This document shows positions 1 through 64,000 of a DNA stretch of 64,000 bases, piece by piece. Each line of letters begins with the position of its first letter. Within the stretch, counting starts at the first letter, position 1. The notes below the pieces were generated by a model that saw only the letters and a program-made list of their open reading frames with translations, was not told the DNA's origin and made no database searches. The stretch comes from an uncultured Candidatus Saccharibacteria bacterium (lineage in GTDB: Bacteria; Patescibacteriota; Dojkabacteria; SC72), in assembly GCA_964560525.1 (NCBI GenBank), contig CAZLLO010000001.1, forward strand, positions 78,651 through 142,650, written 5' to 3'. The position numbers and the translations under genes were made by a program.

Positions 1-801
1 TGAGATTACAATTTTCTTTTTATCTTTATTCAACCATGCGGCCCACCAACTGAATGTGCTATTAGCAATTATTGAATGCTTGCATATACTCATCAAGAAA
101 ACATCTAAAATTGGATCGTTTACATTTCCTTCCACATACTTGATTGGGACATCGGATTTTAGATTCTTCTTTGCCCATTCAATATCGTCAGAGAATACAA
201 ATATCTTGATATCTCCAACTTTATTTTTAAGATACTGTATTGCTCGGTTGTAATAATCAAGAGTTATGATTCCTTGTTGTGCAGCTACTTCTGGATTAGA
301 AACGTAGTCCGCTCTTCTAATATGGAGAAAAACTGAATTGCAATTGTTTATTTCTTCTTGCAATTCTTTATCTGCTTCTTTCGCATATTTACTCAAATCA
401 AAGGATGTCGCTATGTCTTCTGTGTACTTCGAGAAATACTTTTGAGAAAACCAATGACCATCAAGAACAATGTCTTTTGTATTTAATGCCTTTTTAACTA
501 ATTTTTCATCATAGATAGGATCTTGATTGTCTATCTTTTCTATTTTCTCAAATCTTCTTCCAAAATATTTCAATATACTAATCAACCTACTCATTTTGAA
601 AGGAAGTAATATTCCTTTGATTTTGAAATACCCAAGTTTGTACATTCTGCTAGCTTTGTTTTTTCCAAAAGCATCAGCATAGCTTTCTAAGCTTTTATCA
701 TCTATGAAGAGTAATTGTTTCTTCTCTATTGCTAGAGCTCTTGCAAAGGCATATTGGAACATTTGATTCCCCAATGCTCCCCTTAATTTGAGTATTATCA
801 T
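1..801 (-). CDS. alpha-1,2-fucosyltransferase, GT11 family. Partial: N-terminus at 801, C-terminus runs past the window start.
   Basis: Minus-strand ATG at 801. N-terminus reads MIILKLRGALGNQMFQYAFARALA, the GT11 motif I. Near the C-terminus is GSTFSWWAAWL, the GT11 motif III. No stop codon before position 1. Confidence 0.75.
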   Translation of the reverse strand, partial: MIILKLRGALGNQMFQYAFARALAIEKKQLLFIDDKSLESYADAFGKNKASRMYKLGYFKIKGILLPFKMSRLISILKYFGRRFEKIEKIDNQDPIYDEKLVKKALNTKDIVLDGHWFSQKYFSKYTEDIATSFDLSKYAKEADKELQEEINNCNSVFLHIRRADYVSNPEVAAQQGIITLDYYNRAIQYLKNKVGDIKIFVFSDDIEWAKKNLKSDVPIKYVEGNVNDPILDVFLMSICKHSIIANSTFSWWAAWLNKDKKKIVIS

Positions 802-819
802 CTTGGGTTATATTTAATA

Positions 820-2055
820 CTATTTATCATTTTCATATTCCCACGAGGAATCTATATGGATAATTCCATCTGCATAATTAATTCCTCCAAGTCTTTGGCT
901 TTTGTTAACAATTTCAAACTTTAGGCCTGGTTCTACATAGTCATATAGCTCTTTTCCATCTATACTTCCCAACCAGAAATTCAAATTATATACTCCTGAA
1001 AAAAGGTTTAAATCCTTAATACTTAATTTGAAATTGCAATCTTTACTAACAAAGGTTTTGCTAAAAACTTTAGAGATCAAGATGCCATCATCCCTAGAAA
1101 GTATAACGGAAATGAATGCAGTATCATCATGCTTACGATTTACGATTTTCCCCTTAACAACAATTTCCTCTTCTTCGTGAAATGAGCTTACCGCATTATC
1201 TTTATTATCAAAAAGTTTCAAAGTCTCAAATATCCATTTTTTATTCCCAGGTCTATTCTCTGCTTCATCAATAGTACCCTCAAGCATAGATTTTCCTAAT
1301 GACATATACTCTCGTATAACGTCTCTCGTGTCTCCAATCATTTTAACTTCACCATGATCTAAGAGAATTGTACGATTACATAACTTCTGAATAGCTCCCA
1401 TATCATGACTTACAAAAAGAATAGTCCTACCACTTTTCTGAGTAACTTCACCCATTTTACCTAAGCATTTCTTTTGGAATTCTGCATCACCAACCGCTAA
1501 TACTTCATCAATAACTAAAATGTCTGGTTCTAAATGTGCGGCTACAGAGAATGCTAACCGAACCTGCATCCCAGAGGAATATCGCTTAACAGGCATATCC
1601 AAAAACTTCTCTACACCAGAAAATTCTACAATTTCATCAAACTTCGCCTCAATCTCCTTCTTTCTCATACCCAAAATAGCACCATTGAGATAGATATTTT
1701 CTCTTCCTGTTAATTCTGGATGAAATCCAGTACCTACTTCTAGTAAGGAAGAAATTCTTCCATTAAGACGAACTTCTCCTTCTGTAGGTTCTGTAATTCT
1801 AGAAAGTATTTTTAAAAGAGTACTCTTTCCCGCACCATTCCTACCTATGATACCGATAACCTCACCTTCTTCTACATTAAAGGAAACATTTCTTAATGCC
1901 CAGAATTCACCCTTCTTTCTAAACTTCTTTCCTCTAAGTAAGTTCATCGGAACCTTTGCGGCTTTCACAATCAAATCTCTAAGTGCAAGGTATTTTTCTC
2001 TTTCTCCAAGAGAATACTTCTTACCTAAATTTTTTACTTCTACTGCGTATTTCAT
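820..2055 (-). CDS. wzt: ABC transporter ATP-binding protein for polysaccharide/O-antigen or teichoic-acid export (Wzt/TagH type), with a C-terminal extension that probably binds carbohydrate
   Basis: Walker A is GRNGAGKST. The signature is the SSGMQVRLAF variant. Walker B is ILVIDEVLAVGD. About 160 extra C-terminal residues follow. It sits directly upstream of an ABC-2 permease. Confidence 0.8.
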   Translation of the reverse strand: MKYAVEVKNLGKKYSLGEREKYLALRDLIVKAAKVPMNLLRGKKFRKKGEFWALRNVSFNVEEGEVIGIIGRNGAGKSTLLKILSRITEPTEGEVRLNGRISSLLEVGTGFHPELTGRENIYLNGAILGMRKKEIEAKFDEIVEFSGVEKFLDMPVKRYSSGMQVRLAFSVAAHLEPDILVIDEVLAVGDAEFQKKCLGKMGEVTQKSGRTILFVSHDMGAIQKLCNRTILLDHGEVKMIGDTRDVIREYMSLGKSMLEGTIDEAENRPGNKKWIFETLKLFDNKDNAVSSFHEEEEIVVKGKIVNRKHDDTAFISVILSRDDGILISKVFSKTFVSKDCNFKLSIKDLNLFSGVYNLNFWLGSIDGKELYDYVEPGLKFEIVNKSQRLGGINYADGIIHIDSSWEYENDK

Positions 2056-2057
2056 AT

Positions 2058-2876
2058 CTATATTATATCTGCAAAATATTTTTCTACTTTCTTAAAATAC
2101 AGGTATCCTGTGATGAAAATAACTAACGTAATACCAATTGAGATGCCAAGGGTACTCCAATTTACTGCAACATTACCTAATATGGCAGCACGATGTGCCT
2201 CCACTAAACCACTCAGAGGATTTAATGATAGTAACCACTGGTATTTTCCAGCCAATGATACAGGATAGATAACTGGTGTTATATACATCAATGTTTGAGT
2301 TATGAATGGGAGTGCGTACTGTACATCTCTGTATTTTACATTTAATGCAGAGAACCAGAGTCCTATACCCACACTTAGTAACCACGTTACAAGAAGTATC
2401 ACAGGTATTAACAGCATCGAAAGAGTAAGTGGAAAATGGTAGTAAATCATCAAACCAAATACTACTAAGAATGAAATACCATAATCTATTAAGCCAACAA
2501 TTGTTGAAGAGGCAGGAATAATCACTCTTGGGAAGTAAACCTTGGTTATGAGTTTAGAATTTCCAATCATACTGTTGCTAGCTTGTGCTACTGCCGCAGA
2601 AAAATACGACCAGAGTACTAATCCAGAGTATGAAAATATTGGGTATGGAACTCCATCAGATGGAATATTCGCAATTTTTCCAAAAAGGAAAGTAAATACG
2701 ACCATTGTTAACAAAGGACGGATTATAGCCCAAAGAACACCTATTACTGTTTGTTTATACCTTACCTGAAATTCTCTAAAAGAAAGTACTCCAAAAAGTT
2801 CTCTGTAATTCCATAACTCTTTAAAGTCAAAATTCGCAAGTCCTTTTTTTGGTTTAATAACCGTTATTTCTTTCAT
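2058..2876 (-). CDS. wzm: ABC-2 type polysaccharide export permease (Wzm/TagG-like)
   Basis: 272 aa with six predicted TM helices. It is translationally coupled to the wzt ATPase gene. Confidence 0.75.
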   Translation of the reverse strand: MKEITVIKPKKGLANFDFKELWNYRELFGVLSFREFQVRYKQTVIGVLWAIIRPLLTMVVFTFLFGKIANIPSDGVPYPIFSYSGLVLWSYFSAAVAQASNSMIGNSKLITKVYFPRVIIPASSTIVGLIDYGISFLVVFGLMIYYHFPLTLSMLLIPVILLVTWLLSVGIGLWFSALNVKYRDVQYALPFITQTLMYITPVIYPVSLAGKYQWLLSLNPLSGLVEAHRAAILGNVAVNWSTLGISIGITLVIFITGYLYFKKVEKYFADII

Positions 2877-2907
2877 AATCTGAGAATCATTTTAACACAC
2901 TTTAAGA

Positions 2908-4746
2908 CTATAGTTCTACTACATCAAAGATGTACAAAACCTTCCCTTTCATACTTACTAGCTCTTTTAGCTGAAGCCATTTACACGCTTTTAAATCTCT
3001 TAACCATTCCTGATCTTCAAGTGGATATCCTTTTAAAGTAGAAGCCAGGAAGAAAACTTTCTTGATATTGTAACTTTCTAAAGAGGTTTTAAAACTTTTA
3101 AGATTGTACAAATCAAAACCATACCCATATTGAGTTCCAAATGTTTTTAAATCACGAATATCTTTAACTCCTTCTCCAAGTTTCCATTTCCATTCTACTG
3201 GCATATATGTTTCTCCATTTAAAGTAGTAAGTACATTTAAATTATCATAGCTATTAATCCAATATGGCTCATTCTTTGGCAAGAAATTGGCAACTGTTTC
3301 TACTTCTCGGTTCTTACCCCAATTTATAGCCTCACCTATCTGTCCTTGAGTATATGAAAACAAAACTGCCACACCAAACGCAGCTCCAGAAATTAAAGTC
3401 AAAAATATATATTTAAAATATTTTAATCTTGGTTTAAAAAATCTAACACATAGGATAGAGAAAAGAACTGTTTCTAAAATTACTTTTTCAAGAATATATG
3501 ATGATTCAAAGAAGAGGCCTGCAATTGTAAATATGCCTGTGCCTATTAATATCGCTAATCTTTGTTTTTGAGTAAATTTAGAGAAGAAGAATACATATAT
3601 AGCCATGATGGCGATAGCAGGAACAATAGGAAGAAGATATCGACCATGAGAAGCTCTAAGGATATAGAAGAGAATCCATACAACACATAGCAGGCTTGAG
3701 AACAGAAAGACTTTTTCTTCTTTTACTTTCTTTCTTAAATAGTTAATCAAAACTATTACACTGGCATAAAGGACTGGGAACATCACGACTTTAGAAACAG
3801 AAAGAAATGAGAATGTACGAGGATAGAGAATTTTTCCAAGATAGGAGATAAGGATGTTTAGAATGGAATTAAAAGATATCTGCCCATTTGTAGCAGAGAC
3901 TGTTTCGGAGGTTACTGCCTGTATTGTTTTCCCTCCATCTACAAGATTAAGTGTCGTTAAACCAGTTTCAAAGTGCTTTATAGTGTATTGAAGGCTATTT
4001 TGTATTAATCCAACCGTAGAAGCTAGGTACATATTTACTGGGATGATATTTGTTAGAAACATTAGTACTACCCATATCACAGATGGTAAGAAAACAATAA
4101 AGCAATGCTTGATTATATTCCACAACCTCCTCCAGAATACTTTTTCTTTAGATGTAATGAACAACCAAAGAATATACACTATTACGAATACTAAAAAGAC
4201 ATATTCTTTAGTATCTAAAAGCAAAACAAAAATGATAGACATATACCATTTGTTCCAATTTTTAAGAACCGCCCACATAAAAAGAACAATTATTAAAAGC
4301 GATGGAATTTCTCTGAGATATGTCGGCATACTTATTACGAAATGGAAATTTGTCATTAGAAATGCTGTTGCAAAGAAGGCAAACCAACCATTCTTTAAGA
4401 ATGTTTTAACCAATTTGTAAAAAAAGAAACCTACTCCAATGCCAAGGATTATGTTATATATTGTTACAACACCCACTGAAGGGCCTGTTATGAGAAATAT
4501 TAAGGCAGGAGGAAGCTTAAACAAAAAACCATGTAAACCTACACCATAGCTGCCAATCCATGTTCCATTACGGATGAGTTCAGCCATCAAAGATGTTTCT
4601 TTGTAGTACAAAGCCTCATCCTTAATCATATCTCTAAAATTAGAAAGCAAAATCATTGCTACAAAGTAAAAACCCAAGAATATATAGAATATAATATCTG
4701 GATTCTGTTTGAGCTTATTAATTATGTTGGTCAAGCTAATCTTCAT
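2908..4746 (-). CDS. Large polytopic membrane protein, putative GT-C fold glycosyltransferase (ArnT/PMT-like). Paralog A of a tandem pair.
   Basis: About 12 TM helices. An acidic KDEALYY motif lies in the first extracytoplasmic loop, the usual DE/DD signature of GT-C enzymes. Conserved blocks such as GxHGFLFKLP, YPRTFSFLSV and EWKWKL are shared with the next gene. Confidence 0.5.
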   Translation of the reverse strand: MKISLTNIINKLKQNPDIIFYIFLGFYFVAMILLSNFRDMIKDEALYYKETSLMAELIRNGTWIGSYGVGLHGFLFKLPPALIFLITGPSVGVVTIYNIILGIGVGFFFYKLVKTFLKNGWFAFFATAFLMTNFHFVISMPTYLREIPSLLIIVLFMWAVLKNWNKWYMSIIFVLLLDTKEYVFLVFVIVYILWLFITSKEKVFWRRLWNIIKHCFIVFLPSVIWVVLMFLTNIIPVNMYLASTVGLIQNSLQYTIKHFETGLTTLNLVDGGKTIQAVTSETVSATNGQISFNSILNILISYLGKILYPRTFSFLSVSKVVMFPVLYASVIVLINYLRKKVKEEKVFLFSSLLCVVWILFYILRASHGRYLLPIVPAIAIMAIYVFFFSKFTQKQRLAILIGTGIFTIAGLFFESSYILEKVILETVLFSILCVRFFKPRLKYFKYIFLTLISGAAFGVAVLFSYTQGQIGEAINWGKNREVETVANFLPKNEPYWINSYDNLNVLTTLNGETYMPVEWKWKLGEGVKDIRDLKTFGTQYGYGFDLYNLKSFKTSLESYNIKKVFFLASTLKGYPLEDQEWLRDLKACKWLQLKELVSMKGKVLYIFDVVEL

Positions 4747-6536
4747 TATCTAATAACTTTGAAAATATATATTACCTTGTTCTTTAAATTTACAGTTTCT
4801 ATTAGTGAAAGCCAATCCGCTTTAAGATATGATTCCAATCGATTTTGACGTGCGAAAGGATAATCCTCAACAGTAGAAACTGCAAGTACAACCTTCGTAA
4901 TACCTTTATTCATAACGCTCGTCTTATCTGCATCAATTGTTTTCCCAGAGGTAACATATGATGTCAATTTATCAAGCATCTTAAGTGTTTCCTTTCTGGG
5001 GACCCACGCACTGAGTTTCCATTTCCATTCAGGGTCATATCGGTTATCTCCCCTGTATACCTTTACTAGAATATCCCAACCTGCGTCATTCATTAAGATT
5101 TTTTCATCCTTACTAAACAGAGAAACTACCCTTTTTACTTCATAATCATTTCCAAAAAGTAAATACTGATGTATTTGACCGTTGGAGTAGAAGAAAAAAG
5201 CAATAACGGAAAATGTTATAGCGCTAAGGGTTAGGAGAACAGCAATGTATAGCTTTTTGAATTTTTCGTGGAAGAAGAAGTAGAAGATATATATTAAAAA
5301 TACAACAGCGTTCAGAGCTATTTTTATCCACAAATAGTCTACCTCAAAGAATAATCCGCAGATGGTTAATACTAATGTAATTAGGAAAATAGGTATGAAT
5401 TTTTTCTTTTCTTTTACAACATCCTTTAGGAATATTATGAAGAAGAAAAACACTACTGGAAGTATTGGGAATAGATATCTATCAAAAGAAGCTCGGACTA
5501 TGAATATTGTAATAAATGACCACAGAATAAGAGCAAGTGAGATAAATAAAGGGTCTTTCTTCTTGATAGCATTTTTAAACATCATAATACTGGTTAAAAG
5601 TGCAGGGAAAAATATAATCTTTGGAACGGAAAGAAATGAGAAACTTCTAGGATATATTAGCTTACCAAAATATTCCGTTGCAGTATTCAAGATTCTTCCT
5701 ACAAACGTATGTTTATCAAATAGCTGTGGTATTTCATTGGCATCCAAATCTATACGATTTACTGTCGCGGTTTCTACCTGAAAATGTTTTACATTGTATG
5801 CCAAACCTCCATCAGTAACACCTGGTATTACAGAAAGCGCATATGAATTTATCGGGATTATCGATGTCGTTAGCATCAATGTTATGAAGATTACGGTTGG
5901 GAGAAGAATTTGTAAGTATGATTTTACATATGCCCAAAGTGTCTTCAGGTTAAATCCTTTCCATTCATGGAACAATACATACAACAGATATGCAGGAAGT
6001 ATCATGTACATTACATATTCTTTAGCATCAAACATTAACATTAGGCTTAACCCTATCATCCAGTATGGCTTCTTGTAAGCTATCAAATTTAAGAAAATGA
6101 TAACCATTAAAAATACAGGAACTTCTCGCATGTATGTAGGTAAATTGAGGATGAACTGGAAGTTTGCAAAAAGCAAAATAGTACTTAGTAAAGAATATGT
6201 TTGGTTAAAATATTTTTTTAGAAATGTATAGAAGAAATACAAAGAGACACAGGCTAACAAAATGTTCCATATCGTAGCTACAGTTAATGATGGTCCTGTT
6301 AAAAGAAATGCTAAAGCAACTGGAAGCTTAAATAGAAAACCATGAGTACCTACTGCATAATTTCCAATCCATTCTCCTCGTTTTAATGCTTCGGTCATTA
6401 TAGATGTCTCCCAAAGGTAAAGATCATCATCTAGAGTTGCATTCTTGAAAAACAAGAAAAAGATCCCTAAGAGTAAACATAAGGAGATTAGTATATATAT
6501 TCCATATTTTTCTAGAAATTCTTTAATAGGTTTCAT
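4746..6536 (-). CDS. Large polytopic membrane protein, putative GT-C fold glycosyltransferase. Paralog B, in tandem with 2908-4746.
   Basis: Same architecture as paralog A. Loop 1 has a DDDLYLWE acidic motif. Blocks GTHGFLFKLP, YPRSFSFLSV and EWKWKL are shared with paralog A. Start chosen at the internal Met (MKPIKEF), giving an ATGA overlap with the upstream GT4 stop. The ORF-track start is 6587. Confidence 0.5.
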   Translation of the reverse strand: MKPIKEFLEKYGIYILISLCLLLGIFFLFFKNATLDDDLYLWETSIMTEALKRGEWIGNYAVGTHGFLFKLPVALAFLLTGPSLTVATIWNILLACVSLYFFYTFLKKYFNQTYSLLSTILLFANFQFILNLPTYMREVPVFLMVIIFLNLIAYKKPYWMIGLSLMLMFDAKEYVMYMILPAYLLYVLFHEWKGFNLKTLWAYVKSYLQILLPTVIFITLMLTTSIIPINSYALSVIPGVTDGGLAYNVKHFQVETATVNRIDLDANEIPQLFDKHTFVGRILNTATEYFGKLIYPRSFSFLSVPKIIFFPALLTSIMMFKNAIKKKDPLFISLALILWSFITIFIVRASFDRYLFPILPVVFFFFIIFLKDVVKEKKKFIPIFLITLVLTICGLFFEVDYLWIKIALNAVVFLIYIFYFFFHEKFKKLYIAVLLTLSAITFSVIAFFFYSNGQIHQYLLFGNDYEVKRVVSLFSKDEKILMNDAGWDILVKVYRGDNRYDPEWKWKLSAWVPRKETLKMLDKLTSYVTSGKTIDADKTSVMNKGITKVVLAVSTVEDYPFARQNRLESYLKADWLSLIETVNLKNKVIYIFKVIR

Positions 6537-7717
6537 TTCAAGACTTCTGTATATGTATTTAGTATCTCTTTGGATATGTTTTCCCAAGAGAATTGTTGTG
6601 AATATTGTAATATCTTTTGGCTATTCCACTTTGTATTTAAAGATTTTAATATATTCTTTGCCAGAAATACAGAATTACCTGGATTTGTAAGTGAACCATA
6701 AACATAAGAAGATATTATTTCTGGAATACCACCTACGTTGGTTCCTATGAAAGGTTTACCACATGCTAGGGATTCAAACATAACAGTCGGATTCCCTTCG
6801 TTAAGGCTTGAAGAAGCAAATATATCACAAGCTCCAAAGTAATCCATCAATTTATCATGTGGTTTCTTTCCAAGTAATTTGTAATTATCTTCAAGCTTAA
6901 GATTCTTGATTTGTTGTTTTAACACAAACTCTAAAGGACCTCCCCCTATATGTAAACATAGGATATTGGGATATTTTTCTTTTACTATTTTAATCGCGTC
7001 TATTAGATATTCATAGCCTTTCACTTCCTCTAGGTTCCCTATTGTAAGGATTATTTTGCTATCCAATGGCAAATTTAATTTTTTCCTGCTTTCTGCATGA
7101 GGTTTGAAATAGAAGAGTTCTTTTGAATAACCATTTGGGATTACATTAATATTATTGATTCCAAGCTTCTTTAGATAACTACTATTTTTCCCACTTACTG
7201 TGATTACTCTATCAGCACTTACATATACTTTCTTTAACGCATTGTTAAATCGTTTGTTTCTAAACGGAAGATCGTAAACATCATAACCATGAGCAGTAAT
7301 TATTAAGGGCTTTTTATACACGTCTTTTACTTTCATACCAACATAACCTGCACTCCAACCAAAATGTGCATGAATTAGATCGAAAGAGATATTCCTCTGT
7401 TTTAATATCCTCAAAACAGCATTTGCATGTTGTCTTCCTACCCAATAGTAAGCCCATTTAAATGGTAAGTACCAAAGAGATACGGGTATGACTTCAATAT
7501 TATTAGGTCTGTTTGATAAATCTATAGAATATTTCTTTGCATACTTCATTCTTGATCTGAGAAATGGTATTGGAAGATATCTTGAGAACTCGGCAACTGG
7601 TTGATATCTCACCAATACATACACCTTACGAAATTGCTTTGAAATGATTTCTACCTGATCTTTGATAAAGCTGTTATATGTATGACTAAGTACAAGCAGG
7701 TCTTTATCCTCAAACAT
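6533..7717 (-). CDS. Glycosyltransferase family 4 (GT-B fold)
   Basis: C-terminal EGNPTVMFESLACGKPFIGTNVGGIPEII matches the GT4 E-x7-E nucleotide-sugar motif. A GGGPLE segment is also present. Confidence 0.8.
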   Translation of the reverse strand: MFEDKDLLVLSHTYNSFIKDQVEIISKQFRKVYVLVRYQPVAEFSRYLPIPFLRSRMKYAKKYSIDLSNRPNNIEVIPVSLWYLPFKWAYYWVGRQHANAVLRILKQRNISFDLIHAHFGWSAGYVGMKVKDVYKKPLIITAHGYDVYDLPFRNKRFNNALKKVYVSADRVITVSGKNSSYLKKLGINNINVIPNGYSKELFYFKPHAESRKKLNLPLDSKIILTIGNLEEVKGYEYLIDAIKIVKEKYPNILCLHIGGGPLEFVLKQQIKNLKLEDNYKLLGKKPHDKLMDYFGACDIFASSSLNEGNPTVMFESLACGKPFIGTNVGGIPEIISSYVYGSLTNPGNSVFLAKNILKSLNTKWNSQKILQYSQQFSWENISKEILNTYTEVLK

Positions 7718-7719
7718 TA

Positions 7720-8760
7720 TTACTTAACTTCCTTTTCAAGATAATCTACCCACCATTTATTAATATCTTCTTTATCTGACAAGAGCTTTTGTAATTTTTT
7801 CTTTCCCTCTTCTTTCAAATTCTTGTTTGCCATTAATTCATCAATCTTCTTTTTTGTCTTCTCTACCATATGCTCTCTATCAGTTATTGAGTACATTAAT
7901 TTGTAGACCTTTTCCATCTCTTCACTTGCTCCAGAAGTTAACTCACTTGTGAAGATTGCATGTATACCCATAACAGCACACTCCGCACCCATTGTTAAAC
8001 CATCTCCAACAAAAAGTTGAGCATATGACATGATACTGTGCAATTTGGTATGGGGGACCTTAATGATGTATTTATCAAATTCAATTGGAAGTATCTCTTC
8101 AGAAGATACTAATACTCTTCCATATTTTTCCAGATGCTTTATAAGTTGCATCTTTTGATCATTTGTAAAACCTTTGTGTCCTAAATCATGGCTAGCATTC
8201 CAAGCTACGAACCTTACAAATGTAAATCTATCTCCTTCTTTCATTCCTACTAATTCCAAATCCTTTGGATTAGGTTTGAAATAGTGAGGATGAAGATAGA
8301 AAAGCTCTTTGAAAGTCTCAACTCTCATCTGTTTCTTACCTAAATCAGTTCTGTAAAACATAGGAGTCAGTATTTTGTATGAAAATAGCTTTGAGAAGAA
8401 AAGAGATTCAACTGATCTTTCTGTATCGCAGTACGCAATATTCTTCTTTCCTATTAGAAATGCCGTCATAGCCATCATTGGAGAAGGTCTACCAATGAGA
8501 ACATCGGCCTTAAACTTCACCGCTTCTATACAATGTCTAAATGTAGAGGTTACCAATATGAACGCTTTATCTATCTTGTTCTTTCCTGTTGTATTTCCAA
8601 TTATTGTATATGGAATTTTGTATTCATCTAGTATCTCCCAGTTCCTATCTTTCTTAATTACCAATACCTTTACCTTATGTCCCCTTTGTTCCAGTAGCTT
8701 AATAATATTGTGGAATTGATGAGCCCATGCGGGATGAGAAATGGATATAAGGACATTCAT
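7720..8760 (-). CDS. DUF354-like GT-B fold protein, epimerase- or glycosyltransferase-related
   Basis: N-terminus ISISHPAWAHQFHNIIKLLEQRGHKV resembles the DUF354 signature (xNxPHVhfF..iIkeL..GHeV). 346 aa. Confidence 0.45.
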   Translation of the reverse strand: MNVLISISHPAWAHQFHNIIKLLEQRGHKVKVLVIKKDRNWEILDEYKIPYTIIGNTTGKNKIDKAFILVTSTFRHCIEAVKFKADVLIGRPSPMMAMTAFLIGKKNIAYCDTERSVESLFFSKLFSYKILTPMFYRTDLGKKQMRVETFKELFYLHPHYFKPNPKDLELVGMKEGDRFTFVRFVAWNASHDLGHKGFTNDQKMQLIKHLEKYGRVLVSSEEILPIEFDKYIIKVPHTKLHSIMSYAQLFVGDGLTMGAECAVMGIHAIFTSELTSGASEEMEKVYKLMYSITDREHMVEKTKKKIDELMANKNLKEEGKKKLQKLLSDKEDINKWWVDYLEKEVK

Positions 8761-8765
8761 TTTTA

Positions 8766-9725
8766 TTATTTTTTGAATTTAGAGTAGTGTTCTTTCTTGG
8801 TATAGTAAAGAATCTTTTCTTGGTTATTCAGCATCCTTCCCAACATATCGGAAAGTACTGCGACTATTAGTATAATTAGAGAGAGAGAGATCAAATATAT
8901 TCCTGTAAACCCTACAAATTTGTATGGTGAGAAATCTCCTGTTGTGACCCAATGTATGAGCAAGAAAAGAACACATATTAAACCGATAACAAATGGGATT
9001 GCAGAAAGCAAGCCAAAGAACTTCATTGGAGCGAAATCTCTAAATGCTCTTAAGATGTTGAAAGTTGAAACTGTAATAAAATTCAAAAGACTTTTTACAA
9101 CACGAGATTTTCTTCCATTGTAATATTTGATTGAAATTGGAACTTGAGCAATATCCAAATTCTTCGAGGCCATTAACTGAAATGATTCTTGTGTATACGT
9201 ATACTTACTATTGATATTCATATGTAGCATTGCTTCTCTGTCATATGCTCTGAAACCACAAGTCACATCTTGGTATTTATTTTCTGTTAGCTTACTTACT
9301 ACATATGCCCCAAGTTTATTACCATAGAACTTACCGTTTGACATATTTTCTGGTTTGCCACTCTTTGAGAATCTATTTCCAGCGACAAAATTAGCCTTCT
9401 CATCCAATATCGGTTGTACTAACAAGGGAATTTCTTCTGGAAGAAACTGTAGATCTCCATCAATATTAACTGCAATATCCGCGCCTAATTCCAAAGCTTT
9501 GTTAATTGCCAATTGAAAAGAATATGCTAGCTTCTTTTGTTTTAGGTTTGAAAGTACAAGGGCTTTATTATCTTTTGCTACTTTGACAGTATTGTCCGTG
9601 CTTCCATCATCTATAACTACCTTAACTATCTCGTCTATACCTGTAATTTTACTTGGAATTCTACTTAGCAATTCACCAATTGTGTTCTCTTCGTTTAGGC
9701 AGATTGAAAAAACAACTAATTTCAT
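8766..9725 (-). CDS. GT2 polyprenyl-phosphate sugar transferase (Dpm1/GtrB/ArnC-like)
   Basis: N-terminal GT-A domain with VVIDDGSTDNT and NIDGDLQ (DxD) motifs. Two C-terminal TM helices, which is typical of lipid-carrier sugar synthases. Confidence 0.75.
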   Translation of the reverse strand: MKLVVFSICLNEENTIGELLSRIPSKITGIDEIVKVVIDDGSTDNTVKVAKDNKALVLSNLKQKKLAYSFQLAINKALELGADIAVNIDGDLQFLPEEIPLLVQPILDEKANFVAGNRFSKSGKPENMSNGKFYGNKLGAYVVSKLTENKYQDVTCGFRAYDREAMLHMNINSKYTYTQESFQLMASKNLDIAQVPISIKYYNGRKSRVVKSLLNFITVSTFNILRAFRDFAPMKFFGLLSAIPFVIGLICVLFLLIHWVTTGDFSPYKFVGFTGIYLISLSLIILIVAVLSDMLGRMLNNQEKILYYTKKEHYSKFKK

Positions 9726-9741
9726 TTTTTTAATATTTAAA

Positions 9742-11016
9742 TTATCTTCCGATACCTCTGTATATTATACCTGATTCTTCAATTACTTTTTTGTCTAGCT
9801 TATTCATACCATCCACCACAACTTTAACATTGGGGTATTTCTTTAATAATGTTCCTAATTCTTTAAAAGGCTTATGTGCAGTACATAGTACAACTGCAAC
9901 AGAATCTTTAAGTGCATCATCTAATGATTTTACATTGCTCATGGTGTCTACATATGGATCATATATCCTTAAATCAGCACCCATGGAAAGAAGAATATCT
10001 TTGACAATAAGGCATGGACTTTCTCTAAGGTCCCCAATATTTTCCTTGTAGCTTAATCCTAAAAGTGCAATCTTTGTTCCCTTGATTGATTTCTCTATCT
10101 CATTCAAAGCTACTTGTAATCTCTCTACAGTATATTGTGGCATGCTATTGTTTACCTCTCGTGCCATTTTTAAGAATTTGTGATCAAATCCACTTTTTGC
10201 CGCTCTATTTATAAGGTAATATGGATCCACCGCAATGCAATGTCCCCCAACACCTCTTCCAGGCCAATGTGGCATAAATGCAAAAGGTTTGTTTGAAGAT
10301 GCCTTAATAGTTTCGATTAAATCTATACCCATTGCATCAAACGATTTCGCTAACTCATTAACATACGCAATGTTAATATCTCTAAAAGTATTTTCAATTA
10401 TCTTAGTCGCCTCAGCAATCTTTAGTGAAGGTACTGGATTTATCTCTCCTTTGAGGAATGATCTGTAAAAATCAGCTATGTTCTTTGCTTCACTTACGGG
10501 GTCTGCCCCGATATTTCTTGGGATATTGTATACATTCCATTTAGGATCACCTGGATTTATCCTTTCTGGACAATGTGCTAATACAAAATTTCCTTTTTTC
10601 AACTTCGCATTATTCTCTAGTAGTACAGGATACACGACTTCTTCGCAAGTACCTGGATTAACTGTAGATTCCAAGATTACAACGGCACCTTTTTTCAAGT
10701 ATTTCGCTGCTAGTTTTGATGCTTCAATAACTGGGATATAGTCTGGTGTATGATCATCAAGTACAGGTGTAGGAACACAGATTATGAAATAGTCTGAATC
10801 CTTGAGAATATCTTGATCTGTTGAGACATTTATATCTACTGTTTTTAAATCTTCTGCGCATGTTTCATCATCTATAGGACAAACTCTCTTACTAATTTTA
10901 TCAACTTTGGGCTGACTTAAATCATAGCCACAAACATTGTATTTCTTACTCTTTGATATAGCACAAAGAAGTGGTAAACCAACATATCCTAGACCTATTA
11001 TCGAGACTTTTTTCAT
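9742..11016 (-). CDS. UDP-N-acetyl-D-glucosamine/mannosamine 6-dehydrogenase (WbpA/WecC/Cap5O family)
   Basis: N-terminal Rossmann motif IIGLGYVGLP. Catalytic-Cys motif GGHCIAVDPYY. 424 aa. Confidence 0.8.
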   Translation of the reverse strand: MKKVSIIGLGYVGLPLLCAISKSKKYNVCGYDLSQPKVDKISKRVCPIDDETCAEDLKTVDINVSTDQDILKDSDYFIICVPTPVLDDHTPDYIPVIEASKLAAKYLKKGAVVILESTVNPGTCEEVVYPVLLENNAKLKKGNFVLAHCPERINPGDPKWNVYNIPRNIGADPVSEAKNIADFYRSFLKGEINPVPSLKIAEATKIIENTFRDINIAYVNELAKSFDAMGIDLIETIKASSNKPFAFMPHWPGRGVGGHCIAVDPYYLINRAAKSGFDHKFLKMAREVNNSMPQYTVERLQVALNEIEKSIKGTKIALLGLSYKENIGDLRESPCLIVKDILLSMGADLRIYDPYVDTMSNVKSLDDALKDSVAVVLCTAHKPFKELGTLLKKYPNVKVVVDGMNKLDKKVIEESGIIYRGIGR

Positions 11017-11078
11017 TGTTTTTCTGAGTTAAAATATAGTGTCACCATTATATACTCTCTTTTTAAGAGTTAGCAAAT

Positions 11079-12377
11079 CTACTTAAAAGTCGATATCGCA
11101 TTAGCACCTTTTGAGAGTCTATAAGATATGAAATAGCATATTACATAAACAATAGCGGTTGATAGCGACCATACCAAAAATCCTAGATATGCGTCCCCAG
11201 AGAAGAATCCAACTGTAAATCCGATGAGTAAAGAGGCAAGTTTCATTAATTCAAACCATATCTTGATCTGTTGCTTTTCAATAACATAAAGGACATCCGT
11301 GATTGGATCTACAACAAATCTAGTGAAATACATCAATGTAAATATTCTAATATATTGTCCTGCAGGTTCCCATTGTGCACCAAACACAAAGGGTACTAAC
11401 AATGGGGCAAATATGAATAATAATGCGAAAGGAATGATACCTATTAAGAAGAGTGTCTTACTCGTTTGTTTTACTACTTCTACACATGAGCCCTTTTCTC
11501 GATACTGTTCTGAAGCTTCTTGCTTTAAGACATCTCCAAAAGAAGAAGTCAAAAACCACACAGGAGATCCTAATATCTTATCTGAAAGCGAATAATACCC
11601 TGCAGAAACTGCACCAAAGACTTTGTTTAAAAATAGGTTAGGAGAAAGGAAAGTAAAATTCTTAAGCAAATCTGCAAATAATGAGAACTTTGGGAATTTT
11701 GAATATACTCTCATTAATTCGAATATCGATTCTTTTGTATTCTCCTTGAAAAACGGCAATATATCCTTACGCAACATTATTACAAAAAGGATTGTACCCG
11801 CTAAGTAGCTAGCTAAATATGAATACATCAAACCACCTTCAGTATATCCTAGAAATCCAGATCCTAATCTCGTGATTACAAGGAAACCTGCTTGTACTAT
11901 TATATTAATAGCTATCTCTTTGTATCTCTTTTCTCTAAGAAAATAGTAGAAAAATGCCTCATATACACCAATAAATAAAACACTAGCTGCCAATATCCAT
12001 AGATAGTTGTATAACAGAGAAATATTTAAGACTTTAAATATTGAATCTCCAAAGAATAAGAGAAGAATTACGAAAACAATTGTACTTAGGCATGTAAGTA
12101 AGATACTAATCCATACCAATTTCTTTGCTTTCTCTTGCTCTTTTGGAAGCATTATAGCTAAGCAATATCTTCCATTGGAAAGCATCGCTATAATAGAAAC
12201 AATCGTTACATAGGCACCAAAATATCCAAATTCTTCAGGTGAATATATTCTAGTAAACAATGGTGTTAGAAGAATAGGAACAGCTTGAGCAAAAAATCTC
12301 CCACTTAACATAATAGAGGTGTTTTTTCTTTCTGTTAGCTTGTTCTTAAGTTTTGCAAATATTGTTTTTATTTCCAT
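11079..12377 (-). CDS. wzx: Wzx-type oligosaccharide flippase (MOP superfamily)
   Basis: 432 aa with about 12-14 TM helices. Located inside the glycan gene cluster. Confidence 0.55.
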   Translation of the reverse strand: MEIKTIFAKLKNKLTERKNTSIMLSGRFFAQAVPILLTPLFTRIYSPEEFGYFGAYVTIVSIIAMLSNGRYCLAIMLPKEQEKAKKLVWISILLTCLSTIVFVILLLFFGDSIFKVLNISLLYNYLWILAASVLFIGVYEAFFYYFLREKRYKEIAINIIVQAGFLVITRLGSGFLGYTEGGLMYSYLASYLAGTILFVIMLRKDILPFFKENTKESIFELMRVYSKFPKFSLFADLLKNFTFLSPNLFLNKVFGAVSAGYYSLSDKILGSPVWFLTSSFGDVLKQEASEQYREKGSCVEVVKQTSKTLFLIGIIPFALLFIFAPLLVPFVFGAQWEPAGQYIRIFTLMYFTRFVVDPITDVLYVIEKQQIKIWFELMKLASLLIGFTVGFFSGDAYLGFLVWSLSTAIVYVICYFISYRLSKGANAISTFK

Positions 12378-14389
12378 AAGTATAGATTCAATTTAGTAAC
12401 TCCATAATAGTATCTATTTGGTATTATTATATACCTACAAAGAGGAATATCCTGAGAATGCCCATTCATTTTAAAAAATACATCCTCACTCCTATTACAG
12501 TGTACAAAATAATTGTTCTCAAACTCTACTGTTTGTAATTTCTCTAAACCCTTTAAATCCAATCCAGGATCAGCTGCAAGGATGTAAACATCATGATACT
12601 CTCGTTTCAAATTCTTAACTTCTGTATTTATCAAATCATTTTCTGAGGGTATCTGCACTATATCTACTCCTAAATAATATTTCAATGGAAAAATAATTTG
12701 GTTAAAAGCATCAAAATTACTATTTATTACCAATAAGACATCGTTTTCTGTAATCAAAGATTGCATCTGTTTTAACTCTGTGATTTTCAATCCCTCAGTA
12801 TTTCTTAACTGTAGTACAGAAAAGAAACAAGAATATATTATGCTAAGTACAAGGACTATGGAAATTAAGATCTTCTTCTTTTTTGTATTGAAAATATCAA
12901 CCAAATACAAAGATATTAAGATGATGCATAGTGGTATAAGTTCACCTAGTTGGTATCTTACATAGTAGTAATAGTATGGAATACCTTTTAGTATTCCCCA
13001 ACAATACACAGCAAATATAATTAAAAGAACTAAGAGAAGCGTAACTTTAATATCTTTTCCATATTTCTTTCTAAAATGAAAAATACTAAATGGGAGCAGA
13101 AGAAATAACGGAGGAGATATTAAAAGGAATGTTGCTAAGAAATTAAGCTGTTTAAAGTTTGAAAGACTTATATCTGAAAACAATGCATTATGGTTTGAGA
13201 TAAATGTAGTATAGATATATGAAATAGACTCATATCCTACTAACCCAATCAAAATACAAATTGCAAAGATAGAAATATATTTAAGATTCTTTTTAACAAA
13301 CGTCACAAGCATTTCTTTTATCCTTCCCTTTCTCAGCAACCATAATATCAGTATGTAAACAGCAAAAAAGAAAAGTAATATCCATACCAATTCAATTCCT
13401 AGAAATCGTTTGCCTATTATTAAATGAAAGAGCTCAGGGAGAAAAATAGCGTAGAAAACATACGATAAGGACAAGGAAGCTAACCATATACCACAATATG
13501 TAAATAGATATTTTCGAAGCTGATTATCTTTGTTAAATAGCATCAATACTAAAGGGATTAAAAGAATAACAGGAAGATACAATAATGCAGTCATTCTAGT
13601 GTAGAAGAGTACTGCTATAGTACATAAAGACATTACTAAATCTGAAACCTTTGTTTGCTTCTCCTTATACCCATTGTAGAATTTAATTAGGTAGTAAAAG
13701 GACAGTAAAAACAATGTCATCGAGATTATCTCTGTAAGAGGAACTCTTGAGAAATACACATGAGCAGGATTCACAGCTACTAATAAAGAGGCCAACAGTG
13801 CAACCTTTTTATTTTTTCCCGAAATCTCATACGCAAAGAGATATGTCGCAGCTATGGATAGTAAACTAAATACAGTAAGAATAGATGCCCTATTATCCGA
13901 GCCAAATAGCTGTCCACCTATTGCTAACCATGACGGCAATACAGGATAGAAAGGCATAACATACTCAGATGAAGCACTGTCTTTTAGTTTAATTCCCAAC
14001 AAGGTATTAGCTTCATCATACAGATTCTTCAGCTCATCAGGTAAAGATTTTCTTACGTTATCGACAATATACAAAGAATGATTTTCCTCATACTGTTTAG
14101 ACAAAGAGATATATGTACCCTGGTCTTGCCCACCTGTTAAGTATAAATTGGGATTTAGTCTAAACCCTACTCCTATAATTAAAACGATTAAAAATAACCA
14201 TGAGAATCTTGCATCTTTCCAAACAATTTTTATTTTTAATAGAGATAGTATTAATACTTCAAAAGGAATCGCTATTAACAATGAAATAAGTGGATAGAAT
14301 ACATTTAAGATTAAAAGCAATACATTGAGAATGCTTACCGTGCAGATATATACAATTAATATTTCAAAGACATTAATCTCTCTTCTCAT
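12368..14389 (-). CDS. Large integral membrane protein (673 aa), possibly GT-C-like glycosyltransferase or polymerase
   Basis: More than 12 TM helices and a soluble C-terminal domain of about 120 aa. Loop 1 is rich in acidic and polar residues (GGQDQGTY). It is co-directional with the glycan cluster. No motif I can name with certainty. Confidence 0.3.
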   Translation of the reverse strand: MRREINVFEILIVYICTVSILNVLLLILNVFYPLISLLIAIPFEVLILSLLKIKIVWKDARFSWLFLIVLIIGVGFRLNPNLYLTGGQDQGTYISLSKQYEENHSLYIVDNVRKSLPDELKNLYDEANTLLGIKLKDSASSEYVMPFYPVLPSWLAIGGQLFGSDNRASILTVFSLLSIAATYLFAYEISGKNKKVALLASLLVAVNPAHVYFSRVPLTEIISMTLFLLSFYYLIKFYNGYKEKQTKVSDLVMSLCTIAVLFYTRMTALLYLPVILLIPLVLMLFNKDNQLRKYLFTYCGIWLASLSLSYVFYAIFLPELFHLIIGKRFLGIELVWILLFFFAVYILILWLLRKGRIKEMLVTFVKKNLKYISIFAICILIGLVGYESISYIYTTFISNHNALFSDISLSNFKQLNFLATFLLISPPLFLLLPFSIFHFRKKYGKDIKVTLLLVLLIIFAVYCWGILKGIPYYYYYVRYQLGELIPLCIILISLYLVDIFNTKKKKILISIVLVLSIIYSCFFSVLQLRNTEGLKITELKQMQSLITENDVLLVINSNFDAFNQIIFPLKYYLGVDIVQIPSENDLINTEVKNLKREYHDVYILAADPGLDLKGLEKLQTVEFENNYFVHCNRSEDVFFKMNGHSQDIPLCRYIIIPNRYYYGVTKLNLYLWK

Positions 14390-15644
14390 ATATTGAATCT
14401 AATACTTTAATACCGTCACTCCAATCGTATCTTTCGACAACTTTCTTTCTACCATTCTCCCCTATCATTTTTCGTTTAACCTTATCTTCAAGAAGATCTT
14501 CTAAGGTTGAAGTTATCGAATCAATATCGTTAAAGTTCAACAGGTAACCGTCATTACCATCTGAAACAATTTCCGACAAAGCATCGTTCTTACATGCAAG
14601 TATAGGTTTACCATATGCCCAAGCTTCAAGGTATACAATACCAAATGAGTCCGTTTTAGAAATCATAGAAAAAATATCTCCAGCATCAAACAGGTCCCAC
14701 TTCTCCTCTTCTGATATATCATCTATATTCAATATATTATTTCGATATTTCTCCTCTACCCCTTCTAAGTACTGGTTGAAATCAGAGCTGTATTGCCCAC
14801 CAAAAACCAAATGACATTTTATTCCTTTATCCCAGATCTTTTTCATACTCTCTATTAGATTAATATCTCCTTTCTCAAAACTCTTTGAGCCAACTCGAAA
14901 AACAATTGGATATTTTAGATTATATTTCTCTCTAAATCTTTTCCCATCTCCATTCATTATTTTATCCACAAAAATACCCTGCCCTACAAGTACAAATTTA
15001 TCATCATCCAAGATAACTCCATTTGTATTACAAAATTCCTTAATTGTTTCTTTTTCCGCTAAGGTATTCAAGAAGATTTTACTTGCATACTGAAAGAATG
15101 GTACTGCAGTTTTCTTAAAATATTTTTTTCTGAGTGGATCCTTCTTGTTCTCTCCTGTATGAAAAGCTGGTGCGATTATGTATGGGATGTTATATTTTCT
15201 GGCAATCAAATAACCAACATAGAATAGAAAATAATATGGTGTAGCAGAAACTGTAATATATGCATAATCAGAAAAGTCAGTTTTATCTATAGCATCCAAC
15301 ATATCATATGAAGTCGGACATGATGCCAGGTTAGCTATTTTGAAATTAGGAAATCTATCAAATAATACTCTTACCGCCTTGTTAATATATCTATTTTTCA
15401 TAAACCCTTTTCCTACTGCAAACCTTCTTACATGTACTCCTTCAATATCTTCTTCTGGTTTTAAAACCTCATCACTACCTAGGTCCCATAAAGTTTCTGG
15501 TTTATATGCATTCGTAGTCCATATATTTACATCATATCCCAATTGTTTATGCTGATATTCAGAAAGAACTTTCATAAAAAGCTCTGCTCCTCCCTTTGCT
15601 GGATAGTATCTTTGTATGATATTTAGTACTTTGGTTTTACTCAT
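14373..15644 (-). CDS. Glycosyltransferase family 4
   Basis: N-terminal RYYPAKGGAE and C-terminal LEAWAYGKPILAC...EIV (E-x7-E) are GT4 motifs. Confidence 0.75.
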   Translation of the reverse strand: MSKTKVLNIIQRYYPAKGGAELFMKVLSEYQHKQLGYDVNIWTTNAYKPETLWDLGSDEVLKPEEDIEGVHVRRFAVGKGFMKNRYINKAVRVLFDRFPNFKIANLASCPTSYDMLDAIDKTDFSDYAYITVSATPYYFLFYVGYLIARKYNIPYIIAPAFHTGENKKDPLRKKYFKKTAVPFFQYASKIFLNTLAEKETIKEFCNTNGVILDDDKFVLVGQGIFVDKIMNGDGKRFREKYNLKYPIVFRVGSKSFEKGDINLIESMKKIWDKGIKCHLVFGGQYSSDFNQYLEGVEEKYRNNILNIDDISEEEKWDLFDAGDIFSMISKTDSFGIVYLEAWAYGKPILACKNDALSEIVSDGNDGYLLNFNDIDSITSTLEDLLEDKVKRKMIGENGRKKVVERYDWSDGIKVLDSIYEKRD

Positions 15645-15741
15645 TTTCTTAATTGTAGATTCTAGAAATTATTATACCCTTTTCTACAAATGTCTGTACA
15701 AATTTGTTAGTATATATGTAGTAAATTATCATTTTTTTAAT

Positions 15742-16884
15742 ATGGTGATACATAGAAAGATATTGGGCTTTTTAATAGTGCCATTCTTGTTAATGGGACT
15801 TTCATTATTAGCTGCAAAACCTGTAGATGCAGCAGAGTTTCATTTCAAAGGATATACATTAGCACAGGATCAAACAGTGAATGATGATGTATATGTGTCA
15901 GGTGATACTGCAGATATCAAAGGTGTTATTAATGGTGACTTATTTGTATGTGCAGAGTCAGTTACAATCTCTGGCACAGTATCTGGTGATATCTATACCG
16001 TAGGTTCCAAGGTTACATTTGAGGGAAATAGTTATGGAAACGTATATATGTTAGGAAACAATCTAAACTTGGAAGGTAGTATTAAAGGAAATCTATACAC
16101 GATGGCAGCTATGATTAATTCCTCTGTTGCTGTAGAAAAAGATTTCACAAATATATCACAAGACGGGACACTAAAGGGTTCTGTTGCAGATGATACAAGA
16201 GTAATTGCGAATAATATCTCTATTGATACTGTAATTGGTGGAGATTTGATTTCGATAGCAAGAATAGATGATGTTGAGAAAGGAAATGTTTCAGGAAATA
16301 TATATAATTGGGGAACAATTAAAGGTTTAGCAAAAGCTCAAGGTGTTGATTTAGATGCTGAGAAACCAAATATTGAGGTTTCTACTTCTCAGAGAGTTTC
16401 CGCCAACTTATTGACAGGATTAATTAGCTTCATTGGATTAGGTTTAGCGGGATATTTCTTGATAACCCTAAGCCCTGTTAAAACTGGGAAGATTGTTTCT
16501 AAGATATCTGGTAGTGTTGGAGATTTCTTCAAGAGTCTAGGTATTGGCTTCTTAATAGCAGCATTAATTCCTATTCCTCTTCTCTTGCTTTTTGTCTCTA
16601 TATTTGGTACATATCTAGGATTATTAATCTCAGGATTGCTTCTATTCTTATGTGTCTTTGGAAGGATATGGACAGAAGTTGCACTTGGAAAAGAGATTCT
16701 TTCTCTTTGTAAAGTTAAAGGATACAGACCTTTTAAATCTTTACTTATTGGTAGAGTTATATCTGTAGCAATAGCTTTTGCACCTATTGTAGGCGCTATA
16801 TATTCCTTAGTACTAACACTAACCTCTCTTGGAGCATTTGTGAGGGTGAAGTTTGATTATTGGAATATTAGTAAAAAGAAATAG
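15742..16884 (+). CDS. Secreted or membrane-anchored beta-helical repeat protein (bactofilin/DUF583-like repeats) with a C-terminal multi-TM domain
   Basis: Signal/TM segment ILGFLIVPFLLMGLSLLAA. Tandem repeats of about 18-20 aa of the form GD-[IVL]-Y / GN-[IVL]-Y, with S-G-D-I and K-G-N-L turns. Four to five C-terminal TM helices. Start placed at the ATG at 15742 rather than the ORF-track 15616. Confidence 0.45.
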   Translation: MVIHRKILGFLIVPFLLMGLSLLAAKPVDAAEFHFKGYTLAQDQTVNDDVYVSGDTADIKGVINGDLFVCAESVTISGTVSGDIYTVGSKVTFEGNSYGNVYMLGNNLNLEGSIKGNLYTMAAMINSSVAVEKDFTNISQDGTLKGSVADDTRVIANNISIDTVIGGDLISIARIDDVEKGNVSGNIYNWGTIKGLAKAQGVDLDAEKPNIEVSTSQRVSANLLTGLISFIGLGLAGYFLITLSPVKTGKIVSKISGSVGDFFKSLGIGFLIAALIPIPLLLLFVSIFGTYLGLLISGLLLFLCVFGRIWTEVALGKEILSLCKVKGYRPFKSLLIGRVISVAIAFAPIVGAIYSLVLTLTSLGAFVRVKFDYWNISKKK

Positions 16885-16887
16885 AAA

Positions 16888-16921
16888 GAAAAAGGGAAGC
16901 TTGGCTTCCCTTTCTTTTTTA
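16888..16921. terminator. Bidirectional intrinsic terminator between the convergent genes 15742-16884 and dsbA-like
   Basis: Hairpin AAAGGGAAGC-TTGG-CTTCCCTTT, followed by a T-run on the plus strand and preceded by an A-run (a T-run on the minus strand). Confidence 0.6.
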
Positions 16922-16940
16922 TCCAAGTCTATTAGCTATT

Positions 16941-17699
16941 TTACTTAGCTAACATTTCATCGATAACTGCTTGGAATGAAGCATATGGATATGCACCTTC
17001 AATTAACTTTCCGTCAACATTTCCATTACTATCTAAGACTCCAACTACAAAACCTGGAGTACCAGAAACACCTGCATCACCACCTGCTTTGAAATCTGCA
17101 TCTACCCTATCCTTAAACTGTTTAGTTGAAACACAAGTATTGTATTTAGTAACATTCACACCTAGATCTTTTGCAATGGTATTTACAGCATCCATATCAG
17201 CTGCGAGATATGCCTTACTGTGGAATTCAGCCAACTTCTCACTACCCAGTTGGTCTAATACACATTCTCCCGCATATGCAGAGGTATATGTAATATCTCC
17301 GTGGAAACTTAGAGGATAGTTTCTAAATACGAAGATAATCTTACCTGTATCAACATAGTTTGTTCTAATTTGTCCTAAAGTCTCTTTCTCAAAAGTCTGA
17401 CAATAAGGACATTGATAATCACTGTACATAACTATAGCGACCTTTGCCTTACTCTTGTCTCCTAGAACAGCTCCCTCGCCAATTGTAGTTTTAGCACTAC
17501 CGAAGGTATCAGATCCCGTAGTATCTGTATTTGTAGTGTCACCCGTATCAGCCACTCCCTTTGTTGCTGCATTCTTATTTGCAAAAAATATACCTAATGC
17601 AATTATCACACCTGCAACTATTATCGCTATTGGTATCGCAAACGTATCCAGGTTTATTACAACCTCTTTGGACTCTTTTGTTTTTGTATCAGCCATCAT
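16941..17699 (-). CDS. Membrane-anchored DsbA-like thiol:disulfide oxidoreductase
   Basis: N-terminal TM helix. Thioredoxin-fold active site CPYC, read as YSDYQCPYCQTF. Confidence 0.7.
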   Translation of the reverse strand: MMADTKTKESKEVVINLDTFAIPIAIIVAGVIIALGIFFANKNAATKGVADTGDTTNTDTTGSDTFGSAKTTIGEGAVLGDKSKAKVAIVMYSDYQCPYCQTFEKETLGQIRTNYVDTGKIIFVFRNYPLSFHGDITYTSAYAGECVLDQLGSEKLAEFHSKAYLAADMDAVNTIAKDLGVNVTKYNTCVSTKQFKDRVDADFKAGGDAGVSGTPGFVVGVLDSNGNVDGKLIEGAYPYASFQAVIDEMLAK

Positions 17700-17770
17700 T
17701 TTAAACTTACAAATTAGGTAATTAAGTATTATACCATCTCATAGACAGAGGGTGTAAAAATATCTATAAT

Positions 17771-18625
17771 ATGTTTATGGAAAACAATGAAAAGAAAATA
17801 CATATCATGGATATTGTACTTTTCATAGTCTTTTTACTACTTCTAGCTTTTCCCGCATATCTTTGTTACCAGGTACTTGTGACTAACAACAAACCACAAG
17901 AGCAGGGAGACAACAATACTCCAGACCAAGATACAACTACACAAGAAACAACTCCTGAGGAAGTTGTAGTTGATAATGGGCCGCACTATACAGAATCTTT
18001 CGAGAAGATATCTGGCCAGATGGCATATATTGCAGTTCCAACAAAGATAGATACAAGTAACCCTCCTGCGATAATCCTGTATAGCCATGGCTCAAATACT
18101 CGTGTTACTTCAGATACCACGAATTCTTTCATAAAAGATCTGCAAAAATATGGAGAGCTATTTGCAAATAATAATTTCATATTCGCAGCATCAAATGAGC
18201 ATGATGAGAACTGGGGAAATACCGCTTCCATTAGTGATATGCTCAATCTACAACAATGGATAGAACAACGCTACACAACAAGTACTAAACTGTACTTGAT
18301 TGGATTTAGTATGGGTGGACTTCCAACTATGCATTTTACTTCAAAATATCCTGAGGACATCGTAAAGATAGCACTTCTAGCTCCAACGACAAGAACATAC
18401 GAATGGACTAAGACGGAAGTAGCAAAGATAAAGGATATTGATATTAAAATATGGCATGGCACAAGTGATGTAAATATTGGGATATCAAGTTCACGCAATT
18501 TTGTTAAATACATGAAGAATCTAGGAAAAGAAATTGCACTTGTTGAACTTCCAATGAAGACTCACTTTGATGTCGATGCCGAATATATGGATGAGATACT
18601 AACGTTCTTCCAGGCAGAGCTATAA
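17771..18625 (+). CDS. Alpha/beta hydrolase (esterase/lipase-like), membrane-anchored
   Basis: N-terminal TM helix. Nucleophile elbow GFSMGG (GxSxG). An HGS segment near the oxyanion-hole region. Confidence 0.55.
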   Translation: MFMENNEKKIHIMDIVLFIVFLLLLAFPAYLCYQVLVTNNKPQEQGDNNTPDQDTTTQETTPEEVVVDNGPHYTESFEKISGQMAYIAVPTKIDTSNPPAIILYSHGSNTRVTSDTTNSFIKDLQKYGELFANNNFIFAASNEHDENWGNTASISDMLNLQQWIEQRYTTSTKLYLIGFSMGGLPTMHFTSKYPEDIVKIALLAPTTRTYEWTKTEVAKIKDIDIKIWHGTSDVNIGISSSRNFVKYMKNLGKEIALVELPMKTHFDVDAEYMDEILTFFQAEL

Positions 18626-19036
18626 TTTGAACTTGTTAGCAATTCTTTCACCTTCCTCTGCACAAAGCCTTCTGTTAGAGCTACTACTTTGCAATTCTCC
18701 AATCCCCTCCAAAGCCTTTTCCCAATCCTTATTATCTGAATTGTGAGGGACTATATGTACATGCGCGTGAGGAATCATCCTTCCAAAAGTCAGGGTATCT
18801 ACATATTTAAACCCCAAATCATTTCTAAAATGATTTGCTATCTTCTGAACTACTTTAAAATATCCAGAAATATCCTCTATATCCCAAACAAATTGAAAAT
18901 GTTTTTTAGGTATAACCAAAGTATGGCCCTCGGTAAAATTAGAGATGTCTAAGAAAGCAAGATAGTTATCATCCTCATATATCTTGTTACAAGGGATATC
19001 TCCATTAACTATTTTGCAAAAAATACAATCTTCCAT
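18620..19036 (-). CDS. HIT family hydrolase
   Basis: Histidine triad HAHVHIVPH. N-terminal MEDCIFCKI. Start taken at the internal Met; the ORF-track start is 19057. Confidence 0.75.
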   Translation of the reverse strand: MEDCIFCKIVNGDIPCNKIYEDDNYLAFLDISNFTEGHTLVIPKKHFQFVWDIEDISGYFKVVQKIANHFRNDLGFKYVDTLTFGRMIPHAHVHIVPHNSDNKDWEKALEGIGELQSSSSNRRLCAEEGERIANKFKL

Positions 19037-19040
19037 ACAG

Positions 19041-19247
19041 TTATTCCTCAATAACAATTGCCATTGCAGGACATGCCATTGCAGCCTGTCTAACTTTCTC
19101 TTGTAACTCAGGAGCTGTAATATCTACACCCTGATACTCTGCTTTAACATCTACAACACCATCATCTCTCATTTCAAAAACTTCTGGGCATATTGCTACG
19201 CATGAGCCACAAACTGCACACTTTGTCTTGTCTATAGATACTTTCAT
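19041..19247 (-). CDS. Small [4Fe-4S] ferredoxin
   Basis: Motif CAVCGSCVAICP (CxxCxxC...CP). 68 aa, monocluster Thermotoga/Pyrococcus-type. Confidence 0.7.
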   Translation of the reverse strand: MKVSIDKTKCAVCGSCVAICPEVFEMRDDGVVDVKAEYQGVDITAPELQEKVRQAAMACPAMAIVIEE

Positions 19248-19286
19248 TAGAAATATATTTAAATATTAAATAGATAAAAGGATGTA

Positions 19287-19859
19287 CTAAAATTCCTCAT
19301 TCATTAAATAATAGAAACCCTGGGCATGACCACATGATGGACACTCCTTAGGAGGCTCTTTTCCTACATATACATAACCACATTCGGAGCAAACCCATAT
19401 AACCTCAGAATCTTTCTTAAATATAGTACCATCTGTTAACACTGTATGAAGTTTTGTATATCTTTCTGCATGATGACCCTCAGCAACAGCTATAGATTCT
19501 AATCGCTTAGCAATATCCTCATACCCCTCTTCTCTTGCAATCTTGGCAAATTCAGGATACATCTCTTTGTTCTCATGCATCTCTCCATCAATTGCAGCCT
19601 TAAGATTCTCTTGTGTAGTACCTAATATAAAATTAGCCTCAGCCTCTACTTTCAAACTATTATTCCCCTCTTTCAAAGTCTGAATCATTTTCATTAACCA
19701 ATTAGCATGTTCTCTTTCCTGATTAGCCGTCATTTCAAATATCTGTGATATCTGGATATAGCCCTCTTTCCTTGCAATACTAGAATAGAAAGTATATCTA
19801 TTTCTAGCTTGGCTTTCTCCAATAAATGCTTTTGTTAGATTTTCTAAGGTTTTTGACAT
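19287..19859 (-). CDS. rbr: Rubrerythrin
   Basis: Ferritin-like diiron domain with E..H motifs. C-terminal rubredoxin-like CSECG...CPSCGH. Confidence 0.8.
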   Translation of the reverse strand: MSKTLENLTKAFIGESQARNRYTFYSSIARKEGYIQISQIFEMTANQEREHANWLMKMIQTLKEGNNSLKVEAEANFILGTTQENLKAAIDGEMHENKEMYPEFAKIAREEGYEDIAKRLESIAVAEGHHAERYTKLHTVLTDGTIFKKDSEVIWVCSECGYVYVGKEPPKECPSCGHAQGFYYLMNEEF

Positions 19860-19932
19860 AGTATTTTCCTCATAAATTATTAATTCATTTTACAGAATTC
19901 TGAACAAGATATACACTGTTAATAGAATTAAA

Positions 19933-20964
19933 TTGAAATCCCTTTCTATGACTCCAACACCAAAGGCTCCTCTCTCGATATTAGCATGTCAATCTGGATT
20001 AAGTTTTGCAAAAAGAATAGAAAAGGAATTAAAGAAAAAACATGGAGAAGAGGTACACCTCATAGACTCAGAGGAAATGCATTTTGCTAGCACTGAGTTA
20101 AAAACAGTTATCAATGAAAGTATTCGTGGAAAAGATGTTTTCATAATTCAGGATTGTGAGAACCACTACGAGGGACAATGTACAGATCAAAATTTGCGCG
20201 CTTTATATACTATGGTAGATGCATGTAGAAGATGTGATGCAGAAAGAATTACCGCAGTGTTACCATCATATCCATATGCTAGACAGGATAAGCAATCAGG
20301 GCGAGAGGGTATAACTGCAGCTAGAATAGCGTATGAATTAGAAGGAGATGGTAGCGTTGATCATATAGTCACAATTGACTTGCATAACTCAGCAATACAG
20401 GGATTTTTCAGAAGAGCAAAGATCGATAATCTAATGGGAGGTTATGTTTTAGTTCCAGTATTAAAGAAGATGATTGAAGACAAGGAGAATACTGTCATAA
20501 TGCCTACTGATTTAGGTGGAGCAAAACGCGCTAATCACTATGCCCAAGCATTAAGAACAGATATTGCATTTACATACAAAGCTAGAAACTATTGCAAAGC
20601 CAATACCGTAGATAGTATCTCTATTCTTGGTAATGTTAAAGGAAAAGATGTATATATCGTTGATGATATGATATGCACAGGAGGAACACTAGTTAAAGCA
20701 TTGGAAGAAACTAAAAATATGGGTGCTAAAAAGGTCATAGCTGTATGTACTCATGCGCTATTTAATGGACCTGCAGTTGAGAGATTTCAGGAAGCATATG
20801 AGAAAGGATATCTAGATATGGTCGTTGGAACAGATAGTACATACCATTCGAGAGAATTTCTTAAATCTACACCATGGTTTAAAGAGGTCTCAATTGCAAG
20901 CTATTTTGCAGAAACCATAAGTAGGGTAAATCAAAGGAAATCCATAACTGACCTATTTGATTAA
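19933..20964 (+). CDS. prs: Ribose-phosphate pyrophosphokinase (PRPP synthetase)
   Basis: RITAVLPSYPYARQDKQ; DLHNSAIQGFF; PRPP-binding loop VDDMICTGGTL. Confidence 0.75.
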   Translation: MKSLSMTPTPKAPLSILACQSGLSFAKRIEKELKKKHGEEVHLIDSEEMHFASTELKTVINESIRGKDVFIIQDCENHYEGQCTDQNLRALYTMVDACRRCDAERITAVLPSYPYARQDKQSGREGITAARIAYELEGDGSVDHIVTIDLHNSAIQGFFRRAKIDNLMGGYVLVPVLKKMIEDKENTVIMPTDLGGAKRANHYAQALRTDIAFTYKARNYCKANTVDSISILGNVKGKDVYIVDDMICTGGTLVKALEETKNMGAKKVIAVCTHALFNGPAVERFQEAYEKGYLDMVVGTDSTYHSREFLKSTPWFKEVSIASYFAETISRVNQRKSITDLFD

Positions 20965-22367
20965 ACTGGTTTGTCTGGATTCACAACTTCATGTTTACCA
21001 AAGAATTCTATAGCCATCCTTAGTTCTTCTTTGTCTTGAGCATATTCTTCAAGCGGAATTTTTTGTTCCCATGCTTCATATGCTTGCAAAACTGCCGTAG
21101 CTCCAGCTTTTGTTCCCATAGGGTGAGAATGTACGCCTGCTCCCATTGTGGTTATGAAATCTTGAGTTCCCATGGTATCTAAGAATTTTCCAATTAACAA
21201 AGGATTTAGGCCACCAGAAATAATAGGACACATCTTTTTCATTATTCTCCAATATCCCAAGTTACCGTAATCTTCTCCCTGAGATTCTTTTTGTATTGCT
21301 AATTGTAAGTCAGCATCTTTTTCTGGTATCTCGGACCATATTTGTTTAAAGTAATCCCCTTGTGAATACAATCTTAATGCATGATTTGCAGCCATTACAT
21401 CCTCTTTGGGAGAACCCGCCATCTTACCAATACCTGCAGTACCTGTGTGAATACCTGATGCTCCTGCTAATCTAGCGAATTTGGTTAATACAGAAACTGT
21501 GTACCCAATTGGATTTTCCTCTCTAGTAAATGCACCATGGCCAGCTCTGTGGAAATGAAGAAATACATTTGGATAGTGTCTTCTAATAGTTTGAATAGCC
21601 ATCCATCCCGCAGTAATACCATCTACTAAGAATGCATAACTTCCAGGCTTCATTACTGATTGGATATAGTCTGCACGTTTAAGCATAGTGTCATAATCGG
21701 GAGAAGAGATATTGAAGGAATGTACTTTAGTCTTGCCAGTTTCCTGCTCCACTCTATCCATAGCATGTCTTACATCTTGTACCATCCTATCGTAAGGGCA
21801 GAAATCTTGGTCAGCTTGTGGTTCATCATTTTTAACAAAATCTCCACCACCAGACCAAAAGTCATAGCACAGCTCAGCATATTCAGAAGACGTAAGTCCT
21901 ATCTTAGGTTTAATGATACTTCCGAATATTGGTCTTGTTGGAATATTTAGATATTTCCTCATATCATCTATGGTATATTCTGGGCCATCATACTGTACCA
22001 ACATTTGTGGTGGAAAATATACATCAAGTAACTTACAAACTTTAATACTTGCCATTCCAAATATATTTCCTGCTATGAATGTTATTATATTCTGAATATT
22101 TCCTCCCTTATCAAAGATTCTCCAAGGATATGCAATCCAAACTAAGTTTTGTGTTTCATCTATCCTATATACTAAAGCGTCTAAGCTTTGAGAGAATGGC
22201 GTTGCTGTACCTATCTTTACAAATGATCCTGTAGATGACTCAGCTGCCACTTCACTTGCTGCATCTTCAAGAGACATCCCTTCCTCTCCTTGTAACTTAA
22301 ACACAGCCAACATATATTGACCGTTAAACACATTAGGATTCCCTATTTGAATATATTCTTTTTGCAT
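20961..22367 (-). CDS. rbcL: Ribulose-1,5-bisphosphate carboxylase large subunit, form II/III-like bacterial/archaeal type
   Basis: 468 aa. Active-site residues are conserved. IKPKIGL carries K175. GGGDFVKNDE carries the carbamylated K201 and the metal ligands D203/E204. HFHRAGHGAF carries H294/R295. GTAGIGKMAG carries the loop-6 Lys. SGGLNP and GAGVHSHP are also present. Confidence 0.8.
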   Translation of the reverse strand: MQKEYIQIGNPNVFNGQYMLAVFKLQGEEGMSLEDAASEVAAESSTGSFVKIGTATPFSQSLDALVYRIDETQNLVWIAYPWRIFDKGGNIQNIITFIAGNIFGMASIKVCKLLDVYFPPQMLVQYDGPEYTIDDMRKYLNIPTRPIFGSIIKPKIGLTSSEYAELCYDFWSGGGDFVKNDEPQADQDFCPYDRMVQDVRHAMDRVEQETGKTKVHSFNISSPDYDTMLKRADYIQSVMKPGSYAFLVDGITAGWMAIQTIRRHYPNVFLHFHRAGHGAFTREENPIGYTVSVLTKFARLAGASGIHTGTAGIGKMAGSPKEDVMAANHALRLYSQGDYFKQIWSEIPEKDADLQLAIQKESQGEDYGNLGYWRIMKKMCPIISGGLNPLLIGKFLDTMGTQDFITTMGAGVHSHPMGTKAGATAVLQAYEAWEQKIPLEEYAQDKEELRMAIEFFGKHEVVNPDKPV

Positions 22368-22406
22368 TTTGGGCTTGGGACAGTTTAGTTATTAACTATA
22401 CAATAT

Positions 22407-23183
22407 CTAGTATTTGAATTCTATGTTTTGTCCACTATCCTTTATCATAGTAGCTCCATCCAAATTTCCACTAAATCTTTTTACATACTTTGTACCATCT
22501 TCAAATACCATTTCTATATCAAAAGACATACTAATATTTATATCCTCTGGTGTTACACCTGCATAGTCTAATACATTCGCGCTGTAAAAATGTCCTGTTT
22601 TATCCATGATAGAGGTATAGTTGAATTCCCCTAATTCTTTAAGAATTATTAAAAAATAAGGCATAGAGGTTCCACTGGAAGAGACTTCGTCATAGTAACC
22701 TGGGATTCCATCTACAACACTATACGTCAGTGTCTTACCACTGTCTTTCATATCCGCCGATCTTATGACTTCTTCCATGGGGCCTAAGATATAGTTATAA
22801 CCACCAAGAGTACTACTAATATGATCTGGTTTAATAATTACTACCTTTCCTTTTCTATAACCAGATACTTTAATATTCTTAACTGTTAGTTCTGTGATTT
22901 TGTCTATATGGTACAAATTTATAGTTGGCCATATTTTAATATGTGTAAGATTCATTGTTTTGCTTCCTTCTTCTGTGCTAAAGGATGATGCATATCCTGC
23001 GTTTTGCATTACAGAAACTTTTCTCTCAATCTCTTCTGAATTGACAACGGGTTTGTTACTATCAATTACATTTTTAACACCTGAAAATGTTGTCTTTACT
23101 AGAAAATATACGGGAACAACAAAAAGTATTATTGAAAAGATTAGGGCTATTATGATGAAGATCCTTTTTTTATTTTGTTCCAT
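22407..23183 (-). CDS. Hypothetical membrane-anchored extracytoplasmic protein
   Basis: Single N-terminal TM helix and no recognisable motif. Lies in the same operon-like run as rbcL. Confidence 0.3.
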   Translation of the reverse strand: MEQNKKRIFIIIALIFSIILFVVPVYFLVKTTFSGVKNVIDSNKPVVNSEEIERKVSVMQNAGYASSFSTEEGSKTMNLTHIKIWPTINLYHIDKITELTVKNIKVSGYRKGKVVIIKPDHISSTLGGYNYILGPMEEVIRSADMKDSGKTLTYSVVDGIPGYYDEVSSSGTSMPYFLIILKELGEFNYTSIMDKTGHFYSANVLDYAGVTPEDINISMSFDIEMVFEDGTKYVKRFSGNLDGATMIKDSGQNIEFKY

Positions 23184-23279
23184 CTATATACCGAAGAAAT
23201 TAATATTGAGGATATTTTAATCCTTTTCCTACATCTATTATATATTTTTCTGGGTCAAACTGTATATCAAAAGCCTTAT

Positions 23280-24074
23280 CTATGAATTTAACAACGTCTT
23301 GTGTAAACCTAAAATATTATCAAGAACCTTCTTGGGAACACCTACCTGATTAGTTACATTTTGTAGCTTACCAATTGCAGTACCCCATATATCACGGTAG
23401 TTTATTATCTCTTTCTCTGTAAGGCAGGAATTTGCTTCTTTGAAGTCTGCCAAATAACGATTCAATTGCCCATTTATCTTTCTTTGAGATTCCAAGTGTT
23501 TATACTTCGCATGCTCAGCTTCCTCAACACCATACGACCCAAAAAGGATATTAAATAGCTTTTTCTTTTTTGCAGATTCCATTTGTTCAAATTCAGCCGT
23601 TTCTGTCTTCTCAACGTCTCTTTTTAATTCAGAAAACGCATACATACAAAGTGCATTTTGAGACAAAAGCTTTGTTCTGTAATCAGGCATTAATTTTACA
23701 CAACGGCCATTCAATGCAATATTAATCTCCTCTGGACTACTTGAAGAATTAACTCTTAGCGGATCTTTCTTCTGTTCTTCTTCTAATACGGCTCTATCAA
23801 AAATTCCTAAAGCTTCAACTGAGTTTGGATCATGTATACCATTGCCATAGAGTGTAACAATCGGGAGTGTAAGTGCATAATATGAAAGCAGGCTCTTTTG
23901 CCAAACAGTTGGAAACGCTTCTACCATTCTATCTACATATTCCTGATATTTTTCTCCCTCTCTTACATCTGTATCAATAGCTACTTTAGGATTAACAAAG
24001 TCGAAATATGATGAGTCTATTCCGCTTGCAATATTCTCAGGAAGTTTCAAAGCTCCCGATTCAGATAGTTCCAT
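23280..24074 (-). CDS. Hypothetical protein
   Basis: 264 aa ORF co-directional with ddl and rbcL. No recognisable motif. Confidence 0.3.
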   Translation of the reverse strand: MELSESGALKLPENIASGIDSSYFDFVNPKVAIDTDVREGEKYQEYVDRMVEAFPTVWQKSLLSYYALTLPIVTLYGNGIHDPNSVEALGIFDRAVLEEEQKKDPLRVNSSSSPEEINIALNGRCVKLMPDYRTKLLSQNALCMYAFSELKRDVEKTETAEFEQMESAKKKKLFNILFGSYGVEEAEHAKYKHLESQRKINGQLNRYLADFKEANSCLTEKEIINYRDIWGTAIGKLQNVTNQVGVPKKVLDNILGLHKTLLNS

Positions 24075-24085
24075 ATATGCTAATA

Positions 24086-25036
24086 TTAATTTATATTTCT
24101 TAACAATATATCTCCAAACTCTTCCAATTTCCCGATAGCTTTCAGCTGTTGAGGCAATAGACTTGTTTTAGACATACCAGGAAGTGAATTAGTTTCAAGA
24201 TAGTAAATCTTCCCATCTTTACCTATTATCATGTCAGTTCTGGAGTAACAACCAAGATTTAACCTCTTGTGAATATTAATGCTCATCCTCTTTACCATAT
24301 TCATAACTTCTTCAGATATTCTTGCTGGAGTTATTTCATTAGAACCCCCATTTGTATACTTTGACTTGTAATCAAAGAATTCTCCCTTGGGAAGAATTTC
24401 TGTCGCTGGAAGATCTAGATACTTTCCTTTGTCACATACTGTTCCTATAGAAATCTCCGTTCCCTCAATACATGGTTGTACCAAATATGTATCAGGAGAC
24501 AATGTATCGACAATATTGGCTAATTCTTTTTCATTCTTTATTTTGTATATACCCACGCTGGAACCTTTTGCATTAGGTTTTAGAAAAAGGGGATAGTTCC
24601 ATCGCATTGAAATAATCTCACGAATCAAAGCTTCTCTATCCTCACTAGAACCTTTTACGGTAATATTTTTTGTTGGGATAATATCAATTAGGTCTTTAAC
24701 CACCTCTTGTGAAGCAATTTTATCCATTGAAAGTTTTGCAGATTTAGAAGAAGGACCTGTGAATGGAATCTTTGCCTCTTCGAGGTATTCCTGAATCCAA
24801 CCGTCTTCACAAAACTCACCATGCATTGCATTCACAAACACTCCATTTTGATCTTTTAAATACTTCAGGAAACCTTTCAAATCAAATACTCTCTCTCCAA
24901 TTACAAAAGATTTATCTTTTTTCCATTCAACAAGAATTGGATTATATTTCTGAAGTAGCTCAAAAAAGAGATCTTTACTTGCACAAGACACCTCATTTTC
25001 TGAAGAAGGTCCCCCGTAAACAATATATGGTGTCAT
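24086..25036 (-). CDS. ddl: D-alanine--D-alanine ligase (ATP-grasp)
   Basis: N-terminus VYGGPSSENEVS. ATP-grasp motifs FLKPNAKGSSVGIYKI, EISIGTV and LETNSLPGMS. Confidence 0.75.
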   Translation of the reverse strand: MTPYIVYGGPSSENEVSCASKDLFFELLQKYNPILVEWKKDKSFVIGERVFDLKGFLKYLKDQNGVFVNAMHGEFCEDGWIQEYLEEAKIPFTGPSSKSAKLSMDKIASQEVVKDLIDIIPTKNITVKGSSEDREALIREIISMRWNYPLFLKPNAKGSSVGIYKIKNEKELANIVDTLSPDTYLVQPCIEGTEISIGTVCDKGKYLDLPATEILPKGEFFDYKSKYTNGGSNEITPARISEEVMNMVKRMSINIHKRLNLGCYSRTDMIIGKDGKIYYLETNSLPGMSKTSLLPQQLKAIGKLEEFGDILLRNIN

Positions 25037-25058
25037 AGTAAGTTATTACATTTTAATA

Positions 25059-25132
25059 TCGGGGCGACACGACTTGAACGTGCGACCTCTTGCACCCCAT
25101 GCAAGCGCTCTAGCCAACTGAACTACGCCCCG
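25059..25132 (-). tRNA. tRNA-Pro (anticodon GGG)
   Basis: Read on the minus strand: CGGGGCG-TA-GTTC-AGTTGGCTA-GAGC-G-CTTGC-ATGGGGT-GCAAG-AGGTC-GCACG-TTCAAGT-CGTGT-CGCCCCG. The acceptor has 7 bp, and D-arm, anticodon arm and T-loop are canonical. CCA is not encoded. Confidence 0.8.
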
Positions 25133-25149
25133 TAATTAGGAATATTTTA

Positions 25150-25731
25150 CTACAAACCTAATTCAGGCGCATTAGCCTTCATCGCATCTAAAGCTATCTC
25201 TACAAATTCTTCTAAAGACAATCCTGCTTTCTCGATATCCTGTATCAAATCTCTCCTCACAGCCTTAGCAAACTCTTTTTTCTTTAGTTTTCTTAAAACA
25301 GTATCTGGAGTTACAGTCGCTATCTTTTTATCTGGCATAACTAAAGCACAAGCCACCAAAAAGCCAGACAAATTCTCAGAAGCAGACAAAGCATAGTCTA
25401 AACTATTTTCTCGATTTTCAGGCACCCTAGGGTTCTCTTCATAGTGTGCTTTTATCGCGTGATATACATCGCTATCAATATCCTTTCCTATTTCTAAGTT
25501 CTCCTTCTTTAAAATATCATCAAATTCAACAACATGCCTGGCTGGATCTTTTCCAACATAATCAAAATCCAAATCATGAAGTAATCCCGCCAAACCCCAT
25601 TTCTCCTCATGACCACCTAATCTATTTGCAACTGCCTGCATAATTATTTCACTCTCTCTCATATGCAACTTAAGCCATGGTGTAGTCACATACTTATTCA
25701 ACAGTTCCATACACTTTTCTCTATTAATCAT
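25150..25731 (-). CDS. HD-domain phosphohydrolase
   Basis: H...HD...D pattern, with LLHDLD. 193 aa. Confidence 0.5.
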   Translation of the reverse strand: MINREKCMELLNKYVTTPWLKLHMRESEIIMQAVANRLGGHEEKWGLAGLLHDLDFDYVGKDPARHVVEFDDILKKENLEIGKDIDSDVYHAIKAHYEENPRVPENRENSLDYALSASENLSGFLVACALVMPDKKIATVTPDTVLRKLKKKEFAKAVRRDLIQDIEKAGLSLEEFVEIALDAMKANAPELGL

Positions 25732-25749
25732 AATTTTGATATTAAAATT

Positions 25750-26160
25750 TTAACTAATTAAGCCAATTTCTTCTAATCTCTCCTTTAACTGTTTTGCATT
25801 TTCAAATTTAATACTCTTCATTCCAAATTTCTCACCCAGTAAAAGATTTTTCTTATCATCATCCACATATACAACCTCATTACCTTGCTGGTTAATAATT
25901 CGAAGCATATTTTTGTACGCAAAAGGTATGAATTTAGGAAGATTAGTGTCTTCAGTAAGAATAATTTTGTTAAAATATTTTAGAAACTCATATTCAGTAT
26001 CAAACTTTAACATTTTTGATTTTAAGGTATTTGAAAAGAGGAAAAGGGAAAATCCAAAGTCATGAAGCGATTTTATGAGAGCAACCATTTCTGGATCTAT
26101 CTTGTGTTCTCTTGTATTTAGTATGACTCCGTTAAAATCAAAAACAATTGCTTTAACCAA
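25750..26160 (-). CDS. HAD-superfamily hydrolase-like protein (short)
   Basis: N-terminal motif I VFDFNGVIL (DxN variant). 136 aa. Confidence 0.4.
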   Translation of the reverse strand: MVKAIVFDFNGVILNTREHKIDPEMVALIKSLHDFGFSLFLFSNTLKSKMLKFDTEYEFLKYFNKIILTEDTNLPKFIPFAYKNMLRIINQQGNEVVYVDDDKKNLLLGEKFGMKSIKFENAKQLKERLEEIGLIS

Positions 26161-26172
26161 TATTAAATAACT

Positions 26173-27198
26173 TTAAAGTTTAATTTCTAATACAACCTGA
26201 TTAGGACCCGTACTTGCACTCAATTTGTAGCTAAGATTGCTACTGATACCTTTAAACGTATAAATACTACTATCACCTGATTTCGCAGATGCAATACTAA
26301 TACCACCTGGAAGAGTCTTTCCATTAACTGCGCTTACTACTTTATCAACACTTAGACTTGCAAATGTAACCACTAACTGATTACTAGCATCATATGCTGC
26401 AGAAACAGTTGGAATTGGATTCGTATCAGTGCTACTCACACTCCACACAAATTTGACAACTCCAGATGCACTGCTGTATGAATAAGATGCAACAGTAGCC
26501 TTGACATCTTTTTGTACTCCTGTAATTGATTGAGCTTCGGTACTAAATTCAGTACTACCCAAATCTACAACGGAGGTACCCTCCCCTGGATATTGGACTG
26601 AGAGTGTGACATACCAAGATTCATCGTTATTTCCCAATTCGGCACTTAATTTAAATGGTGTTTGATTTGAGATCCCAACATCATATATTTCACCCTCAAA
26701 ACTACTTGAGACATTATGGTAGAGTCTTAAAACGCCCTCTTTATTAACATTGATTGATTTCTGATATCCTAAACCACCATTATCTTTAGTAACATCATTG
26801 AAGCTTAATCTAATAACTCCAGAAGATGCAAGATATTCAGCAGTAACATATGGGGAATCCATATGATCAGAAGTAATCTTAAACCTAAATTCATGATAGC
26901 TCGTAGTACTTGTATTAGATATTTCATCTATGGTTAAACTTGCAACACCATTCGTATCCATTCCAATTTCTTGTTTGTTGGTGGAGAAGCCTGTCAAAGG
27001 CTGTGGTGCAACATTTGCATCATCCTTATCTGCAATATCACTCGTATTAGTCTTGGTATTCGTATCGTCAGTTTGGGTATTATTGGTGTCATTATTTGTA
27101 TTCGTAGGGACATCATCATGTTTTCTAAAGAATATGAAATATACCGATACTCCAACAACTATCGGTAATACAAAAAACCATATGATTTTCTTTATCAT
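26173..27198 (-). CDS. Cell-surface protein with an N-terminal anchor and a Thr/Asn-rich low-complexity linker
   Basis: N-terminal TM helix. TNTNNDTNNTQTDDTNTKTNTSD linker, followed by a beta-rich domain. Confidence 0.35.
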   Translation of the reverse strand: MIKKIIWFFVLPIVVGVSVYFIFFRKHDDVPTNTNNDTNNTQTDDTNTKTNTSDIADKDDANVAPQPLTGFSTNKQEIGMDTNGVASLTIDEISNTSTTSYHEFRFKITSDHMDSPYVTAEYLASSGVIRLSFNDVTKDNGGLGYQKSINVNKEGVLRLYHNVSSSFEGEIYDVGISNQTPFKLSAELGNNDESWYVTLSVQYPGEGTSVVDLGSTEFSTEAQSITGVQKDVKATVASYSYSSASGVVKFVWSVSSTDTNPIPTVSAAYDASNQLVVTFASLSVDKVVSAVNGKTLPGGISIASAKSGDSSIYTFKGISSNLSYKLSASTGPNQVVLEIKL

Positions 27199-27305
27199 AT
27201 TATTTTCTTAAAATCTTATTACATACAATATACCTAATTTAGGAGCTGATTTAAATCTCTATATGGTTGTGCTACTATTTATCCAGATACATTTAAACAA
27301 CTGCC

Positions 27306-28607
27306 ATGAAAAAAGAAATAAATATTTCTGATAGCGGAAAAACAGAAATCCTTGAAACAAAGAAACTTGAGGTTCCTACAATTCCTGCAGGGTCATCAGA
27401 AGAGATCGTACCGAAAGAAAAAGAACAACCTTCTTTAGTATTAGAGAAGCCTAAATTCAATTTCAAAGTTTTAATATTTCCAATAATTGCAGTATTAACA
27501 CTAGGAGGACTTGCAGCATTTTACTACTTTGGTATTTACAAGTTACAAACCAAGCCATTAAATAATGTTCTAACATTTAACAAAGACTACATATATTCAC
27601 AAGCAGAGGATAGAAATTTCACATCTGCCCTTCCATTGCTTTCTGCACCTCAAGAACCAAGAACAGAACAAAGTCCATTGAATGGTTTACTGTTTACTAA
27701 GACTGAAATGGATGTAATGAAAACTCATAGACCTGTTGCCGTTATGACAAATAACCATTCAGATGCAAGACCATTATCTGGGACGAATAGTGCAGATGTT
27801 GTAATAGAAGCAAATGCAGAGGGAGGAATTACAAGATTGATGGCAATTTATTGGAGTACAGCACCTAAGAAAGTTGGACCTATTCGAAGTATTAGGCAAT
27901 ACTATCTTGAATGGGCAAGTGAGTATGATCCGCTTATAATTCACGATGGTTGTGCATCTTCAGATGATCCTAGAACCAATGCTTGTGGCAATCTCTACTT
28001 CTATGGTGTTAAAGATTTGGCAACAATCGGAGCATGGAGATGGAATGATGGAAGAAGGTATGCTCCACACAATGAATATAGCTCTGTAACCTACGCTTGG
28101 GAATATGCAAAGAAAGTTAACTGGGATAGCTTCCCTACAAATTTTGAAACTTGGAAATTCAAACCTGATGCTACCCTATCTGAAAGAGGTGCAAAAACTC
28201 AAGTTGAACTAACATTCCACAAAAGACTAATTAACAGTGGTTTATACAACGTTATATGGACATATGATAAATCAACTAACACATACCTCAGGAAAGTCGG
28301 TGGTAAGGCAGATATCGATCAGGAAACAAATACACAGGTCTATGCAAAAAATATAGTTGTGCAAGAAGTCTCTATGGTTCAATCTGGAGATTCCAAGGGA
28401 CACCTAATAATTACAACTATTGGCCAAGGTGATGCATCATATCTAATCGATGGGAAGATAACTAATGGTACATGGAAGAAAACATCTAGAACGGATAGAA
28501 CAACATACTATGATAGCGAGGGAAAAGAGATGGAATTTAATAGAGGAAGAATATGGGTCGAGATGATTGGTACTTCTGATGGAAAATTTGCTATAATTGA
28601 GCAATAA
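27306..28607 (+). CDS. Membrane-anchored extracytoplasmic protein, DUF3048 (YerB)-like
   Basis: TM helix at about residues 55-75, followed by a roughly 350-aa domain. Resemblance to YerB-family lipoproteins is recalled from memory and was not verified. Confidence 0.3.
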   Translation: MKKEINISDSGKTEILETKKLEVPTIPAGSSEEIVPKEKEQPSLVLEKPKFNFKVLIFPIIAVLTLGGLAAFYYFGIYKLQTKPLNNVLTFNKDYIYSQAEDRNFTSALPLLSAPQEPRTEQSPLNGLLFTKTEMDVMKTHRPVAVMTNNHSDARPLSGTNSADVVIEANAEGGITRLMAIYWSTAPKKVGPIRSIRQYYLEWASEYDPLIIHDGCASSDDPRTNACGNLYFYGVKDLATIGAWRWNDGRRYAPHNEYSSVTYAWEYAKKVNWDSFPTNFETWKFKPDATLSERGAKTQVELTFHKRLINSGLYNVIWTYDKSTNTYLRKVGGKADIDQETNTQVYAKNIVVQEVSMVQSGDSKGHLIITTIGQGDASYLIDGKITNGTWKKTSRTDRTTYYDSEGKEMEFNRGRIWVEMIGTSDGKFAIIEQ

Positions 28608-28628
28608 TATTAAGCAGGTTGGGGAACT

Positions 28629-29201
28629 ATGCTAAAAAATCTTTTTATCTCAAAAGTGAGGGTTCGAATCCTCGAGCAGTATATGCTAAATCTAAACGCC
28701 TCTTTTCATGTTAGAGGTTTAGTTAGAGTCTTGGACGAAGAGATTAATGCAGTTAGAAGAGAGCTTTTGAATCTTCAGGATGCAGGACTTCTTAAGTCTA
28801 AGAAAGACGGAAATAAGCTTGTATACAAATTAAACAAAGATTGCCCTATTATCTGGGAACTTAGATCTATTTTCTACAAAGAAGCTCCTATTGGGAGAGC
28901 AATACTAAAAGCTATTGATGGAATTGAAGGAATACAGTTAGTTGTCTTAACTGATAGCTTCATTAATAATCGATACCTTAATCCAACGGATGTAGATTTC
29001 ATCTTCATTGGAAATATGAAAGTAAAAGAGCTTTCAAATGCTATTAGCCAATTAGAAAAAGAGCAGGAGAGACAGATACGATTTAGCGCTATAACAAAGG
29101 AAGATTTTGACTTTGCTAGAAAAAAGAAAGAACCTTTCTTGATGAATATCCTAGAAAACGATAAGATAGTCATGTTCGGACAGATATCTGACTTACTTTA
29201 A
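28629..29201 (+). CDS. Winged-helix DNA-binding protein with an uncharacterised C-terminal domain
   Basis: The first 65 residues resemble an ArsR/MarR-type wHTH (VRVLDEEINAVRRELLNLQDAGLL...KDGNKLVYKLN). First gene of a tightly spaced operon. Confidence 0.35.
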   Translation: MLKNLFISKVRVRILEQYMLNLNASFHVRGLVRVLDEEINAVRRELLNLQDAGLLKSKKDGNKLVYKLNKDCPIIWELRSIFYKEAPIGRAILKAIDGIEGIQLVVLTDSFINNRYLNPTDVDFIFIGNMKVKELSNAISQLEKEQERQIRFSAITKEDFDFARKKKEPFLMNILENDKIVMFGQISDLL

Positions 29202-29204
29202 TAC

Positions 29205-30413
29205 ATGAAATTGCCAAAACTCAGACTTAAGATTAACCTTAAGCCATTACTAAACTACATACTAATTATCGTAGTCTCTGCTTTATTCATAGCCTCTATC
29301 TTCATTGCGCTCCCATTAACGGAGAAGTATGTCTCAAAGGCAACGTATAATTTGAATACAAAAGCCGATAGCTACTGGTCAAAGCAATATATTATATCCA
29401 CAGAAAACACTGATACGAAAATACTAAACCAAACAAGAGACATTCTTTTTAAAAGATTGAAAGGATTTGGAGTAGAAGAAATCTCGACATATATAGAAAA
29501 TGACAAAGTTAGAGTTGTGATAACTTCTTCAAAGAACAAGGAGATGACCGAAGAGTTGATTAAAAATAGGTTTGACATTCAAGTTATGACCCGAAAGAGC
29601 AATATTGATTTCGAAAGTTCCACCGATAGTTATGCATATATGCTTGCTACAAACTATGATAGTACAGATTGGTCAAGACAAGATTTTAGGAATATATATA
29701 TCACAAAGCTAAGGAATAGTAGTGGGACATATTCAAACTTTGCAATTTTCAAGTTATGGCCATCTCAGTTAGAGAAGTTTGATACATTCTTAAAAGATCA
29801 TAATGGTCAATATATCGGAGTCAGCATTGATGGCTTTGTAACGCCACATCTTGTCGATACCACTAGTCAGGTATTTGCAATTCCGATCTCTACAGATGAT
29901 GCTCAAGCATTAAAAGTTATGAATCTTCTGTATAACTCTGGAGTACTACCAACTAATCTAAAAGTAGACTCTGAGAAAGACTTAGCTGTAAATATCCCAA
30001 GCGTAAACTATATTCAGCTCACAATTGGAATCTTCGTTGCAATTCTAATGTTCTACTCATATCTATTTATAACAAAGCAAACACAGCCACTCATATTGTT
30101 AAAGTCCCTACTTGCTACCACTCTTACAATCTCTATATATTTATCATTCCTCAAGATTGCTCGTATCCCTATAGATACATTCCTACTTCCACTGGAAACT
30201 ATACTTGTTGTTATAATTGCAAAAGTACTTTCTGAAAACAAAGACTCTAATTTCTACATAGAAATAATCCTACTTCTTACATTAACTGCGACTATATTCC
30301 TTGGAAATGGCTTTGTAAGTATTATTGCACAAGATATGCTTATGTTAACGGCTCTAACTAAGTTATGTATGGTTATCTCTGGTTGGTATATTAATAAAAT
30401 AAAGAAAATATAA
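29205..30413 (+). CDS. Hypothetical membrane protein: N-terminal TM, extracytoplasmic domain, C-terminal TM bundle
   Basis: Hydrophobicity pattern only. Four bp from the upstream stop. Confidence 0.3.
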   Translation: MKLPKLRLKINLKPLLNYILIIVVSALFIASIFIALPLTEKYVSKATYNLNTKADSYWSKQYIISTENTDTKILNQTRDILFKRLKGFGVEEISTYIENDKVRVVITSSKNKEMTEELIKNRFDIQVMTRKSNIDFESSTDSYAYMLATNYDSTDWSRQDFRNIYITKLRNSSGTYSNFAIFKLWPSQLEKFDTFLKDHNGQYIGVSIDGFVTPHLVDTTSQVFAIPISTDDAQALKVMNLLYNSGVLPTNLKVDSEKDLAVNIPSVNYIQLTIGIFVAILMFYSYLFITKQTQPLILLKSLLATTLTISIYLSFLKIARIPIDTFLLPLETILVVIIAKVLSENKDSNFYIEIILLLTLTATIFLGNGFVSIIAQDMLMLTALTKLCMVISGWYINKIKKI

Positions 30414-30415
30414 CT

Positions 30416-30925
30416 ATGGAAATAATAATAAACCTCTGGAACAATTGGACATCATATGAAAAAGTAACATTAGGGTTTCTTTTACTTCTCATTCTTTTGT
30501 TGATTCCTCTAAGCATATACATATTCACCAAGCATAAAACATTAGTATTAATCTCCTTCTTTTCTTTATTAATTGCAGGAGTATTAACTCTAATTTCTTT
30601 CTTTGTGTTAAATCAAATCTTTGGTGTAACAATTGTATTCTTGTATAAATTAGTTCCTTTCATTATTCTTTTTGTTGATATACTAAGTTTAGGAACAATG
30701 ACAGGATATTACACACAAAATCATAAGCATAAGGAATTTAATGTACTTGAAATGAAAAAAGAAATGCTTAGAGATACTTTTAGATTAACAATTGCATTGC
30801 TCCTTCTTTTAACAGGAATATCTATTCTTACACAATCGATATTGCTATTACTTCTTCTTACATTAGGTCTATCGCTTGCAATAATCTGGATCAATTACAC
30901 ACTTTTGTATCGAATGTATAAATAG
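30416..30925 (+). CDS. Hypothetical small polytopic membrane protein
   Basis: Four to five TM helices. Translationally coupled to both neighbours. Confidence 0.3.
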   Translation: MEIIINLWNNWTSYEKVTLGFLLLLILLLIPLSIYIFTKHKTLVLISFFSLLIAGVLTLISFFVLNQIFGVTIVFLYKLVPFIILFVDILSLGTMTGYYTQNHKHKEFNVLEMKKEMLRDTFRLTIALLLLLTGISILTQSILLLLLLTLGLSLAIIWINYTLLYRMYK

Positions 30926-30926
30926 T

Positions 30927-31802
30927 ATGAATCTCCGACCTATTATTGTAATTGCTGGTCCAACCGCATCAGGTAAATCAGATATTGCAATCAGACTAGC
31001 ACAAGATATCAATGGCGAGATTGTAAATGCAGATTCTAGACAAATATATTCTGAGCTATCAATTGGTACTGCAAAACCCTCAGAAGAAGAATTCTCCTCT
31101 GTTCCTCACTATCTTTTTGGACATGTTTCAGTAAAAGATGACTACAACATCTACAAATATCAAAAGGATGTATTTCAAGTTCTAGAACATATTTCTAAAG
31201 ACAAAACGCCTATTCTAGTTGGTGGAACAGGTTTGTATATCGACAGCATTATTTACAATTATGTATTAGAAGAAAACAACTTTCACAAATCTAGAAAAGA
31301 TCTATCTTTACTTAACACAAAACAATTACAATCAGAAATTCCCCAAAATATTCTTTCGAAGCTTAATAACAGTGACAGGAATAATCCTAGAAGACTAATT
31401 CGTATTATTGAGAAAGGGATTAATGATATACAAAAGAAAACCCCATTCCCTCATAAATATTTCGTAATTGATATTCCAAAAGATATTATAGAACAAAGAG
31501 TGAAAGAACGTATTGAAACTATGTTCACGAAAGGATTGATAGAAGAAAACAAGGTACTAAGAGAACAACATTTAGAAAATTGCCCTGCTTTAAATTCAAT
31601 AGGATATTCAGAATTTAATAACTATTTTAATGGTAATAAAACAATAGAAGAGATCAAATCAGAAATATACAAAAACACTCTGAAGTATATTAAACGACAA
31701 AAGACATGGTTTAAAAGAAACTCTGAGTCAACATGGACTAATGACTACGATTTAATTCTAAAAGAATCGAAGAACCTTCTAGCGAATTTTTTATCAGCTT
31801 AA
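30927..31802 (+). CDS. miaA: tRNA dimethylallyltransferase
   Basis: P-loop IVIAGPTASGKSD, then NADSRQIYSELSIGTAKP. Confidence 0.8.
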   Translation: MNLRPIIVIAGPTASGKSDIAIRLAQDINGEIVNADSRQIYSELSIGTAKPSEEEFSSVPHYLFGHVSVKDDYNIYKYQKDVFQVLEHISKDKTPILVGGTGLYIDSIIYNYVLEENNFHKSRKDLSLLNTKQLQSEIPQNILSKLNNSDRNNPRRLIRIIEKGINDIQKKTPFPHKYFVIDIPKDIIEQRVKERIETMFTKGLIEENKVLREQHLENCPALNSIGYSEFNNYFNGNKTIEEIKSEIYKNTLKYIKRQKTWFKRNSESTWTNDYDLILKESKNLLANFLSA

Positions 31803-32301
31803 TATCACTTACATAAAATTCAATCTTTTTAATATCAAGTGTTTTTGTAACCCTGTATAAATCCTTAGATATATTGGTATATTCCTGTTTGCTAAGATCC
31901 TCACTTACTCTCCCCAACACAAGATGTGGAACAAAATTTCCTTGATCCTTAATACCTAATAGTTTCCTTAGCTCAAGAAGCAAGTTTCTCATTTCCTCAC
32001 CTCCTGTTTCAAGATCGAGGTAGATTAATTCTTTATATTTCTTGGATATCCCTATCTTCACAGTATGGAAAGTTATCTTAAAGGGCTTCATCTGAAACCC
32101 TTTAAGCTTATACCTTAACCAATACAATCTAAAAAATGGAAGACTATGTCCCAAAGACAAAAGGTGAAGATTATATCCTTGCGAATTACTCCATCTAACA
32201 GGGATTTGTAAATCATTAAATACATGACCTATTTCACCTACCACCTTTTTAATTTTCTGAGTACTTTCCTCATCAGGACAAAACCCTAAGAAAAATTCCA
32301 T
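31738..32301 (-). CDS. 2H phosphoesterase superfamily protein (LigT/ThpR-like), with degenerate HxT motifs
   Basis: Size and layout match LigT: N-terminus FFLGFCPDEE, then NLHLLSLG (compare NLHLTLAFLG) and VPHLVLGRV (compare HPHITLLR). Both histidines are kept, but both Thr positions are replaced by Leu/Val. Confidence 0.4.
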   Translation of the reverse strand: MEFFLGFCPDEESTQKIKKVVGEIGHVFNDLQIPVRWSNSQGYNLHLLSLGHSLPFFRLYWLRYKLKGFQMKPFKITFHTVKIGISKKYKELIYLDLETGGEEMRNLLLELRKLLGIKDQGNFVPHLVLGRVSEDLSKQEYTNISKDLYRVTKTLDIKKIEFYVSDIKLIKNSLEGSSILLELNRSH

Positions 32302-32305
32302 ATCT

Positions 32306-33577
32306 TTATGCCGAAATCTTATCTATCCCACCCATAAATGGTCTCAGAACCTCAGGTATAGTTATGCTTCCATCAGCTTGTTGATATGCCTCTACCAAAG
32401 CAACCATTAACCTACTTGTGGCTAAACCTGACCCATTAAGGGTATGCATATACTTTGGCTTACTTCCATCAGTTGGTTTGTATTTCATATTTCCTCTCCT
32501 AGCTTGATAGTCAGTAACGTTAGAAACAGAACTTACCTCGTAGTATGTATCCAATGAAGGCATATATACTTCGATATCATATGTTCTAGCCGCACCCGCA
32601 GAACAATCACCTGCAGCAAGCTTAACAACTCTGTAATGAAGACCTAACTTTGTAACAAGGTCTTCCGCTTTTGCTACTAGCTCTTCAAACGCTTCTTTTG
32701 ATTTATCCTCAGCAGTAAACTGATACATCTCAACCTTGTTAAATTGGTGTACCCTAATTAATCCTTTTTCATTTGCTCTGTAAGTACCTGCTTCTCTTCT
32801 GTAACAAGGAGTATATGCAAAGAACTTCTTTGGGAGCTCTTTCTCATCAAGAACAGAATCTCTATATATATTGGTCAGAACAGTTTCAGCAGTAGGAATC
32901 AAACATAGCCCATCTTGTACCCAATATACATCATCTTTAAATTTTGGAAGCTGTCCTGCAGTATATGCAGATTGCTCAACGACCAAATTAGGTGGAATGA
33001 TCATTTCATATCCAGACTTATTATGTTCTGATATGAAGAAATTAATCAAAGCCCACTCCAATTGAGCACCCAATCCCCTATACATAGAGAAATTAGTTCC
33101 TGAAACCTTTGATGCAGTTTCAAAATCAAACATATTTAAATTCTTCCCTAGTTCAACATGGTCTTTAATTGGGAAATCAAAAGTAGGTTTCTCTCCAACC
33201 ATCTTTATAACTTGGTTACTTTCTTTACCTCCAGCTACAACATCTTCCTCAGGGATGTTTGGCAAAACATCCATCTTCTGTTTTAGTTCTGCTTCTACAT
33301 TTCGAAGCTCCCCCTCTAGATTCTTTACCTCTTCTGATTTAGCCTTAAGGTCTACAACTAGTTGTTTAAATTCATCACCTCCCTTTTCTATTTTTGCCAT
33401 CTTCTCATTGAACGCATTCTGCTCTCCTCGTTTAGCATCATACTGTGTTTGTAATTGCTTTCTCTTTTCATACAAATCAACAATACTCTTTAAGTCCAGT
33501 TTCTCAACTTCCATTCTCTTCAGAAGCCCCTTCTCAACAACATCTCTTTCTTCAATTATTTTTTTAATATCTATCAT
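32306..33577 (-). CDS. serS: Seryl-tRNA synthetase
   Basis: N-terminal coiled coil. Class II motifs LIPTAETVLTNIYRD, FFAYTPCYRREAG and VHQFNKVEMYQF. Confidence 0.85.
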   Translation of the reverse strand: MIDIKKIIEERDVVEKGLLKRMEVEKLDLKSIVDLYEKRKQLQTQYDAKRGEQNAFNEKMAKIEKGGDEFKQLVVDLKAKSEEVKNLEGELRNVEAELKQKMDVLPNIPEEDVVAGGKESNQVIKMVGEKPTFDFPIKDHVELGKNLNMFDFETASKVSGTNFSMYRGLGAQLEWALINFFISEHNKSGYEMIIPPNLVVEQSAYTAGQLPKFKDDVYWVQDGLCLIPTAETVLTNIYRDSVLDEKELPKKFFAYTPCYRREAGTYRANEKGLIRVHQFNKVEMYQFTAEDKSKEAFEELVAKAEDLVTKLGLHYRVVKLAAGDCSAGAARTYDIEVYMPSLDTYYEVSSVSNVTDYQARRGNMKYKPTDGSKPKYMHTLNGSGLATSRLMVALVEAYQQADGSITIPEVLRPFMGGIDKISA

Positions 33578-33727
33578 CTATATATTTCTTTAATTTAAAT
33601 CTATACACAAGTTTTGAAAAGTAATTAATTCGTCCTCCTAGAGGACGGATGATGGTGATGAATTAACGCAAAAATATATTCTCATACCTTGTTTATTATA
33701 TTCTCCAAACTTGGTATTATCAAGAAT

Positions 33728-34732
33728 ATGCAAACTTACAACAAGAAATTTAAACAATTAATACAAAAATCTAAGAATATTTTAATACTTACACACAAAA
33801 GCCCTGATGTAGATGCTTTCTGTAGCATGATTATGATGAAGAAATTCTTAGAATATACATTTCCTAAGAAGAATGTAGTTATGAAAGCAAGACAAATGCC
33901 TGGTCTAAGTCTTCCTTGTATGAAAGAAATAGAATTAGTATCCCATATTGAGAAAGGAGAAGAAGATCTGGTTATAATAACGGATGCTGGCTCGCTTCCT
34001 CAATGTTTAGATTTAGAAAAGGATCCCTTCTCAGTAGATCTAGATCATTTAGTATTTATAGACCACCATACAGAAGGAACTCCAGAAGAAAATGCTCTTA
34101 CAATTAACGAAATGAGAAGCTCTGCTTCAGAACAGGTCTTTGCGATCTTTAAAGATATTTTAGGTAGAAAATTTAAGCTTCCTAAAGAGATTGCAGAATT
34201 AACACAGTATGGGATTGTTGCTGATACTGGACGATTTATATATTCAGGCACAACACCAGATACTTTACGAATTTTTGCCGATGCAAAAGAAGTTTCAAGT
34301 GTAGAGCTTGAGGAAATGTCTTACAAAATTGGTAAATTCCCAAGGGAAGCTACAGAGGCTATTATTGTGTATCTTAAAACTCTTACAATACAAAAGGATA
34401 TGGCATACATGTATATATCAAAAGACATGATAGTTGAAAATAATCTTGGAAAAACGGGCGTAAATGAAGCTCAAAGCTTCCTTAGAGATAAATATATAAG
34501 GTTTATACAAGGAGTACATTGGGGATTCATAATTAAGCCAGATTTTGATAATGAGGATACTTGGTTTGTATCATTTAGAGGGACCAAGGGTTATCAGGAT
34601 GTTGGTAAAATCGCAAAGTTACTTGGTGGTGGTGGACATGAATTTGCATCTGCTTCACCCATTAAAGCAAAAACTGTTGAAGAAGCATTACAGCTTGTGC
34701 TTAACGCTATAGAGAAATCTGAAACCGTTTAA
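33728..34732 (+). CDS. nrnA: DHH-family phosphoesterase, NrnA-like nanoRNase/pAp phosphatase
   Basis: DHH motifs ILTHKSPDVDAF, ITDAG and FIDHHTEG. DHHA1 motif GGGGHEFAS. Start taken at the internal Met 14; the ORF-track start is 33689. Confidence 0.7.
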   Translation: MQTYNKKFKQLIQKSKNILILTHKSPDVDAFCSMIMMKKFLEYTFPKKNVVMKARQMPGLSLPCMKEIELVSHIEKGEEDLVIITDAGSLPQCLDLEKDPFSVDLDHLVFIDHHTEGTPEENALTINEMRSSASEQVFAIFKDILGRKFKLPKEIAELTQYGIVADTGRFIYSGTTPDTLRIFADAKEVSSVELEEMSYKIGKFPREATEAIIVYLKTLTIQKDMAYMYISKDMIVENNLGKTGVNEAQSFLRDKYIRFIQGVHWGFIIKPDFDNEDTWFVSFRGTKGYQDVGKIAKLLGGGGHEFASASPIKAKTVEEALQLVLNAIEKSETV

Positions 34733-34735
34733 TTA

Positions 34736-35599
34736 TTATCCTCCTGCACTTACATATTTCTTAACATTTTGTTTCCATACCCACTGGCTAAAGTTTAGAA
34801 ACAAGATTGCAATACCTAAACCCACAAGTAATAGATATATGCTTCCACGACCAATCAAGAGATTTGCTGGGAGAGTCGTTATAAATCCAATAGGTAGCAA
34901 TGTGTACCAAATAAATTGAAGTGATTCCCCATATATATTTACAGGGTATCTAGTTAAACCTAAGAGTTCCTTTGTTATTGCTAGAAATCCATTTCTTGGA
35001 TGAGAAACTGTAAAACTAGCAAAGAAGAGATAGAATGCATACCAAAGCATTAACCCAATTATAATACCAACGATACACAATATTACACCCCAAATAGTAA
35101 GAGTACTCCATTGTTGGACAACATAATAAGCTATCAAGGCAACACCTGCTAAAGATGATATCCAGTTATATACAGAGAACTCGCAAAATGAAGCAAGCCA
35201 AGAGGATGATAGTGGTTTTAACAATACGAAATCGAAATCCCCCTCTACTATTTTTCTTTCTAGATAATCCAAATTTACACCAAATAATGCCCATCCTGAA
35301 TAATTCAGAAGATTCCACAACCCCATAACCAAATATGCTTCTGTCTTGGTCCATCCAATGTATATTTCTTGGTTTCCAAATACAAGATTAAGCAAAAGTA
35401 CTTGGATACCAACAAGAAGTATCGTACGTGATAATCTTACAATAATCTCAGATTTGTATGCATTACTCTTTTTAGTGCTTGCTTTAAGGTTCAAGAACCA
35501 AATCTTGAGATAGTAAAAAATTGTATTTCTAAATGCCCTCCGCTGCATATTTCTTGATAGATTTTGTAAATAGAATATGATAAAGAACATATAGAACAA
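34736..35599 (-). CDS. ABC-2 family (PF06182/DUF990-like) membrane protein, paralog 1
   Basis: Six TM helices and a GDFDFVLLKPLS block. The family assignment is from memory. No ATPase gene is adjacent. Confidence 0.35.
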   Translation of the reverse strand: MFYMFFIIFYLQNLSRNMQRRAFRNTIFYYLKIWFLNLKASTKKSNAYKSEIIVRLSRTILLVGIQVLLLNLVFGNQEIYIGWTKTEAYLVMGLWNLLNYSGWALFGVNLDYLERKIVEGDFDFVLLKPLSSSWLASFCEFSVYNWISSLAGVALIAYYVVQQWSTLTIWGVILCIVGIIIGLMLWYAFYLFFASFTVSHPRNGFLAITKELLGLTRYPVNIYGESLQFIWYTLLPIGFITTLPANLLIGRGSIYLLLVGLGIAILFLNFSQWVWKQNVKKYVSAGG

Positions 35600-36353
35600 C
35601 TAACCAAATACCTGCAATAATAAAACCAAGGCTGATATCATAATTTGTCATTCTCCCAAGTAAAATCTCCAATGGGAATGAAAGTGTATATCTGAGAGGA
35701 AGAATCTGAACTATATACAGGAATACAAGGGGTAACACTACGAGGGGGGCAAATTCTCCAGAAAGAATAGTTGTAAGATTGTAATAGAATGTTCTCATAC
35801 CATCCATGTTCTTATTATAAAAAGATAAAAGAGTAAAGATATTCCCGAGCATAAAATTTATTAAAAAGCCAAGGATAATCGCCAATATCGAAAGGGATAT
35901 TAGATATGGATTGAAGTCTACAATCCATAAGTTAAGCTTCATGGTTATTAATATTCCTATCACAAATGCAGGAATAGAAACAACTAATCTGAACAAATTT
36001 GCCCCTATATTGCTTCCCAGATATTCTGTTAAATACGAAAATGGTTTAAGTAAAAGATTCGAGAATTTACCATTCAGTATAGCTCTCACACCATTCTCTG
36101 GAGTGATATCTCTTGTTAATTTGGAAACAAGGAGCATAAGTACATAATAAGAAACAATGTATCCAATATCTGTATACCTAGTAAATTTCACAGAAGCCGC
36201 CCATACAAAGCAAAGTCCTACAATCTTAATAGTATCTGCAATAATCCACATGATTAATTGCTCCTTGTGCATAAATTCTTGGGAGAAAAACATCCCTATT
36301 TCCTTCTTTAATATAATTTTGAAATTATTTCTTTTGTTTTTCTCTTCTTTCAT
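35529..36353 (-). CDS. ABC-2 family (PF06182-like) membrane protein, paralog 2
   Basis: Six TM helices and a KFSNLLLKPFSY block that parallels the one in paralog 1. Confidence 0.35.
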   Translation of the reverse strand: MKEEKNKRNNFKIILKKEIGMFFSQEFMHKEQLIMWIIADTIKIVGLCFVWAASVKFTRYTDIGYIVSYYVLMLLVSKLTRDITPENGVRAILNGKFSNLLLKPFSYLTEYLGSNIGANLFRLVVSIPAFVIGILITMKLNLWIVDFNPYLISLSILAIILGFLINFMLGNIFTLLSFYNKNMDGMRTFYYNLTTILSGEFAPLVVLPLVFLYIVQILPLRYTLSFPLEILLGRMTNYDISLGFIIAGIWLVVLYVLYHILFTKSIKKYAAEGI

Positions 36354-36696
36354 TCTCTAGTTCTTTTACTTTCCACATAAATATTTTACTTTTATCTTTT
36401 GCATTAGGATAATCTATCGTAAAGCTATATGCCATTTCTAATATTGCTCTTGGTTTCTCCTTTGCCCATTTAATATACATAGTAGCTCTTTGCTTGTCTT
36501 CTAACTTCCCAGCTAATCTAAGCCCATACATTTGATACTCTGTAGAGATATATTTATGTTTGTTATCAAATAGCTTATTTGTATTTGTTGCTAACTTCTT
36601 TGTATCAAAGAGTGTATTCTGTGAAGAGCTTGTTTCATCAGCCTTGTCTTCAGCCCCTTGTTTGATTTGTTGTAACAGATCTTTGATTGATTCCAT
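36325..36696 (-). CDS. Hypothetical protein
   Basis: ORF only. Charged N-terminus. Confidence 0.25.
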   Translation of the reverse strand: MESIKDLLQQIKQGAEDKADETSSSQNTLFDTKKLATNTNKLFDNKHKYISTEYQMYGLRLAGKLEDKQRATMYIKWAKEKPRAILEMAYSFTIDYPNAKDKSKIFMWKVKELENERREKQKK

Positions 36697-37028
36697 ATGT
36701 TAATGATAACAGAAATAGATAGATTATTTCATATTGACCTATAATATCCACAATGATATGATTCATTTGTTTTTAAAAGATCTTTTACACAAAACTCCCC
36801 TTGACTATGTCGCCTAATGATAAGGGCTCTGCTTTCTACAGCATAGTACTGAGGCATTATTGCTTCATAGTTAGATACACTTCCTGGGTTCTTGAACATT
36901 GTGAGATATCTCTTCTCCCCGTTCAGGGACAAAAACACTGGATAATACATTCTTCAACATCAAAGCTTCTTCCTGGGCAGGTAGGAATGCATTTGTTGCG
37001 TGCGAGAATCAAAAACCAGTGTCAATGA

Positions 37029-37083
37029 GCCAATCCTCAGATAGTAATATTTACCCTGAGGATTGGCCTTTTTTATTGTTTTT
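37029..37083 (+). terminator. Strong plus-strand intrinsic terminator
   Basis: 12-bp stem GCCAATCCTCAG/CTGAGGATTGGC, followed by CTTTTTTATTGTTTTT. Confidence 0.6.
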
Positions 37084-37261
37084 CAACAAATGTTGGTATA
37101 TAATCATTCCTGTTCATTCCCAATTTGATAAATTGAAGATTCCCGTAGACAAAAGAGTTTCAACACTTTCGCTCTTCTATCGTAAAAGATAGATGTACTT
37201 ACAGAGCAATGAAAGTAAAACCGTTTCGGTTATTAATCTATGTGAGAATCTTCATCCCTGG

Positions 37262-37333
37262 CCCCTGTAGCTGAATATTAATAATATAACCATATTATTA
37301 AACTACAATGAGTTCAAACCTCATCAGGGGCAT
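37262..37333 (+). ncRNA. tRNA-like element: canonical acceptor stem and T-arm, but no canonical D and anticodon arms
   Basis: GCCCCTG pairs with CAGGGGC, followed by discriminator A. U8 and A9 are present. T-arm is ATGAG-TTCAAAC-CTCAT. The central 40 nt are AT-rich and fold into an 8-bp hairpin (AATAATAT-AACC-ATATTATT) instead of D and anticodon arms. Confidence 0.35.
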
Positions 37334-37403
37334 CTAAAATTGTCCAGCCTCTTCTTGCCACTACGGCTATTCATAATATATGGATAAAAAAAGCAGAGGT
37401 TGG

Positions 37404-38957
37404 TTAATTCTTTTCAACCTTCTCTTCCTTTTTTACTGTTTCTTTGAATTTGACTTTGTCCTTGTATATCTCCTTTGTAGTATTCTCTACCTCTATTCTC
37501 ATAGGTGGGAAGAATATACCCTCTCTACCAGAAACATCTTCTAAGAACCAGAATATTCTTTCACTCTGACCATAACCACTAGTAGGTGGCATACCATATT
37601 CCAACATTTCAACAAAATCAATATCTAACATCTGAGCCTCATCGTCCCCACTCTCTCTTAAAGCCTGTTGTTCCAAGAATCTATCTAACTGATCTTGGGG
37701 ATCATTAATCTCAGAGTATCCGTTACCTAATTCACTACCCGCAATTATTACCTGGAATCTTTCTGTCAATTCAGGATTATCCTGATGTGATTTTGCTAAA
37801 GGAGAGACAAATTTAGGTTGATTCACTAAAAATGCAGGACCAGATATTGTAGCCCTAATAGCTTTCCAAAGCGTATCAATCAATCTATTTCTGTTTACTT
37901 CTCCACCCATCTCGATATGATTATCCTCGATTACCTTTAGCATTTTCTCATCCGAATCATTAAATATATCAATATCAAATCTTTCCTTAATTATTGTTGT
38001 GTAATCCAACTCTTTCCATTCATCTGCTAAATCAAATGTATGACCTCTTGTTGTAAACTTGGTTCTACCATACACCTTGTTAGCTACCTCTAAGAACAAT
38101 CTTTTTACTAAATCCATATTATCTCTGTAGTTAGCATATGCCCAATACCATTCAATATCTTGGAATTCTGGAAGATGTTCATCATCCATACCTTCATTTC
38201 TGAAGTTAGGACCAAATGTATATACCTTCTCATATCCACCACCTATTAACCTCTTTTGATACAATTCTGTAGAAATCCTTAAAAAGAAATCCTGATTTAA
38301 AGCATTATGATGTGTAACGAATGGCCTAGCATCTGCACCACCGGTTATAGCTTCCATTACAGGTACTTCAACTTCTATAAAGCCTTCGCTCCTTAAAAGA
38401 TCTCTTTGAACCTGCCAGAATTGTGCTTTCCTCTTAAACATTTCAAAAACATCTTTGTCAACAACCAAATCCAAATATCTTCTTCTAAAAATCTGCTCTT
38501 TGTTTTCTAATTTTCGTGGAATTGGTCTTAATGCTTTAGTAAGCAATCTAATATTTTTAACCATAACTGATATTTCACCTGTTTTGGTTTTACCAATAGT
38601 GCCATATACTTCTATGAAATCTGCTAAATCCAAAAGTGTAAGTTTATCAAATCCTAAATATCCCTTTGTTAGATCTTCAACCAATTCATTCTCTCTGATC
38701 ATAATCTGGATAGTTCCTGTTTGATCCATGATATTTCCAAACAAAAGCTGGCCATGTTCTCTCCAAGCTACCACTCTACCCGCAAGGCATACTTCTTGCC
38801 CTTCGTATTTCTCAAAGTTGTTCAATATTTCCCCATTTGGAAATTGTTTATATGACTTCGCAGGATATATCTCCACACCTAACTTCTTGAGTGCTTCGAT
38901 CTTTTCTAATCTTACTTGCCTTTGTCCGAGCATGTCACTCCTTTGTGTATCCTCCAT
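37404..38957 (-). CDS. lysS: Lysyl-tRNA synthetase, class II
   Basis: N-terminal OB anticodon-binding domain. Class II motifs FRNEGMDDEHLPEFQ and GGGYEKVY region. K/E-rich C-terminal tail. Confidence 0.85.
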   Translation of the reverse strand: MEDTQRSDMLGQRQVRLEKIEALKKLGVEIYPAKSYKQFPNGEILNNFEKYEGQEVCLAGRVVAWREHGQLLFGNIMDQTGTIQIMIRENELVEDLTKGYLGFDKLTLLDLADFIEVYGTIGKTKTGEISVMVKNIRLLTKALRPIPRKLENKEQIFRRRYLDLVVDKDVFEMFKRKAQFWQVQRDLLRSEGFIEVEVPVMEAITGGADARPFVTHHNALNQDFFLRISTELYQKRLIGGGYEKVYTFGPNFRNEGMDDEHLPEFQDIEWYWAYANYRDNMDLVKRLFLEVANKVYGRTKFTTRGHTFDLADEWKELDYTTIIKERFDIDIFNDSDEKMLKVIEDNHIEMGGEVNRNRLIDTLWKAIRATISGPAFLVNQPKFVSPLAKSHQDNPELTERFQVIIAGSELGNGYSEINDPQDQLDRFLEQQALRESGDDEAQMLDIDFVEMLEYGMPPTSGYGQSERIFWFLEDVSGREGIFFPPMRIEVENTTKEIYKDKVKFKETVKKEEKVEKN

Positions 38958-39065
38958 GGGAACGAATCATATAATTTAAGATAGTAGGATTATATCACAT
39001 AAAGAATCTGTCCTTACACAAGATTTTAAGATATAATCAGAAATATTAATTTCATCTGTAGACCT

Positions 39066-40349
39066 ATGGAAGATCTTCTACAAAAAGTCACATCCCTCTG
39101 CAAAAGAAGAGGCATTATATTTCAAAACTCTGAAATATATGGTGGTATTGGAGGATTCTATGACTATGGCCCTGTAGGTGTAGAGATGAAGAACAACTAC
39201 AAAAGGTACTGGTGGAAATTCATGGTCGACAAACGAGAGAATGTAGTTGGAATTGATGGAACAATTATCACACATCCTAAAGTTTGGGAAGCATCTGGCC
39301 ATGTAAAAAGTTTTGGCGATGAAGCTGTTGAATGTAAAAAATGTCACTCAAGATTCAGACCTGAAGATATTGATGGTAAATGTCCTAAATGTGGAGGAAC
39401 AGAGTTTACAGAAGCAAAAAAATACAATCTTCTTTTCAATACTGAAATTGGTGTTATTGAAGGAGAAAAATTACCAGCATATCTAAGAGGTGAAGCATGT
39501 CAAACAATATATCTTGATTTCAAAAATGTCGTTGATTCTACAAGACAACAAATTCCTTTCGGTATAGCACAAATTGGTAAAGCTTTTAGAAATGAAATTA
39601 CTCCAAACAAATTTACATTTAGAACCAGAGAATTCGAGCAATGGGATCTCCAGTATTTTGTAAAGCCAGAAGATATGCAAAAGACTTTTGAATATTGGAA
39701 AGAAGAAAGAATGAGATTTTACAAAGGATTGTTTAGAAACCAAGATAGCCTAAGATTCTACCAACATCCTAAAGACAAGTTAGTCTTCTATGCGAAAGAT
39801 GCATATGATATTGAATATTTAGCACCATGGGGTTGGGCTGAAGCAGAAGGTATACATTGGAGAGGTGATTACGATCTAACACAACATAGTAAATTTTCTG
39901 GTAAGGATTTGTCATATACTGATCCTCAAACAGGTGAGAAATACATGCCAAATATTGTAGAAACCTCAGGTGGTGTAGATAGGACATTCTTGTTCTTACT
40001 CTTAGATTCATACGAGGAAGAAACACTACCAAATGGAGAGATACGAACAGTATTGAAGATTAATCCAGAAATAGCTGCATACAAAGCTGCAGTATTCCCA
40101 TTGGTTTCTAACAAAGAAGAAATTGTTAATAAAGCTAGAGAAATATTTGAAAAGCTTACAGATACCAAGAAAGTTGTATGGGATGCTAGAGGAAATATTG
40201 GTAAAAGATACCGATATCAGGACGAGATCGGGACTCCATACTGTATAACTGTTGATTACCAAACGTTAGAAGATAACACAGTAACAGTCAGAGATAGAGA
40301 TACAATGGAGCAAAAGCGAGTTAAGATTGAAGAGTTAGCAAACCTTTAG
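39066..40349 (+). CDS. glyQS: Glycyl-tRNA synthetase, alpha2 (archaeal/eukaryal-like) type
   Basis: N-terminus CKRRGIIFQNSEIYGGIGGFYDYGPVG. Zn-binding insert C..C...C..C. Class II motifs FRNEITP and FEQWDLQYF. Confidence 0.8.
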   Translation: MEDLLQKVTSLCKRRGIIFQNSEIYGGIGGFYDYGPVGVEMKNNYKRYWWKFMVDKRENVVGIDGTIITHPKVWEASGHVKSFGDEAVECKKCHSRFRPEDIDGKCPKCGGTEFTEAKKYNLLFNTEIGVIEGEKLPAYLRGEACQTIYLDFKNVVDSTRQQIPFGIAQIGKAFRNEITPNKFTFRTREFEQWDLQYFVKPEDMQKTFEYWKEERMRFYKGLFRNQDSLRFYQHPKDKLVFYAKDAYDIEYLAPWGWAEAEGIHWRGDYDLTQHSKFSGKDLSYTDPQTGEKYMPNIVETSGGVDRTFLFLLLDSYEEETLPNGEIRTVLKINPEIAAYKAAVFPLVSNKEEIVNKAREIFEKLTDTKKVVWDARGNIGKRYRYQDEIGTPYCITVDYQTLEDNTVTVRDRDTMEQKRVKIEELANL

Positions 40350-40799
40350 AATCTTATACTCAATAGATCTACCATTAACTTTAAAGGTAACGACTGCACC
40401 CTCCTTGCCTTTCATCAAAGCTTTTCCCAGTGGAGATTTATCTGAGATATATCCTTTTGCAGGATCTGATTCTAACGAAGCCACGATGGTTAGTTTCTGT
40501 TGTTTTCCACTGTTTTGAACAGTTAGCTCAGTTCCGATACCAATATAGCTTGGATTACAGGCATTCTTTGTTATAACTTCAGAATTAGCAAGAATATCCT
40601 TAATCTCTAATATTCTATCCTCTACTGACTCTTTTTCCTCTAACATAACACTTAAATCATCAGTATCTTCACTCAAATCATTTTGTCGCGCATGCTCTAA
40701 TACAGCAGAAATCTCTGGTCGTTTCTTCTCCTCCAAGTCCTTTAATTCTTTCTCTAACTCTTCTCGCTTGTCCTTACTAAGCATTAATTTCTTTTTCAT
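40335..40799 (-). CDS. GreA-family transcript cleavage factor paralog, with a divergent coiled-coil tip
   Basis: N-terminal coiled coil plus a C-terminal FKBP-like domain (SDKSPLGKALMGKKEGAVV). The tip reads DLSEDTDDL; canonical GreA has DLxENAEY. Confidence 0.6.
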   Translation of the reverse strand: MKKKLMLSKDKREELEKELKDLEEKKRPEISAVLEHARQNDLSEDTDDLSVMLEEKESVEDRILEIKDILANSEVITKNACNPSYIGIGTELTVQNSGKQQKLTIVASLESDPAKGYISDKSPLGKALMKGKEGAVVTFKVNGRSIEYKILKVC

Positions 40800-40869
40800 A
40801 TTTTTGGGTTCTTAATTTAGAACTCTATAGTATATTATATAGCCTATGAAAACATTATGTAATATAGCC

Positions 40870-41535
40870 CTAATTTCTACCTATTAGAGGCTTTTGAGAG
40901 GTTCTCCATTTTTTAATTTCCTTGTGATTTCCAGAAAGTAATACATCTGGTACCTTCCAACCATTGAAATCTATTGGTCTAGTATATTGAGGATAGTCCA
41001 ATGTCACACCATCATTAAAAGACTCTTCGCTTAATGATTCTTCGTTACCTAATACTCCTGGAAGTAATCTCGTAATTCCATCTACAAGTACTAGTGATGC
41101 TAATTCTCCACCAGAGAGTACATAATCCCCTATAGAGAATTCATAATCTACAAGATTGTCATGTATTCTTTGATCAAATCCTTCATATCTTCCACAAAGA
41201 ATAATCATGTGAAGATCAGATTTAGTTGAAAAATCTTTTAGCTTACTTTGTACCAATTTCTCTCCCTTAGGTGTTGTAATAGCTACGATGGTATTTTCTT
41301 TTTTTAAATCTTGAATTGCTCTATATATGGGTTCTACCTTTAATACCATTCCTGGTCCTCCACCACATGGGGTATCGTCTACTGTTTTATGATTATCTTC
41401 TGCCCAATCTCTTAGATTGTGTACGTTAATTTCAACCAAACCTTTTTCTTTGGCTATTCCTACTACACCTGTATTTATATATTCTTCCACAATATTGGGG
41501 AAGATTGTTAGGATATCAAATTTCATAGATCTCAA
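40870..41535 (-). CDS. trmD: tRNA (guanine37-N1)-methyltransferase
   Basis: MKFDILTIFP...; SPOUT knot motifs GGGPGMVLK and ILCGRYEGFDQR. The true start is probably the MKFD Met at 41526. Confidence 0.8.
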   Translation of the reverse strand: MRSMKFDILTIFPNIVEEYINTGVVGIAKEKGLVEINVHNLRDWAEDNHKTVDDTPCGGGPGMVLKVEPIYRAIQDLKKENTIVAITTPKGEKLVQSKLKDFSTKSDLHMIILCGRYEGFDQRIHDNLVDYEFSIGDYVLSGGELASLVLVDGITRLLPGVLGNEESLSEESFNDGVTLDYPQYTRPIDFNGWKVPDVLLSGNHKEIKKWRTSQKPLIGRN

Positions 41536-41793
41536 CTACAAATTAAAAAATTTCTTAGCAATTGCAAACGCTAAATTGGCTAGAATTGTTGCTAAAGTCG
41601 TAGCACCAAATAGTAATAAGAACGTATTCCAAGGTTTCTCTACTAACTTTTCCATTATAGATAAAAATCTGTCAATTCGTCTTCCATACAATTCTTCCTT
41701 TGCTACACGATAGCAAATACTATCTACCTCTGCATTTGTGCCATTAATCCAAAGTTTCAAATTTTCATCGGTACATTTACTAAAATCTTCCAC
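41536..41793 (-). CDS. Hypothetical small C-terminally anchored membrane protein
   Basis: 85-aa ORF whose stop overlaps the trmD start. C-terminal TM helix. Confidence 0.3.
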   Translation of the reverse strand: MEDFSKCTDENLKLWINGTNAEVDSICYRVAKEELYGRRIDRFLSIMEKLVEKPWNTFLLLFGATTLATILANLAFAIAKKFFNL

Positions 41794-41864
41794 AATATAA
41801 TAAAAATAAGTTTAATACATTATTATAACTTTTTGTCGCAAACCTCTTTAGAAAAAATAAACTA

Positions 41865-41939
41865 TGGTACCGCTACGGGGAATCGGACCCCGGTTGTATG
41901 ATTGAGAATCATATGTCCTAACCGTTAGACGATAGCGGC
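41865..41939 (-). tRNA. tRNA-Glu (anticodon CUC) with genomically encoded CCA
   Basis: Minus strand: GCCGCTA-TC-GTC-TAACGGTTAG-GAC-A-TATGA-TTCTCAA-TCATA-CAAC-CGGGG-TCCGATT-CCCCG-TAGCGGT-A-CCA. The D-arm is Glu-type. The T-loop reads TCCGATT, an unusual C at position 55. There is a G1-U72 wobble. Confidence 0.7.
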
Positions 41940-41984
41940 ATTACGGCTGTAATTCTACCATATTAGGACCTATTTTTGCACCTA

Positions 41985-42013
41985 TTGACATTGTATATGG
42001 CTCATAATATTAT
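41985..42013 (+). promoter_or_regulatory. Sigma-70-like promoter for greA
   Basis: TTGACA, 17 nt spacer, TATTAT. Lies about 35 nt upstream of the greA start codon. Confidence 0.35.
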
Positions 42014-42047
42014 GTCTGGTTACTATTAAATTTAGTGTTCCCTATAT

Positions 42048-42506
42048 ATGGGTGAAAACATATATCAGACTACACTGGCCGGTCTTAAAAAACTAAAAGA
42101 TGAATTAATACACAGAGAGAATGTGTTAAGACAGGATATTGCAAATATTCTAAACGAGATGAGAAATCAAGGAGATCTAAAAGAGAATGATGGATATTCT
42201 ATGGCTATAGAGAATCAACAGATAAATGAAGATAGGATATTGGAATTAAAGACAAAGATTAAGGGTGCAAAGGTTGTTAAAGATGACAACAAAGGTATTG
42301 TTGGAATTGGAGATACTGTAACCTTGAAAGGTAGCAAAACTATAAAGTATGAAATAACCAGCGAGGATGATGCTAACCCACTTGAAGGAAAAATCTCTCA
42401 TCTTTCCCCTATCGGAAAAGCTATTATGGGGAAGAAACTTAAAGCAGAAGTAGTTATTGTCACACCAAAAGGAGAAACTAAGTACACAGTAGAAGCTATT
42501 GCTTAG
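42048..42506 (+). CDS. greA: Transcription elongation factor GreA (canonical)
   Basis: The coiled-coil tip GDLKENDGY keeps the catalytic Asp and Glu. C-terminal ISHLSPIGKAIMGKKLKAEV. Confidence 0.75.
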   Translation: MGENIYQTTLAGLKKLKDELIHRENVLRQDIANILNEMRNQGDLKENDGYSMAIENQQINEDRILELKTKIKGAKVVKDDNKGIVGIGDTVTLKGSKTIKYEITSEDDANPLEGKISHLSPIGKAIMGKKLKAEVVIVTPKGETKYTVEAIA

Positions 42507-43204
42507 TGTATTAAGGTCCCTTCTTGTAGAATCGCTTCCACAGTAGGTTTTGCTTGCAATGATTTCCCACCACAGATGAAAAATGATATCCCCTTATTCT
42601 TGCAGAATTGAGCACATGCAACATCAATTGGAATTTTCCCGTTGGCTTGTGGCATATCTCCCTCTACAATATTAAAAAGCTTGAAATATTGAGCCCAAGT
42701 TAGATCTTTAAAGGGCATAGCTTGTGGATTCACAGAAGGATCTGAATCATATACATAATCAATATTACTAATTTTGTAAACGATATTAATATCCAGCATA
42801 TCAGCATATGCTGCAGCATCCATATCACTACTCCATCCAGACTTTAATCCTCCGCTAATCATTGTTTTATTCTTCTCTTCTGCTAAAAATTCATACGCAT
42901 CGCCTAATCTTTTAGGTATATACGATTCGGAATCTTCTAAATATCCTTGTATCATTGCTGCATTTGTTTGAGTAACAGACATAGCAATATTATGAAGATA
43001 GTCTTCTCCACCAATTGACCCTGCTATTTTATTTTGAAACTCACGAGAAAGTTCTCCCCCTCCTGTTACAAATACGATTTTCTCCAATCTATCCTTGATA
43101 TTGTAATACCATGTTTTTACTTTGTTCAACAACATAAAGTTAACCTCCAAACTATTGTTGTACAGAACAGAGCCACCAATTTTTAAAACAATTTTTGTAT
43201 CCAC
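42503..43204 (-). CDS. pyrH: Amino-acid-kinase family protein, probably archaeal-type UMP kinase
   Basis: IVLKIGGSVL, VFVTGGG, SGGLKSGWSSDMDAAAYA and YVYDSDP motifs parallel archaeal PyrH. 233 aa. Confidence 0.55.
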   Translation of the reverse strand: MDTKIVLKIGGSVLYNNSLEVNFMLLNKVKTWYYNIKDRLEKIVFVTGGGELSREFQNKIAGSIGGEDYLHNIAMSVTQTNAAMIQGYLEDSESYIPKRLGDAYEFLAEEKNKTMISGGLKSGWSSDMDAAAYADMLDINIVYKISNIDYVYDSDPSVNPQAMPFKDLTWAQYFKLFNIVEGDMPQANGKIPIDVACAQFCKNKGISFFICGGKSLQAKPTVEAILQEGTLIH

Positions 43205-44001
43205 TAGATTGTTAATATTAAAGTTAAGGCTAAGGCAACATACAAGAATGGTAAGATATAGTCAGAAAAATGGGTTTTTCCAGAGAATCGTACATTCCAT
43301 ATTGAGATTACTAGATAGAAGGCTAAACCACTTACGGCTGGGATTACAAAAATATTTGTATTCCAGAAAATAAAGGTAAGGACAGACACGAATAACGCAC
43401 TTAATATTGAGATACCCAGTTCTGTTAAGCCAAGTCTTTCATGCAATTTCAAAGAAAATGCGAGTAATACTAATGCTGTTACAAAAAGAAATATCACAAA
43501 GAGATATGATGGGAGCCCTATTCTCACATATACATTGGTTAGTAAATATAGAATGGAAATACAGATAAAATCAAAGATTGCGCGGGTTGCGCTAGCAATT
43601 GAATATATTTTATTCAAAGAGCTTTTTACATTTAAGAAAAGAATCAAGAAAAGTACCATACACACTCCCATTACAACATATCCTAAGGTTAAATTCCTAT
43701 TAAAATACAAGAATGCAAGCAAAGAGATATAGAAAACTAATGGTAGAACAAAGTATCCAAAGAACCTTTCTTTTAGGGATATTCTAACTATTACATCACT
43801 GTATTTGGATACCTTTTTACCAGAATATATGGAAAACGTACGTATGAACCATGTTTCTAAGAGCAAGATACCCAATACCCCCACGAGTATTAATATCCCA
43901 CCTTTTACATACGGAGACATATAGCTAAAAACCTCTGTAACAAAGAGTAAAATGAATAGATATATAATATCGTTTTGTACTTTTAACTTGTATTTTTTCA
44001 C
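43204..44001 (-). CDS. Hypothetical polytopic membrane protein
   Basis: About eight TM helices. No motif. Confidence 0.3.
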   Translation of the reverse strand: MKKYKLKVQNDIIYLFILLFVTEVFSYMSPYVKGGILILVGVLGILLLETWFIRTFSIYSGKKVSKYSDVIVRISLKERFFGYFVLPLVFYISLLAFLYFNRNLTLGYVVMGVCMVLFLILFLNVKSSLNKIYSIASATRAIFDFICISILYLLTNVYVRIGLPSYLFVIFLFVTALVLLAFSLKLHERLGLTELGISILSALFVSVLTFIFWNTNIFVIPAVSGLAFYLVISIWNVRFSGKTHFSDYILPFLYVALALTLILTI

Positions 44002-44014
44002 TGGGCAGCAAATT

Positions 44015-45388
44015 TTAGTTTATTAAACCTGTAAAGCCATTAAATATTGCAACTGTTAAGATTAACCACCATGTCCCTACTGTAAATAAATCACCCGTTA
44101 TTTCTTTTAGCTTTCCTTTTTTCCAATATACAAATATTTCAATACATAATAACACAAAGACTAATGACACTATTGCGATGCTAACCTTGTCACCGATATT
44201 TGAATTAGCTATAGAAAGAATAATACTATCCCCTTTCACATCCGCTTGAAAATACTCAGAAATATCTAGCTCCGAAATGTTACCAACCGCATCAGAAGCC
44301 ATAATCACTACTTTATTACCAAGGCCATTTACAGGAATAGATACTGTTATATTCCCTTTATCTTCCGATGTAATTGGAATAGGTGTTGCACCATTTATTA
44401 TCCTCAAATCTGTCCACGTAGTATCTATTTTGAAAGTTAAAATGTATGCATCATTTTCCTTTTTTACACTAATTGAAGCCTTATCTATCACAGGAGCGGT
44501 AGAATCTACTGTAAAGCTTACAGTATCTGAGACACTGCTTTCACCTTTTACAGAAGCTTGCACCTTGTGTGTACCTTCAGCCCAATCGCTATCTTTGTTA
44601 AATTCCCAATAATCACTATTGGAAGATACTTCTCCAACTAATTTTGAATTATCTGAAACCTCAACTGAGTATTTACCATCAATATTACCAACTTCCCCAT
44701 TAATATTTACTCCTGGATCCGTAATAACTGCAGACTCGGCAGGAGATGTGATCATAATGCTTTTAATATCTCCATGCTCACTTCCAACAACTGTGTTTCC
44801 CGAAGAAGAAGTCTTTGTACCTGTCGAAGATCCTACCTCTTGGGTAAGATTTCCAAACATTTGAACAACAAGAGTCGTCTGTTTCCCAAGCAAAACTCCT
44901 TGTACAATAGCAACTCCAATATCTTTGTAGTTAGCACTCATGATATTTGCAGCATGTGTTGGGCTTGCCATCCAAGCCTCATGTACACCCTCTGAAGTTT
45001 GAAACCCTTTAGCAAGATTTTCCCCTGCATACACGTAGTTGTATTCTTCTGCACGTATAAATTGCCATGGTGTTTCTCCATTGGGACCAAAATGGTCCCA
45101 GTATTGTTCCTCAAACATGTTATTTGCCTTCGCTAGAGCCGCTGCAGATAGTCTAGAATCAATATTTAAAGTATTTAATCCAGATGCAGCTCTCTCTTGG
45201 TTTGTGAGCTTTACGATGTTCTCAGGGGTTATGTTACTAGCTTCTACTTTCGATATTCCAAGAAAACCTCCAAAACTATTTACAAATATCAAAAGGAAAG
45301 TATAGGCAACGATTGCAACCTTTCTAAGAAGATACGGTTTGTAGTTATTATGTTTGGTTGGAATAAACAGGTTCTTCATATTGGGCAT
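44015..45388 (-). CDS. Cell-surface CAP/SCP (YkwD-like) domain protein with Ig-like beta domains and a C-terminal TM anchor
   Basis: N-terminal TM helix. CAP signature GHYTQVVW-like region EAWMASPTHAANIM...YKDIGVAIV. C-terminal hydrophobic anchor. Confidence 0.55.
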   Translation of the reverse strand: MPNMKNLFIPTKHNNYKPYLLRKVAIVAYTFLLIFVNSFGGFLGISKVEASNITPENIVKLTNQERAASGLNTLNIDSRLSAAALAKANNMFEEQYWDHFGPNGETPWQFIRAEEYNYVYAGENLAKGFQTSEGVHEAWMASPTHAANIMSANYKDIGVAIVQGVLLGKQTTLVVQMFGNLTQEVGSSTGTKTSSSGNTVVGSEHGDIKSIMITSPAESAVITDPGVNINGEVGNIDGKYSVEVSDNSKLVGEVSSNSDYWEFNKDSDWAEGTHKVQASVKGESSVSDTVSFTVDSTAPVIDKASISVKKENDAYILTFKIDTTWTDLRIINGATPIPITSEDKGNITVSIPVNGLGNKVVIMASDAVGNISELDISEYFQADVKGDSIILSIANSNIGDKVSIAIVSLVFVLLCIEIFVYWKKGKLKEITGDLFTVGTWWLILTVAIFNGFTGLIN

Positions 45389-45460
45389 TTAAGATATTTC
45401 TTTAGTTTAAGATATTTAAAGGAAATAGTCGAGTCCTTAAACACAATTATCTTAAGTATT

Positions 45461-45497
45461 AAAAGCAAAAAGGACTCATTTTATTGAGTCCTTTTTA
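45461..45497 (-). terminator. Intrinsic terminator downstream of hup
   Basis: Hairpin AGGACTCA-TTTTAT-TGAGTCCT, flanked by A and T runs. Confidence 0.5.
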
Positions 45498-45528
45498 TTC
45501 CTTATCTGCAAATAAATACCAGCGGTAC

Positions 45529-45798
45529 TTACTTTACTGCAGCTTTCAAAGCTTTTCCAGGTTTGAATGCTGGAACTTTGGTTTCAGGTAACTTGATCTT
45601 AGCAAGAGTTTTTGGATTGATTCCAGTTCTTGCTGCTCTTGTTCTGACTTCGAATTTACCGAAACCAGTTAAAAGAACAGGTTCACCATCTTTAAGAGAA
45701 CCAGAGATTGCCTCGAGGACTGCGTCCAAAGCATCACCTGCTTGTCTCTTTGTTAAACCTGTTGATGCAATTTTATCAACTAAATCTTTTTTTAACAT
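45529..45798 (-). CDS. hup: DNA-binding protein HU
   Basis: 89 aa. The GFGKFEVRTRAARTGINPKT arm motif is present. AGGAGG RBS 7 nt upstream. Confidence 0.85.
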   Translation of the reverse strand: MLKKDLVDKIASTGLTKRQAGDALDAVLEAISGSLKDGEPVLLTGFGKFEVRTRAARTGINPKTLAKIKLPETKVPAFKPGKALKAAVK

Positions 45799-46111
45799 GA
45801 CGATGGCCTCCTTTCTTTTGAGATACTACACACAGATGCTTAAAATTAATAAGATTTCTGTGCATATCCACATTAAAAATATGTTATATCAAGCTAATCG
45901 TCAAGCATCCTACTTACTACAGGGCAGGTTGACAAGTGTACAAAAACTTTGTCATGTTAAGCTTTCTTGATGATTTAACTTTTTAAACACATGCCGTAGG
46001 CAAAGATTGTGAAAAACCATAAGAATACATCATTTATGCCGTCATTCCAGCATTTCCTCATTTTAGTATGAATGTTTCATTCTCCATTAAAAAGCATTGG
46101 GGTCTTGGTAT

Positions 46112-46149
46112 ATCTATGAAAAAGGGGAAGCATATAATTCTACTTCCCC
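46112..46149 (-). terminator. Intrinsic terminator downstream of rny
   Basis: On the minus strand: GGGGAAG-TAGAATTATATG-CTTCCCC, followed by TTTTTC. Confidence 0.55.
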
Positions 46150-46185
46150 TATAGCATTCACAACTAGAAGCTGTGCTACAAATGG

Positions 46186-47709
46186 CTATCTTGCAACCTC
46201 TACCGCTCTAGTTTCTCTAATTACTGTCACTTCAACGTTGCCTGGATAGCTTTGAGTTTTCTCAATTGCCTCAGCAATTTGTTTTGCCATAACCTTAGCT
46301 TCATCATCTGAAACCATGATTGGTTTAACAATTACTCTCAGCTCTCTACCCGCTCTAATAGCAAATACATCATCGATCTTATCCCCTGCAACATCTTTTG
46401 CAGCATTCTCGATACCTTCTATTCTCTGTATATACTGCTCGTAGCTATCTTTTCTTGCGCCTGGTCTTGCACCAGAGATTGCATCGGCAAGATAAACGAT
46501 AACTGCTTCTACAGATGTAGGTTCAATATCCATATGATGCGCTTCGATAGCATTTACCAGCTTATCGCTCAAAAGATACTTTCTAGCCACTTGCCCTGAA
46601 ATATGATGATGTGGAAGATCTATTTTGTGAGTTAATACTTTTCCAACGTCATGAAGCAATGCAGCTCTTTTAACTAATGTAACATCTGCACCTACTTCAG
46701 CTGCTAATACCTCTGCCAATCTGATAACTTCAATTGTGTGAGACATTAATGATTGACCATAACTAGTTCTGTATTTCATCTTACCTACTAACTTTAAAAG
46801 CCCGATATCAAGATCTGGCCATCCTGCTTCTTCTGCAAGTATCTGTCCATTCTTCTTAATTTCTAATGAAATTTCATTCTTTGCTTTCCTTACACACTCT
46901 TCAATAGCTCCTGGATGAATTCTTCCATCCCCTATGAGCTTTGTCATAGCTACAAAAGCTATCTCTCTTCTCAATGGATCAAATGAAGACAAACCAATAG
47001 ATGTAGGAGATTCATCAACTATGACATCAACTCCTGTAATCTGTTCAAATGCTCGGATATTCCTACCCTCTTTACCGATAATTCTGCCTTTAACTTTCTC
47101 ATCCTCAACCTTAATACTCTTTGTTGTAGTCTCACCAACATAGTCAGTTGCAACTCTCTGCATAGATTCAACAAGAATATGCTGTGCTTTTTCATCTGCG
47201 ACTGCTTCAATATTCTTTTCTGCCTGTCTAATTTTTTGAGCCTCATAGCCTTTAAGATCTTCTTCTATTTCTTTCTTAAATTTCTCAGTAGCCTCTTCTC
47301 TAGAAAGACCTGATATCTTTTCCAATTGTGTTTTAAGTTGAGTCCTTGTTTCTTCAACTCTTTTGAGTGTTTCTTTAAGCTCATTCTCTTTGGATTCTAA
47401 TTCTCCACTCTTGTCATCTAAAATTTTAGATCTCTTGTTTAATGTCTTTTCTCTTTCAATTAAAATTTCTTCGTGTTCAGTATTTTCTCTTCGCATATCT
47501 TTAAGTCTTTTCTCTTCTCTCTCTCTTAGCTCTGCAAGCTCTTCCTCTGCTTCTTCAAACTTCTTACTCATCATTTTCTTCGCTGCAGATTCTATCTCAG
47601 CTTCTGGGATCTTATTAACATTAACCCATTTAAAGACATACTTAACCAATGCTACTGTACCACCTGCACCCGCGATAACGGCAGCAACAATTATTGCTAA
47701 TGTTTCCAT
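46186..47709 (-). CDS. rny: Ribonuclease Y
   Basis: N-terminal TM helix, long coiled coil, KH domain (GKEGRNIRAFEQITGVDVIVD) and HD domain (LLHDVGK). Confidence 0.85.
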   Translation of the reverse strand: METLAIIVAAVIAGAGGTVALVKYVFKWVNVNKIPEAEIESAAKKMMSKKFEEAEEELAELREREEKRLKDMRRENTEHEEILIEREKTLNKRSKILDDKSGELESKENELKETLKRVEETRTQLKTQLEKISGLSREEATEKFKKEIEEDLKGYEAQKIRQAEKNIEAVADEKAQHILVESMQRVATDYVGETTTKSIKVEDEKVKGRIIGKEGRNIRAFEQITGVDVIVDESPTSIGLSSFDPLRREIAFVAMTKLIGDGRIHPGAIEECVRKAKNEISLEIKKNGQILAEEAGWPDLDIGLLKLVGKMKYRTSYGQSLMSHTIEVIRLAEVLAAEVGADVTLVKRAALLHDVGKVLTHKIDLPHHHISGQVARKYLLSDKLVNAIEAHHMDIEPTSVEAVIVYLADAISGARPGARKDSYEQYIQRIEGIENAAKDVAGDKIDDVFAIRAGRELRVIVKPIMVSDDEAKVMAKQIAEAIEKTQSYPGNVEVTVIRETRAVEVAR

Positions 47710-47999
47710 TATGCTTCAAATTAAAATTTAATATGTCCCCTTAAACGCTTTTGTGAAAAGACACAGCCGAAATGCTGCGTTTTAATGAATTATTCTCTTT
47801 AATTTTATTAGAAATCGATTTCATAAAATTAATAATCATTACAAATACATTCAATAGTATAAAAGTGTTTAATCATAGGACTTTTAATCATATCATTTTT
47901 AGGGGAATTCCTCAATGAAGAGAGTTACCCAATAACCTATCTCTTTCTATTTATTAAATATATAATAATGTGTTTAACATATTATGATAGCCAGAGTTA

Positions 48000-48581
48000 A
48001 TGAGTAGAAAAATACTTTTTTCAGTACCGTCCCCAGAGATTAAAGAAAAGATAAAAGCATATCTTTTTCCCGCTACACAACAGAGAAATGTTCTAGCTTA
48101 CATGTCATCTGATGGGTCAGATGAATCTTCTAAAAAATATGTCGACGAGTGGAAACAATATGCAGAAGCAAATAATTCAGACTTTGTTGAGATTAATAAC
48201 TCCCTTCGTGGAAAACTTGCCGAAGAAGAAAGGTTGAAACTTACAAAAGCAAATATATTAATGATTACAGGAGGGAACACTTTTAAATTACTGAAGCATC
48301 TTCGTGAATCTGAACTTGATAAAGCAGTAGAGGAATTTGCACAAAAGGAAGAAAATGTTCTAGCGGGATTTAGTGCTGGAGCAATCGTACTATCCCCCTC
48401 TATTAAAACTGCTACTCAAGATGATAATAATGAGATACATTTAGTGGATTTTACAGGTCTAAATATTGTTCCATTCCTTGTAGTTCCGCATGCGGATACA
48501 AAACAAGAATATGTAAAGGAGTTAGAAAATAATGGAGAACAGGTTTGTGCATTAAACAATGATGAATTTAGAATAGTATAA
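48000..48581 (+). CDS. Peptidase S51 family (dipeptidase E/cyanophycinase-like)
   Basis: ILMITGGNTFKLL block and GFSAGA nucleophile elbow. Confidence 0.55.
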   Translation: MSRKILFSVPSPEIKEKIKAYLFPATQQRNVLAYMSSDGSDESSKKYVDEWKQYAEANNSDFVEINNSLRGKLAEEERLKLTKANILMITGGNTFKLLKHLRESELDKAVEEFAQKEENVLAGFSAGAIVLSPSIKTATQDDNNEIHLVDFTGLNIVPFLVVPHADTKQEYVKELENNGEQVCALNNDEFRIV

Positions 48582-48587
48582 TCACTA

Positions 48588-49112
48588 ATGAGAAATTTGA
48601 ATATTCAGTTTAAACCCGAGCCAAACGAAGAACCTTTCATAACTGCAGCTAATGAATATACAAAAATTTGGAAAGATGATGGAGAAAAAATTGTTCAGAA
48701 ATTTGAAGAGCTCTCTGGCTGTAAATTTCATGAAGAGTATATTAAAGCAATTGTGTATATTGGGATAAGCCGTTCAGGGGTTTTTGGCGATGCAATGCAT
48801 CTAAGAGCAAGATATCCCATTGATACAAAAAAGGCTACCATAATTCATGAGCTTGGACATCGTCTATTCTTTGGATTTGAAGATTATCAAAAAAGTTATG
48901 ATGCAGAACAAATTAATGATTTAATTATTTATGACGTCTGGACAGATCTATATGGCAAAAAGTTTGCAGATGAACAAATTCTTGTAGAAAAAGCTCGAAA
49001 AGGTGTCTATGATTATGAATTCGCTTGGAACTGGGCACTAAGTCTTAGAAGAGATGGAAGAAAAACGTTATTTAATAGAATAAGAGAAGATTTTTTAAAG
49101 AATAAATCCTAG
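48588..49112 (+). CDS. Hypothetical HExxH protein, putative small Zn-metallopeptidase
   Basis: IIHELGHRLFFGFEDY. 174 aa. 6 nt from the upstream gene. Confidence 0.3.
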   Translation: MRNLNIQFKPEPNEEPFITAANEYTKIWKDDGEKIVQKFEELSGCKFHEEYIKAIVYIGISRSGVFGDAMHLRARYPIDTKKATIIHELGHRLFFGFEDYQKSYDAEQINDLIIYDVWTDLYGKKFADEQILVEKARKGVYDYEFAWNWALSLRRDGRKTLFNRIREDFLKNKS

Positions 49113-49115
49113 TAC

Positions 49116-50144
49116 CTATTTATTTAACTCCTCTATCAACCTCTGGTAATACCTCAAATTGTGTATTGTAGCTAAGGTCATACCCGTAGCTTCACCCACC
49201 TTAAGCATTTGATGTACATATGCCCTACTATGATTCTTACAGGTATAACAATCACATTTAGAATCAATCGGTCTTTCATCAGTAGCATAATCCTGATTGG
49301 TAATCCTTAAAACCTCATCTCCAATATCAGAAGAATACAAAGTACCATGTCTAGCATTTCTAGTAACAAGTACAGTATCAAACACTGTATATCCAATCTT
49401 TGCAGCTCTACGAATATCTTCAGGTTTACCTACTCCCATAGCATATTTAAACTTATCCTTTGGAGTATTATCTATAACTGCTTTCATTTCATCAATCACT
49501 AACTCTCCTTCCTTATCTACTACAAACCCTCCAAAGTTATACCCATCAAACCCTATCTTAGTTAATTCTTCCGCACACTTCTTTCTCAAATCAGGGAAAT
49601 TAGCTCCTTGTACTACGCAACTCAAAAGTTTACCTGTCTCTTTAGTCCCACCATATACATTTTCAAAATGATCCTTACATCTTTTCGCCCATTTGATTGT
49701 CCTATCCACTGATTGTTCCGCCTCCTCCCTAGTTAAATCTGTACCTCTACAATCATCTAATGTAACTAAAATATCTGATCCAATTTTAATCTGTATATCA
49801 ATTGAACTTTCAGGAGTTAATTCATACACATCACCAGTCCATAGAGAGTGAAAAGTAGCTCCATTCTCGTGTACCTTACCCTTCCATTTACCAGAATGTA
49901 TTAATGAAAATACTTGAAATCCTCCCGAATCAGTTAAAACAATCCCATCCCAATTCATGAGCTTCTTAATCCCACCTAATTCCTTCATCTTCTCAGGACC
50001 TGGATTCATTAGTAAATGTAAAGTATTCGTAACAAGCGCAGTAGTTCCTGTTTCCTTTAATTGCTCAGTCGTGAGAAATCTAACCGCTCCTCTAGTGGCA
50101 TCAGGCATGAAAACAAATTTTTTACCAAAATCTTGTATATTCAT
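49116..50144 (-). CDS. tgt: Queuine/preQ1 tRNA-guanine transglycosylase
   Basis: LVTNTLHL, VLTDSGGFQVFSL and the Zn site CDCYTCKNHSRAYVHQ. Confidence 0.85.
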   Translation of the reverse strand: MNIQDFGKKFVFMPDATRGAVRFLTTEQLKETGTTALVTNTLHLLMNPGPEKMKELGGIKKLMNWDGIVLTDSGGFQVFSLIHSGKWKGKVHENGATFHSLWTGDVYELTPESSIDIQIKIGSDILVTLDDCRGTDLTREEAEQSVDRTIKWAKRCKDHFENVYGGTKETGKLLSCVVQGANFPDLRKKCAEELTKIGFDGYNFGGFVVDKEGELVIDEMKAVIDNTPKDKFKYAMGVGKPEDIRRAAKIGYTVFDTVLVTRNARHGTLYSSDIGDEVLRITNQDYATDERPIDSKCDCYTCKNHSRAYVHQMLKVGEATGMTLATIHNLRYYQRLIEELNK

Positions 50145-50146
50145 AG

Positions 50147-51172
50147 TTAGATTATTAACATGCTATCACCATAGCTAAGGAATTTATAATCGCGATCCAA
50201 TGCTTCTTGATATGCTTTCTTTATGAATTCTGTTCCTGCAAAAGAAGAAACCAATAATATGAGGCTTGAATCAGGCATATGGAAATTTGTAATCAAATGA
50301 TCCACACACTTCCATGTATATCCAGGATATATATACAACTTAGTCTCTCCCTCGTATTCATGAACAAAACCTTTCTCATCAGCCACACTTTCTAATGTTC
50401 TCGCAACTGTAGTTCCAAATGCCCAAATACTCTTTCCTTTCCGTTTAGCTTCATTAATAGCATCAACCGCTTCTATTGGGACATGAATTTCTTCTTTATG
50501 TATATCATGTTCCTCTATATTTTCCTCCCGAATGGGTGCAAATGTTCCCCACCCAACTTTAAGCTCTACTTTGGCGATTTTAACGCCTTTCTGCTGTATT
50601 TGGGCTAGTATTTCATCTGTTAGGTTTAAACTCGCTGTAGGAGCCGCTACAGAGCCTAAGAGGCGTGCAAATACGGTGTTGTATCTTACATAATCTTCCT
50701 TAGTATCAGGTCTTTTCATATATGGAGGAATTGGGGTATGCCCTATCTTGTCAAAGATCTTTTCTCCTTCTTCAGCAATTGGTTCTACCAAGAATCCCAT
50801 GCCACTTCTCTCACTAATTTTTATCTTGATATTTTCATCTTCCTCACCTCTCAGAATATCCCCAGGTTTTACATATCTTGACCCTTTTATGAGGCAATAC
50901 CATCTTCCATCCCCTATTCTATTTAAGAAAAGTACTTCTAGTCTTCTTTCATTTTCTGTTAAGAAGAATGTTCTTCGCTTCTCAACCTTCGTTTCATTAA
51001 GTACCACCACATCTCCAGGTTGTATGTATTCAGGGATATTGAAATATTTCTTGTGATCTAAACTTCCATTTTTTCTATCTAGAACAAGTAGGTTTGTAGT
51101 ACCTCTTACTTCTGGTGGAAATTTAGCTATCTTCTCCTCTGGTAAATTGTATATGAATTCCGACATTTTCAT
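50147..51172 (-). CDS. queA: S-adenosylmethionine:tRNA ribosyltransferase-isomerase
   Basis: N-terminus FIYNLPEEKIAKFPPEVRGTTNLLVL. C-terminal HMPDSSLILLVSSFAG. Confidence 0.8.
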   Translation of the reverse strand: MKMSEFIYNLPEEKIAKFPPEVRGTTNLLVLDRKNGSLDHKKYFNIPEYIQPGDVVVLNETKVEKRRTFFLTENERRLEVLFLNRIGDGRWYCLIKGSRYVKPGDILRGEEDENIKIKISERSGMGFLVEPIAEEGEKIFDKIGHTPIPPYMKRPDTKEDYVRYNTVFARLLGSVAAPTASLNLTDEILAQIQQKGVKIAKVELKVGWGTFAPIREENIEEHDIHKEEIHVPIEAVDAINEAKRKGKSIWAFGTTVARTLESVADEKGFVHEYEGETKLYIYPGYTWKCVDHLITNFHMPDSSLILLVSSFAGTEFIKKAYQEALDRDYKFLSYGDSMLII

Positions 51173-51219
51173 GGTTCGTATTATATCAATTTTTCGTGGA
51201 TTAAGTTAAAATTAGGAAT

Positions 51220-52194
51220 ATGAGAGACTTAATGAAGGAACCTGTAAAAATACTATTTCTTGGAACGGGATGGGAATCTGTCGCGACCTTAAAAGCACTT
51301 CTTGAAGACAAAAGATTCGATATTGTAGGAGTTATAACCACACCTGATAAATTGGTTGGAAGAAAACAGATATCTACTCCATCGGAGGTTAAAGAATGTG
51401 CCATAGAAAATGGTATCCCCGTATTTCATACAGACAAGAAGCCAGAGTTGTATCAAAAAGCTTTAGACAAATTTAAACCTGAATTAGTTGTATGTAAGGC
51501 TTTTGGGGAAATTATTCCTAAAGAATTTTTAGAATATCCAAAATACAAATGTATCAATGTTCATTTCTCAATATTACCTAAGTATCGTGGAGCTGTTCCT
51601 ATCCAGAAAGCCATCTTAGATGGTCAAAGGGTTACTGGTATTTCTATTATGCTTATGTCCGAAGGTCTAGATGAAGGAGATGTCTTGGATATCTATGAAG
51701 AAGAAATTAAATCCGATGATACTAATCTTTCATTAAGACAGAGGTTAGTTAAGAAGAGTGCAGAGATTTTGGGTGATGTCTTGGAGAAATGGATTAATGG
51801 TGGGATATCCGCAAGAAAGCAGATTGATGAAGAGGCTACATATTGTTGGCAAAAGGATATTTCAAAGGAGAATGCAGAGACTGATTGGCAGAACAAAACT
51901 CCACAGGAGATAGAAAGAATGGTGCGTGCTTTCATTCCATGGCCCATTGCTTGGACCAAGCTTTCTACAAACTTGAATAAGAATATTGCGGGAAAGATTA
52001 TGAAAATTTTTAGAGCTGAATTAGTAGAAGTTCCTTCAGAAAAAGATCCAGGTGATATTTTCAAGAAGGATAGCATGGTGCTATTTGCTACCCGAGATCC
52101 ACTCGTATGCCTAAGGGTAATGGAATTCCAGATTGAAGGAAGAAACAAAACCAATGAGAGAGAATTTCTAAACGGTATCGGTAGAGATATCTAA
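51220..52194 (+). CDS. fmt: Methionyl-tRNA formyltransferase
   Basis: ILFLGTGWESV; NVHFSILPKYRGAVPIQKAILDG. The true start is probably the Met at 51232. Confidence 0.8.
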   Translation: MRDLMKEPVKILFLGTGWESVATLKALLEDKRFDIVGVITTPDKLVGRKQISTPSEVKECAIENGIPVFHTDKKPELYQKALDKFKPELVVCKAFGEIIPKEFLEYPKYKCINVHFSILPKYRGAVPIQKAILDGQRVTGISIMLMSEGLDEGDVLDIYEEEIKSDDTNLSLRQRLVKKSAEILGDVLEKWINGGISARKQIDEEATYCWQKDISKENAETDWQNKTPQEIERMVRAFIPWPIAWTKLSTNLNKNIAGKIMKIFRAELVEVPSEKDPGDIFKKDSMVLFATRDPLVCLRVMEFQIEGRNKTNEREFLNGIGRDI

Positions 52195-52773
52195 CCAGGG
52201 CAGCCTTAGGGCTACCCTCTGTTCACTATTTATTCATATTTCTAACGTTCTTGGTTTAGTTTCTTGATATACAACCATCTATAGTTATCTGGGTCACCCC
52301 CACCAACCAAATCACTTTCTAATGGGTTATTTCTTACATATTTAATTGTGTTATCCAAATCTACTGCTCCAATAATTCTTCTTACTTGAAAAGGTCCTTG
52401 AAACAAATGCCCAGCCTTTTGATATTTACGATTAAAGTAAGTTACATAAGCAGTCATAAAACAGCCCATTAATTTCGGAATCGTCTTCCAATTCAGCCCA
52501 CATTTAAAAATAAAATGATAATGATTTGGCATATAACAATAAACAATCAACAAAATCTTATATTTTTTTATGTATCTATACATAAGATTTTGAAAAGTTA
52601 TGTAGTCTTTTTCTCTTCGGAAAATCTTTTCTTTATGATTCCCCCTATTGTATATATGATAATAAGAATTGGGTTTGTATATTGTATCGTTTTTGTTTTT
52701 CTTCATTTATAAAGAATAACAAAGACAAATGAACTTTCTCTGAAGTAAGGGCAGTCTTAGGGCAGCCCTGGAA
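52195..52773 (-). mobile_element. RAYT/IS200-like element: a Y1 HUH transposase gene flanked by imperfect inverted REP-like repeats
   Basis: Left repeat at 52195-52221 (CCAGGGCAGCCTTAGGGCTACCCTCTG). Right repeat at 52747-52773 (AAGGGCAGTCTTAGGGCAGCCCTGG). The reverse complement of the right repeat, CCAGGGCTGCCCTAAGACTGCCC, aligns with the left repeat. The left repeat is itself a hairpin. The repeats are GC-rich in an AT-rich genome. Confidence 0.55.
52242..52706 (-). CDS. REP-associated tyrosine transposase (RAYT)/IS200-IS605 TnpA-like HUH protein
   Basis: YHIYNRGNHKEKIF matches the YHV.NRGN....IF block. CYMPNHYHFIF carries the HUH motif. YVRNNPLESDLV matches the Y..NP...LV block with the catalytic Tyr. 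154 aa. Confidence 0.6.
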   Translation of the reverse strand: MKKNKNDTIYKPNSYYHIYNRGNHKEKIFRREKDYITFQNLMYRYIKKYKILLIVYCYMPNHYHFIFKCGLNWKTIPKLMGCFMTAYVTYFNRKYQKAGHLFQGPFQVRRIIGAVDLDNTIKYVRNNPLESDLVGGGDPDNYRWLYIKKLNQER

Positions 52774-52778
52774 TGTGA

Positions 52779-53088
52779 AGTGCGCAAGCACCCAATAAGC
52801 CGAATTCTGTTTATGATGATTATCTATCTAAGCGGTTTTAACCTTGCTCTAGGTGGGGGTTGCCTCGCAATATTGTATTACTACAATACCCGGTGGTCTC
52901 TTACACCACCATTTCACCCTTACCTCTTTCGAGGCGGTATAACTTTCTGTTGCCCTTTTAACCAAAAGATCACTCCCTTCCAGCTCACACTGGCACCTAT
53001 CTCGAAATATTCGAGACCGACATAGAGTCCGGACTTTCCTCTCTCACCAAAATAGCAAGAGCAATCATCTAGGAATACTTGCGCCCTG
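52779..53088 (-). ncRNA. rnpB: RNase P RNA, bacterial type, reduced size (about 307 nt)
   Basis: The minus strand holds GAGGAAAGTCCGGACTC (CR-I/P4 5' strand), AGGTGCCAG, AGGGTGAAATGGTGGTGTAAGAGACCACC (CR-II/III, compare AGGGTGAAAGGGTGCGGTAAGAGCGCACC) and ACAGAATTCGGCTTA (CR-V/P4 3' strand). P1 pairs GGGCGCAAGTA with TGCTTGCGC. The region is GC-rich relative to its surroundings. Confidence 0.8.
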
Positions 53089-53095
53089 TATTATA

Positions 53096-53971
53096 CTATT
53101 TTTTAGCCCTCTTCTGAATGATTATTACAGGAACCACGACTGCAGCTATTACAGGAGAGAATACAACCACATATATAAGACCTGTTCCTAAGAATTTCGC
53201 AAATCCAACCAATGCTCTACCTGCATCCTTTAGGATACCTAATGGTAACCATTCGTTATCTGAAAGCTGAGAACCTGTTGAACTCTGAGATATAACAATT
53301 GAGATGTATGAATAGCTTGTTTGGTTATCTAAATTTTTGATTTGTGCTTGTAATTCCTCGATTTGGGTTCTGGTTGTAGAAAGTTCTCTTTGTACGGCTA
53401 ATATATCTGTTACAGTTTTTGCTTGTTTCAATACGCCACTTAATTGTGTCTCTAAGGTTTGCAAATTCTTTAATCTCGCTTGAAGATCCTCAACTGTCTC
53501 GGTAACATCAGATGTCCCTGTTGAAGAATATGTGAATTCTCCTGGTAATAGCTTTATATCATTGTAGAATTCCTCAAATTTTGATTGCTCAACTTTAATT
53601 GTAATACTAATGTATCTTGCAGATCCTTTTCCTGAATCTTGGGAAGTTGTTGTTTCTGCTTTGTATTCTGATTCTAAGTCTGAAATTGATTTAGTGGTTG
53701 CGTCCATATCATCTGCTGACATAGAGATATATGCTGTCTTAATTACAGATTCACTCCCATTCGAGCTAGGAAGCTTTGCACTATCCATATATACACCGCC
53801 ATAGGACGAGTCTTCTGCAATTTCTGGGCTTAATGATGAGACTGTATTTCCAACAGATTCTGTGGATGTTCTTTGAGCATATGAAATAATCATGTATGCT
53901 ACAAACATTCCTACCATCGTGAAAGGTATAACTAAAGCTAATATCCAATATTTCTTTGTGGATTTTTCCAT
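53096..53971 (-). CDS. Membrane protein with N- and C-terminal TM helices and a central coiled coil (DUF4349-like)
   Basis: Topology plus a coiled-coil segment LQARLKNLQTLETQLS...IEELQAQIKNL. The family name is from memory. Confidence 0.35.
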   Translation of the reverse strand: MEKSTKKYWILALVIPFTMVGMFVAYMIISYAQRTSTESVGNTVSSLSPEIAEDSSYGGVYMDSAKLPSSNGSESVIKTAYISMSADDMDATTKSISDLESEYKAETTTSQDSGKGSARYISITIKVEQSKFEEFYNDIKLLPGEFTYSSTGTSDVTETVEDLQARLKNLQTLETQLSGVLKQAKTVTDILAVQRELSTTRTQIEELQAQIKNLDNQTSYSYISIVISQSSTGSQLSDNEWLPLGILKDAGRALVGFAKFLGTGLIYVVVFSPVIAAVVVPVIIIQKRAKK

Positions 53972-54040
53972 ATATGCGAAGTATTAACTTAGATACAGTT
54001 AAATACTACGATATCCGAAAATTGATAGCAAATAGAAGAC

Positions 54041-54433
54041 CTAACGCTTTGAGAACTGTGGTTTCTTTCTTGCTTTGACGTGATTGTATTTCTTTCTTTC
54101 TACTTCTCTTGGGTCTCTTGTAACAAGATTTTCTTTTCTAAGAGATGGTTTGATAGTTGCATCCATAACACATAATGCTCTAGCCATACCAAGTCTAATA
54201 GCATCTGCTTGCCCTGTAATACCTCCACCATCTACATGAGCGGTGAAGTAATATTTACCCTCAAGACCTGCAACTGTTAATGGCTTGATAACATAGAGTT
54301 CTGCTTTATTCATATTCTTTAAATAATCAACAGCAGCGACACCATTGATGGTAGAAGCTTTATCTCCTTTATATACTCTTACTCTTGCTGTAGATGTTTT
54401 TCTTCTTCCGATACCTTCAAAATACTTCTCCAC
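54041..54433 (-). CDS. rpsI: 30S ribosomal protein S9
   Basis: GRRKTSTARVRV... and C-terminal RKKPQFSKR. Confidence 0.9.
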   Translation of the reverse strand: MEKYFEGIGRRKTSTARVRVYKGDKASTINGVAAVDYLKNMNKAELYVIKPLTVAGLEGKYYFTAHVDGGGITGQADAIRLGMARALCVMDATIKPSLRKENLVTRDPREVERKKYNHVKARKKPQFSKR

Positions 54434-54444
54434 TGTTTATATAT

Positions 54445-54879
54445 TTAAAATTTAATCTCAACAGGTTTCTGACCACTCTGTTTATGCTCAGCACCTTTAT
54501 ATACGAATAATCTAGCCATCCTAGGAGCTCTAAGTTTGTTCTGAGGAAGCATTGTTATTACCGCATCCTGAATAATCTTAGTTGAATCTAGTTTCAACTG
54601 CTCTGCAAATGGTGTGGTTTTTAAGCCTCCAGGAAAACCTGAGTGTCTGTAATATACCTTCTTTAGCTCTTTCTCACGTGTTAATTTGATATCATCGGAA
54701 TTGAGAACAATTACATAATCTCCACAATCAACATTTGGAACATTCTCTACTTTTGATTTACCTATTAATAAGGATGCTATCTTTGTAGCAACTTTTCCTA
54801 GTATCTGGTCTTTAACATCAACTACATACCAATTTCTAGTTACATCTTCTTTTTTTGTCCAAGTTGTCTTGTATTTCAT
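54445..54879 (-). CDS. rplM: 50S ribosomal protein L13
   Basis: TTWTKKEDVTRNWYVVD is the L13 N-terminal signature. Confidence 0.9.
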   Translation of the reverse strand: MKYKTTWTKKEDVTRNWYVVDVKDQILGKVATKIASLLIGKSKVENVPNVDCGDYVIVLNSDDIKLTREKELKKVYYRHSGFPGGLKTTPFAEQLKLDSTKIIQDAVITMLPQNKLRAPRMARLFVYKGAEHKQSGQKPVEIKF

Positions 54880-54896
54880 TCTGATTTACTAATTAA

Positions 54897-55427
54897 TTAA
54901 AGTCCTGATCGAGATTTTGCTCTCTCTGTTTTCTTAATAACGGTAGTCTTACTTACTGCTTTTACACCTCTATCCAAGATATTCTTTACTGGCTTGATTA
55001 CTGGTGTAGGTTTCTCTTCTTTAACTTCCTCTTTCTTTGTAACTTTCTCTGCTTTTGTAGTTACTTTTATTTTCTTCTTTTCTAAACCTATTAGCTCTAC
55101 CTTTGATTTCTCACCATTATCACCTTTTCTGAAGCCAATTTTTATAACTCTAACACCTGCGATTTCTTTTTCCGCGTATTCTACAAATTTCTTCACAAGA
55201 CCATCTTCTTTCAAAACTACGGCTAACTCTCTTCTAAAAGAAAGCTCTCCTTTTTTCTTTTTTCCTTGTGCAATTAATGACTGAGCATTACTTCTCAAAA
55301 CTTTTGCTTTTGGAGATGTTGTAACAACATGTCCATTCTCAAAAAGAGATCTAAGTTGATTAATCATCAAAGCTTTTCTATTTGATGTTTTTCTTCCTAG
55401 TTTTGATTTCTTAACTCCCTTATACAT
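54897..55427 (-). CDS. rplQ: 50S ribosomal protein L17, with a C-terminal extension
   Basis: KLGRKTSNRKALMINQLRSLFENGHVVTT, then about 60 extra K/E-rich residues. Confidence 0.85.
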   Translation of the reverse strand: MYKGVKKSKLGRKTSNRKALMINQLRSLFENGHVVTTSPKAKVLRSNAQSLIAQGKKKKGELSFRRELAVVLKEDGLVKKFVEYAEKEIAGVRVIKIGFRKGDNGEKSKVELIGLEKKKIKVTTKAEKVTKKEEVKEEKPTPVIKPVKNILDRGVKAVSKTTVIKKTERAKSRSGL

Positions 55428-55432
55428 GTTTT

Positions 55433-56395
55433 CTAGCTTTTAATATTAACGTTATACTGGTTTAATAACTCGATAACTTCATTGAGAGATTTGTTTCCAA
55501 ATCCTGGTAAGTTCAATAGCTCTGTTGCTGTTGTATTTCTCAAATCTGCAATTGTCTTGTATCCACCTGCTAATAGACCTGTCTTAGATCTCTTAGATAT
55601 TGGTAAGTCCTCAACTTTCCATGATCCAATCTCATCGCTATCCTCTACAGATGTCTCAGTTACTAGCTCTGCTTTGTTTGCTTCTTCTGCTCTCTCTTCG
55701 ACTTCTTTCTGTGACATTCCCATTGCAATCATTACTTTTCCTGAGAATTCTTGTAATATCTTTGATGCTTCTAAAAGTGCATCTTTTGGTGTAATACTTC
55801 CATCTGTGGTAACACCAATCAATACTGCGTCTAGGTCGGTTTCCTGACCCTTACGAGCTTGTTCTACACTTAGGCTAATTTTCTCAATAGGTGTAAAATC
55901 ACAGTCTAGAGGAATCAAACCAACTTCTTTTCTCTCTGCATTTTTAACATCTCTGTATCCAATACCTGATTCTACTGTAATTTCCATATTCAATTTAGAA
56001 CCTGCATCTGTTAAAGTAGCTATTACTAAATCTTTATTAACAACTTCTAAATCTCCATTTACTGCAATATCACCTGCAGTTACAACTTTCTTTCCTTTTG
56101 CAGATAGCTTACATGTGAATTTATCGTCCATGTTTGTTTTGAATTTGACCTGCTTTAGATTCAATATGATATCTACAACATTTTCTTTGATTCCATCAAT
56201 TGCAGAATATTCATGGCTAACACCATCTATTCTTACACTTGTGATTCCAGATCCCTTAAGACTTGAATACAATATTCTTCTCAAAGCATTTCCTAATGTA
56301 TGACCATACCCTCTTGAGAGAGGAGATATTTCAAAAAGACCATAGTTTCCTTCTTCTTCTTTGATTACTACTTTAATATCTTTAAAAGCTTCCAT
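55433..56395 (-). CDS. rpoA: DNA-directed RNA polymerase subunit alpha
   Basis: 320 aa. NTD motifs LSRGYGHTLGNALRR. CTD LLNLPGFGNKSLNEV. Confidence 0.9.
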   Translation of the reverse strand: MEAFKDIKVVIKEEEGNYGLFEISPLSRGYGHTLGNALRRILYSSLKGSGITSVRIDGVSHEYSAIDGIKENVVDIILNLKQVKFKTNMDDKFTCKLSAKGKKVVTAGDIAVNGDLEVVNKDLVIATLTDAGSKLNMEITVESGIGYRDVKNAERKEVGLIPLDCDFTPIEKISLSVEQARKGQETDLDAVLIGVTTDGSITPKDALLEASKILQEFSGKVMIAMGMSQKEVEERAEEANKAELVTETSVEDSDEIGSWKVEDLPISKRSKTGLLAGGYKTIADLRNTTATELLNLPGFGNKSLNEVIELLNQYNVNIKS

Positions 56396-56413
56396 GTAGA
56401 TATATATATAAAA

Positions 56414-57025
56414 TTATCTAGAGTAGAACTCTATGATTAGGTTCTCCTTGATACCTTCGTCAATTTCTTCCCTTACAGGCATTCTTGATACCTTAGAGTT
56501 GAGATCTTTTCTCTCGATCCACTCTGGTGTTGGGAATAATTGCTGATCTGGTGCCAATTTGGCTAATTTCAATGTAATGGTATCACCCTCTTTTACTTCA
56601 TATGATGGAATAGTGAATTTCTTTCCATTTAGTAATATATTTCCGTGTACAACTGCCTGTCTTGCAGCTCCTCTTGAAGGAGTTAAGCCTGAAAGATAGA
56701 CAACATTATCCAATCTCAATTCTAGCAATCTTAAAAGCTCAATACCTTTATCTGTATTTCTTGTCTTTGCTCTTCTATCTGCTTCCTGATATACAGATTT
56801 CATCTTTCTCTCTCTTAATCCGTAGGTTCTTTTAACTTTCTGCTTTTCTCTCAATTGTAATCCGTAGTTAGATAATCTTGCCTTTCTTGCATTACCATGT
56901 TGGCCAGGAGCAAAAGGTCTTCTTTCAACACCATTCTTTTCAGAAAATGATCTTGCACCTTTGAGATGAAGATTTACACCTTCTCTTCTACTTAGTTTTT
57001 CTTTTGGCCCTGTATATCTTCCCAT
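56414..57025 (-). CDS. rpsD: 30S ribosomal protein S4
   Basis: MGRYTGPKEKLSRREG. S4 domain. Confidence 0.9.
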   Translation of the reverse strand: MGRYTGPKEKLSRREGVNLHLKGARSFSEKNGVERRPFAPGQHGNARKARLSNYGLQLREKQKVKRTYGLRERKMKSVYQEADRRAKTRNTDKGIELLRLLELRLDNVVYLSGLTPSRGAARQAVVHGNILLNGKKFTIPSYEVKEGDTITLKLAKLAPDQQLFPTPEWIERKDLNSKVSRMPVREEIDEGIKENLIIEFYSR

Positions 57026-57050
57026 CTAAATAAATATGTATAAATATTAA

Positions 57051-57443
57051 CTACTTTCTAGGTATCTTTCTTGGTCGGCATCCATTATGTGGAATAGGAG
57101 TTCTATCTACTAGCATTGTGACTTTTAATCCTGCAGAATCCAGACCCTTGATAGCCGCATTTCTACCAGCTCCAGGTCCTTTAATAAATGCCTTTACTTC
57201 TTTAAGTCCATATTTCTTAATAACTCTTTCTGCTAATTCTGTAGCTGCTTTTGTAGCTGCAAATGCAGTGCTTCTTTTTGCACCTTTAAAACCAACAGCA
57301 CTTGGACTTCCCTGACCTAATACTTCTCCAGCATCATCTGTTAATGTAACAATTGTATTGTTAAATGTAGATTGTACAAAAGCCATTCCTGTTGTTACGT
57401 TCTTCTTTGCTTTTGTTTTTTTCTTAGTCTTGGTTTCTGCCAT
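57051..57443 (-). CDS. rpsK: 30S ribosomal protein S11
   Basis: GMAFVQSTFNNTIVTLTD...GFKGAKRSTAFAA. Confidence 0.9.
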   Translation of the reverse strand: MAETKTKKKTKAKKNVTTGMAFVQSTFNNTIVTLTDDAGEVLGQGSPSAVGFKGAKRSTAFAATKAATELAERVIKKYGLKEVKAFIKGPGAGRNAAIKGLDSAGLKVTMLVDRTPIPHNGCRPRKIPRK

Positions 57444-57460
57444 TTTTATAATATATGATG

Positions 57461-57844
57461 TTAAGTCTTAGCTAATACTCTCTTCAAACCTCCAATTGCT
57501 CTACTCTTTCCTTTTCTAGTGTGAGCATTGTGTCTTGTTCTTTGTCCTCTAACAGGTAAACCCAACTTATGTCGGATTCCTCTGTAGCATCTAATATCTT
57601 TAAGTATCTTAATATCTCTAAATATTTCTTGTCTTAATGCACCTTCTAATTTGTAGTTCTCTTCTATGTATTTTCTAATAACATCTAGTTGAGCTTCAGA
57701 AAGATCCTTAACAAGAGTATTCTCTTCGATATTAGTATCCTTACAGACATCATGTGCTCTTTTAGTTCCAATACCATAAACATTCATAAGAGACACCCAT
57801 AACTTCTTATCATTTGGAATTTCAATACCTGCGATTCTTGCCAT
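57461..57844 (-). CDS. rpsM: 30S ribosomal protein S13
   Basis: MARIAGIEIPNDKKLWVSLMNVYGIG. Confidence 0.9.
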   Translation of the reverse strand: MARIAGIEIPNDKKLWVSLMNVYGIGTKRAHDVCKDTNIEENTLVKDLSEAQLDVIRKYIEENYKLEGALRQEIFRDIKILKDIRCYRGIRHKLGLPVRGQRTRHNAHTRKGKSRAIGGLKRVLAKT

Positions 57845-57873
57845 CTTAAATTTGTCTAAACTAAAAAGTTAAA

Positions 57874-57990
57874 TTAACCCTGTCTCTGTTTATGCTTAGG
57901 ATTCTTTTTACAATATACAAAAACTCTTCCACCTCTCTTTACTGAGTAACAATCTGGACATCTTTTTTTTGCAGAGGCTTGGACTTTCAT
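57874..57990 (-). CDS. rpmJ: 50S ribosomal protein L36. Below the ORF-track length cutoff, so missed by the track.
   Basis: The minus strand translates to [38 protein letters not shown], 38 aa ending in TAA. The Zn-ribbon C..C...C..H is present. Confidence 0.85.
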
Positions 57991-57994
57991 ATTA

Positions 57995-58228
57995 TTAATT
58001 CATTGATCTAAAAGTAATTCTACCTTTTTCCTTATCATAGGGCGTCATTTCTATCTTTACCTTATCTCCTTCGAGAATTCTGATAAAGTGCATTCGCATC
58101 TTTCCAGAGAGATATCCTATGACGTTATGCTTAGAACCATTCACATCGATTTCTACTACAAATTGAGTATTTGGAAGACATTCTTTGATAACCCCCTCAA
58201 ACTCAAAAACTTTTTTACTATCAACCAT
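57995..58228 (-). CDS. infA: Translation initiation factor IF-1
   Basis: [27 protein letters not shown]...[24 protein letters not shown]. Start taken at the internal Met, which gives the canonical length of about 77 aa. Confidence 0.85.
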
Positions 58229-58369
58229 AGTAGAATCTTTCTTTCTATGTAAATGAATCTCAGGAATTATATCAGAATAAGAGCATTCTTTCAACAGAAA
58301 ATGCTAATTCTGTATATAATCTTGCGATACATAACGGAACAGGGAAAGGATATCAAAAATTTAAACTAT

Positions 58370-59017
58370 TTACAAGTTCAATTTTGCTACAATTTCCTTA
58401 TGGATAACCTCTATAGAAGGACTTGCGTCTACTTCTACAAGAATTCCTCTGTTTTTGTATTCATTCAATATCGGTTCAATAGTCGTTAGATACTCCTGAT
58501 ATAGACTCTTTGTTTTATCAAGGGTATCGTCTTCTCTTTGTATTAACCTCATTCCACAGTTGTCACAATAGCCTTCAATTCTCTCGGGTTTGTATTTTTT
58601 ATGATACGTACCATTGCAATTAGGACATGTCCACCTCAATGCTTTTCGCTCTATGACAACATCTTCTGTAAGTTTTAGATGCACAAAAGTATCTAATGGT
58701 CGATTACATTCTTTCAAGACGTTATCAAACAATGCTATCTGCCCTTCTCGTCTAACAACAGATACAAAAACCCAGTTTTTAGTATTATCAAATTTAGAGA
58801 GCCATTTGGGAAACATTCTGTATGTAAGGTCATCTGGAACAAATACACCTTTTCCCCAGTATTCATGCGCCTTGATACCATCAACATCTCCCATATCGTA
58901 CATAGTTCTAAACATTTCTCCTGTACCTATTTTTTCAAATCCATATTTTTCTACAAGAAGATCGGCTTGTGTGTCTTTACCGCATCCAGAAGGCCCATGA
59001 AAGAGGATAGTTTTCAT
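58370..59017 (-). CDS. adk: Adenylate kinase with a Zn-binding lid
   Basis: P-loop GPSGCGKDTQA. Lid CPNCNGTY...CDNCG. Confidence 0.8.
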   Translation of the reverse strand: MKTILFHGPSGCGKDTQADLLVEKYGFEKIGTGEMFRTMYDMGDVDGIKAHEYWGKGVFVPDDLTYRMFPKWLSKFDNTKNWVFVSVVRREGQIALFDNVLKECNRPLDTFVHLKLTEDVVIERKALRWTCPNCNGTYHKKYKPERIEGYCDNCGMRLIQREDDTLDKTKSLYQEYLTTIEPILNEYKNRGILVEVDASPSIEVIHKEIVAKLNL

Positions 59018-59071
59018 ATATCTAGCACTAACTTATCTTATATATGGATTATTGTAACACAAAACAAACTT

Positions 59072-60337
59072 TTAGAGATACTTGTCATACCTTCGTACAA
59101 CCATCATTGATTCTACTTGTCGCTTTACATCAAGTACTACGCCGATAACAATCAATAGACCTGTGCCAGAGATTACACTTGCGGTCATAAATCCAAAATG
59201 AATCAAGAGATTTGGTAATACAGATACCAAAGCCAAGAATATTGCACCTACAATTGTTAATCTTAAACCTACAGATTTGAGATAGTCAGAAGTAGTATTT
59301 CCAGGCCTGACACCTTGTATAAAAGCTCCTTGTTTCTGAAGATTCTCTGCCAATTCATCAGTATTAAATACTACTGTTAGGTAGAAAAGTGCGAAGGCAA
59401 TGATGAAAACAAACGAGATTGATTCATATATGTATGTATTTGAAAGCCATTCCTGAACTTTAGTTGCCCAAAGAGTAACATTTGCAGAGTAGTTTTTACT
59501 TATTAAAAACTTTGCGATTAACTGAGGAAATGATAAAAGTGACATAGCAAAGATTACTGGCATAACACCAGATTGTGTTAGCTTTATAGGTATATAGCTT
59601 TCCATTGCTCCACCTTCTCTAACCCTTCTTGAGTATTGAATTGGAACTCTTCTTTCAGCCTGTGTGATAATTATAGTTGCAACGATCAATACCAAAAATA
59701 AAGCAAAGAAGAACACTTTTTGAAAGGTATCCATTGTTACGAAGTTCGTTCTGACAGTCCCTGGTATTCCAGAGATAATGCCCAACATAATTAAATATGA
59801 AGAGCCTCCACCAACCCCTTGTTCAGAGATAAGTTCACTAAACCACATCATAACCATCGATCCACCAGTAAGTGCAGCTGACATAGCAATTAGCTCTATC
59901 GTTGGTAATGTACCCATTAACCCAAAACCTCTCAAAGTTGAATAAATAACAAATGACTGAAGTATCGCCAATGGTACTGTGGCAATTCTTGTGTACATAC
60001 TGATCTTTCTTCTTCCTTCTGGGCCTTCTTTTCTTAGTTCTGCTAATCTTGGAATCACGGTACCTAAAAGCTGAAAGATAATAGAAGCGTTAATATATGG
60101 TGTCAAACCAATAGCAACCAAAGATGCTGATTCTAAAACACCTCCTGATACGGTAGAGAGCACATCTCCTAATTGAGTACCCTGAAATAATTGAACCAAA
60201 GCATCAGCAGGAATACCTGACACTGGGATTGCGGAAAGAATTCTATATACGACAAGAATAATCAAAGAGAAGATTATCTTATTTCTAATCTCCTTAGTCT
60301 TAAATATAGACTGGATTTTCTCTTTTATATTTGTCAT
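59072..60337 (-). CDS. secY: Preprotein translocase subunit SecY
   Basis: 421 aa with 10 TM helices, in the conserved position after rplO. Confidence 0.9.
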   Translation of the reverse strand: MTNIKEKIQSIFKTKEIRNKIIFSLIILVVYRILSAIPVSGIPADALVQLFQGTQLGDVLSTVSGGVLESASLVAIGLTPYINASIIFQLLGTVIPRLAELRKEGPEGRRKISMYTRIATVPLAILQSFVIYSTLRGFGLMGTLPTIELIAMSAALTGGSMVMMWFSELISEQGVGGGSSYLIMLGIISGIPGTVRTNFVTMDTFQKVFFFALFLVLIVATIIITQAERRVPIQYSRRVREGGAMESYIPIKLTQSGVMPVIFAMSLLSFPQLIAKFLISKNYSANVTLWATKVQEWLSNTYIYESISFVFIIAFALFYLTVVFNTDELAENLQKQGAFIQGVRPGNTTSDYLKSVGLRLTIVGAIFLALVSVLPNLLIHFGFMTASVISGTGLLIVIGVVLDVKRQVESMMVVRRYDKYL

Positions 60338-60348
60338 TTTTTGAGAGA

Positions 60349-60792
60349 CTATTTTATAGTTCCCCCTGCTTTTTCAATCTTTGTCTTCGCAGAGGAAGAT
60401 AATATGATACCATCGATAGTCAATTTGTTCTTTAATTCACCCTTACCAAGGATCTTAACATTCTCAGAATTTCTTTTAACAATACCCTTTTCTTTAAGAG
60501 AGTCAATTGTTACGACATCGCCAGATTTAAAATTCTTTTCCAAAGTATCAATGTTTACTACATCATTTTCAATCTTGTTACTCTGATTAAAGCCCTTGTA
60601 TTTTGGCATTCTTCTAAAGAAAGCTACATTACCACCTTCAAAGAATATCAAAGATTTGTGACCTGTTCTTGATTTCTGTCCTTTAGAACCTCTTCCAACA
60701 GTATGACCACCAACTCCAGAGCCATAACCTCTTCCAAGTCTTTTACCTTTCATTGTTCTATTGTTTCTCTTTGGTATATTGTCTAGATTCAT
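60349..60792 (-). CDS. rplO: 50S ribosomal protein L15
   Basis: GKRLGRGYGSGVGGHTVGRGSKGQKSR. Confidence 0.9.
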   Translation of the reverse strand: MNLDNIPKRNNRTMKGKRLGRGYGSGVGGHTVGRGSKGQKSRTGHKSLIFFEGGNVAFFRRMPKYKGFNQSNKIENDVVNIDTLEKNFKSGDVVTIDSLKEKGIVKRNSENVKILGKGELKNKLTIDGIILSSSAKTKIEKAGGTIK

Positions 60793-61424
60793 TATTTTTT
60801 GCTATTAACTTTAGGTGTTCTTTTAAAATCTTTCTTTCTATTATCTTTTTTCTCTTCATGTTTCTTTGCTCTCTTTGCAGCTTCCTTTGCTTGCTTCTCT
60901 TTATCCATTTCATTCTTCAAATCAATTCTACCTCTCATCTTGGTCATCTTCTGTAATACTCTAGCACTTCTTAATGATTTTAATGCTAAGAATGTGCAAT
61001 ATGCATTTGCATTTACCTCTTGTGTTCCCAAAATCTTTCCATATACATTTACAACACCTGCTAATTCTAATACTGTTCTTACAGATGATCCTGCGATTAC
61101 ACCAGTACCTGGTCTTGCAGGTCTTAACATTACCTTAGCGGCACCATATTTGTATACAACCTCATGAGGAATAGTATCACCAATTAACTGTATTGTTTTT
61201 ACTGACTTCTCTGCTAATCTTTCACCTTTTTCGACTGCACTTTTAACATCTGCTCCTCTTCCTAATGAAACACCTACTCTACCGTTATGATCTCCTACAA
61301 CAACAATTGTGCTGAATCGTAGTCTCTTACCGCCCTTAGTAACTTTCGCTACTCTTCTGATTGGTAAAGACTTCTTATCAAATTCTCTTCTTTCTCTATT
61401 ATTGTTATTTCTTCTTGGTTCCAT
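60792..61424 (-). CDS. rpsE: 30S ribosomal protein S5, with a lysine-rich C-terminal tail
   Basis: RRVAKVTKGGKRLRFSTIVVVGDHNGRVGVSLGRGADV, then a roughly 50-aa K/E-rich tail. Immediately adjacent to rplO, with no rpmD gene between them. Confidence 0.9.
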   Translation of the reverse strand: MEPRRNNNNRERREFDKKSLPIRRVAKVTKGGKRLRFSTIVVVGDHNGRVGVSLGRGADVKSAVEKGERLAEKSVKTIQLIGDTIPHEVVYKYGAAKVMLRPARPGTGVIAGSSVRTVLELAGVVNVYGKILGTQEVNANAYCTFLALKSLRSARVLQKMTKMRGRIDLKNEMDKEKQAKEAAKRAKKHEEKKDNRKKDFKRTPKVNSKK

Positions 61425-61437
61425 TCTCTATATTTTA

Positions 61438-61761
61438 CTAAATTTTAACTCCATTATTTCTTAATTCATCTGCAAATATCTGGACTAATCCATGATATTT
61501 GTAACCACTCCTATCAAATACAGCATTATCAAATTTACTAGCTTCTTTTGCAAATGTTTTTGCCATTTTCTTAATCTCTTCGCCATTCTTCTTACACATA
61601 ACTGACTTTAGAACAATATTCTTTTCGTCATCAGCCATTCCAGCATAGAAATATCTATTGCTTTTAAAGACAAATAGTCTAGGCTTAGTAGCTGTACCAT
61701 TCACATTCTTTCTAATGTGTAACTTTCTTCTTGCTCTTTTTTGTACTTTTGTGTTTTTCAT
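61438..61761 (-). CDS. rplR: 50S ribosomal protein L18
   Basis: 107 aa. L18 C-terminal block YHGLVQIFADELRNNGVKI. Confidence 0.85.
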   Translation of the reverse strand: MKNTKVQKRARRKLHIRKNVNGTATKPRLFVFKSNRYFYAGMADDEKNIVLKSVMCKKNGEEIKKMAKTFAKEASKFDNAVFDRSGYKYHGLVQIFADELRNNGVKI

Positions 61762-61763
61762 CT

Positions 61764-62306
61764 TTATTTACCTAAGCTAGATTTAGAACTCTTTCTTCTT
61801 ACATACTCACCTTCATATCTGATACCTTTACCCTTGTAAGGTTCTGGTTTTCTGATTTCTCTTATCTTTGCTGCAAATTCTCCAACCTTTTGTTTATCAT
61901 AACCTTTAATTGTAATCTTTGTTTCATCTGGCACCTCAATTGTGACCCCGTCTATTGGTTCCACTTTAACAGGATGGTTCCACCCTAAGTTCATAGAGAG
62001 TGCCAATCCTTCCATCTTTGCTCTGTACCCAACTCCTACTAATTCCAATTTCTTCTCAAAACCGTTCTTTACTCCTTCAATAGCATTAGCTATCAGCATT
62101 CTAAATGTTCCATGGTTAGAATTTGATTGTTTAGTCTCTTCCGTAGAGCTAAGGAACATTTCATTTTCTTTGACTTCAACAGCAACATCCTTAGGAAGAG
62201 TAATTTTAATCTCTCCCTTAGCACCTGTTACTGTAACATCTTTACCGTTTACTAATACTGTTACACCTTCTTCAATTTTGATTGGTTGTAAACCTATTCT
62301 AGACAT
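61764..62306 (-). CDS. rplF: 50S ribosomal protein L6
   Basis: MSRIGLQPIKIEEGVTV... with the two-domain L6 layout. Confidence 0.9.
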   Translation of the reverse strand: MSRIGLQPIKIEEGVTVLVNGKDVTVTGAKGEIKITLPKDVAVEVKENEMFLSSTEETKQSNSNHGTFRMLIANAIEGVKNGFEKKLELVGVGYRAKMEGLALSMNLGWNHPVKVEPIDGVTIEVPDETKITIKGYDKQKVGEFAAKIREIRKPEPYKGKGIRYEGEYVRRKSSKSSLGK

Positions 62307-62310
62307 TTGA

Positions 62311-62688
62311 TTACCAAATCTTACATATTAATTCACCGCCAAGACCTTTACTCTTAGCCATTGCTCCACTCATCAATCCTGAAGGTGTACTTATTATTGA
62401 GATACCTCTTCCATTCATAATAGGGATGATTTCTTTCTTAGAAACATATACTCTCTGGCCTGGTTTACTTACTCTTGTTAAGTGAGCTATTACTGGTTCT
62501 TTATCTTCGTATAGTAATTCAACAACAAGATTCCCCTCTTCTTCTTCAAAGCCACCTATCATTTTCTCTTCTTTTAAGACTCTAAGAATTTCTTTGTTGA
62601 TTTTAGTAGAGATAACTTTTGTAGTTACTTCTTTTCTCATTATTGAATTTTGTATTCTTGCTAACAAATCAGCAATTAAATCGTTCAT
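62311..62688 (-). CDS. rpsH: 30S ribosomal protein S8
   Basis: DLIADLLARIQNSIMRK is the S8 N-terminus. Confidence 0.9.
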   Translation of the reverse strand: MNDLIADLLARIQNSIMRKEVTTKVISTKINKEILRVLKEEKMIGGFEEEEGNLVVELLYEDKEPVIAHLTRVSKPGQRVYVSKKEIIPIMNGRGISIISTPSGLMSGAMAKSKGLGGELICKIW

Positions 62689-62708
62689 TCTATTTTTATA
62701 TAATTAAA

Positions 62709-62903
62709 TTACCAAATTGACTTCTTAACGCCAGGGATTCTTCCCTCGCTAGCTAATTGTCTGAAACATATTCTACATATTCCGTAGTGTCTGATGTATC
62801 CTCTTGATCTTCCACAAAGCTCACATCTGTTATATACCCTTGTTGGATATTTAGATTTGATCTTTAACTGTCTTGCTTTTTGTTCTTTAGCTTCTGTTGA
62901 CAT
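62709..62903 (-). CDS. rpsZ: 30S ribosomal protein S14, type Z (Zn-binding)
   Basis: [22 protein letters not shown]. Confidence 0.9.
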
Positions 62904-63441
62904 CTTTTATGAAGGGAAAACCAAATTTATCTAATAGTAACTTACCATCTTTTGCATTTGTAGCTGTTGTAACAATTGTGATTTCTAATCCTCTTATCTT
63001 TGTAACATTGTTAGGATCAATTTCAATGAAGATTGTATGATCATCAATACCAATAGAATAGTTGCCTGCTTTATCAAAAGATTTAGGACTTAATCCTCTG
63101 AAATCTTTGACTCTTGGCAATACAATATTTATCAATTTATCAAAGAACTCCCACATTCTTTCACCTCTTAATGTTGCAGACACACCTATTTCCATACCTT
63201 CTCTTAGTTTGAATGCTGATACTGCTTTCTTAGCTTTATTAACAACTGGTTTTTGTCCAGATATTAACTCAACCATTTTTACAATTTCTTCCAATGCGGC
63301 TTTATTTGAGATTGCTTCTCCAGCTCCGACATTAAGAACAATCTTCTTAAGTGTAGGAACCTGCATTACATTGGTGAAGTTTCCTTCTTTCATCAACTCT
63401 GCTTTTATTCTTTTGTTGTATTCTTCACTTAATCTTGTCAT
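62887..63441 (-). CDS. rplE: 50S ribosomal protein L5
   Basis: [38 protein letters not shown]. Confidence 0.9.
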
Positions 63442-63854
63442 TATTCTTTCTTTGAATTAGCTTTAACTTTTGTTTCTTTTTTTACTACTTTCTTAACTGT
63501 AGTCTTTTTCTCTTCTTTCTTAACCTCTACTTTTTCTTCCTTTTTATCCTCGATTACTTTTCCACATTTTTTACATATTCTTACTACTTTTCCATCTGTT
63601 CTTCTCAATCCAATTCTTGTAGCTTTACCACAGAGAGGACATACCAACATCACCTTAGATATTGACAATGGTTTTTCGATTGTTAATATCTCAGATGTCT
63701 TAGTTCTACCATCTCCTTTTAAGTGTCTTTTGTAAATATTTACACCACTTACAACTACCTTATCATTCTTAAGATCTACAGCAACAACAGGACCTGTCTT
63801 TCCGTTATCTTTTCCGTATAGTATTTTTACTGTATCACCTTTTTTAATCTTCAT
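63441..63854 (-). CDS. rplX: 50S ribosomal protein L24, with an inserted C4 zinc ribbon and a K/E-rich tail
   Basis: KOW N-terminus MKIKKGDTVKILYGKDNGKTG. CPLCGK...CKKCGK replaces the usual non-Cys residues. About 35 aa of KKEEK tail follow. Confidence 0.85.
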   Translation of the reverse strand: MKIKKGDTVKILYGKDNGKTGPVVAVDLKNDKVVVSGVNIYKRHLKGDGRTKTSEILTIEKPLSISKVMLVCPLCGKATRIGLRRTDGKVVRICKKCGKVIEDKKEEKVEVKKEEKKTTVKKVVKKETKVKANSKKE

Positions 63855-63869
63855 TTCAATATTTATTAA

Positions 63870-64000
63870 ATTACAATACTTCTGGTGCTAGAGAAACGAT
63901 TTTATCAAATCCTCTATCCTTTAATTCTCTTGCTACTGGGCCAAATATTCTTGAACCTTTTGGTGCTTTGCTCTTTGGATCTATCATTACACCTGCGTTA
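63870..64000 (-). CDS. rplN: 50S ribosomal protein L14 (C-terminal part; the N-terminus lies beyond the window end)
   Basis: The minus strand translates to ...[41 protein letters not shown], the canonical L14 C-terminus. Confidence 0.85.

Follow-up and report, generated by a model that had tools for sequence, protein, structure and literature searches.

[quoted passage not shown] The lactococcal cwps locus holds the RgpCD ABC exporter together with WpsA/B, WpsG and WpsI/J; here a GT2 enzyme initiates a glycan on undecaprenyl monophosphate, cytoplasmic glycosyltransferases lengthen it, and of two GT-C enzymes acting outside, one is a polymerase and the other joins the chain to the ABC-exported polymer (PMC10821137, PMC9574508). 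The locus described below lies at one end of a 64,000-nucleotide stretch of DNA (the window) and encodes both a Wzm/Wzt exporter and a Wzx-like flippase. The initial annotation had called this pairing unusual, a view without support if unusual is taken to mean unexplained, as it is the documented layout of GAC (GacDE with GacIJKL) and of cwps (PMC9574508, PMC10821137) and recurs in a related locus, L057. The locus is a real, long operon, and its predicted product is a cell-surface sugar polymer. The host belongs to the Patescibacteria (CPR), is Dojkabacteria-like and has a tiny genome, in line with its earlier description as CPR-like, and it probably lacks an outer membrane and LPS.

Operon extent and the ABC exporter

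The window carries 12 consecutive, tightly packed minus-strand ORFs at positions 1-15644 (g12 to g1 in the direction of transcription), with gaps of -17 to +62 nt and overlapping start and stop codons at several junctions. The block of twelve packed genes annotated at 1-15650 is thereby upheld, but its left boundary is not, as L002, a public contig identical to the window DNA, adds at least seven same-strand genes left of window position 1 (GT2, GT4, GT2, a GT2-GT4 fusion, a methyltransferase, GT2 and GT4). The methyltransferase is a SAM enzyme of the DUF268/Methyltransf_23 type. With this extension the operon is a single co-oriented unit of at least 19 genes and ~23.5 kb. Foreign origin of the DNA, which the term island could imply, has no support, the GC content being 0.328 in the g1-g12 stretch and 0.346 elsewhere. 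Promoter-like sites, each a consensus match only at 10/12 positions, are placed on the minus strand upstream of g12 (15671..15700, TGTACA-18-TATAAT) and between g10 and g9 (11047..11076, TTGCTA-18-TATAAT). The 62-nt spacer between g10 and g9 is the sole sizeable gap in the array. Protein families were called with Pfam and NCBIfam profiles scored against gathering and equivalog cut-offs, and almost every family named in the initial annotation was confirmed by these searches.

The last gene of the array within the window, g1 (1..801, minus strand, as are all genes that follow), is a GT11 glycosyltransferase of the alpha-1,2-fucosyltransferase family (PF01531, 111.5 bits) with the HxRRxD motif present as HIRRADY at residue 160. 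The window edge removes its C terminus so that the N-terminal 267 of 290 amino acids are inside, and the full 290-amino acid gene is found in L002. Fucose, predicted from GT11 in the initial annotation, is a candidate sugar. GDP-fucose genes are absent from L002 and from the 20 larger ORFs screened elsewhere in the window; a GDP-mannose 4,6-dehydratase gene adjoins a GT-C gene in the relatives L029 and L053. The adjacent g2 (820..2055) encodes Wzt, the exporter ATPase (ABC_tran, 86.7 bits; Walker A motif GRNGAGKS), with the C-terminal glycan-binding extension that had been proposed for it (Wzt_C, 32.7 bits, above the gathering cut-off of 30.4). Its best PDB match is the full-length Aquifex aeolicus Wzt (8dku/7k2t, 2e-70), aligned over residues 33-393 with the carbohydrate-binding domain included; matches to Wzt, TagH and TarH range from 1e-49 to 1e-70, and in NCBIfam the protein is TagH-like and galactan-Wzt-like. 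The ABC-2 permease Wzm is encoded by g3 (2058..2876; ABC2_membrane, 69 bits; galactan Wzm/RfbD-like in NCBIfam). Judged by their domains, g2 and g3 together provide the permease, nucleotide-binding domain and C-terminal carbohydrate-binding domain of a predicted Wzm/Wzt glycan exporter.

GT-C proteins and enzymes of a proposed polyprenyl-phosphate route

The tandem genes g4 (GTCa, 2908..4746) and g5 (GTCb, 4746..6536) encode large membrane proteins that share 35% identity over 573 amino acids (E 6e-103), which bears out their annotation as paralogs. The start of g5 is at 6536, an alternative TTG at 6587 having been rejected. No match to the 12-TM protein g4 is found in Pfam, NCBIfam or PDB sequences, and its assignment to the GT-C fold is made from an AlphaFold2 model (pLDDT 88.5, pTM 0.89), for which the top Foldseek match is ArnT (5f15, 1.2e-7) followed by STT3, ALG9, Pmt4, DPY19 and PglB; a comparison with PglB, ArnT and PMT folds had been proposed as a check in the initial annotation. 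A profile of the g4/g5 family retrieves no more than 265 clusters from 1.84 billion representatives and no PDB sequence, and on this basis the pair constitutes a separate, small and uncharacterized family within the GT-C fold. An acidic pair directly after TM1 in both proteins resembles the catalytic loop of ArnT/PMT; in g4 it is D43-E44, of which D43 is conserved across 90% or more of the alignment. The third GT-C protein, g11 (GTCc, 12368..14389), is a GT39/GT83-type (PMT_2) glycosyltransferase whose relatives contain PF02366/PF13231 and are annotated as glycosyltransferase family 39, and BLASTP detects no relationship between it and g4. Against PMT_2, g11 scores 28.9 bits at a cut-off of 26.1, g5 lies slightly below it at 25.5 bits and g4 gives no match.

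The GT2 enzyme g8 (8766..9725; PF00535) is a predicted polyprenyl-phosphate sugar synthase of the DPMS/GtrB/ArnC/AglJ type with a DxDxQ motif (DGDLQ) at residue 89. Its only PDB matches are DPMS (5mlz), ArnC and GtrB, in agreement with its earlier description as ArnC/GtrB-like, and in NCBIfam it scores highest against AglJ (106 bits), Dol-P-hexose transferase, PpgS and ArnC. Two C-terminal TM helices are present at residues 239-257 and 273-291, so that g8 has TM helices of its own in place of a GacJ/WpsB activator. A small membrane activator of the GacJ/WpsB type, a part of four-component systems only, is absent from the array, in which the largest intergenic gap of 62 nt leaves no space for one. 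The neighboring g9 (9742..11016) is an NDP-sugar 6-dehydrogenase (TIGR03026, 360.7 bits, above the cut-off), and its nearest solved structures are UDP-ManNAc/GalNAc(A) 6-dehydrogenases (4r16 at 1.5e-68, Cap5O at 1e-63 and a GalNAcA dehydrogenase at 1e-55, compared with ~1e-27 for UDP-Glc dehydrogenases). The annotated UDP-HexNAc specificity agrees with these matches, and the predicted substrate is some UDP-HexNAc. Assignment as a WecC/Cap5O equivalog (UDP-N-acetyl-D-mannosamine 6-dehydrogenase) was rejected, the scores of 276 and 235 falling short of the respective cut-offs of 750 and 459. The Wzx-like flippase g10 (11079..12377) is a MOP-family protein by Polysacc_synt_3 (79.9 bits), Polysacc_synt (54.9 bits) and NCBIfam. 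At the family and fold level the operon thus contains the extracytoplasmic glycosylation set of GtrABC/GacIJKL, namely a GT2 synthase (g8), a Wzx-family flippase (g10) and GT-C transferases.

Three further genes encode GT4 and GT-B-fold enzymes. A TuaC-like GT4 cytoplasmic glycosyltransferase is encoded by g6 (6533..7717; Glycos_transf_1, 125.6 bits), with an NCBIfam TuaC score of 156.8 bits that lies below the equivalog cut-off, and the first gene of the array, g12 (14373..15644; Glycos_transf_1, 90.9 bits), is a second GT4 enzyme; L006 and L057 have its ortholog in the corresponding place. The GT-B-fold enzyme g7 (7720..8760) scores 18 bits against DUF354, below the cut-off of 22, although 30 of 37 members of its family match this domain. 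The fold of its AlphaFold2 model (pLDDT 92.4) matches UDP-GlcNAc 2-epimerases as well as GT1 glycosyltransferases. Its identity as a UDP-GlcNAc 2-epimerase was considered and rejected, as only the general GT-B fold is common to the two, none of the 37 family members matches Epimerase_2 (PF02350), and the hhalign probability is 0.3% against a bona fide epimerase compared with 10% against GT4. Weak matches to GT28/GT4 N-terminal domains occur in 17 of the 37 relatives, an ortholog of g7 occurs together with a real Epimerase_2 protein in L058, and in L017 a real epimerase occupies the position of g7. The enzyme is most likely a glycosyltransferase.

Conserved gene order and proposed routes of assembly

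The cassette DH-GT2-DUF354-GT4-Wzx-GTCa-GTCb recurs in Dojkabacteria, WWE3 and other Patescibacteria, with or without Wzm/Wzt, and in L057 the whole two-route layout is repeated over 16 genes. Of 54 related loci, 19 have GTCa and GTCb side by side, and Wzx directly abuts the GT-C pair in 14 loci. In L027, L055 and L037 the GT-C/GT2/DUF354/GT4 genes adjoin Wzm-Wzt-methyltransferase genes without a Wzx, in L058 a GtrA-family gene is directly upstream of GT2-DUF354-GTCa-GTCb, and in L059 the polyprenyl-monophosphate route (GT2, Wzx and GT-C) stands alone with unrelated genes on its flanks. No initiating phosphoglycosyltransferase (PGT; Bac_transf, MraY/WecA type), Wzy (Wzy_C, O-antigen polymerase) or Wzz is present in the 12 window genes, the 7 genes of L002, 20 other window ORFs or 20 ORFs of related loci. 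A WaaL-type protein is likewise absent from the 12 window genes, the 7 extension genes and 20 neighbor ORFs of the relatives.

Two linked routes, one ABC-dependent and one using polyprenyl monophosphate, probably cooperate in making a cell-envelope glycopolymer, a reading of moderate confidence based on homology and synteny. In the ABC-dependent route, cytoplasmic GT2, GT4, GT11 and GT2-GT4 fusion enzymes would assemble a polymer on a polyprenyl carrier, which is probably capped by the SAM methyltransferase and/or GT11 and would be exported by Wzm/Wzt, with the C-terminal carbohydrate-binding domain of Wzt recognizing the cap. In the other route g9 would produce a UDP-HexNAc uronic acid, the membrane-anchored g8 would load the first sugar onto polyprenyl monophosphate, and the DUF354 enzyme with one or more GT4 enzymes may lengthen it to a short oligosaccharide. 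The lipid-linked glycan would then be flipped by g10 and transferred, possibly also polymerized, by the g4/g5 pair and g11 on the outside onto the final acceptor, for which the ABC-exported polymer would be the most economical candidate. Outer-face glycosylation from polyprenyl-phosphate sugars, as suggested in the initial annotation, remains the best reading. Because neither an initiating phosphoglycosyltransferase nor a Wzy was found, the cargo of the Wzx-like protein is most likely a polyprenyl-monophosphate-linked sugar or oligosaccharide destined for the GT-C enzymes; GacK and WpsG do likewise in GacIJKL and cwps, which explains the ABC and Wzx pairing without any anomaly. Against two linked routes, the three GT-C enzymes have only one polyprenyl-phosphate GT2 among them, and the fold of g7 fits UDP-GlcNAc 2-epimerases no less well than glycosyltransferases, with the epimerase of L017 in its position. 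An initiating enzyme for the ABC-dependent route is absent from the window and L002, and the occurrence of the polyprenyl-monophosphate route by itself in L059 means that its acceptor need not be an ABC-exported polymer.

The same gene content can be read as two independent pathways lying side by side, with the polyprenyl-monophosphate enzymes O-glycosylating proteins (S-layer, pilin or Ser/Thr-rich membrane proteins) and Wzm/Wzt exporting a separate wall polymer. The GT39/PMT-like character of g11, the polyprenyl-monophosphate route standing by itself in L059, as it does in many loci with Wzx only, the top match of g8 to AglJ of archaeal S-layer N-glycosylation, and the protein O-glycosylation carried out in streptococci by GT2 (GtrB) and GT-C enzymes (PMC12041528) are consistent with such a separation. 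It is nonetheless unlikely, given that Wzm lies no more than 31 nt from the GT-C pair in a layout kept in L057, that L027, L055 and L037 have the GT-C/GT2/DUF354 genes beside Wzm-Wzt in loci lacking Wzx, and that the operon encodes no candidate acceptor protein. A classical Wzx/Wzy pathway of the O-antigen/capsule type beside the ABC one, in which Wzx flips a repeat unit carried on polyprenyl diphosphate and one of the large membrane proteins serves as a Wzy-type polymerase or ligase, would account for g10 being a Wzx-family protein adjoined by big polytopic membrane proteins; these proteins have a GT-C fold or PMT_2 domain, however, and with the PGT, Wzy_C, O-antigen polymerase and Wzz domains missing from the operon genes and tested neighbors this pathway is highly improbable.

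Only slightly less remote is a single pathway in which GT2 starts the glycan on polyprenyl monophosphate, the GT-C proteins are the final ligases moving the whole chain to the wall, and Wzm/Wzt and Wzx are alternative or redundant exporters of its long and short forms. The GT-C genes of relatives are accompanied by Wzx in 14-18 loci and by Wzm/Wzt in 7, an either/or pattern that may be a sampling artefact as many of these loci are truncated contigs, and no PGT, LCP or WaaL-type ligase is present in any locus examined. Both exporters are kept in the window and in L057, however, and a diphosphate carrier is the starting point of most known ABC-dependent polymers. A bolder and doubtful proposal concerns the cassette DH-GT2-DUF354-GT4-Wzx-GTCa-GTCb, which might form a self-contained PGT- and Wzy-independent pathway making a uronic-acid oligosaccharide on polyprenyl monophosphate, to be polymerized and attached to the wall by an obligate heterodimer of an undescribed GT-C family. 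If so, CPR bacteria would gain an anionic wall polymer resembling teichuronic acid, or an S-layer glycan, and DUF354 would be a new family of lipid-linked-glycan glycosyltransferases.

Comparison with known systems

The A. aeolicus and Escherichia coli O9a-type Wzm-Wzt O-antigen exporters resemble the operon in the full-length Wzt match of g2 and the methyltransferase within the same operon, and no WbdD-like kinase or coiled-coil terminator was identified in the operon. The Haloferax volcanii Agl (AglJ, AglM, AglR and AglS) and Bacillus subtilis tua systems provide the top NCBIfam matches of g8 (AglJ) and g6 (TuaC) and share with the operon a UDP-sugar dehydrogenase, a Wzx-like flippase and the logic of a uronic-acid-containing product. 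The operon differs in having no AglB/STT3, TuaA or TuaE homologs, and the NCBIfam scores are far below the equivalog cut-offs; the likeness is one of parts and not membership. In the GAC system a single GlcNAc is added, whereas the extra cytoplasmic glycosyltransferases (DUF354 and GT4) and three GT-C enzymes of the operon suggest an oligosaccharide or polymer; a GacJ homolog is absent from the operon. The 'dual-chain' Rha-CWPS locus of Lactococcus lactis/cremoris (RgpCD, WpsA/B, WpsC-F, the Wzx-type WpsG and the GT-C enzymes WpsI and WpsJ) is like the operon in having an ABC exporter and a Wzx-type flippase in one locus. Compared with cwps the operon lacks rhamnose (rml) genes, a WpsB/GacJ activator and a WpsH-like chain-length regulator, and it adds the DUF354 GT-B enzyme, HexNAc dehydrogenase, GT11 and methyltransferase. 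Its GT-C pair comes from a separate small family, and its host is a Patescibacterium. The design of an ABC pump with outside decoration via a lipid carrier is already known from streptococci and lactococci, and the kind of system is not new.

Extent and Boundaries of the Gene Array

Twelve consecutive minus-strand open reading frames, g1 to g12, fill positions 1-15644 of the window, with the spacing between neighbors ranging from a 17-nt overlap to a 62-nt gap. The initial annotation had described an island of twelve genes at 1-15650; the packing of twelve genes in this region stands, but the array itself is larger. The identical public contig L002 (Logan SRR8925774) extends beyond window position 1, where the full GT11 gene (g1, 290 amino acids) is seen, and continues with seven genes on the same strand encoding a GT2, a GT4, a GT2, a GT2-GT4 fusion (667 amino acids), a SAM methyltransferase (DUF268/Methyltransf_23), a further GT2, and a GT4, which means that the array has at least 19 genes over ~23.5 kb. 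The sole return from a public-contig search with Wzt and Wzm as queries was a 2.3-kb contig, and two housekeeping open reading frames had no entry there. The GC content of the island is 0.328 compared with 0.346 for the rest of the window; this difference is trivial, there is no sign of foreign origin, and a horizontally transferred island is rejected on these grounds. No RNA element was found inside the island in an RNA search of the window.

On the right, the array stops at a divergently transcribed membrane-protein gene (15616-16884, plus strand), in which a repeat region weakly resembles bactofilin (19 bits, under the cut-off). Its true start is probably further downstream because its listed ATG overlaps the g12 start. 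The same divergent position in the related metagenomic contig L057 is occupied by a DUF8173 protein. A terminator-like, bidirectional hairpin at 16889-16915, having a 12-bp stem and T-runs on both strands, sits between this gene and the convergent DsbA-like gene (16941-17699, minus strand).

Outside the island, the 20 larger open reading frames tested have housekeeping or other non-glycan roles (RuBisCO-like, Ddl, MiaA, tRNA synthetases, RNase Y, Tgt, QueA, and Fmt), and this set of 20 includes no phosphoglycosyltransferase (PGT), LCP protein, or GDP-fucose enzyme. The RuBisCO large-subunit homolog (20961-22367, minus strand; RuBisCO_large, 297 bits) adjoins a PRPP synthetase gene (19933-20964), a pairing consistent with the nucleoside-salvage RuBisCO described from CPR genomes. 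On the minus strand are also a class A RNase P RNA (52780-53082, 153 bits), tRNA-Pro(GGG) (25059-25132), and tRNA-Glu(CTC) (41865-41939), together with two features unrelated to the island, a pair of adjacent ABC2_membrane_6 permease genes (34736-36353) and a gene for a secreted CAP/SCP-domain protein (44015-45388) with a weak, sub-cut-off Ig-like (Big_13) match.

Family Assignments and the GT-C Fold

Nearly all family calls made in the initial annotation are borne out by Pfam and NCBIfam. The g1 protein is a GT11 enzyme (111 bits) with the HIRRADY motif, g3 is Wzm (ABC2_membrane), g6 is a TuaC-like GT4, g12 is a second GT4, and the g10 flippase is Wzx-like and of the MOP type (Polysacc_synt_3, 80 bits). 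The C-terminal glycan-binding extension predicted for Wzt (g2) is confirmed by a Wzt_C match of 32.7 bits, over the cut-off, following ABC_tran, and in the PDB search g2 aligns with full-length Aquifex aeolicus Wzt, including the carbohydrate-binding domain. PMT_2 is matched by the large membrane protein g11 at 28.9 bits (over the cut-off) and by g5 (true start, 6536) at 25.5 bits (slightly below it), and g4 has no Pfam or NCBIfam match. PDB sequence and profile searches gave no matches for the g4 family, g10, or g11.

The tandem genes g4 and g5 encode paralogs (35% identity over 573 amino acids, E = 6e-103), and no relation of g11 to either is detectable by BLASTP. The GT-C fold of the g4 family is revealed by structure comparison only. 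An AlphaFold2 model of g4 built with 38 homologs (pLDDT 88.5, pTM 0.89) returned only GT-C enzymes at the top of a Foldseek search of the PDB, with ArnT (PDB code 5f15) best at 1.2e-7 followed by STT3, ALG9, Pmt4, ALG12, DPY19, PglB, and EmbA/B. The proposed ArnT/PMT-like character of the paralogs is thereby upheld, with ArnT closest, and the large membrane proteins are not displaced into non-glycosyltransferase families, g4 having a GT-C fold and g11 a PMT_2 match; relatives of g11 are annotated GT39, with PMT or PMT_2 domains. An acidic pair (Asp-43-Glu-44 in g4, DDD in g5) is conserved after TM1, the position of the catalytic acidic residues in GT-C enzymes. The family profile matches 265 clusters out of 1.84 billion representatives and nothing among PDB sequences. 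The family is therefore small and distinct from others with the GT-C fold; it is new here and escapes current Pfam and NCBIfam models.

The PDB matches of the GT2 enzyme g8 are exclusively polyprenyl-phosphate glycosyltransferases (DPMS, PDB code 5mlz; ArnC; GtrB), in agreement with its earlier ArnC/GtrB-like assignment, and its best NCBIfam models are AglJ, Dol-P-hexose transferase, PpgS, and ArnC. Two TM helices lie at the C-terminus of g8, and its DGDLQ sequence fits the DxDxQ motif emphasized for DPMS and WpsA (PMC10821137). The g9 protein matches the NDP-sugar dehydrogenase model TIGR03026 at 361 bits. Among solved structures it most resembles UDP-ManNAc(A) and GalNAcA dehydrogenases (1.5e-68 to 1e-55; UDP-Glc dehydrogenases, ~1e-27), so the UDP-HexNAc 6-dehydrogenase call holds, though g9 is under every NCBIfam equivalog cut-off.

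The g7 protein matches DUF354 at only 18 bits, an assignment that is sound because 30 of 37 relatives match DUF354. Its model (pLDDT 92.4) has a GT-B fold with matches split between GT1 glycosyltransferases and UDP-GlcNAc 2-epimerases. The shared fold, and the presence in the related locus L017 of a real epimerase at the corresponding position, suggested that DUF354 might be the missing UDP-GlcNAc 2-epimerase. This is less likely given that sequence profiles favor a glycosyltransferase and that L058 carries a clear DUF354 ortholog together with a genuine Epimerase_2 in the absence of the dehydrogenase. The g7 protein is therefore a probable glycosyltransferase, with the epimerase as the minority option.

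Recurrence of the Cassette in Related Loci

A GT-C profile scan of species-representative genomes gave 54 loci, the closest being 67% identical. Candidatus Dojkabacteria (WS6), other Patescibacteria, and WWE3 account for most of them, and a few belong to other phyla. When the island proteins are located in these loci by homology, a dehydrogenase-GT2-DUF354-GT4-Wzx-g4-g5 block is seen to recur, with the GT-C pair in tandem in 19 loci and Wzx directly adjoining it in 14; in seven loci the GT-C, GT2, DUF354, and GT4 genes instead adjoin Wzm-Wzt-methyltransferase-GT2. Three long metagenomic contigs extend this picture. In L057 a stretch of 16 genes reproduces the entire layout of the window, Wzx and Wzm/Wzt included; the suggestion that no relative has both exporters was an artifact of short contigs and the species-representative sample. 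In L059 the seven-gene Wzx cassette stands by itself between unrelated genes. In L058 a GtrA-family gene is directly upstream of GT2-DUF354-g4-g5; a gene whose multidomain methyltransferase-GT4-GT2 product exceeds 1624 amino acids and this GtrA-family gene are at L058 1-4560 and 7494-7952.

No PGT, Wzy, Wzz, LCP, or WaaL-type protein was found among the open reading frames tested in the related loci. A GDP-mannose 4,6-dehydratase gene lies beside the GT-C gene in L029 and L053, the former also having GT11, an arrangement that points indirectly to a 6-deoxyhexose such as fucose at loci of this type. A radical-SAM gene is placed between g11 and the dehydrogenase in L006, and MptE-like (PF01973) genes, which could encode alternative chain-cap enzymes, are found with the methyltransferase genes in related loci, where the one in L027 immediately follows Wzt and the one in L057 is two genes beyond it (radical-SAM and MptE-like genes: L006 3724-5247 and 17826-18710, L027 6756-7508, and L057 17119-18045). 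In five loci (L017, L027, L055, L058, and L059) the GT-C cassette is followed within a few kb by secA; the 64-kb window has no open reading frame of SecA size (~980 amino acids), the longest to the right of the island being 517 amino acids.

Proposed Routes and Comparison with Known Systems

The evidence fits two routes. In the ABC transporter-dependent route A, a polymer would be built in the cytoplasm by glycosyltransferases, the GT2-GT4 fusion and GT11 among them, with a cap probably supplied by the methyltransferase, and the Wzt binding domain would read this cap before export. Route B would start with the DPMS/GtrB-type g8 acting on polyprenyl monophosphate, DUF354 and the GT4 enzymes may extend the product using the UDP-HexNAc uronic acid made by g9, and the Wzx-like protein would flip it for use by the GT-C enzymes on the outer face. 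The tandem g4 and g5 could divide polymerization and attachment between them or could form a heterodimer. The favored acceptor in route B is the ABC-exported polymer because Wzm/Wzt is tightly linked to the cassette here and in L057, L027, and L055. A protein or wall acceptor is an alternative kept alive by the solitary cassette of L059 and the GT39-like character of g11. It is considered rather unlikely that the paired GT-C enzymes drive a self-sufficient pathway, independent of both PGT and Wzy, by which CPR bacteria make an anionic wall polymer.

To our knowledge, there is almost no experimental knowledge of Patescibacteria/CPR envelopes, and surface glycans are likely central to the host attachment of episymbionts and to phage resistance. 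The locus provides a concrete, testable parts list for a CPR surface glycan and a functional context for DUF354, and the compact cassette could be expressed heterologously. The literature searched contained no papers on such loci in Patescibacteria and nothing specific on Patescibacteria/Dojkabacteria glycan loci.

The co-occurrence of an ABC exporter and Wzx, regarded as unusual in the initial annotation, is instead what one expects of a locus that couples polymer export to extracytoplasmic decoration or to a second chain, and the apparent anomaly is removed. Streptococcal GacIJKL works with the GacDE exporter by the same logic as the proposed routes, and in the "dual-chain" lactococcal cwps system two GT-C proteins polymerize a flipped oligosaccharide and attach it to an ABC-exported rhamnan (PMC10821137, PMC9574508). 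The likeness to both systems would lie in the joining of ABC export to a flipped glycan and outer-face GT-C steps. In contrast to GacIJKL, the GT2 here is self-anchored without a GacJ-type activator; this feature, the CPR host lineage, the GT-C family missed by HMMs, and the tight association with DUF354 are what is new in the locus.

Follow-up and report, generated by a model that had tools for sequence, protein, structure and literature searches.

Does the RuBisCO encoded in this 64-kb stretch of DNA (the window) obtain its substrate, RuBP, through a new route provided by the genes around it, or is it a known salvage enzyme whose neighbors are there through genome packing rather than a new substrate pathway? 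We consider the second reading the best overall explanation and a probable one.

The locus and its RuBisCO

The layout set out in a preliminary description of this DNA was recovered feature by feature, at the same coordinates:

19933-20964, + strand: prs, as a mechanical ORF starting at TTG 19933
20961..20964: TTAA palindrome, the 4-nt overlap of the convergent stop codons (prs TAA, RuBisCO TAA)
20961..22367, - strand: RuBisCO large subunit, form II/III, 468 aa, with a complete set of active-site motifs
22368..22412, - strand: conserved block of ~45 nt directly 5' of the RuBisCO ATG, from an alignment of nine relatives
22407..23183, - strand: ORF258, orphan, with predicted N-terminal TM helix and beta-sandwich domain
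23280..24074, - strand: ORF264, orphan, predicted soluble and all-helical
24086..25036, - strand: ddl, D-alanine--D-alanine ligase (divergent), from Pfam and PDB matches
25059..25132, - strand: tRNA-Pro (GGG), from ARAGORN and Rfam (55.7 bits)
25150-25731, - strand: HD-domain phosphohydrolase (Pfam HD)
25750-26160, - strand: HAD-family phosphatase (Pfam HAD_2, Hydrolase)

The convergent overlap of prs and RuBisCO is confirmed, both TAA stops lying within the palindrome. The start of prs is probably ATG 19948 (19948..20964, 338 aa), as the orthologues of relatives are 338 aa long and their alignment begins at residue 6 of the TTG-started ORF. On the opposite strand, tRNA-Pro, ddl, ORF264, ORF258 and RuBisCO are co-directional and closely packed (gaps of 22, 11, 96 and 39 bp), and it is this arrangement that suggests they may form an operon. 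GC and GC3 of all the genes match the window, with no compositional anomaly, and no riboswitch was found.

The RuBisCO aligns over residues 1-468 with PDB 9DYP/9DYR (1001 bits), ungapped over the full length of two 468-aa proteins, with ~30 mostly conservative substitutions and ~93% identity to 9DYP as counted by eye on the printed alignment; judging from this match, 9DYP/9DYR would in effect be this enzyme as it occurs in a sister strain or species. Scores fall to 658 bits against 8VGS and 639 bits against the form II/III enzyme of M. burtonii (5MAC), the latter being twice that of the best form II structure (317 bits), and the best form III-b structure reaches 229 bits. The NCBIfam model NF010002 matches at 553 bits (cutoff 489). 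In the protein's own numbering the active site comprises K153/K155, the carbamylated Lys K179, D181, E182, H273, R274, H307, K315 (loop 6), S384-G386 and G409/G411, and these catalytic motifs are invariant in 16 form II/III sequences. The catalytic residues listed in the preliminary description are thus all present, its numbers being those of spinach, and its assignment to a carboxylase-type form II/III enzyme stands on the PDB scores, NF010002 and the complete motifs. An RLP identity was rejected, the RLP models scoring 89-161 bits, far under their cutoffs. By sequence, the protein is a true form II/III RuBisCO of a kind known before and an ordinary member of its clade.

Residues 2-456 pair with residues 16-471 of 5MAC, so the II/III-type insertion (~345-375 in this protein) must be present; this region is gapless against 8VGS and its close homologue P0116, and P0097 is gapped there. 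Like the M. burtonii and CPR form II/III enzymes, this RuBisCO has the complete catalytic set, no small subunit and an inferred role in AMP / pentose-bisphosphate salvage, and it is ~60% identical to archaeal form II/III enzymes. CPR form II/III RuBisCO is reportedly described also in Wrighton et al. 2012. Its homologues place the window in a genome of the Dojkabacteria (candidate division WS6, CPR/Patescibacteria): the cluster around one 90%-identical homologue holds the candidate division WS6 MAG proteins KKQ04046 and KKP92911, while GTDB matches include WS6 bacterium GW2011_GWC2_36_7 at 90-91% and several named Dojkabacteria at 77-81%. In many other II/III enzymes of Dojkabacteria the insertion at the same site is longer, measuring 48 aa in the closed WS6-1 genome (Wrighton 2016, PMC5113843), whereas the clade of the present enzyme has a short insertion of archaeal/SR1 type.

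AMP phosphorylase, R15P isomerase and the salvage pathway

Pfam searches of 47 window ORFs, together with phmmer/hmmsearch runs from validated seeds over all six frames of the window, found neither an AMP phosphorylase (deoA; Glycos_transf_3/PYNP_C) nor an R15P isomerase (e2b2; IF-2B) encoded in the 64 kb, in agreement with their reported absence near RuBisCO. The accompanying premise of frequent adjacency does not carry over to form II/III: of 80 form II/III loci taken as species representatives (1.2 Mb), only three (L072, L060 and L094) have deoA or e2b2 within 10 kb of RuBisCO. That both are missing here is therefore normal and needs no explaining. Tight co-location is mainly a property of form III-c, where CPR loci have deoA-RuBisCO-e2b2 clusters or fusions (Jaffe et al. 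2019, PMC6389311); unlike in those loci, the two genes lie away from RuBisCO here. All RubisCO-bearing CPR genomes examined by Wrighton 2016 (PMC5113843) have both AMP-pathway homologues, in PER-1 on another scaffold than RuBisCO, and AMP phosphorylase and RuBisCO are conserved in Dojkabacteria (Jaffe 2020, PMC7304191). By analogy with these related genomes, we infer that deoA and e2b2 are located elsewhere in the source genome.

The RuBisCO would then most likely catalyze the final reaction in nucleotide salvage by the AMP / pentose-bisphosphate pathway, as inferred for CPR and archaeal II/III and III enzymes. AMP phosphorylase would convert AMP + Pi to ribose-1,5-bisphosphate (R15P) + adenine, R15P isomerase would convert R15P to RuBP, and RuBisCO would turn RuBP + CO2 + H2O into two 3-PGA, which would enter lower glycolysis and yield ATP. 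This role is assigned by analogy: the enzyme shares the carboxylase chemistry of the RuBisCO superfamily with the Thermococcus kodakarensis pathway and the form III-c CPR loci, and with both also the inferred logic in which nucleotide ribose becomes R15P, then RuBP, then 3-PGA. The T. kodakarensis pathway is reportedly that of Sato 2007 and Aono 2012, 2015. A further parallel is offered by the II/III locus of PER-1 (Peregrinibacteria), where hypothetical proteins and purine/pyrimidine-metabolism genes surround RuBisCO (PMC5113843, Fig. 4), much as prs, HAD, HD and HIT genes flank it here; the PER enzymes differ in belonging to another phylum and lacking the ~29-aa insertion, and the specific neighbors are not shared.

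The variable slot between tRNA-Pro and RuBisCO

The HAD and HD genes are kept in every relative whose RuBisCO reaches 84% identity and serve as synteny anchors upstream of the tRNA. HD and tRNA-Pro are adjacent in L001, L003, L012, L015, L017, L018 and L096, and in L095 tRNA-Pro follows the truncated 3' end of the HD gene at a contig edge. The tRNA gene, a conserved anchor immediately after the HD gene, marks the upstream limit of a variable cassette. Candidate division WS6 bacterium GW2011_GWC2_36_7 (L017, LBSF01000049) has the same backbone, HAD-HD-tRNA-Pro-…-ORF258-RuBisCO with prs tail to tail, in common with the sister MAGs L001, L012, L015, L016, L018 and L095, with rubrerythrin after prs where present; L017 and the sister MAGs also have the 4-nt stop overlap and the RuBisCO leader seen in the window.

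Within this backbone, the stretch from tRNA-Pro to RuBisCO is filled by different, unrelated genes among close relatives (RuBisCO 84-92% identical). Upstream of ORF258 lie ddl and ORF264 in the window, ddl and a 175-aa orphan in L095, ORF264 alone in L012, nothing in L001 and L016, and CutA1 with proteins of 63 and 172 aa in L015 and L017; the slot of L003 reads TPR-CutA1-63aa-172aa-ABC. The cassette proteins have no mutual relationship. The operon of RuBisCO with ddl and two unknown genes, as first proposed, consequently does not hold as a conserved unit: ddl, ORF264 and ORF258 are near RuBisCO by genome packing, not as pathway partners. The slot would be a flexible site into which functionally unrelated genes are swapped among closely related genomes. 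The product of ddl matches Pfam Dala_Dala_lig_C (119 bits) and Dala_Dala_lig_N (55 bits), and its best PDB matches are all Ddl (E ~3e-31). The gene follows tRNA-Pro in L095 and L096, neighbors the HD gene in both L097 and L098, and was not found within 10 kb of RuBisCO in any of L001-L094; it is a peptidoglycan-synthesis gene variably present at the slot.

The block of 45 nt 5' of RuBisCO, which contains …TATAGTTAATAACTAAACTGT…GCCCAAAATG in the nine-relative alignment, is kept even in L003, whose upstream gene is an unrelated ABC transporter. This conservation makes it the probable promoter or 5' leader of RuBisCO itself; a generic sigma-70 scan gave no signal above chance.

The preliminary description had also put forward the two unknown ORFs as suppliers or regulators of RuBP, which would make them novel proteins replacing the missing adjacent deoA/e2b2. 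Both are uncharacterized, with no Pfam or NCBIfam match, and lie on the RuBisCO strand with short gaps (39 and 96 bp); wherever the RuBisCO is at least 89% identical, ORF258 comes before it, which may reflect a lineage-specific association. However, L003/L004 and all the more distant RuBisCO loci (the other 70+) lack ORF258, which changes far faster than RuBisCO (54-74% versus ~90% identity) and has distant family members away from RuBisCO beside unrelated genes, one of them between a cupin and a helicase gene. ORF264 is lacking in most sister loci, is matched by just two further homologues in 5.8 billion proteins, and is part of a strain-variable cassette. ORF258 is predicted to form a beta-sandwich anchored by a TM helix and similar to toxins, adhesins and pilins, and ORF264 a generic helical bundle; no enzyme fold and no nucleotide- or sugar-phosphate-binding fold or motif was recognizable in either. 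ORF258 is probably a cell-surface protein rather than an enzyme, and for these lineage-restricted orphans a role in RuBP supply or regulation is barely credible. A slot that varies next to a tRNA gene might instead mark an island, with the whole stretch from tRNA-Pro to prs being mobile DNA and RuBisCO a recent, possibly non-functional passenger. Sister clades do place RuBisCO at different genomic positions, lateral transfer of CPR RuBisCO is documented (PMC6389311), and in L095 the gene is split into two ORFs. This too is very improbable, since the variation is restricted to the small genes between tRNA-Pro and RuBisCO. Throughout the clade, RuBisCO, prs and the anchors flanking them keep a stable synteny at ~90% identity, and all catalytic residues are intact. 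Within the slot, no sign of an integrase, a transposase or repeats was noticed, and the uniform GC and GC3 likewise speak against it.

The pairing of prs with RuBisCO

The remaining candidate partner, prs, matches Pfam Pribosyltran_N, Pribosyltran and Pribosyl_synth and NCBIfam TIGR01251 (286 bits, cutoff 113), and its best PDB matches are all Prs enzymes (E ~5e-50); by sequence, its product is a normal ribose-phosphate diphosphokinase (PRPP synthetase). A functional pair could carry ribose-5-P to RuBP via PRPP, either through PRPP + adenine to AMP and on to R15P (APRT and AMP phosphorylase) or through loss of the beta-phosphate from PRPP, directly or enzyme-assisted, to give R15P, while the convergent overlapping 3' ends would link expression by read-through antisense transcription. 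Besides the bona fide prs, this reading draws on the tail-to-tail 4-nt overlap, which recurs in each of the ten related loci whose RuBisCO is 84% identical or more, making 11 in the clade, despite base changes (TTAA, TTAG, CTAA); its maintenance is compatible with some selective constraint. The Prs reaction also releases AMP, itself the substrate of the AMP pathway. A feed from PRPP into that pathway via APRT was already raised as a possibility by Wrighton et al. 2016 (PMC5113843), who reported WS6 to lack pentose-phosphate and upper-glycolysis genes. Against it, the pair occurs only in genomes that share the entire neighborhood (HAD-HD-tRNA-Pro upstream; downstream, Fer4 and HIT along with rubrerythrin and/or an ABC transporter), all within one genus-level clade, and prs was not found within 10 kb of RuBisCO in any of the other ~70 form II/III loci. 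These include the 77-81% sister clade, where the order is nusA-infB-RuBisCO-rpsO-pnp at 79-81% and nusA-infB-RuBisCO-groES-groEL in the 77% loci L009/L010. A change of PRPP into R15P without an enzyme has been described only for thermophiles and was judged unlikely in organisms of a ~14 °C aquifer (PMC5113843), and no APRT gene was seen among the window ORFs scanned. We therefore regard a functional pair as unlikely.

The link to prs is thus not a general one, and the pairing is conserved through recent common ancestry, the whole neighborhood being syntenic. Under the preferred reading of a salvage RuBisCO among genome-packed neighbors, prs would serve base salvage and its overlap with RuBisCO would be synteny inherited within one genus. 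Any connection would be at most loosely thematic, in that Prs makes PRPP + AMP, and PRPP + adenine gives AMP, the pathway substrate. The conserved neighbors HAD, HD, HIT and prs encode enzymes acting on nucleotides or phosphoesters, a possible sign of loose thematic clustering.

Identity of the RuBisCO and layout of its locus

The gene layout was correctly given in the preliminary description, and comprises the following features:

19933-20964, + strand: prs, called as an ORF from TTG 19933, with a likely start at ATG 19948
20961-22367, - strand: RuBisCO large subunit, 468 aa
22407-23183, - strand: ORF258, unknown ORF
23280-24074, - strand: ORF264, unknown ORF
24086-25036, - strand: ddl
25059-25132, - strand: tRNA-Pro(GGG), Rfam 55.7 bits, above the gathering score in a scan of 7 kb

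The window has a GC content of 34% and was translated with table 11. Because prs orthologues are 338 aa long and align from residue 6 of the TTG-started ORF, ATG 19948 is the likely start of this gene. The minus-strand genes from tRNA-Pro to RuBisCO are co-directional and tightly spaced, with successive gaps of 22, 11, 96 and 39 bp, and the stop codons of the convergent prs and RuBisCO genes (both TAA) share the bases TTAA at 20961-20964 in a 4-base overlap. Rfam detected no riboswitch or other RNA element within 19-26 kb, and consensus scans for sigma-70 promoters and terminators returned matches at or below the shuffle expectation, i.e. at chance level. When Rfam was run over the whole window at the gathering threshold, tRNA-Glu was listed and tRNA-Pro, recovered in the 7-kb scan, was absent; the omission seems to come from filtering that depends on how large the search is.

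On sequence grounds, the window protein is a bona fide form II/III RuBisCO, an assignment that rests on bit scores, motifs, a characteristic insertion and the identity of its relatives. It matches over its whole length a 468-aa protein with a solved structure deposited as “ribulose-1,5-bisphosphate carboxylase” (PDB 9DYP/9DYR; 1001 bits, ~93% identity by hand count on the printed alignment), followed by 8VGS (658 bits) and the form II/III enzyme of Methanococcoides burtonii, 5MAC (639 bits). The best scores against other forms are 317 bits for form II, 229 for form III-b and ~209 or less for form I. NCBIfam model NF010002 scores 553 bits (cutoff 489), and models of form IV RuBisCO-like proteins (MtnW, OiaX) reach 89-161 bits, far under their cutoffs of 409-700; together with the intact active site, this bears out the earlier claim that the protein is not a RuBisCO-like protein (RLP). 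The active-site motifs are the N-terminal ESSTG (E43, T46) and N101, followed by KPKIG (K153, K155), GGGDFVKNDE (K179, D181, E182), HFHRAGH (H273, R274), GIHTGT (H307), GKMAG (K315, loop 6), SGG (384-386) and MGAGVH (G409, G411), all of these positions being invariant among 16 form II/III sequences. On the basis of the canonical motifs, we take their spinach equivalents to be K175, K177, K201, D203, E204, H294, R295, H327, K334, S379, G381, G403, G404, E60, T65 and N123; all the canonical motifs behind the catalytic residues named in the preliminary description are thus present, its numbers being those of spinach. RuBP-dependent CO2 fixation is its predicted activity. The II/III-type insertion of ~29 aa (archaeal/SR1 subtype) lies at about residues 345-375, where the alignment to 8VGS is ungapped; the match to 5MAC pairs residues 2-456 with chain residues 16-471. 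At the same site, the comparison sequence P0097 has a gap, and in several Dojkabacteria sequences the insert is longer.

A homologue at 90% identity falls in a cluster that includes proteins KKQ04046 and KKP92911 from Rifle candidate division WS6 MAGs. In a scan of GTDB species representatives, matches at 90-91% identity include WS6 bacterium GW2011_GWC2_36_7 and several named Dojkabacteria MAGs are among those at 77-81%; the 60-66% range adds more Dojkabacteria along with other Patescibacteria, DPANN archaea, Methanosarcinales (Methanolobus, Methanosalsum), Peregrinibacteria and SR1, which is the classical form II/III host set. The stretch as a whole is a piece of a Dojkabacteria genome. On one metagenome contig (L095:2592-3970) the RuBisCO orthologue is broken into two ORFs of 243 and 213 aa, reflecting either an assembly frameshift or a population pseudogene.

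A variable slot between tRNA-Pro and RuBisCO

Related loci were gathered through exact-protein look-ups, the GTDB scan and a metagenome scan with ddl, and were scored by tblastn, the proteins of the window serving as queries. Where RuBisCO is 84-92% identical to that of the window, the genomes have a common backbone: DUF3048, ORF341, HAD and HD genes and tRNA-Pro lie upstream, RuBisCO and prs come next in tail-to-tail orientation, and Fer4 and HIT genes lie downstream, separated from prs by rubrerythrin and/or an ABC transporter. Between tRNA-Pro and RuBisCO, at least six gene contents occupy one slot among these genomes, and the cassette proteins have no similarity to one another.

Gene content of the slot, from tRNA-Pro to RuBisCO, in the window and in loci of related genomes or metagenome contigs (L numbers; percentage, identity to the window protein)
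Window: ddl, ORF264, ORF258
L095: ddl (72%), unrelated 175-aa ORF, ORF258
L012: ORF264 homologue, ORF258
L001, L016: ORF258 alone
L015, L017: CutA1, 63 aa, 172 aa, ORF258
L018: ~1 kb of other sequence, ORF258
L003, L004: TPR protein (opposite strand), CutA1, 63 aa, 172 aa, ABC transporter; without ORF258

The slot at 22368-25058 is therefore a small hypervariable region beside tRNA-Pro. The ddl gene comes after tRNA-Pro in L095 and L096 and is next to the HD gene in L097 and L098, whereas no locus from L001 to L094 has a ddl within 10 kb of RuBisCO. Its product is probably a divergent member of the Ddl family: both Ddl Pfam domains pass their cutoffs, with 119 and 55 bits, and the best PDB matches are all Ddl, with the NCBIfam Ddl models under their curated cutoffs (e.g. 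TIGR01205, 185 vs 245.65). Divergent Ddl members are common in CPR. A more distant relative with a 62% identical ddl, L097:1-1657, reads HD-ddl-tRNA-Pro and then a weak ORF258-like ORF (29% identity), the order of tRNA and ddl being reversed relative to the window. Further indel variation is found near the locus: at 18620-19859 the window lacks a ~600-aa ABC-transporter ATPase that L001, L003 and L012 have between prs/rubrerythrin and the ferredoxin gene, and L001 and L012 lack rubrerythrin. The HIT ORF nearby starts at TTG 19057, which creates a 17-bp overlap with the ferredoxin gene; its relatives are 135-138 aa long, and this start is probably a mis-call.

An operon of ddl, ORF264, ORF258 and RuBisCO had been proposed for this locus. 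The shared strand and short gaps stand, but the gene order is not conserved among relatives with 84-92% identical RuBisCO. Since slot contents vary in these genomes and RuBisCO is located elsewhere in the next clade, the “operon” reflects how genes are packed into a flexible slot and is no conserved module. In the sister clade (L005, L007, L011, L019-L029; e.g. L005:6920-13929), loci with 79-81% identical RuBisCO have the order nusA-infB-RuBisCO-rpsO-pnp, inside a housekeeping cluster, and the 77% loci L009 and L010 read nusA-infB-RuBisCO-groES-groEL. As these differing sites show, RuBisCO has changed its genomic position within the phylum. In the sister clade, its place beside polynucleotide phosphorylase, in a highly expressed operon, fits nucleotide salvage.

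Directly before the RuBisCO ATG, a block of ~45 nt (22368-22412, - strand; TATAGTTAATAACTAAACTGT…GCCCAAAATG) is conserved in all nine aligned relatives, including L003 with its different upstream gene, and contains no obvious Shine-Dalgarno sequence. Its conservation whatever the upstream gene points to a probable promoter or leader belonging to RuBisCO itself, with a putative independent transcription start.

Two other readings of the neighborhood of RuBisCO were weighed. The two unknown ORFs had been put forward as suppliers or regulators of RuBP; both lie on the RuBisCO strand, and ORF258 precedes RuBisCO throughout the clade with at least 89% RuBisCO identity. Neither ORF258 nor ORF264 gives any indication of sugar-phosphate chemistry, and we regard this role as extremely improbable. 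We conclude that they are accessory proteins particular to this lineage with no part in supplying RuBP; ORF258 is probably a cell-surface protein. That RuBisCO is the passenger of a mobile island would accommodate both its changes of position and the variable slot, and is highly improbable: in GC and GC3 the cassette genes do not differ from the remainder of the window, and the scans run found no mobile-element genes, including integrases. Two related candidates were rejected: the variable cassette as foreign DNA, given its composition like that of its surroundings and the mobile-element genes not found in the scans run, and ORF258 as a RuBisCO accessory factor, its family being found elsewhere without RuBisCO and absent at all other RuBisCO loci. 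Because the slot beside tRNA-Pro is hypervariable in this genus, guilt-by-association is invalid for whatever lies upstream of RuBisCO there.

A probable role in nucleotide salvage, and the convergent prs

[quoted passage not shown] The family membership of the seeds, E. coli DeoA and B. subtilis MtnA, was confirmed by Pfam, and they were further validated by detecting L072, L060 and L094; motif regular expressions for the thymidine-phosphorylase and IF-2B families gave no match. Among 80 species-representative form II/III loci (1.21 Mb; 45 of them at least 15 kb long), a deoA-family gene occurs in one, L072 (Woesearchaeota), and IF-2B genes in two, L060 (Woesearchaeota) and L094 (SR1), leaving 77 with neither gene beside RuBisCO. 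With these families in only 3 of the 80 loci, non-adjacency is the norm for form II/III, and a missing deoA or e2b2 next to such a RuBisCO is the rule and should not be read as a signal. This rarity is consistent with the literature (Jaffe et al.; Wrighton et al. 2016; Jaffe et al. 2020). Every RubisCO-bearing CPR genome examined by Wrighton et al. 2016 has both AMP-pathway homologues, which in PER-1 are on a separate scaffold, the RuBisCO being flanked by hypothetical proteins and purine/pyrimidine genes (PMC5113843); AMP phosphorylase and RuBisCO are listed as conserved in Dojkabacteria by Jaffe et al. 2020 (PMC7304191).

We consider it likely that the protein, an ordinary form II/III RuBisCO of Dojkabacteria, serves the terminal step of AMP/pentose-bisphosphate salvage. 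AMP would be converted to R15P, R15P to RuBP and RuBP to two 3-PGA that enter lower glycolysis, with RuBisCO as the terminal enzyme and with AMP phosphorylase and R15P isomerase presumably encoded elsewhere in the genome. Its own leader would probably drive RuBisCO expression. The gene lies between the hypervariable cassette that adjoins tRNA-Pro and a housekeeping prs.

A rival reading concerns prs and its product, PRPP. The gene encodes a standard class I Prs (ribose-phosphate diphosphokinase), scoring 286 bits against TIGR01251 (cutoff 113), with three Prs Pfam domains and PDB Prs matches at E ~5e-50. The Prs reaction yields PRPP and AMP, and PRPP with adenine gives AMP, the substrate of the salvage pathway. 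Every locus whose RuBisCO is at least 84% identical keeps the 4-nt tail-to-tail overlap, its bases varying (TTAA, TTAG, CTAA). Elsewhere among the form II/III loci (~70, with the 77-81% sister clade among them), RuBisCO has no prs within 10 kb. As the clade with the pair shares the whole neighborhood, recent common ancestry adequately explains the pairing. A loose functional theme linking prs and RuBisCO is possible; functional coupling of the two through PRPP is unlikely, and a feed from PRPP to AMP into the pathway was already proposed by Wrighton et al. 2016 (PMC5113843). In a fuller version, which we consider very unlikely, the overlap strictly maintained in this Dojkabacteria genus would reflect a PRPP-fed RuBP route (ribose-5-P to PRPP, then to AMP or directly to R15P, then to RuBP) by which an organism without the pentose phosphate pathway could ferment scavenged ribose. 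The overlap of the 3' ends would co-regulate prs and RuBisCO, and ORF258, a fast-evolving and probable surface protein, might be co-expressed in a nucleotide-scavenging lifestyle. If true, a PRPP-fed RuBP supply tied to prs would be a variant entry to the bacterial pentose-bisphosphate pathway in organisms of minimal metabolism.

The enzyme class and its presence in WS6 are already published or deposited, as are near-identical sequences, a solved structure and the context of the pathway. Form II/III RuBisCO has been described in WS6/Dojkabacteria since 2016, and ~90%-identical proteins have been in public MAGs since 2015. The slightly new elements are descriptive, namely the conserved convergent stop overlap with prs in one genus and the variable cassette adjacent to tRNA-Pro. 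As a discovery the locus carries little weight, and its useful outcomes are mainly negative.

Other features of the window

A large cell-envelope glycosylation cluster at 820-16884 encodes a Wzt-type ABC transporter, an ABC-2 permease, two PMT_2-like membrane proteins, GT1, GT2 and GT4 glycosyltransferases, a UDP-glucose/GDP-mannose dehydrogenase and a polysaccharide-synthesis flippase, as well as several large ORFs without a Pfam match (2908-4746, 7720-8760, 15616-16884). Two GreA/GreB-family paralogues (40335-40799, - strand; 42048-42506, + strand) flank trmD and tRNA-Glu(CTC), and a bacterial class A RNase P RNA is located at 52780-53082 on the - strand (Rfam RF00010, 153.5 bits).
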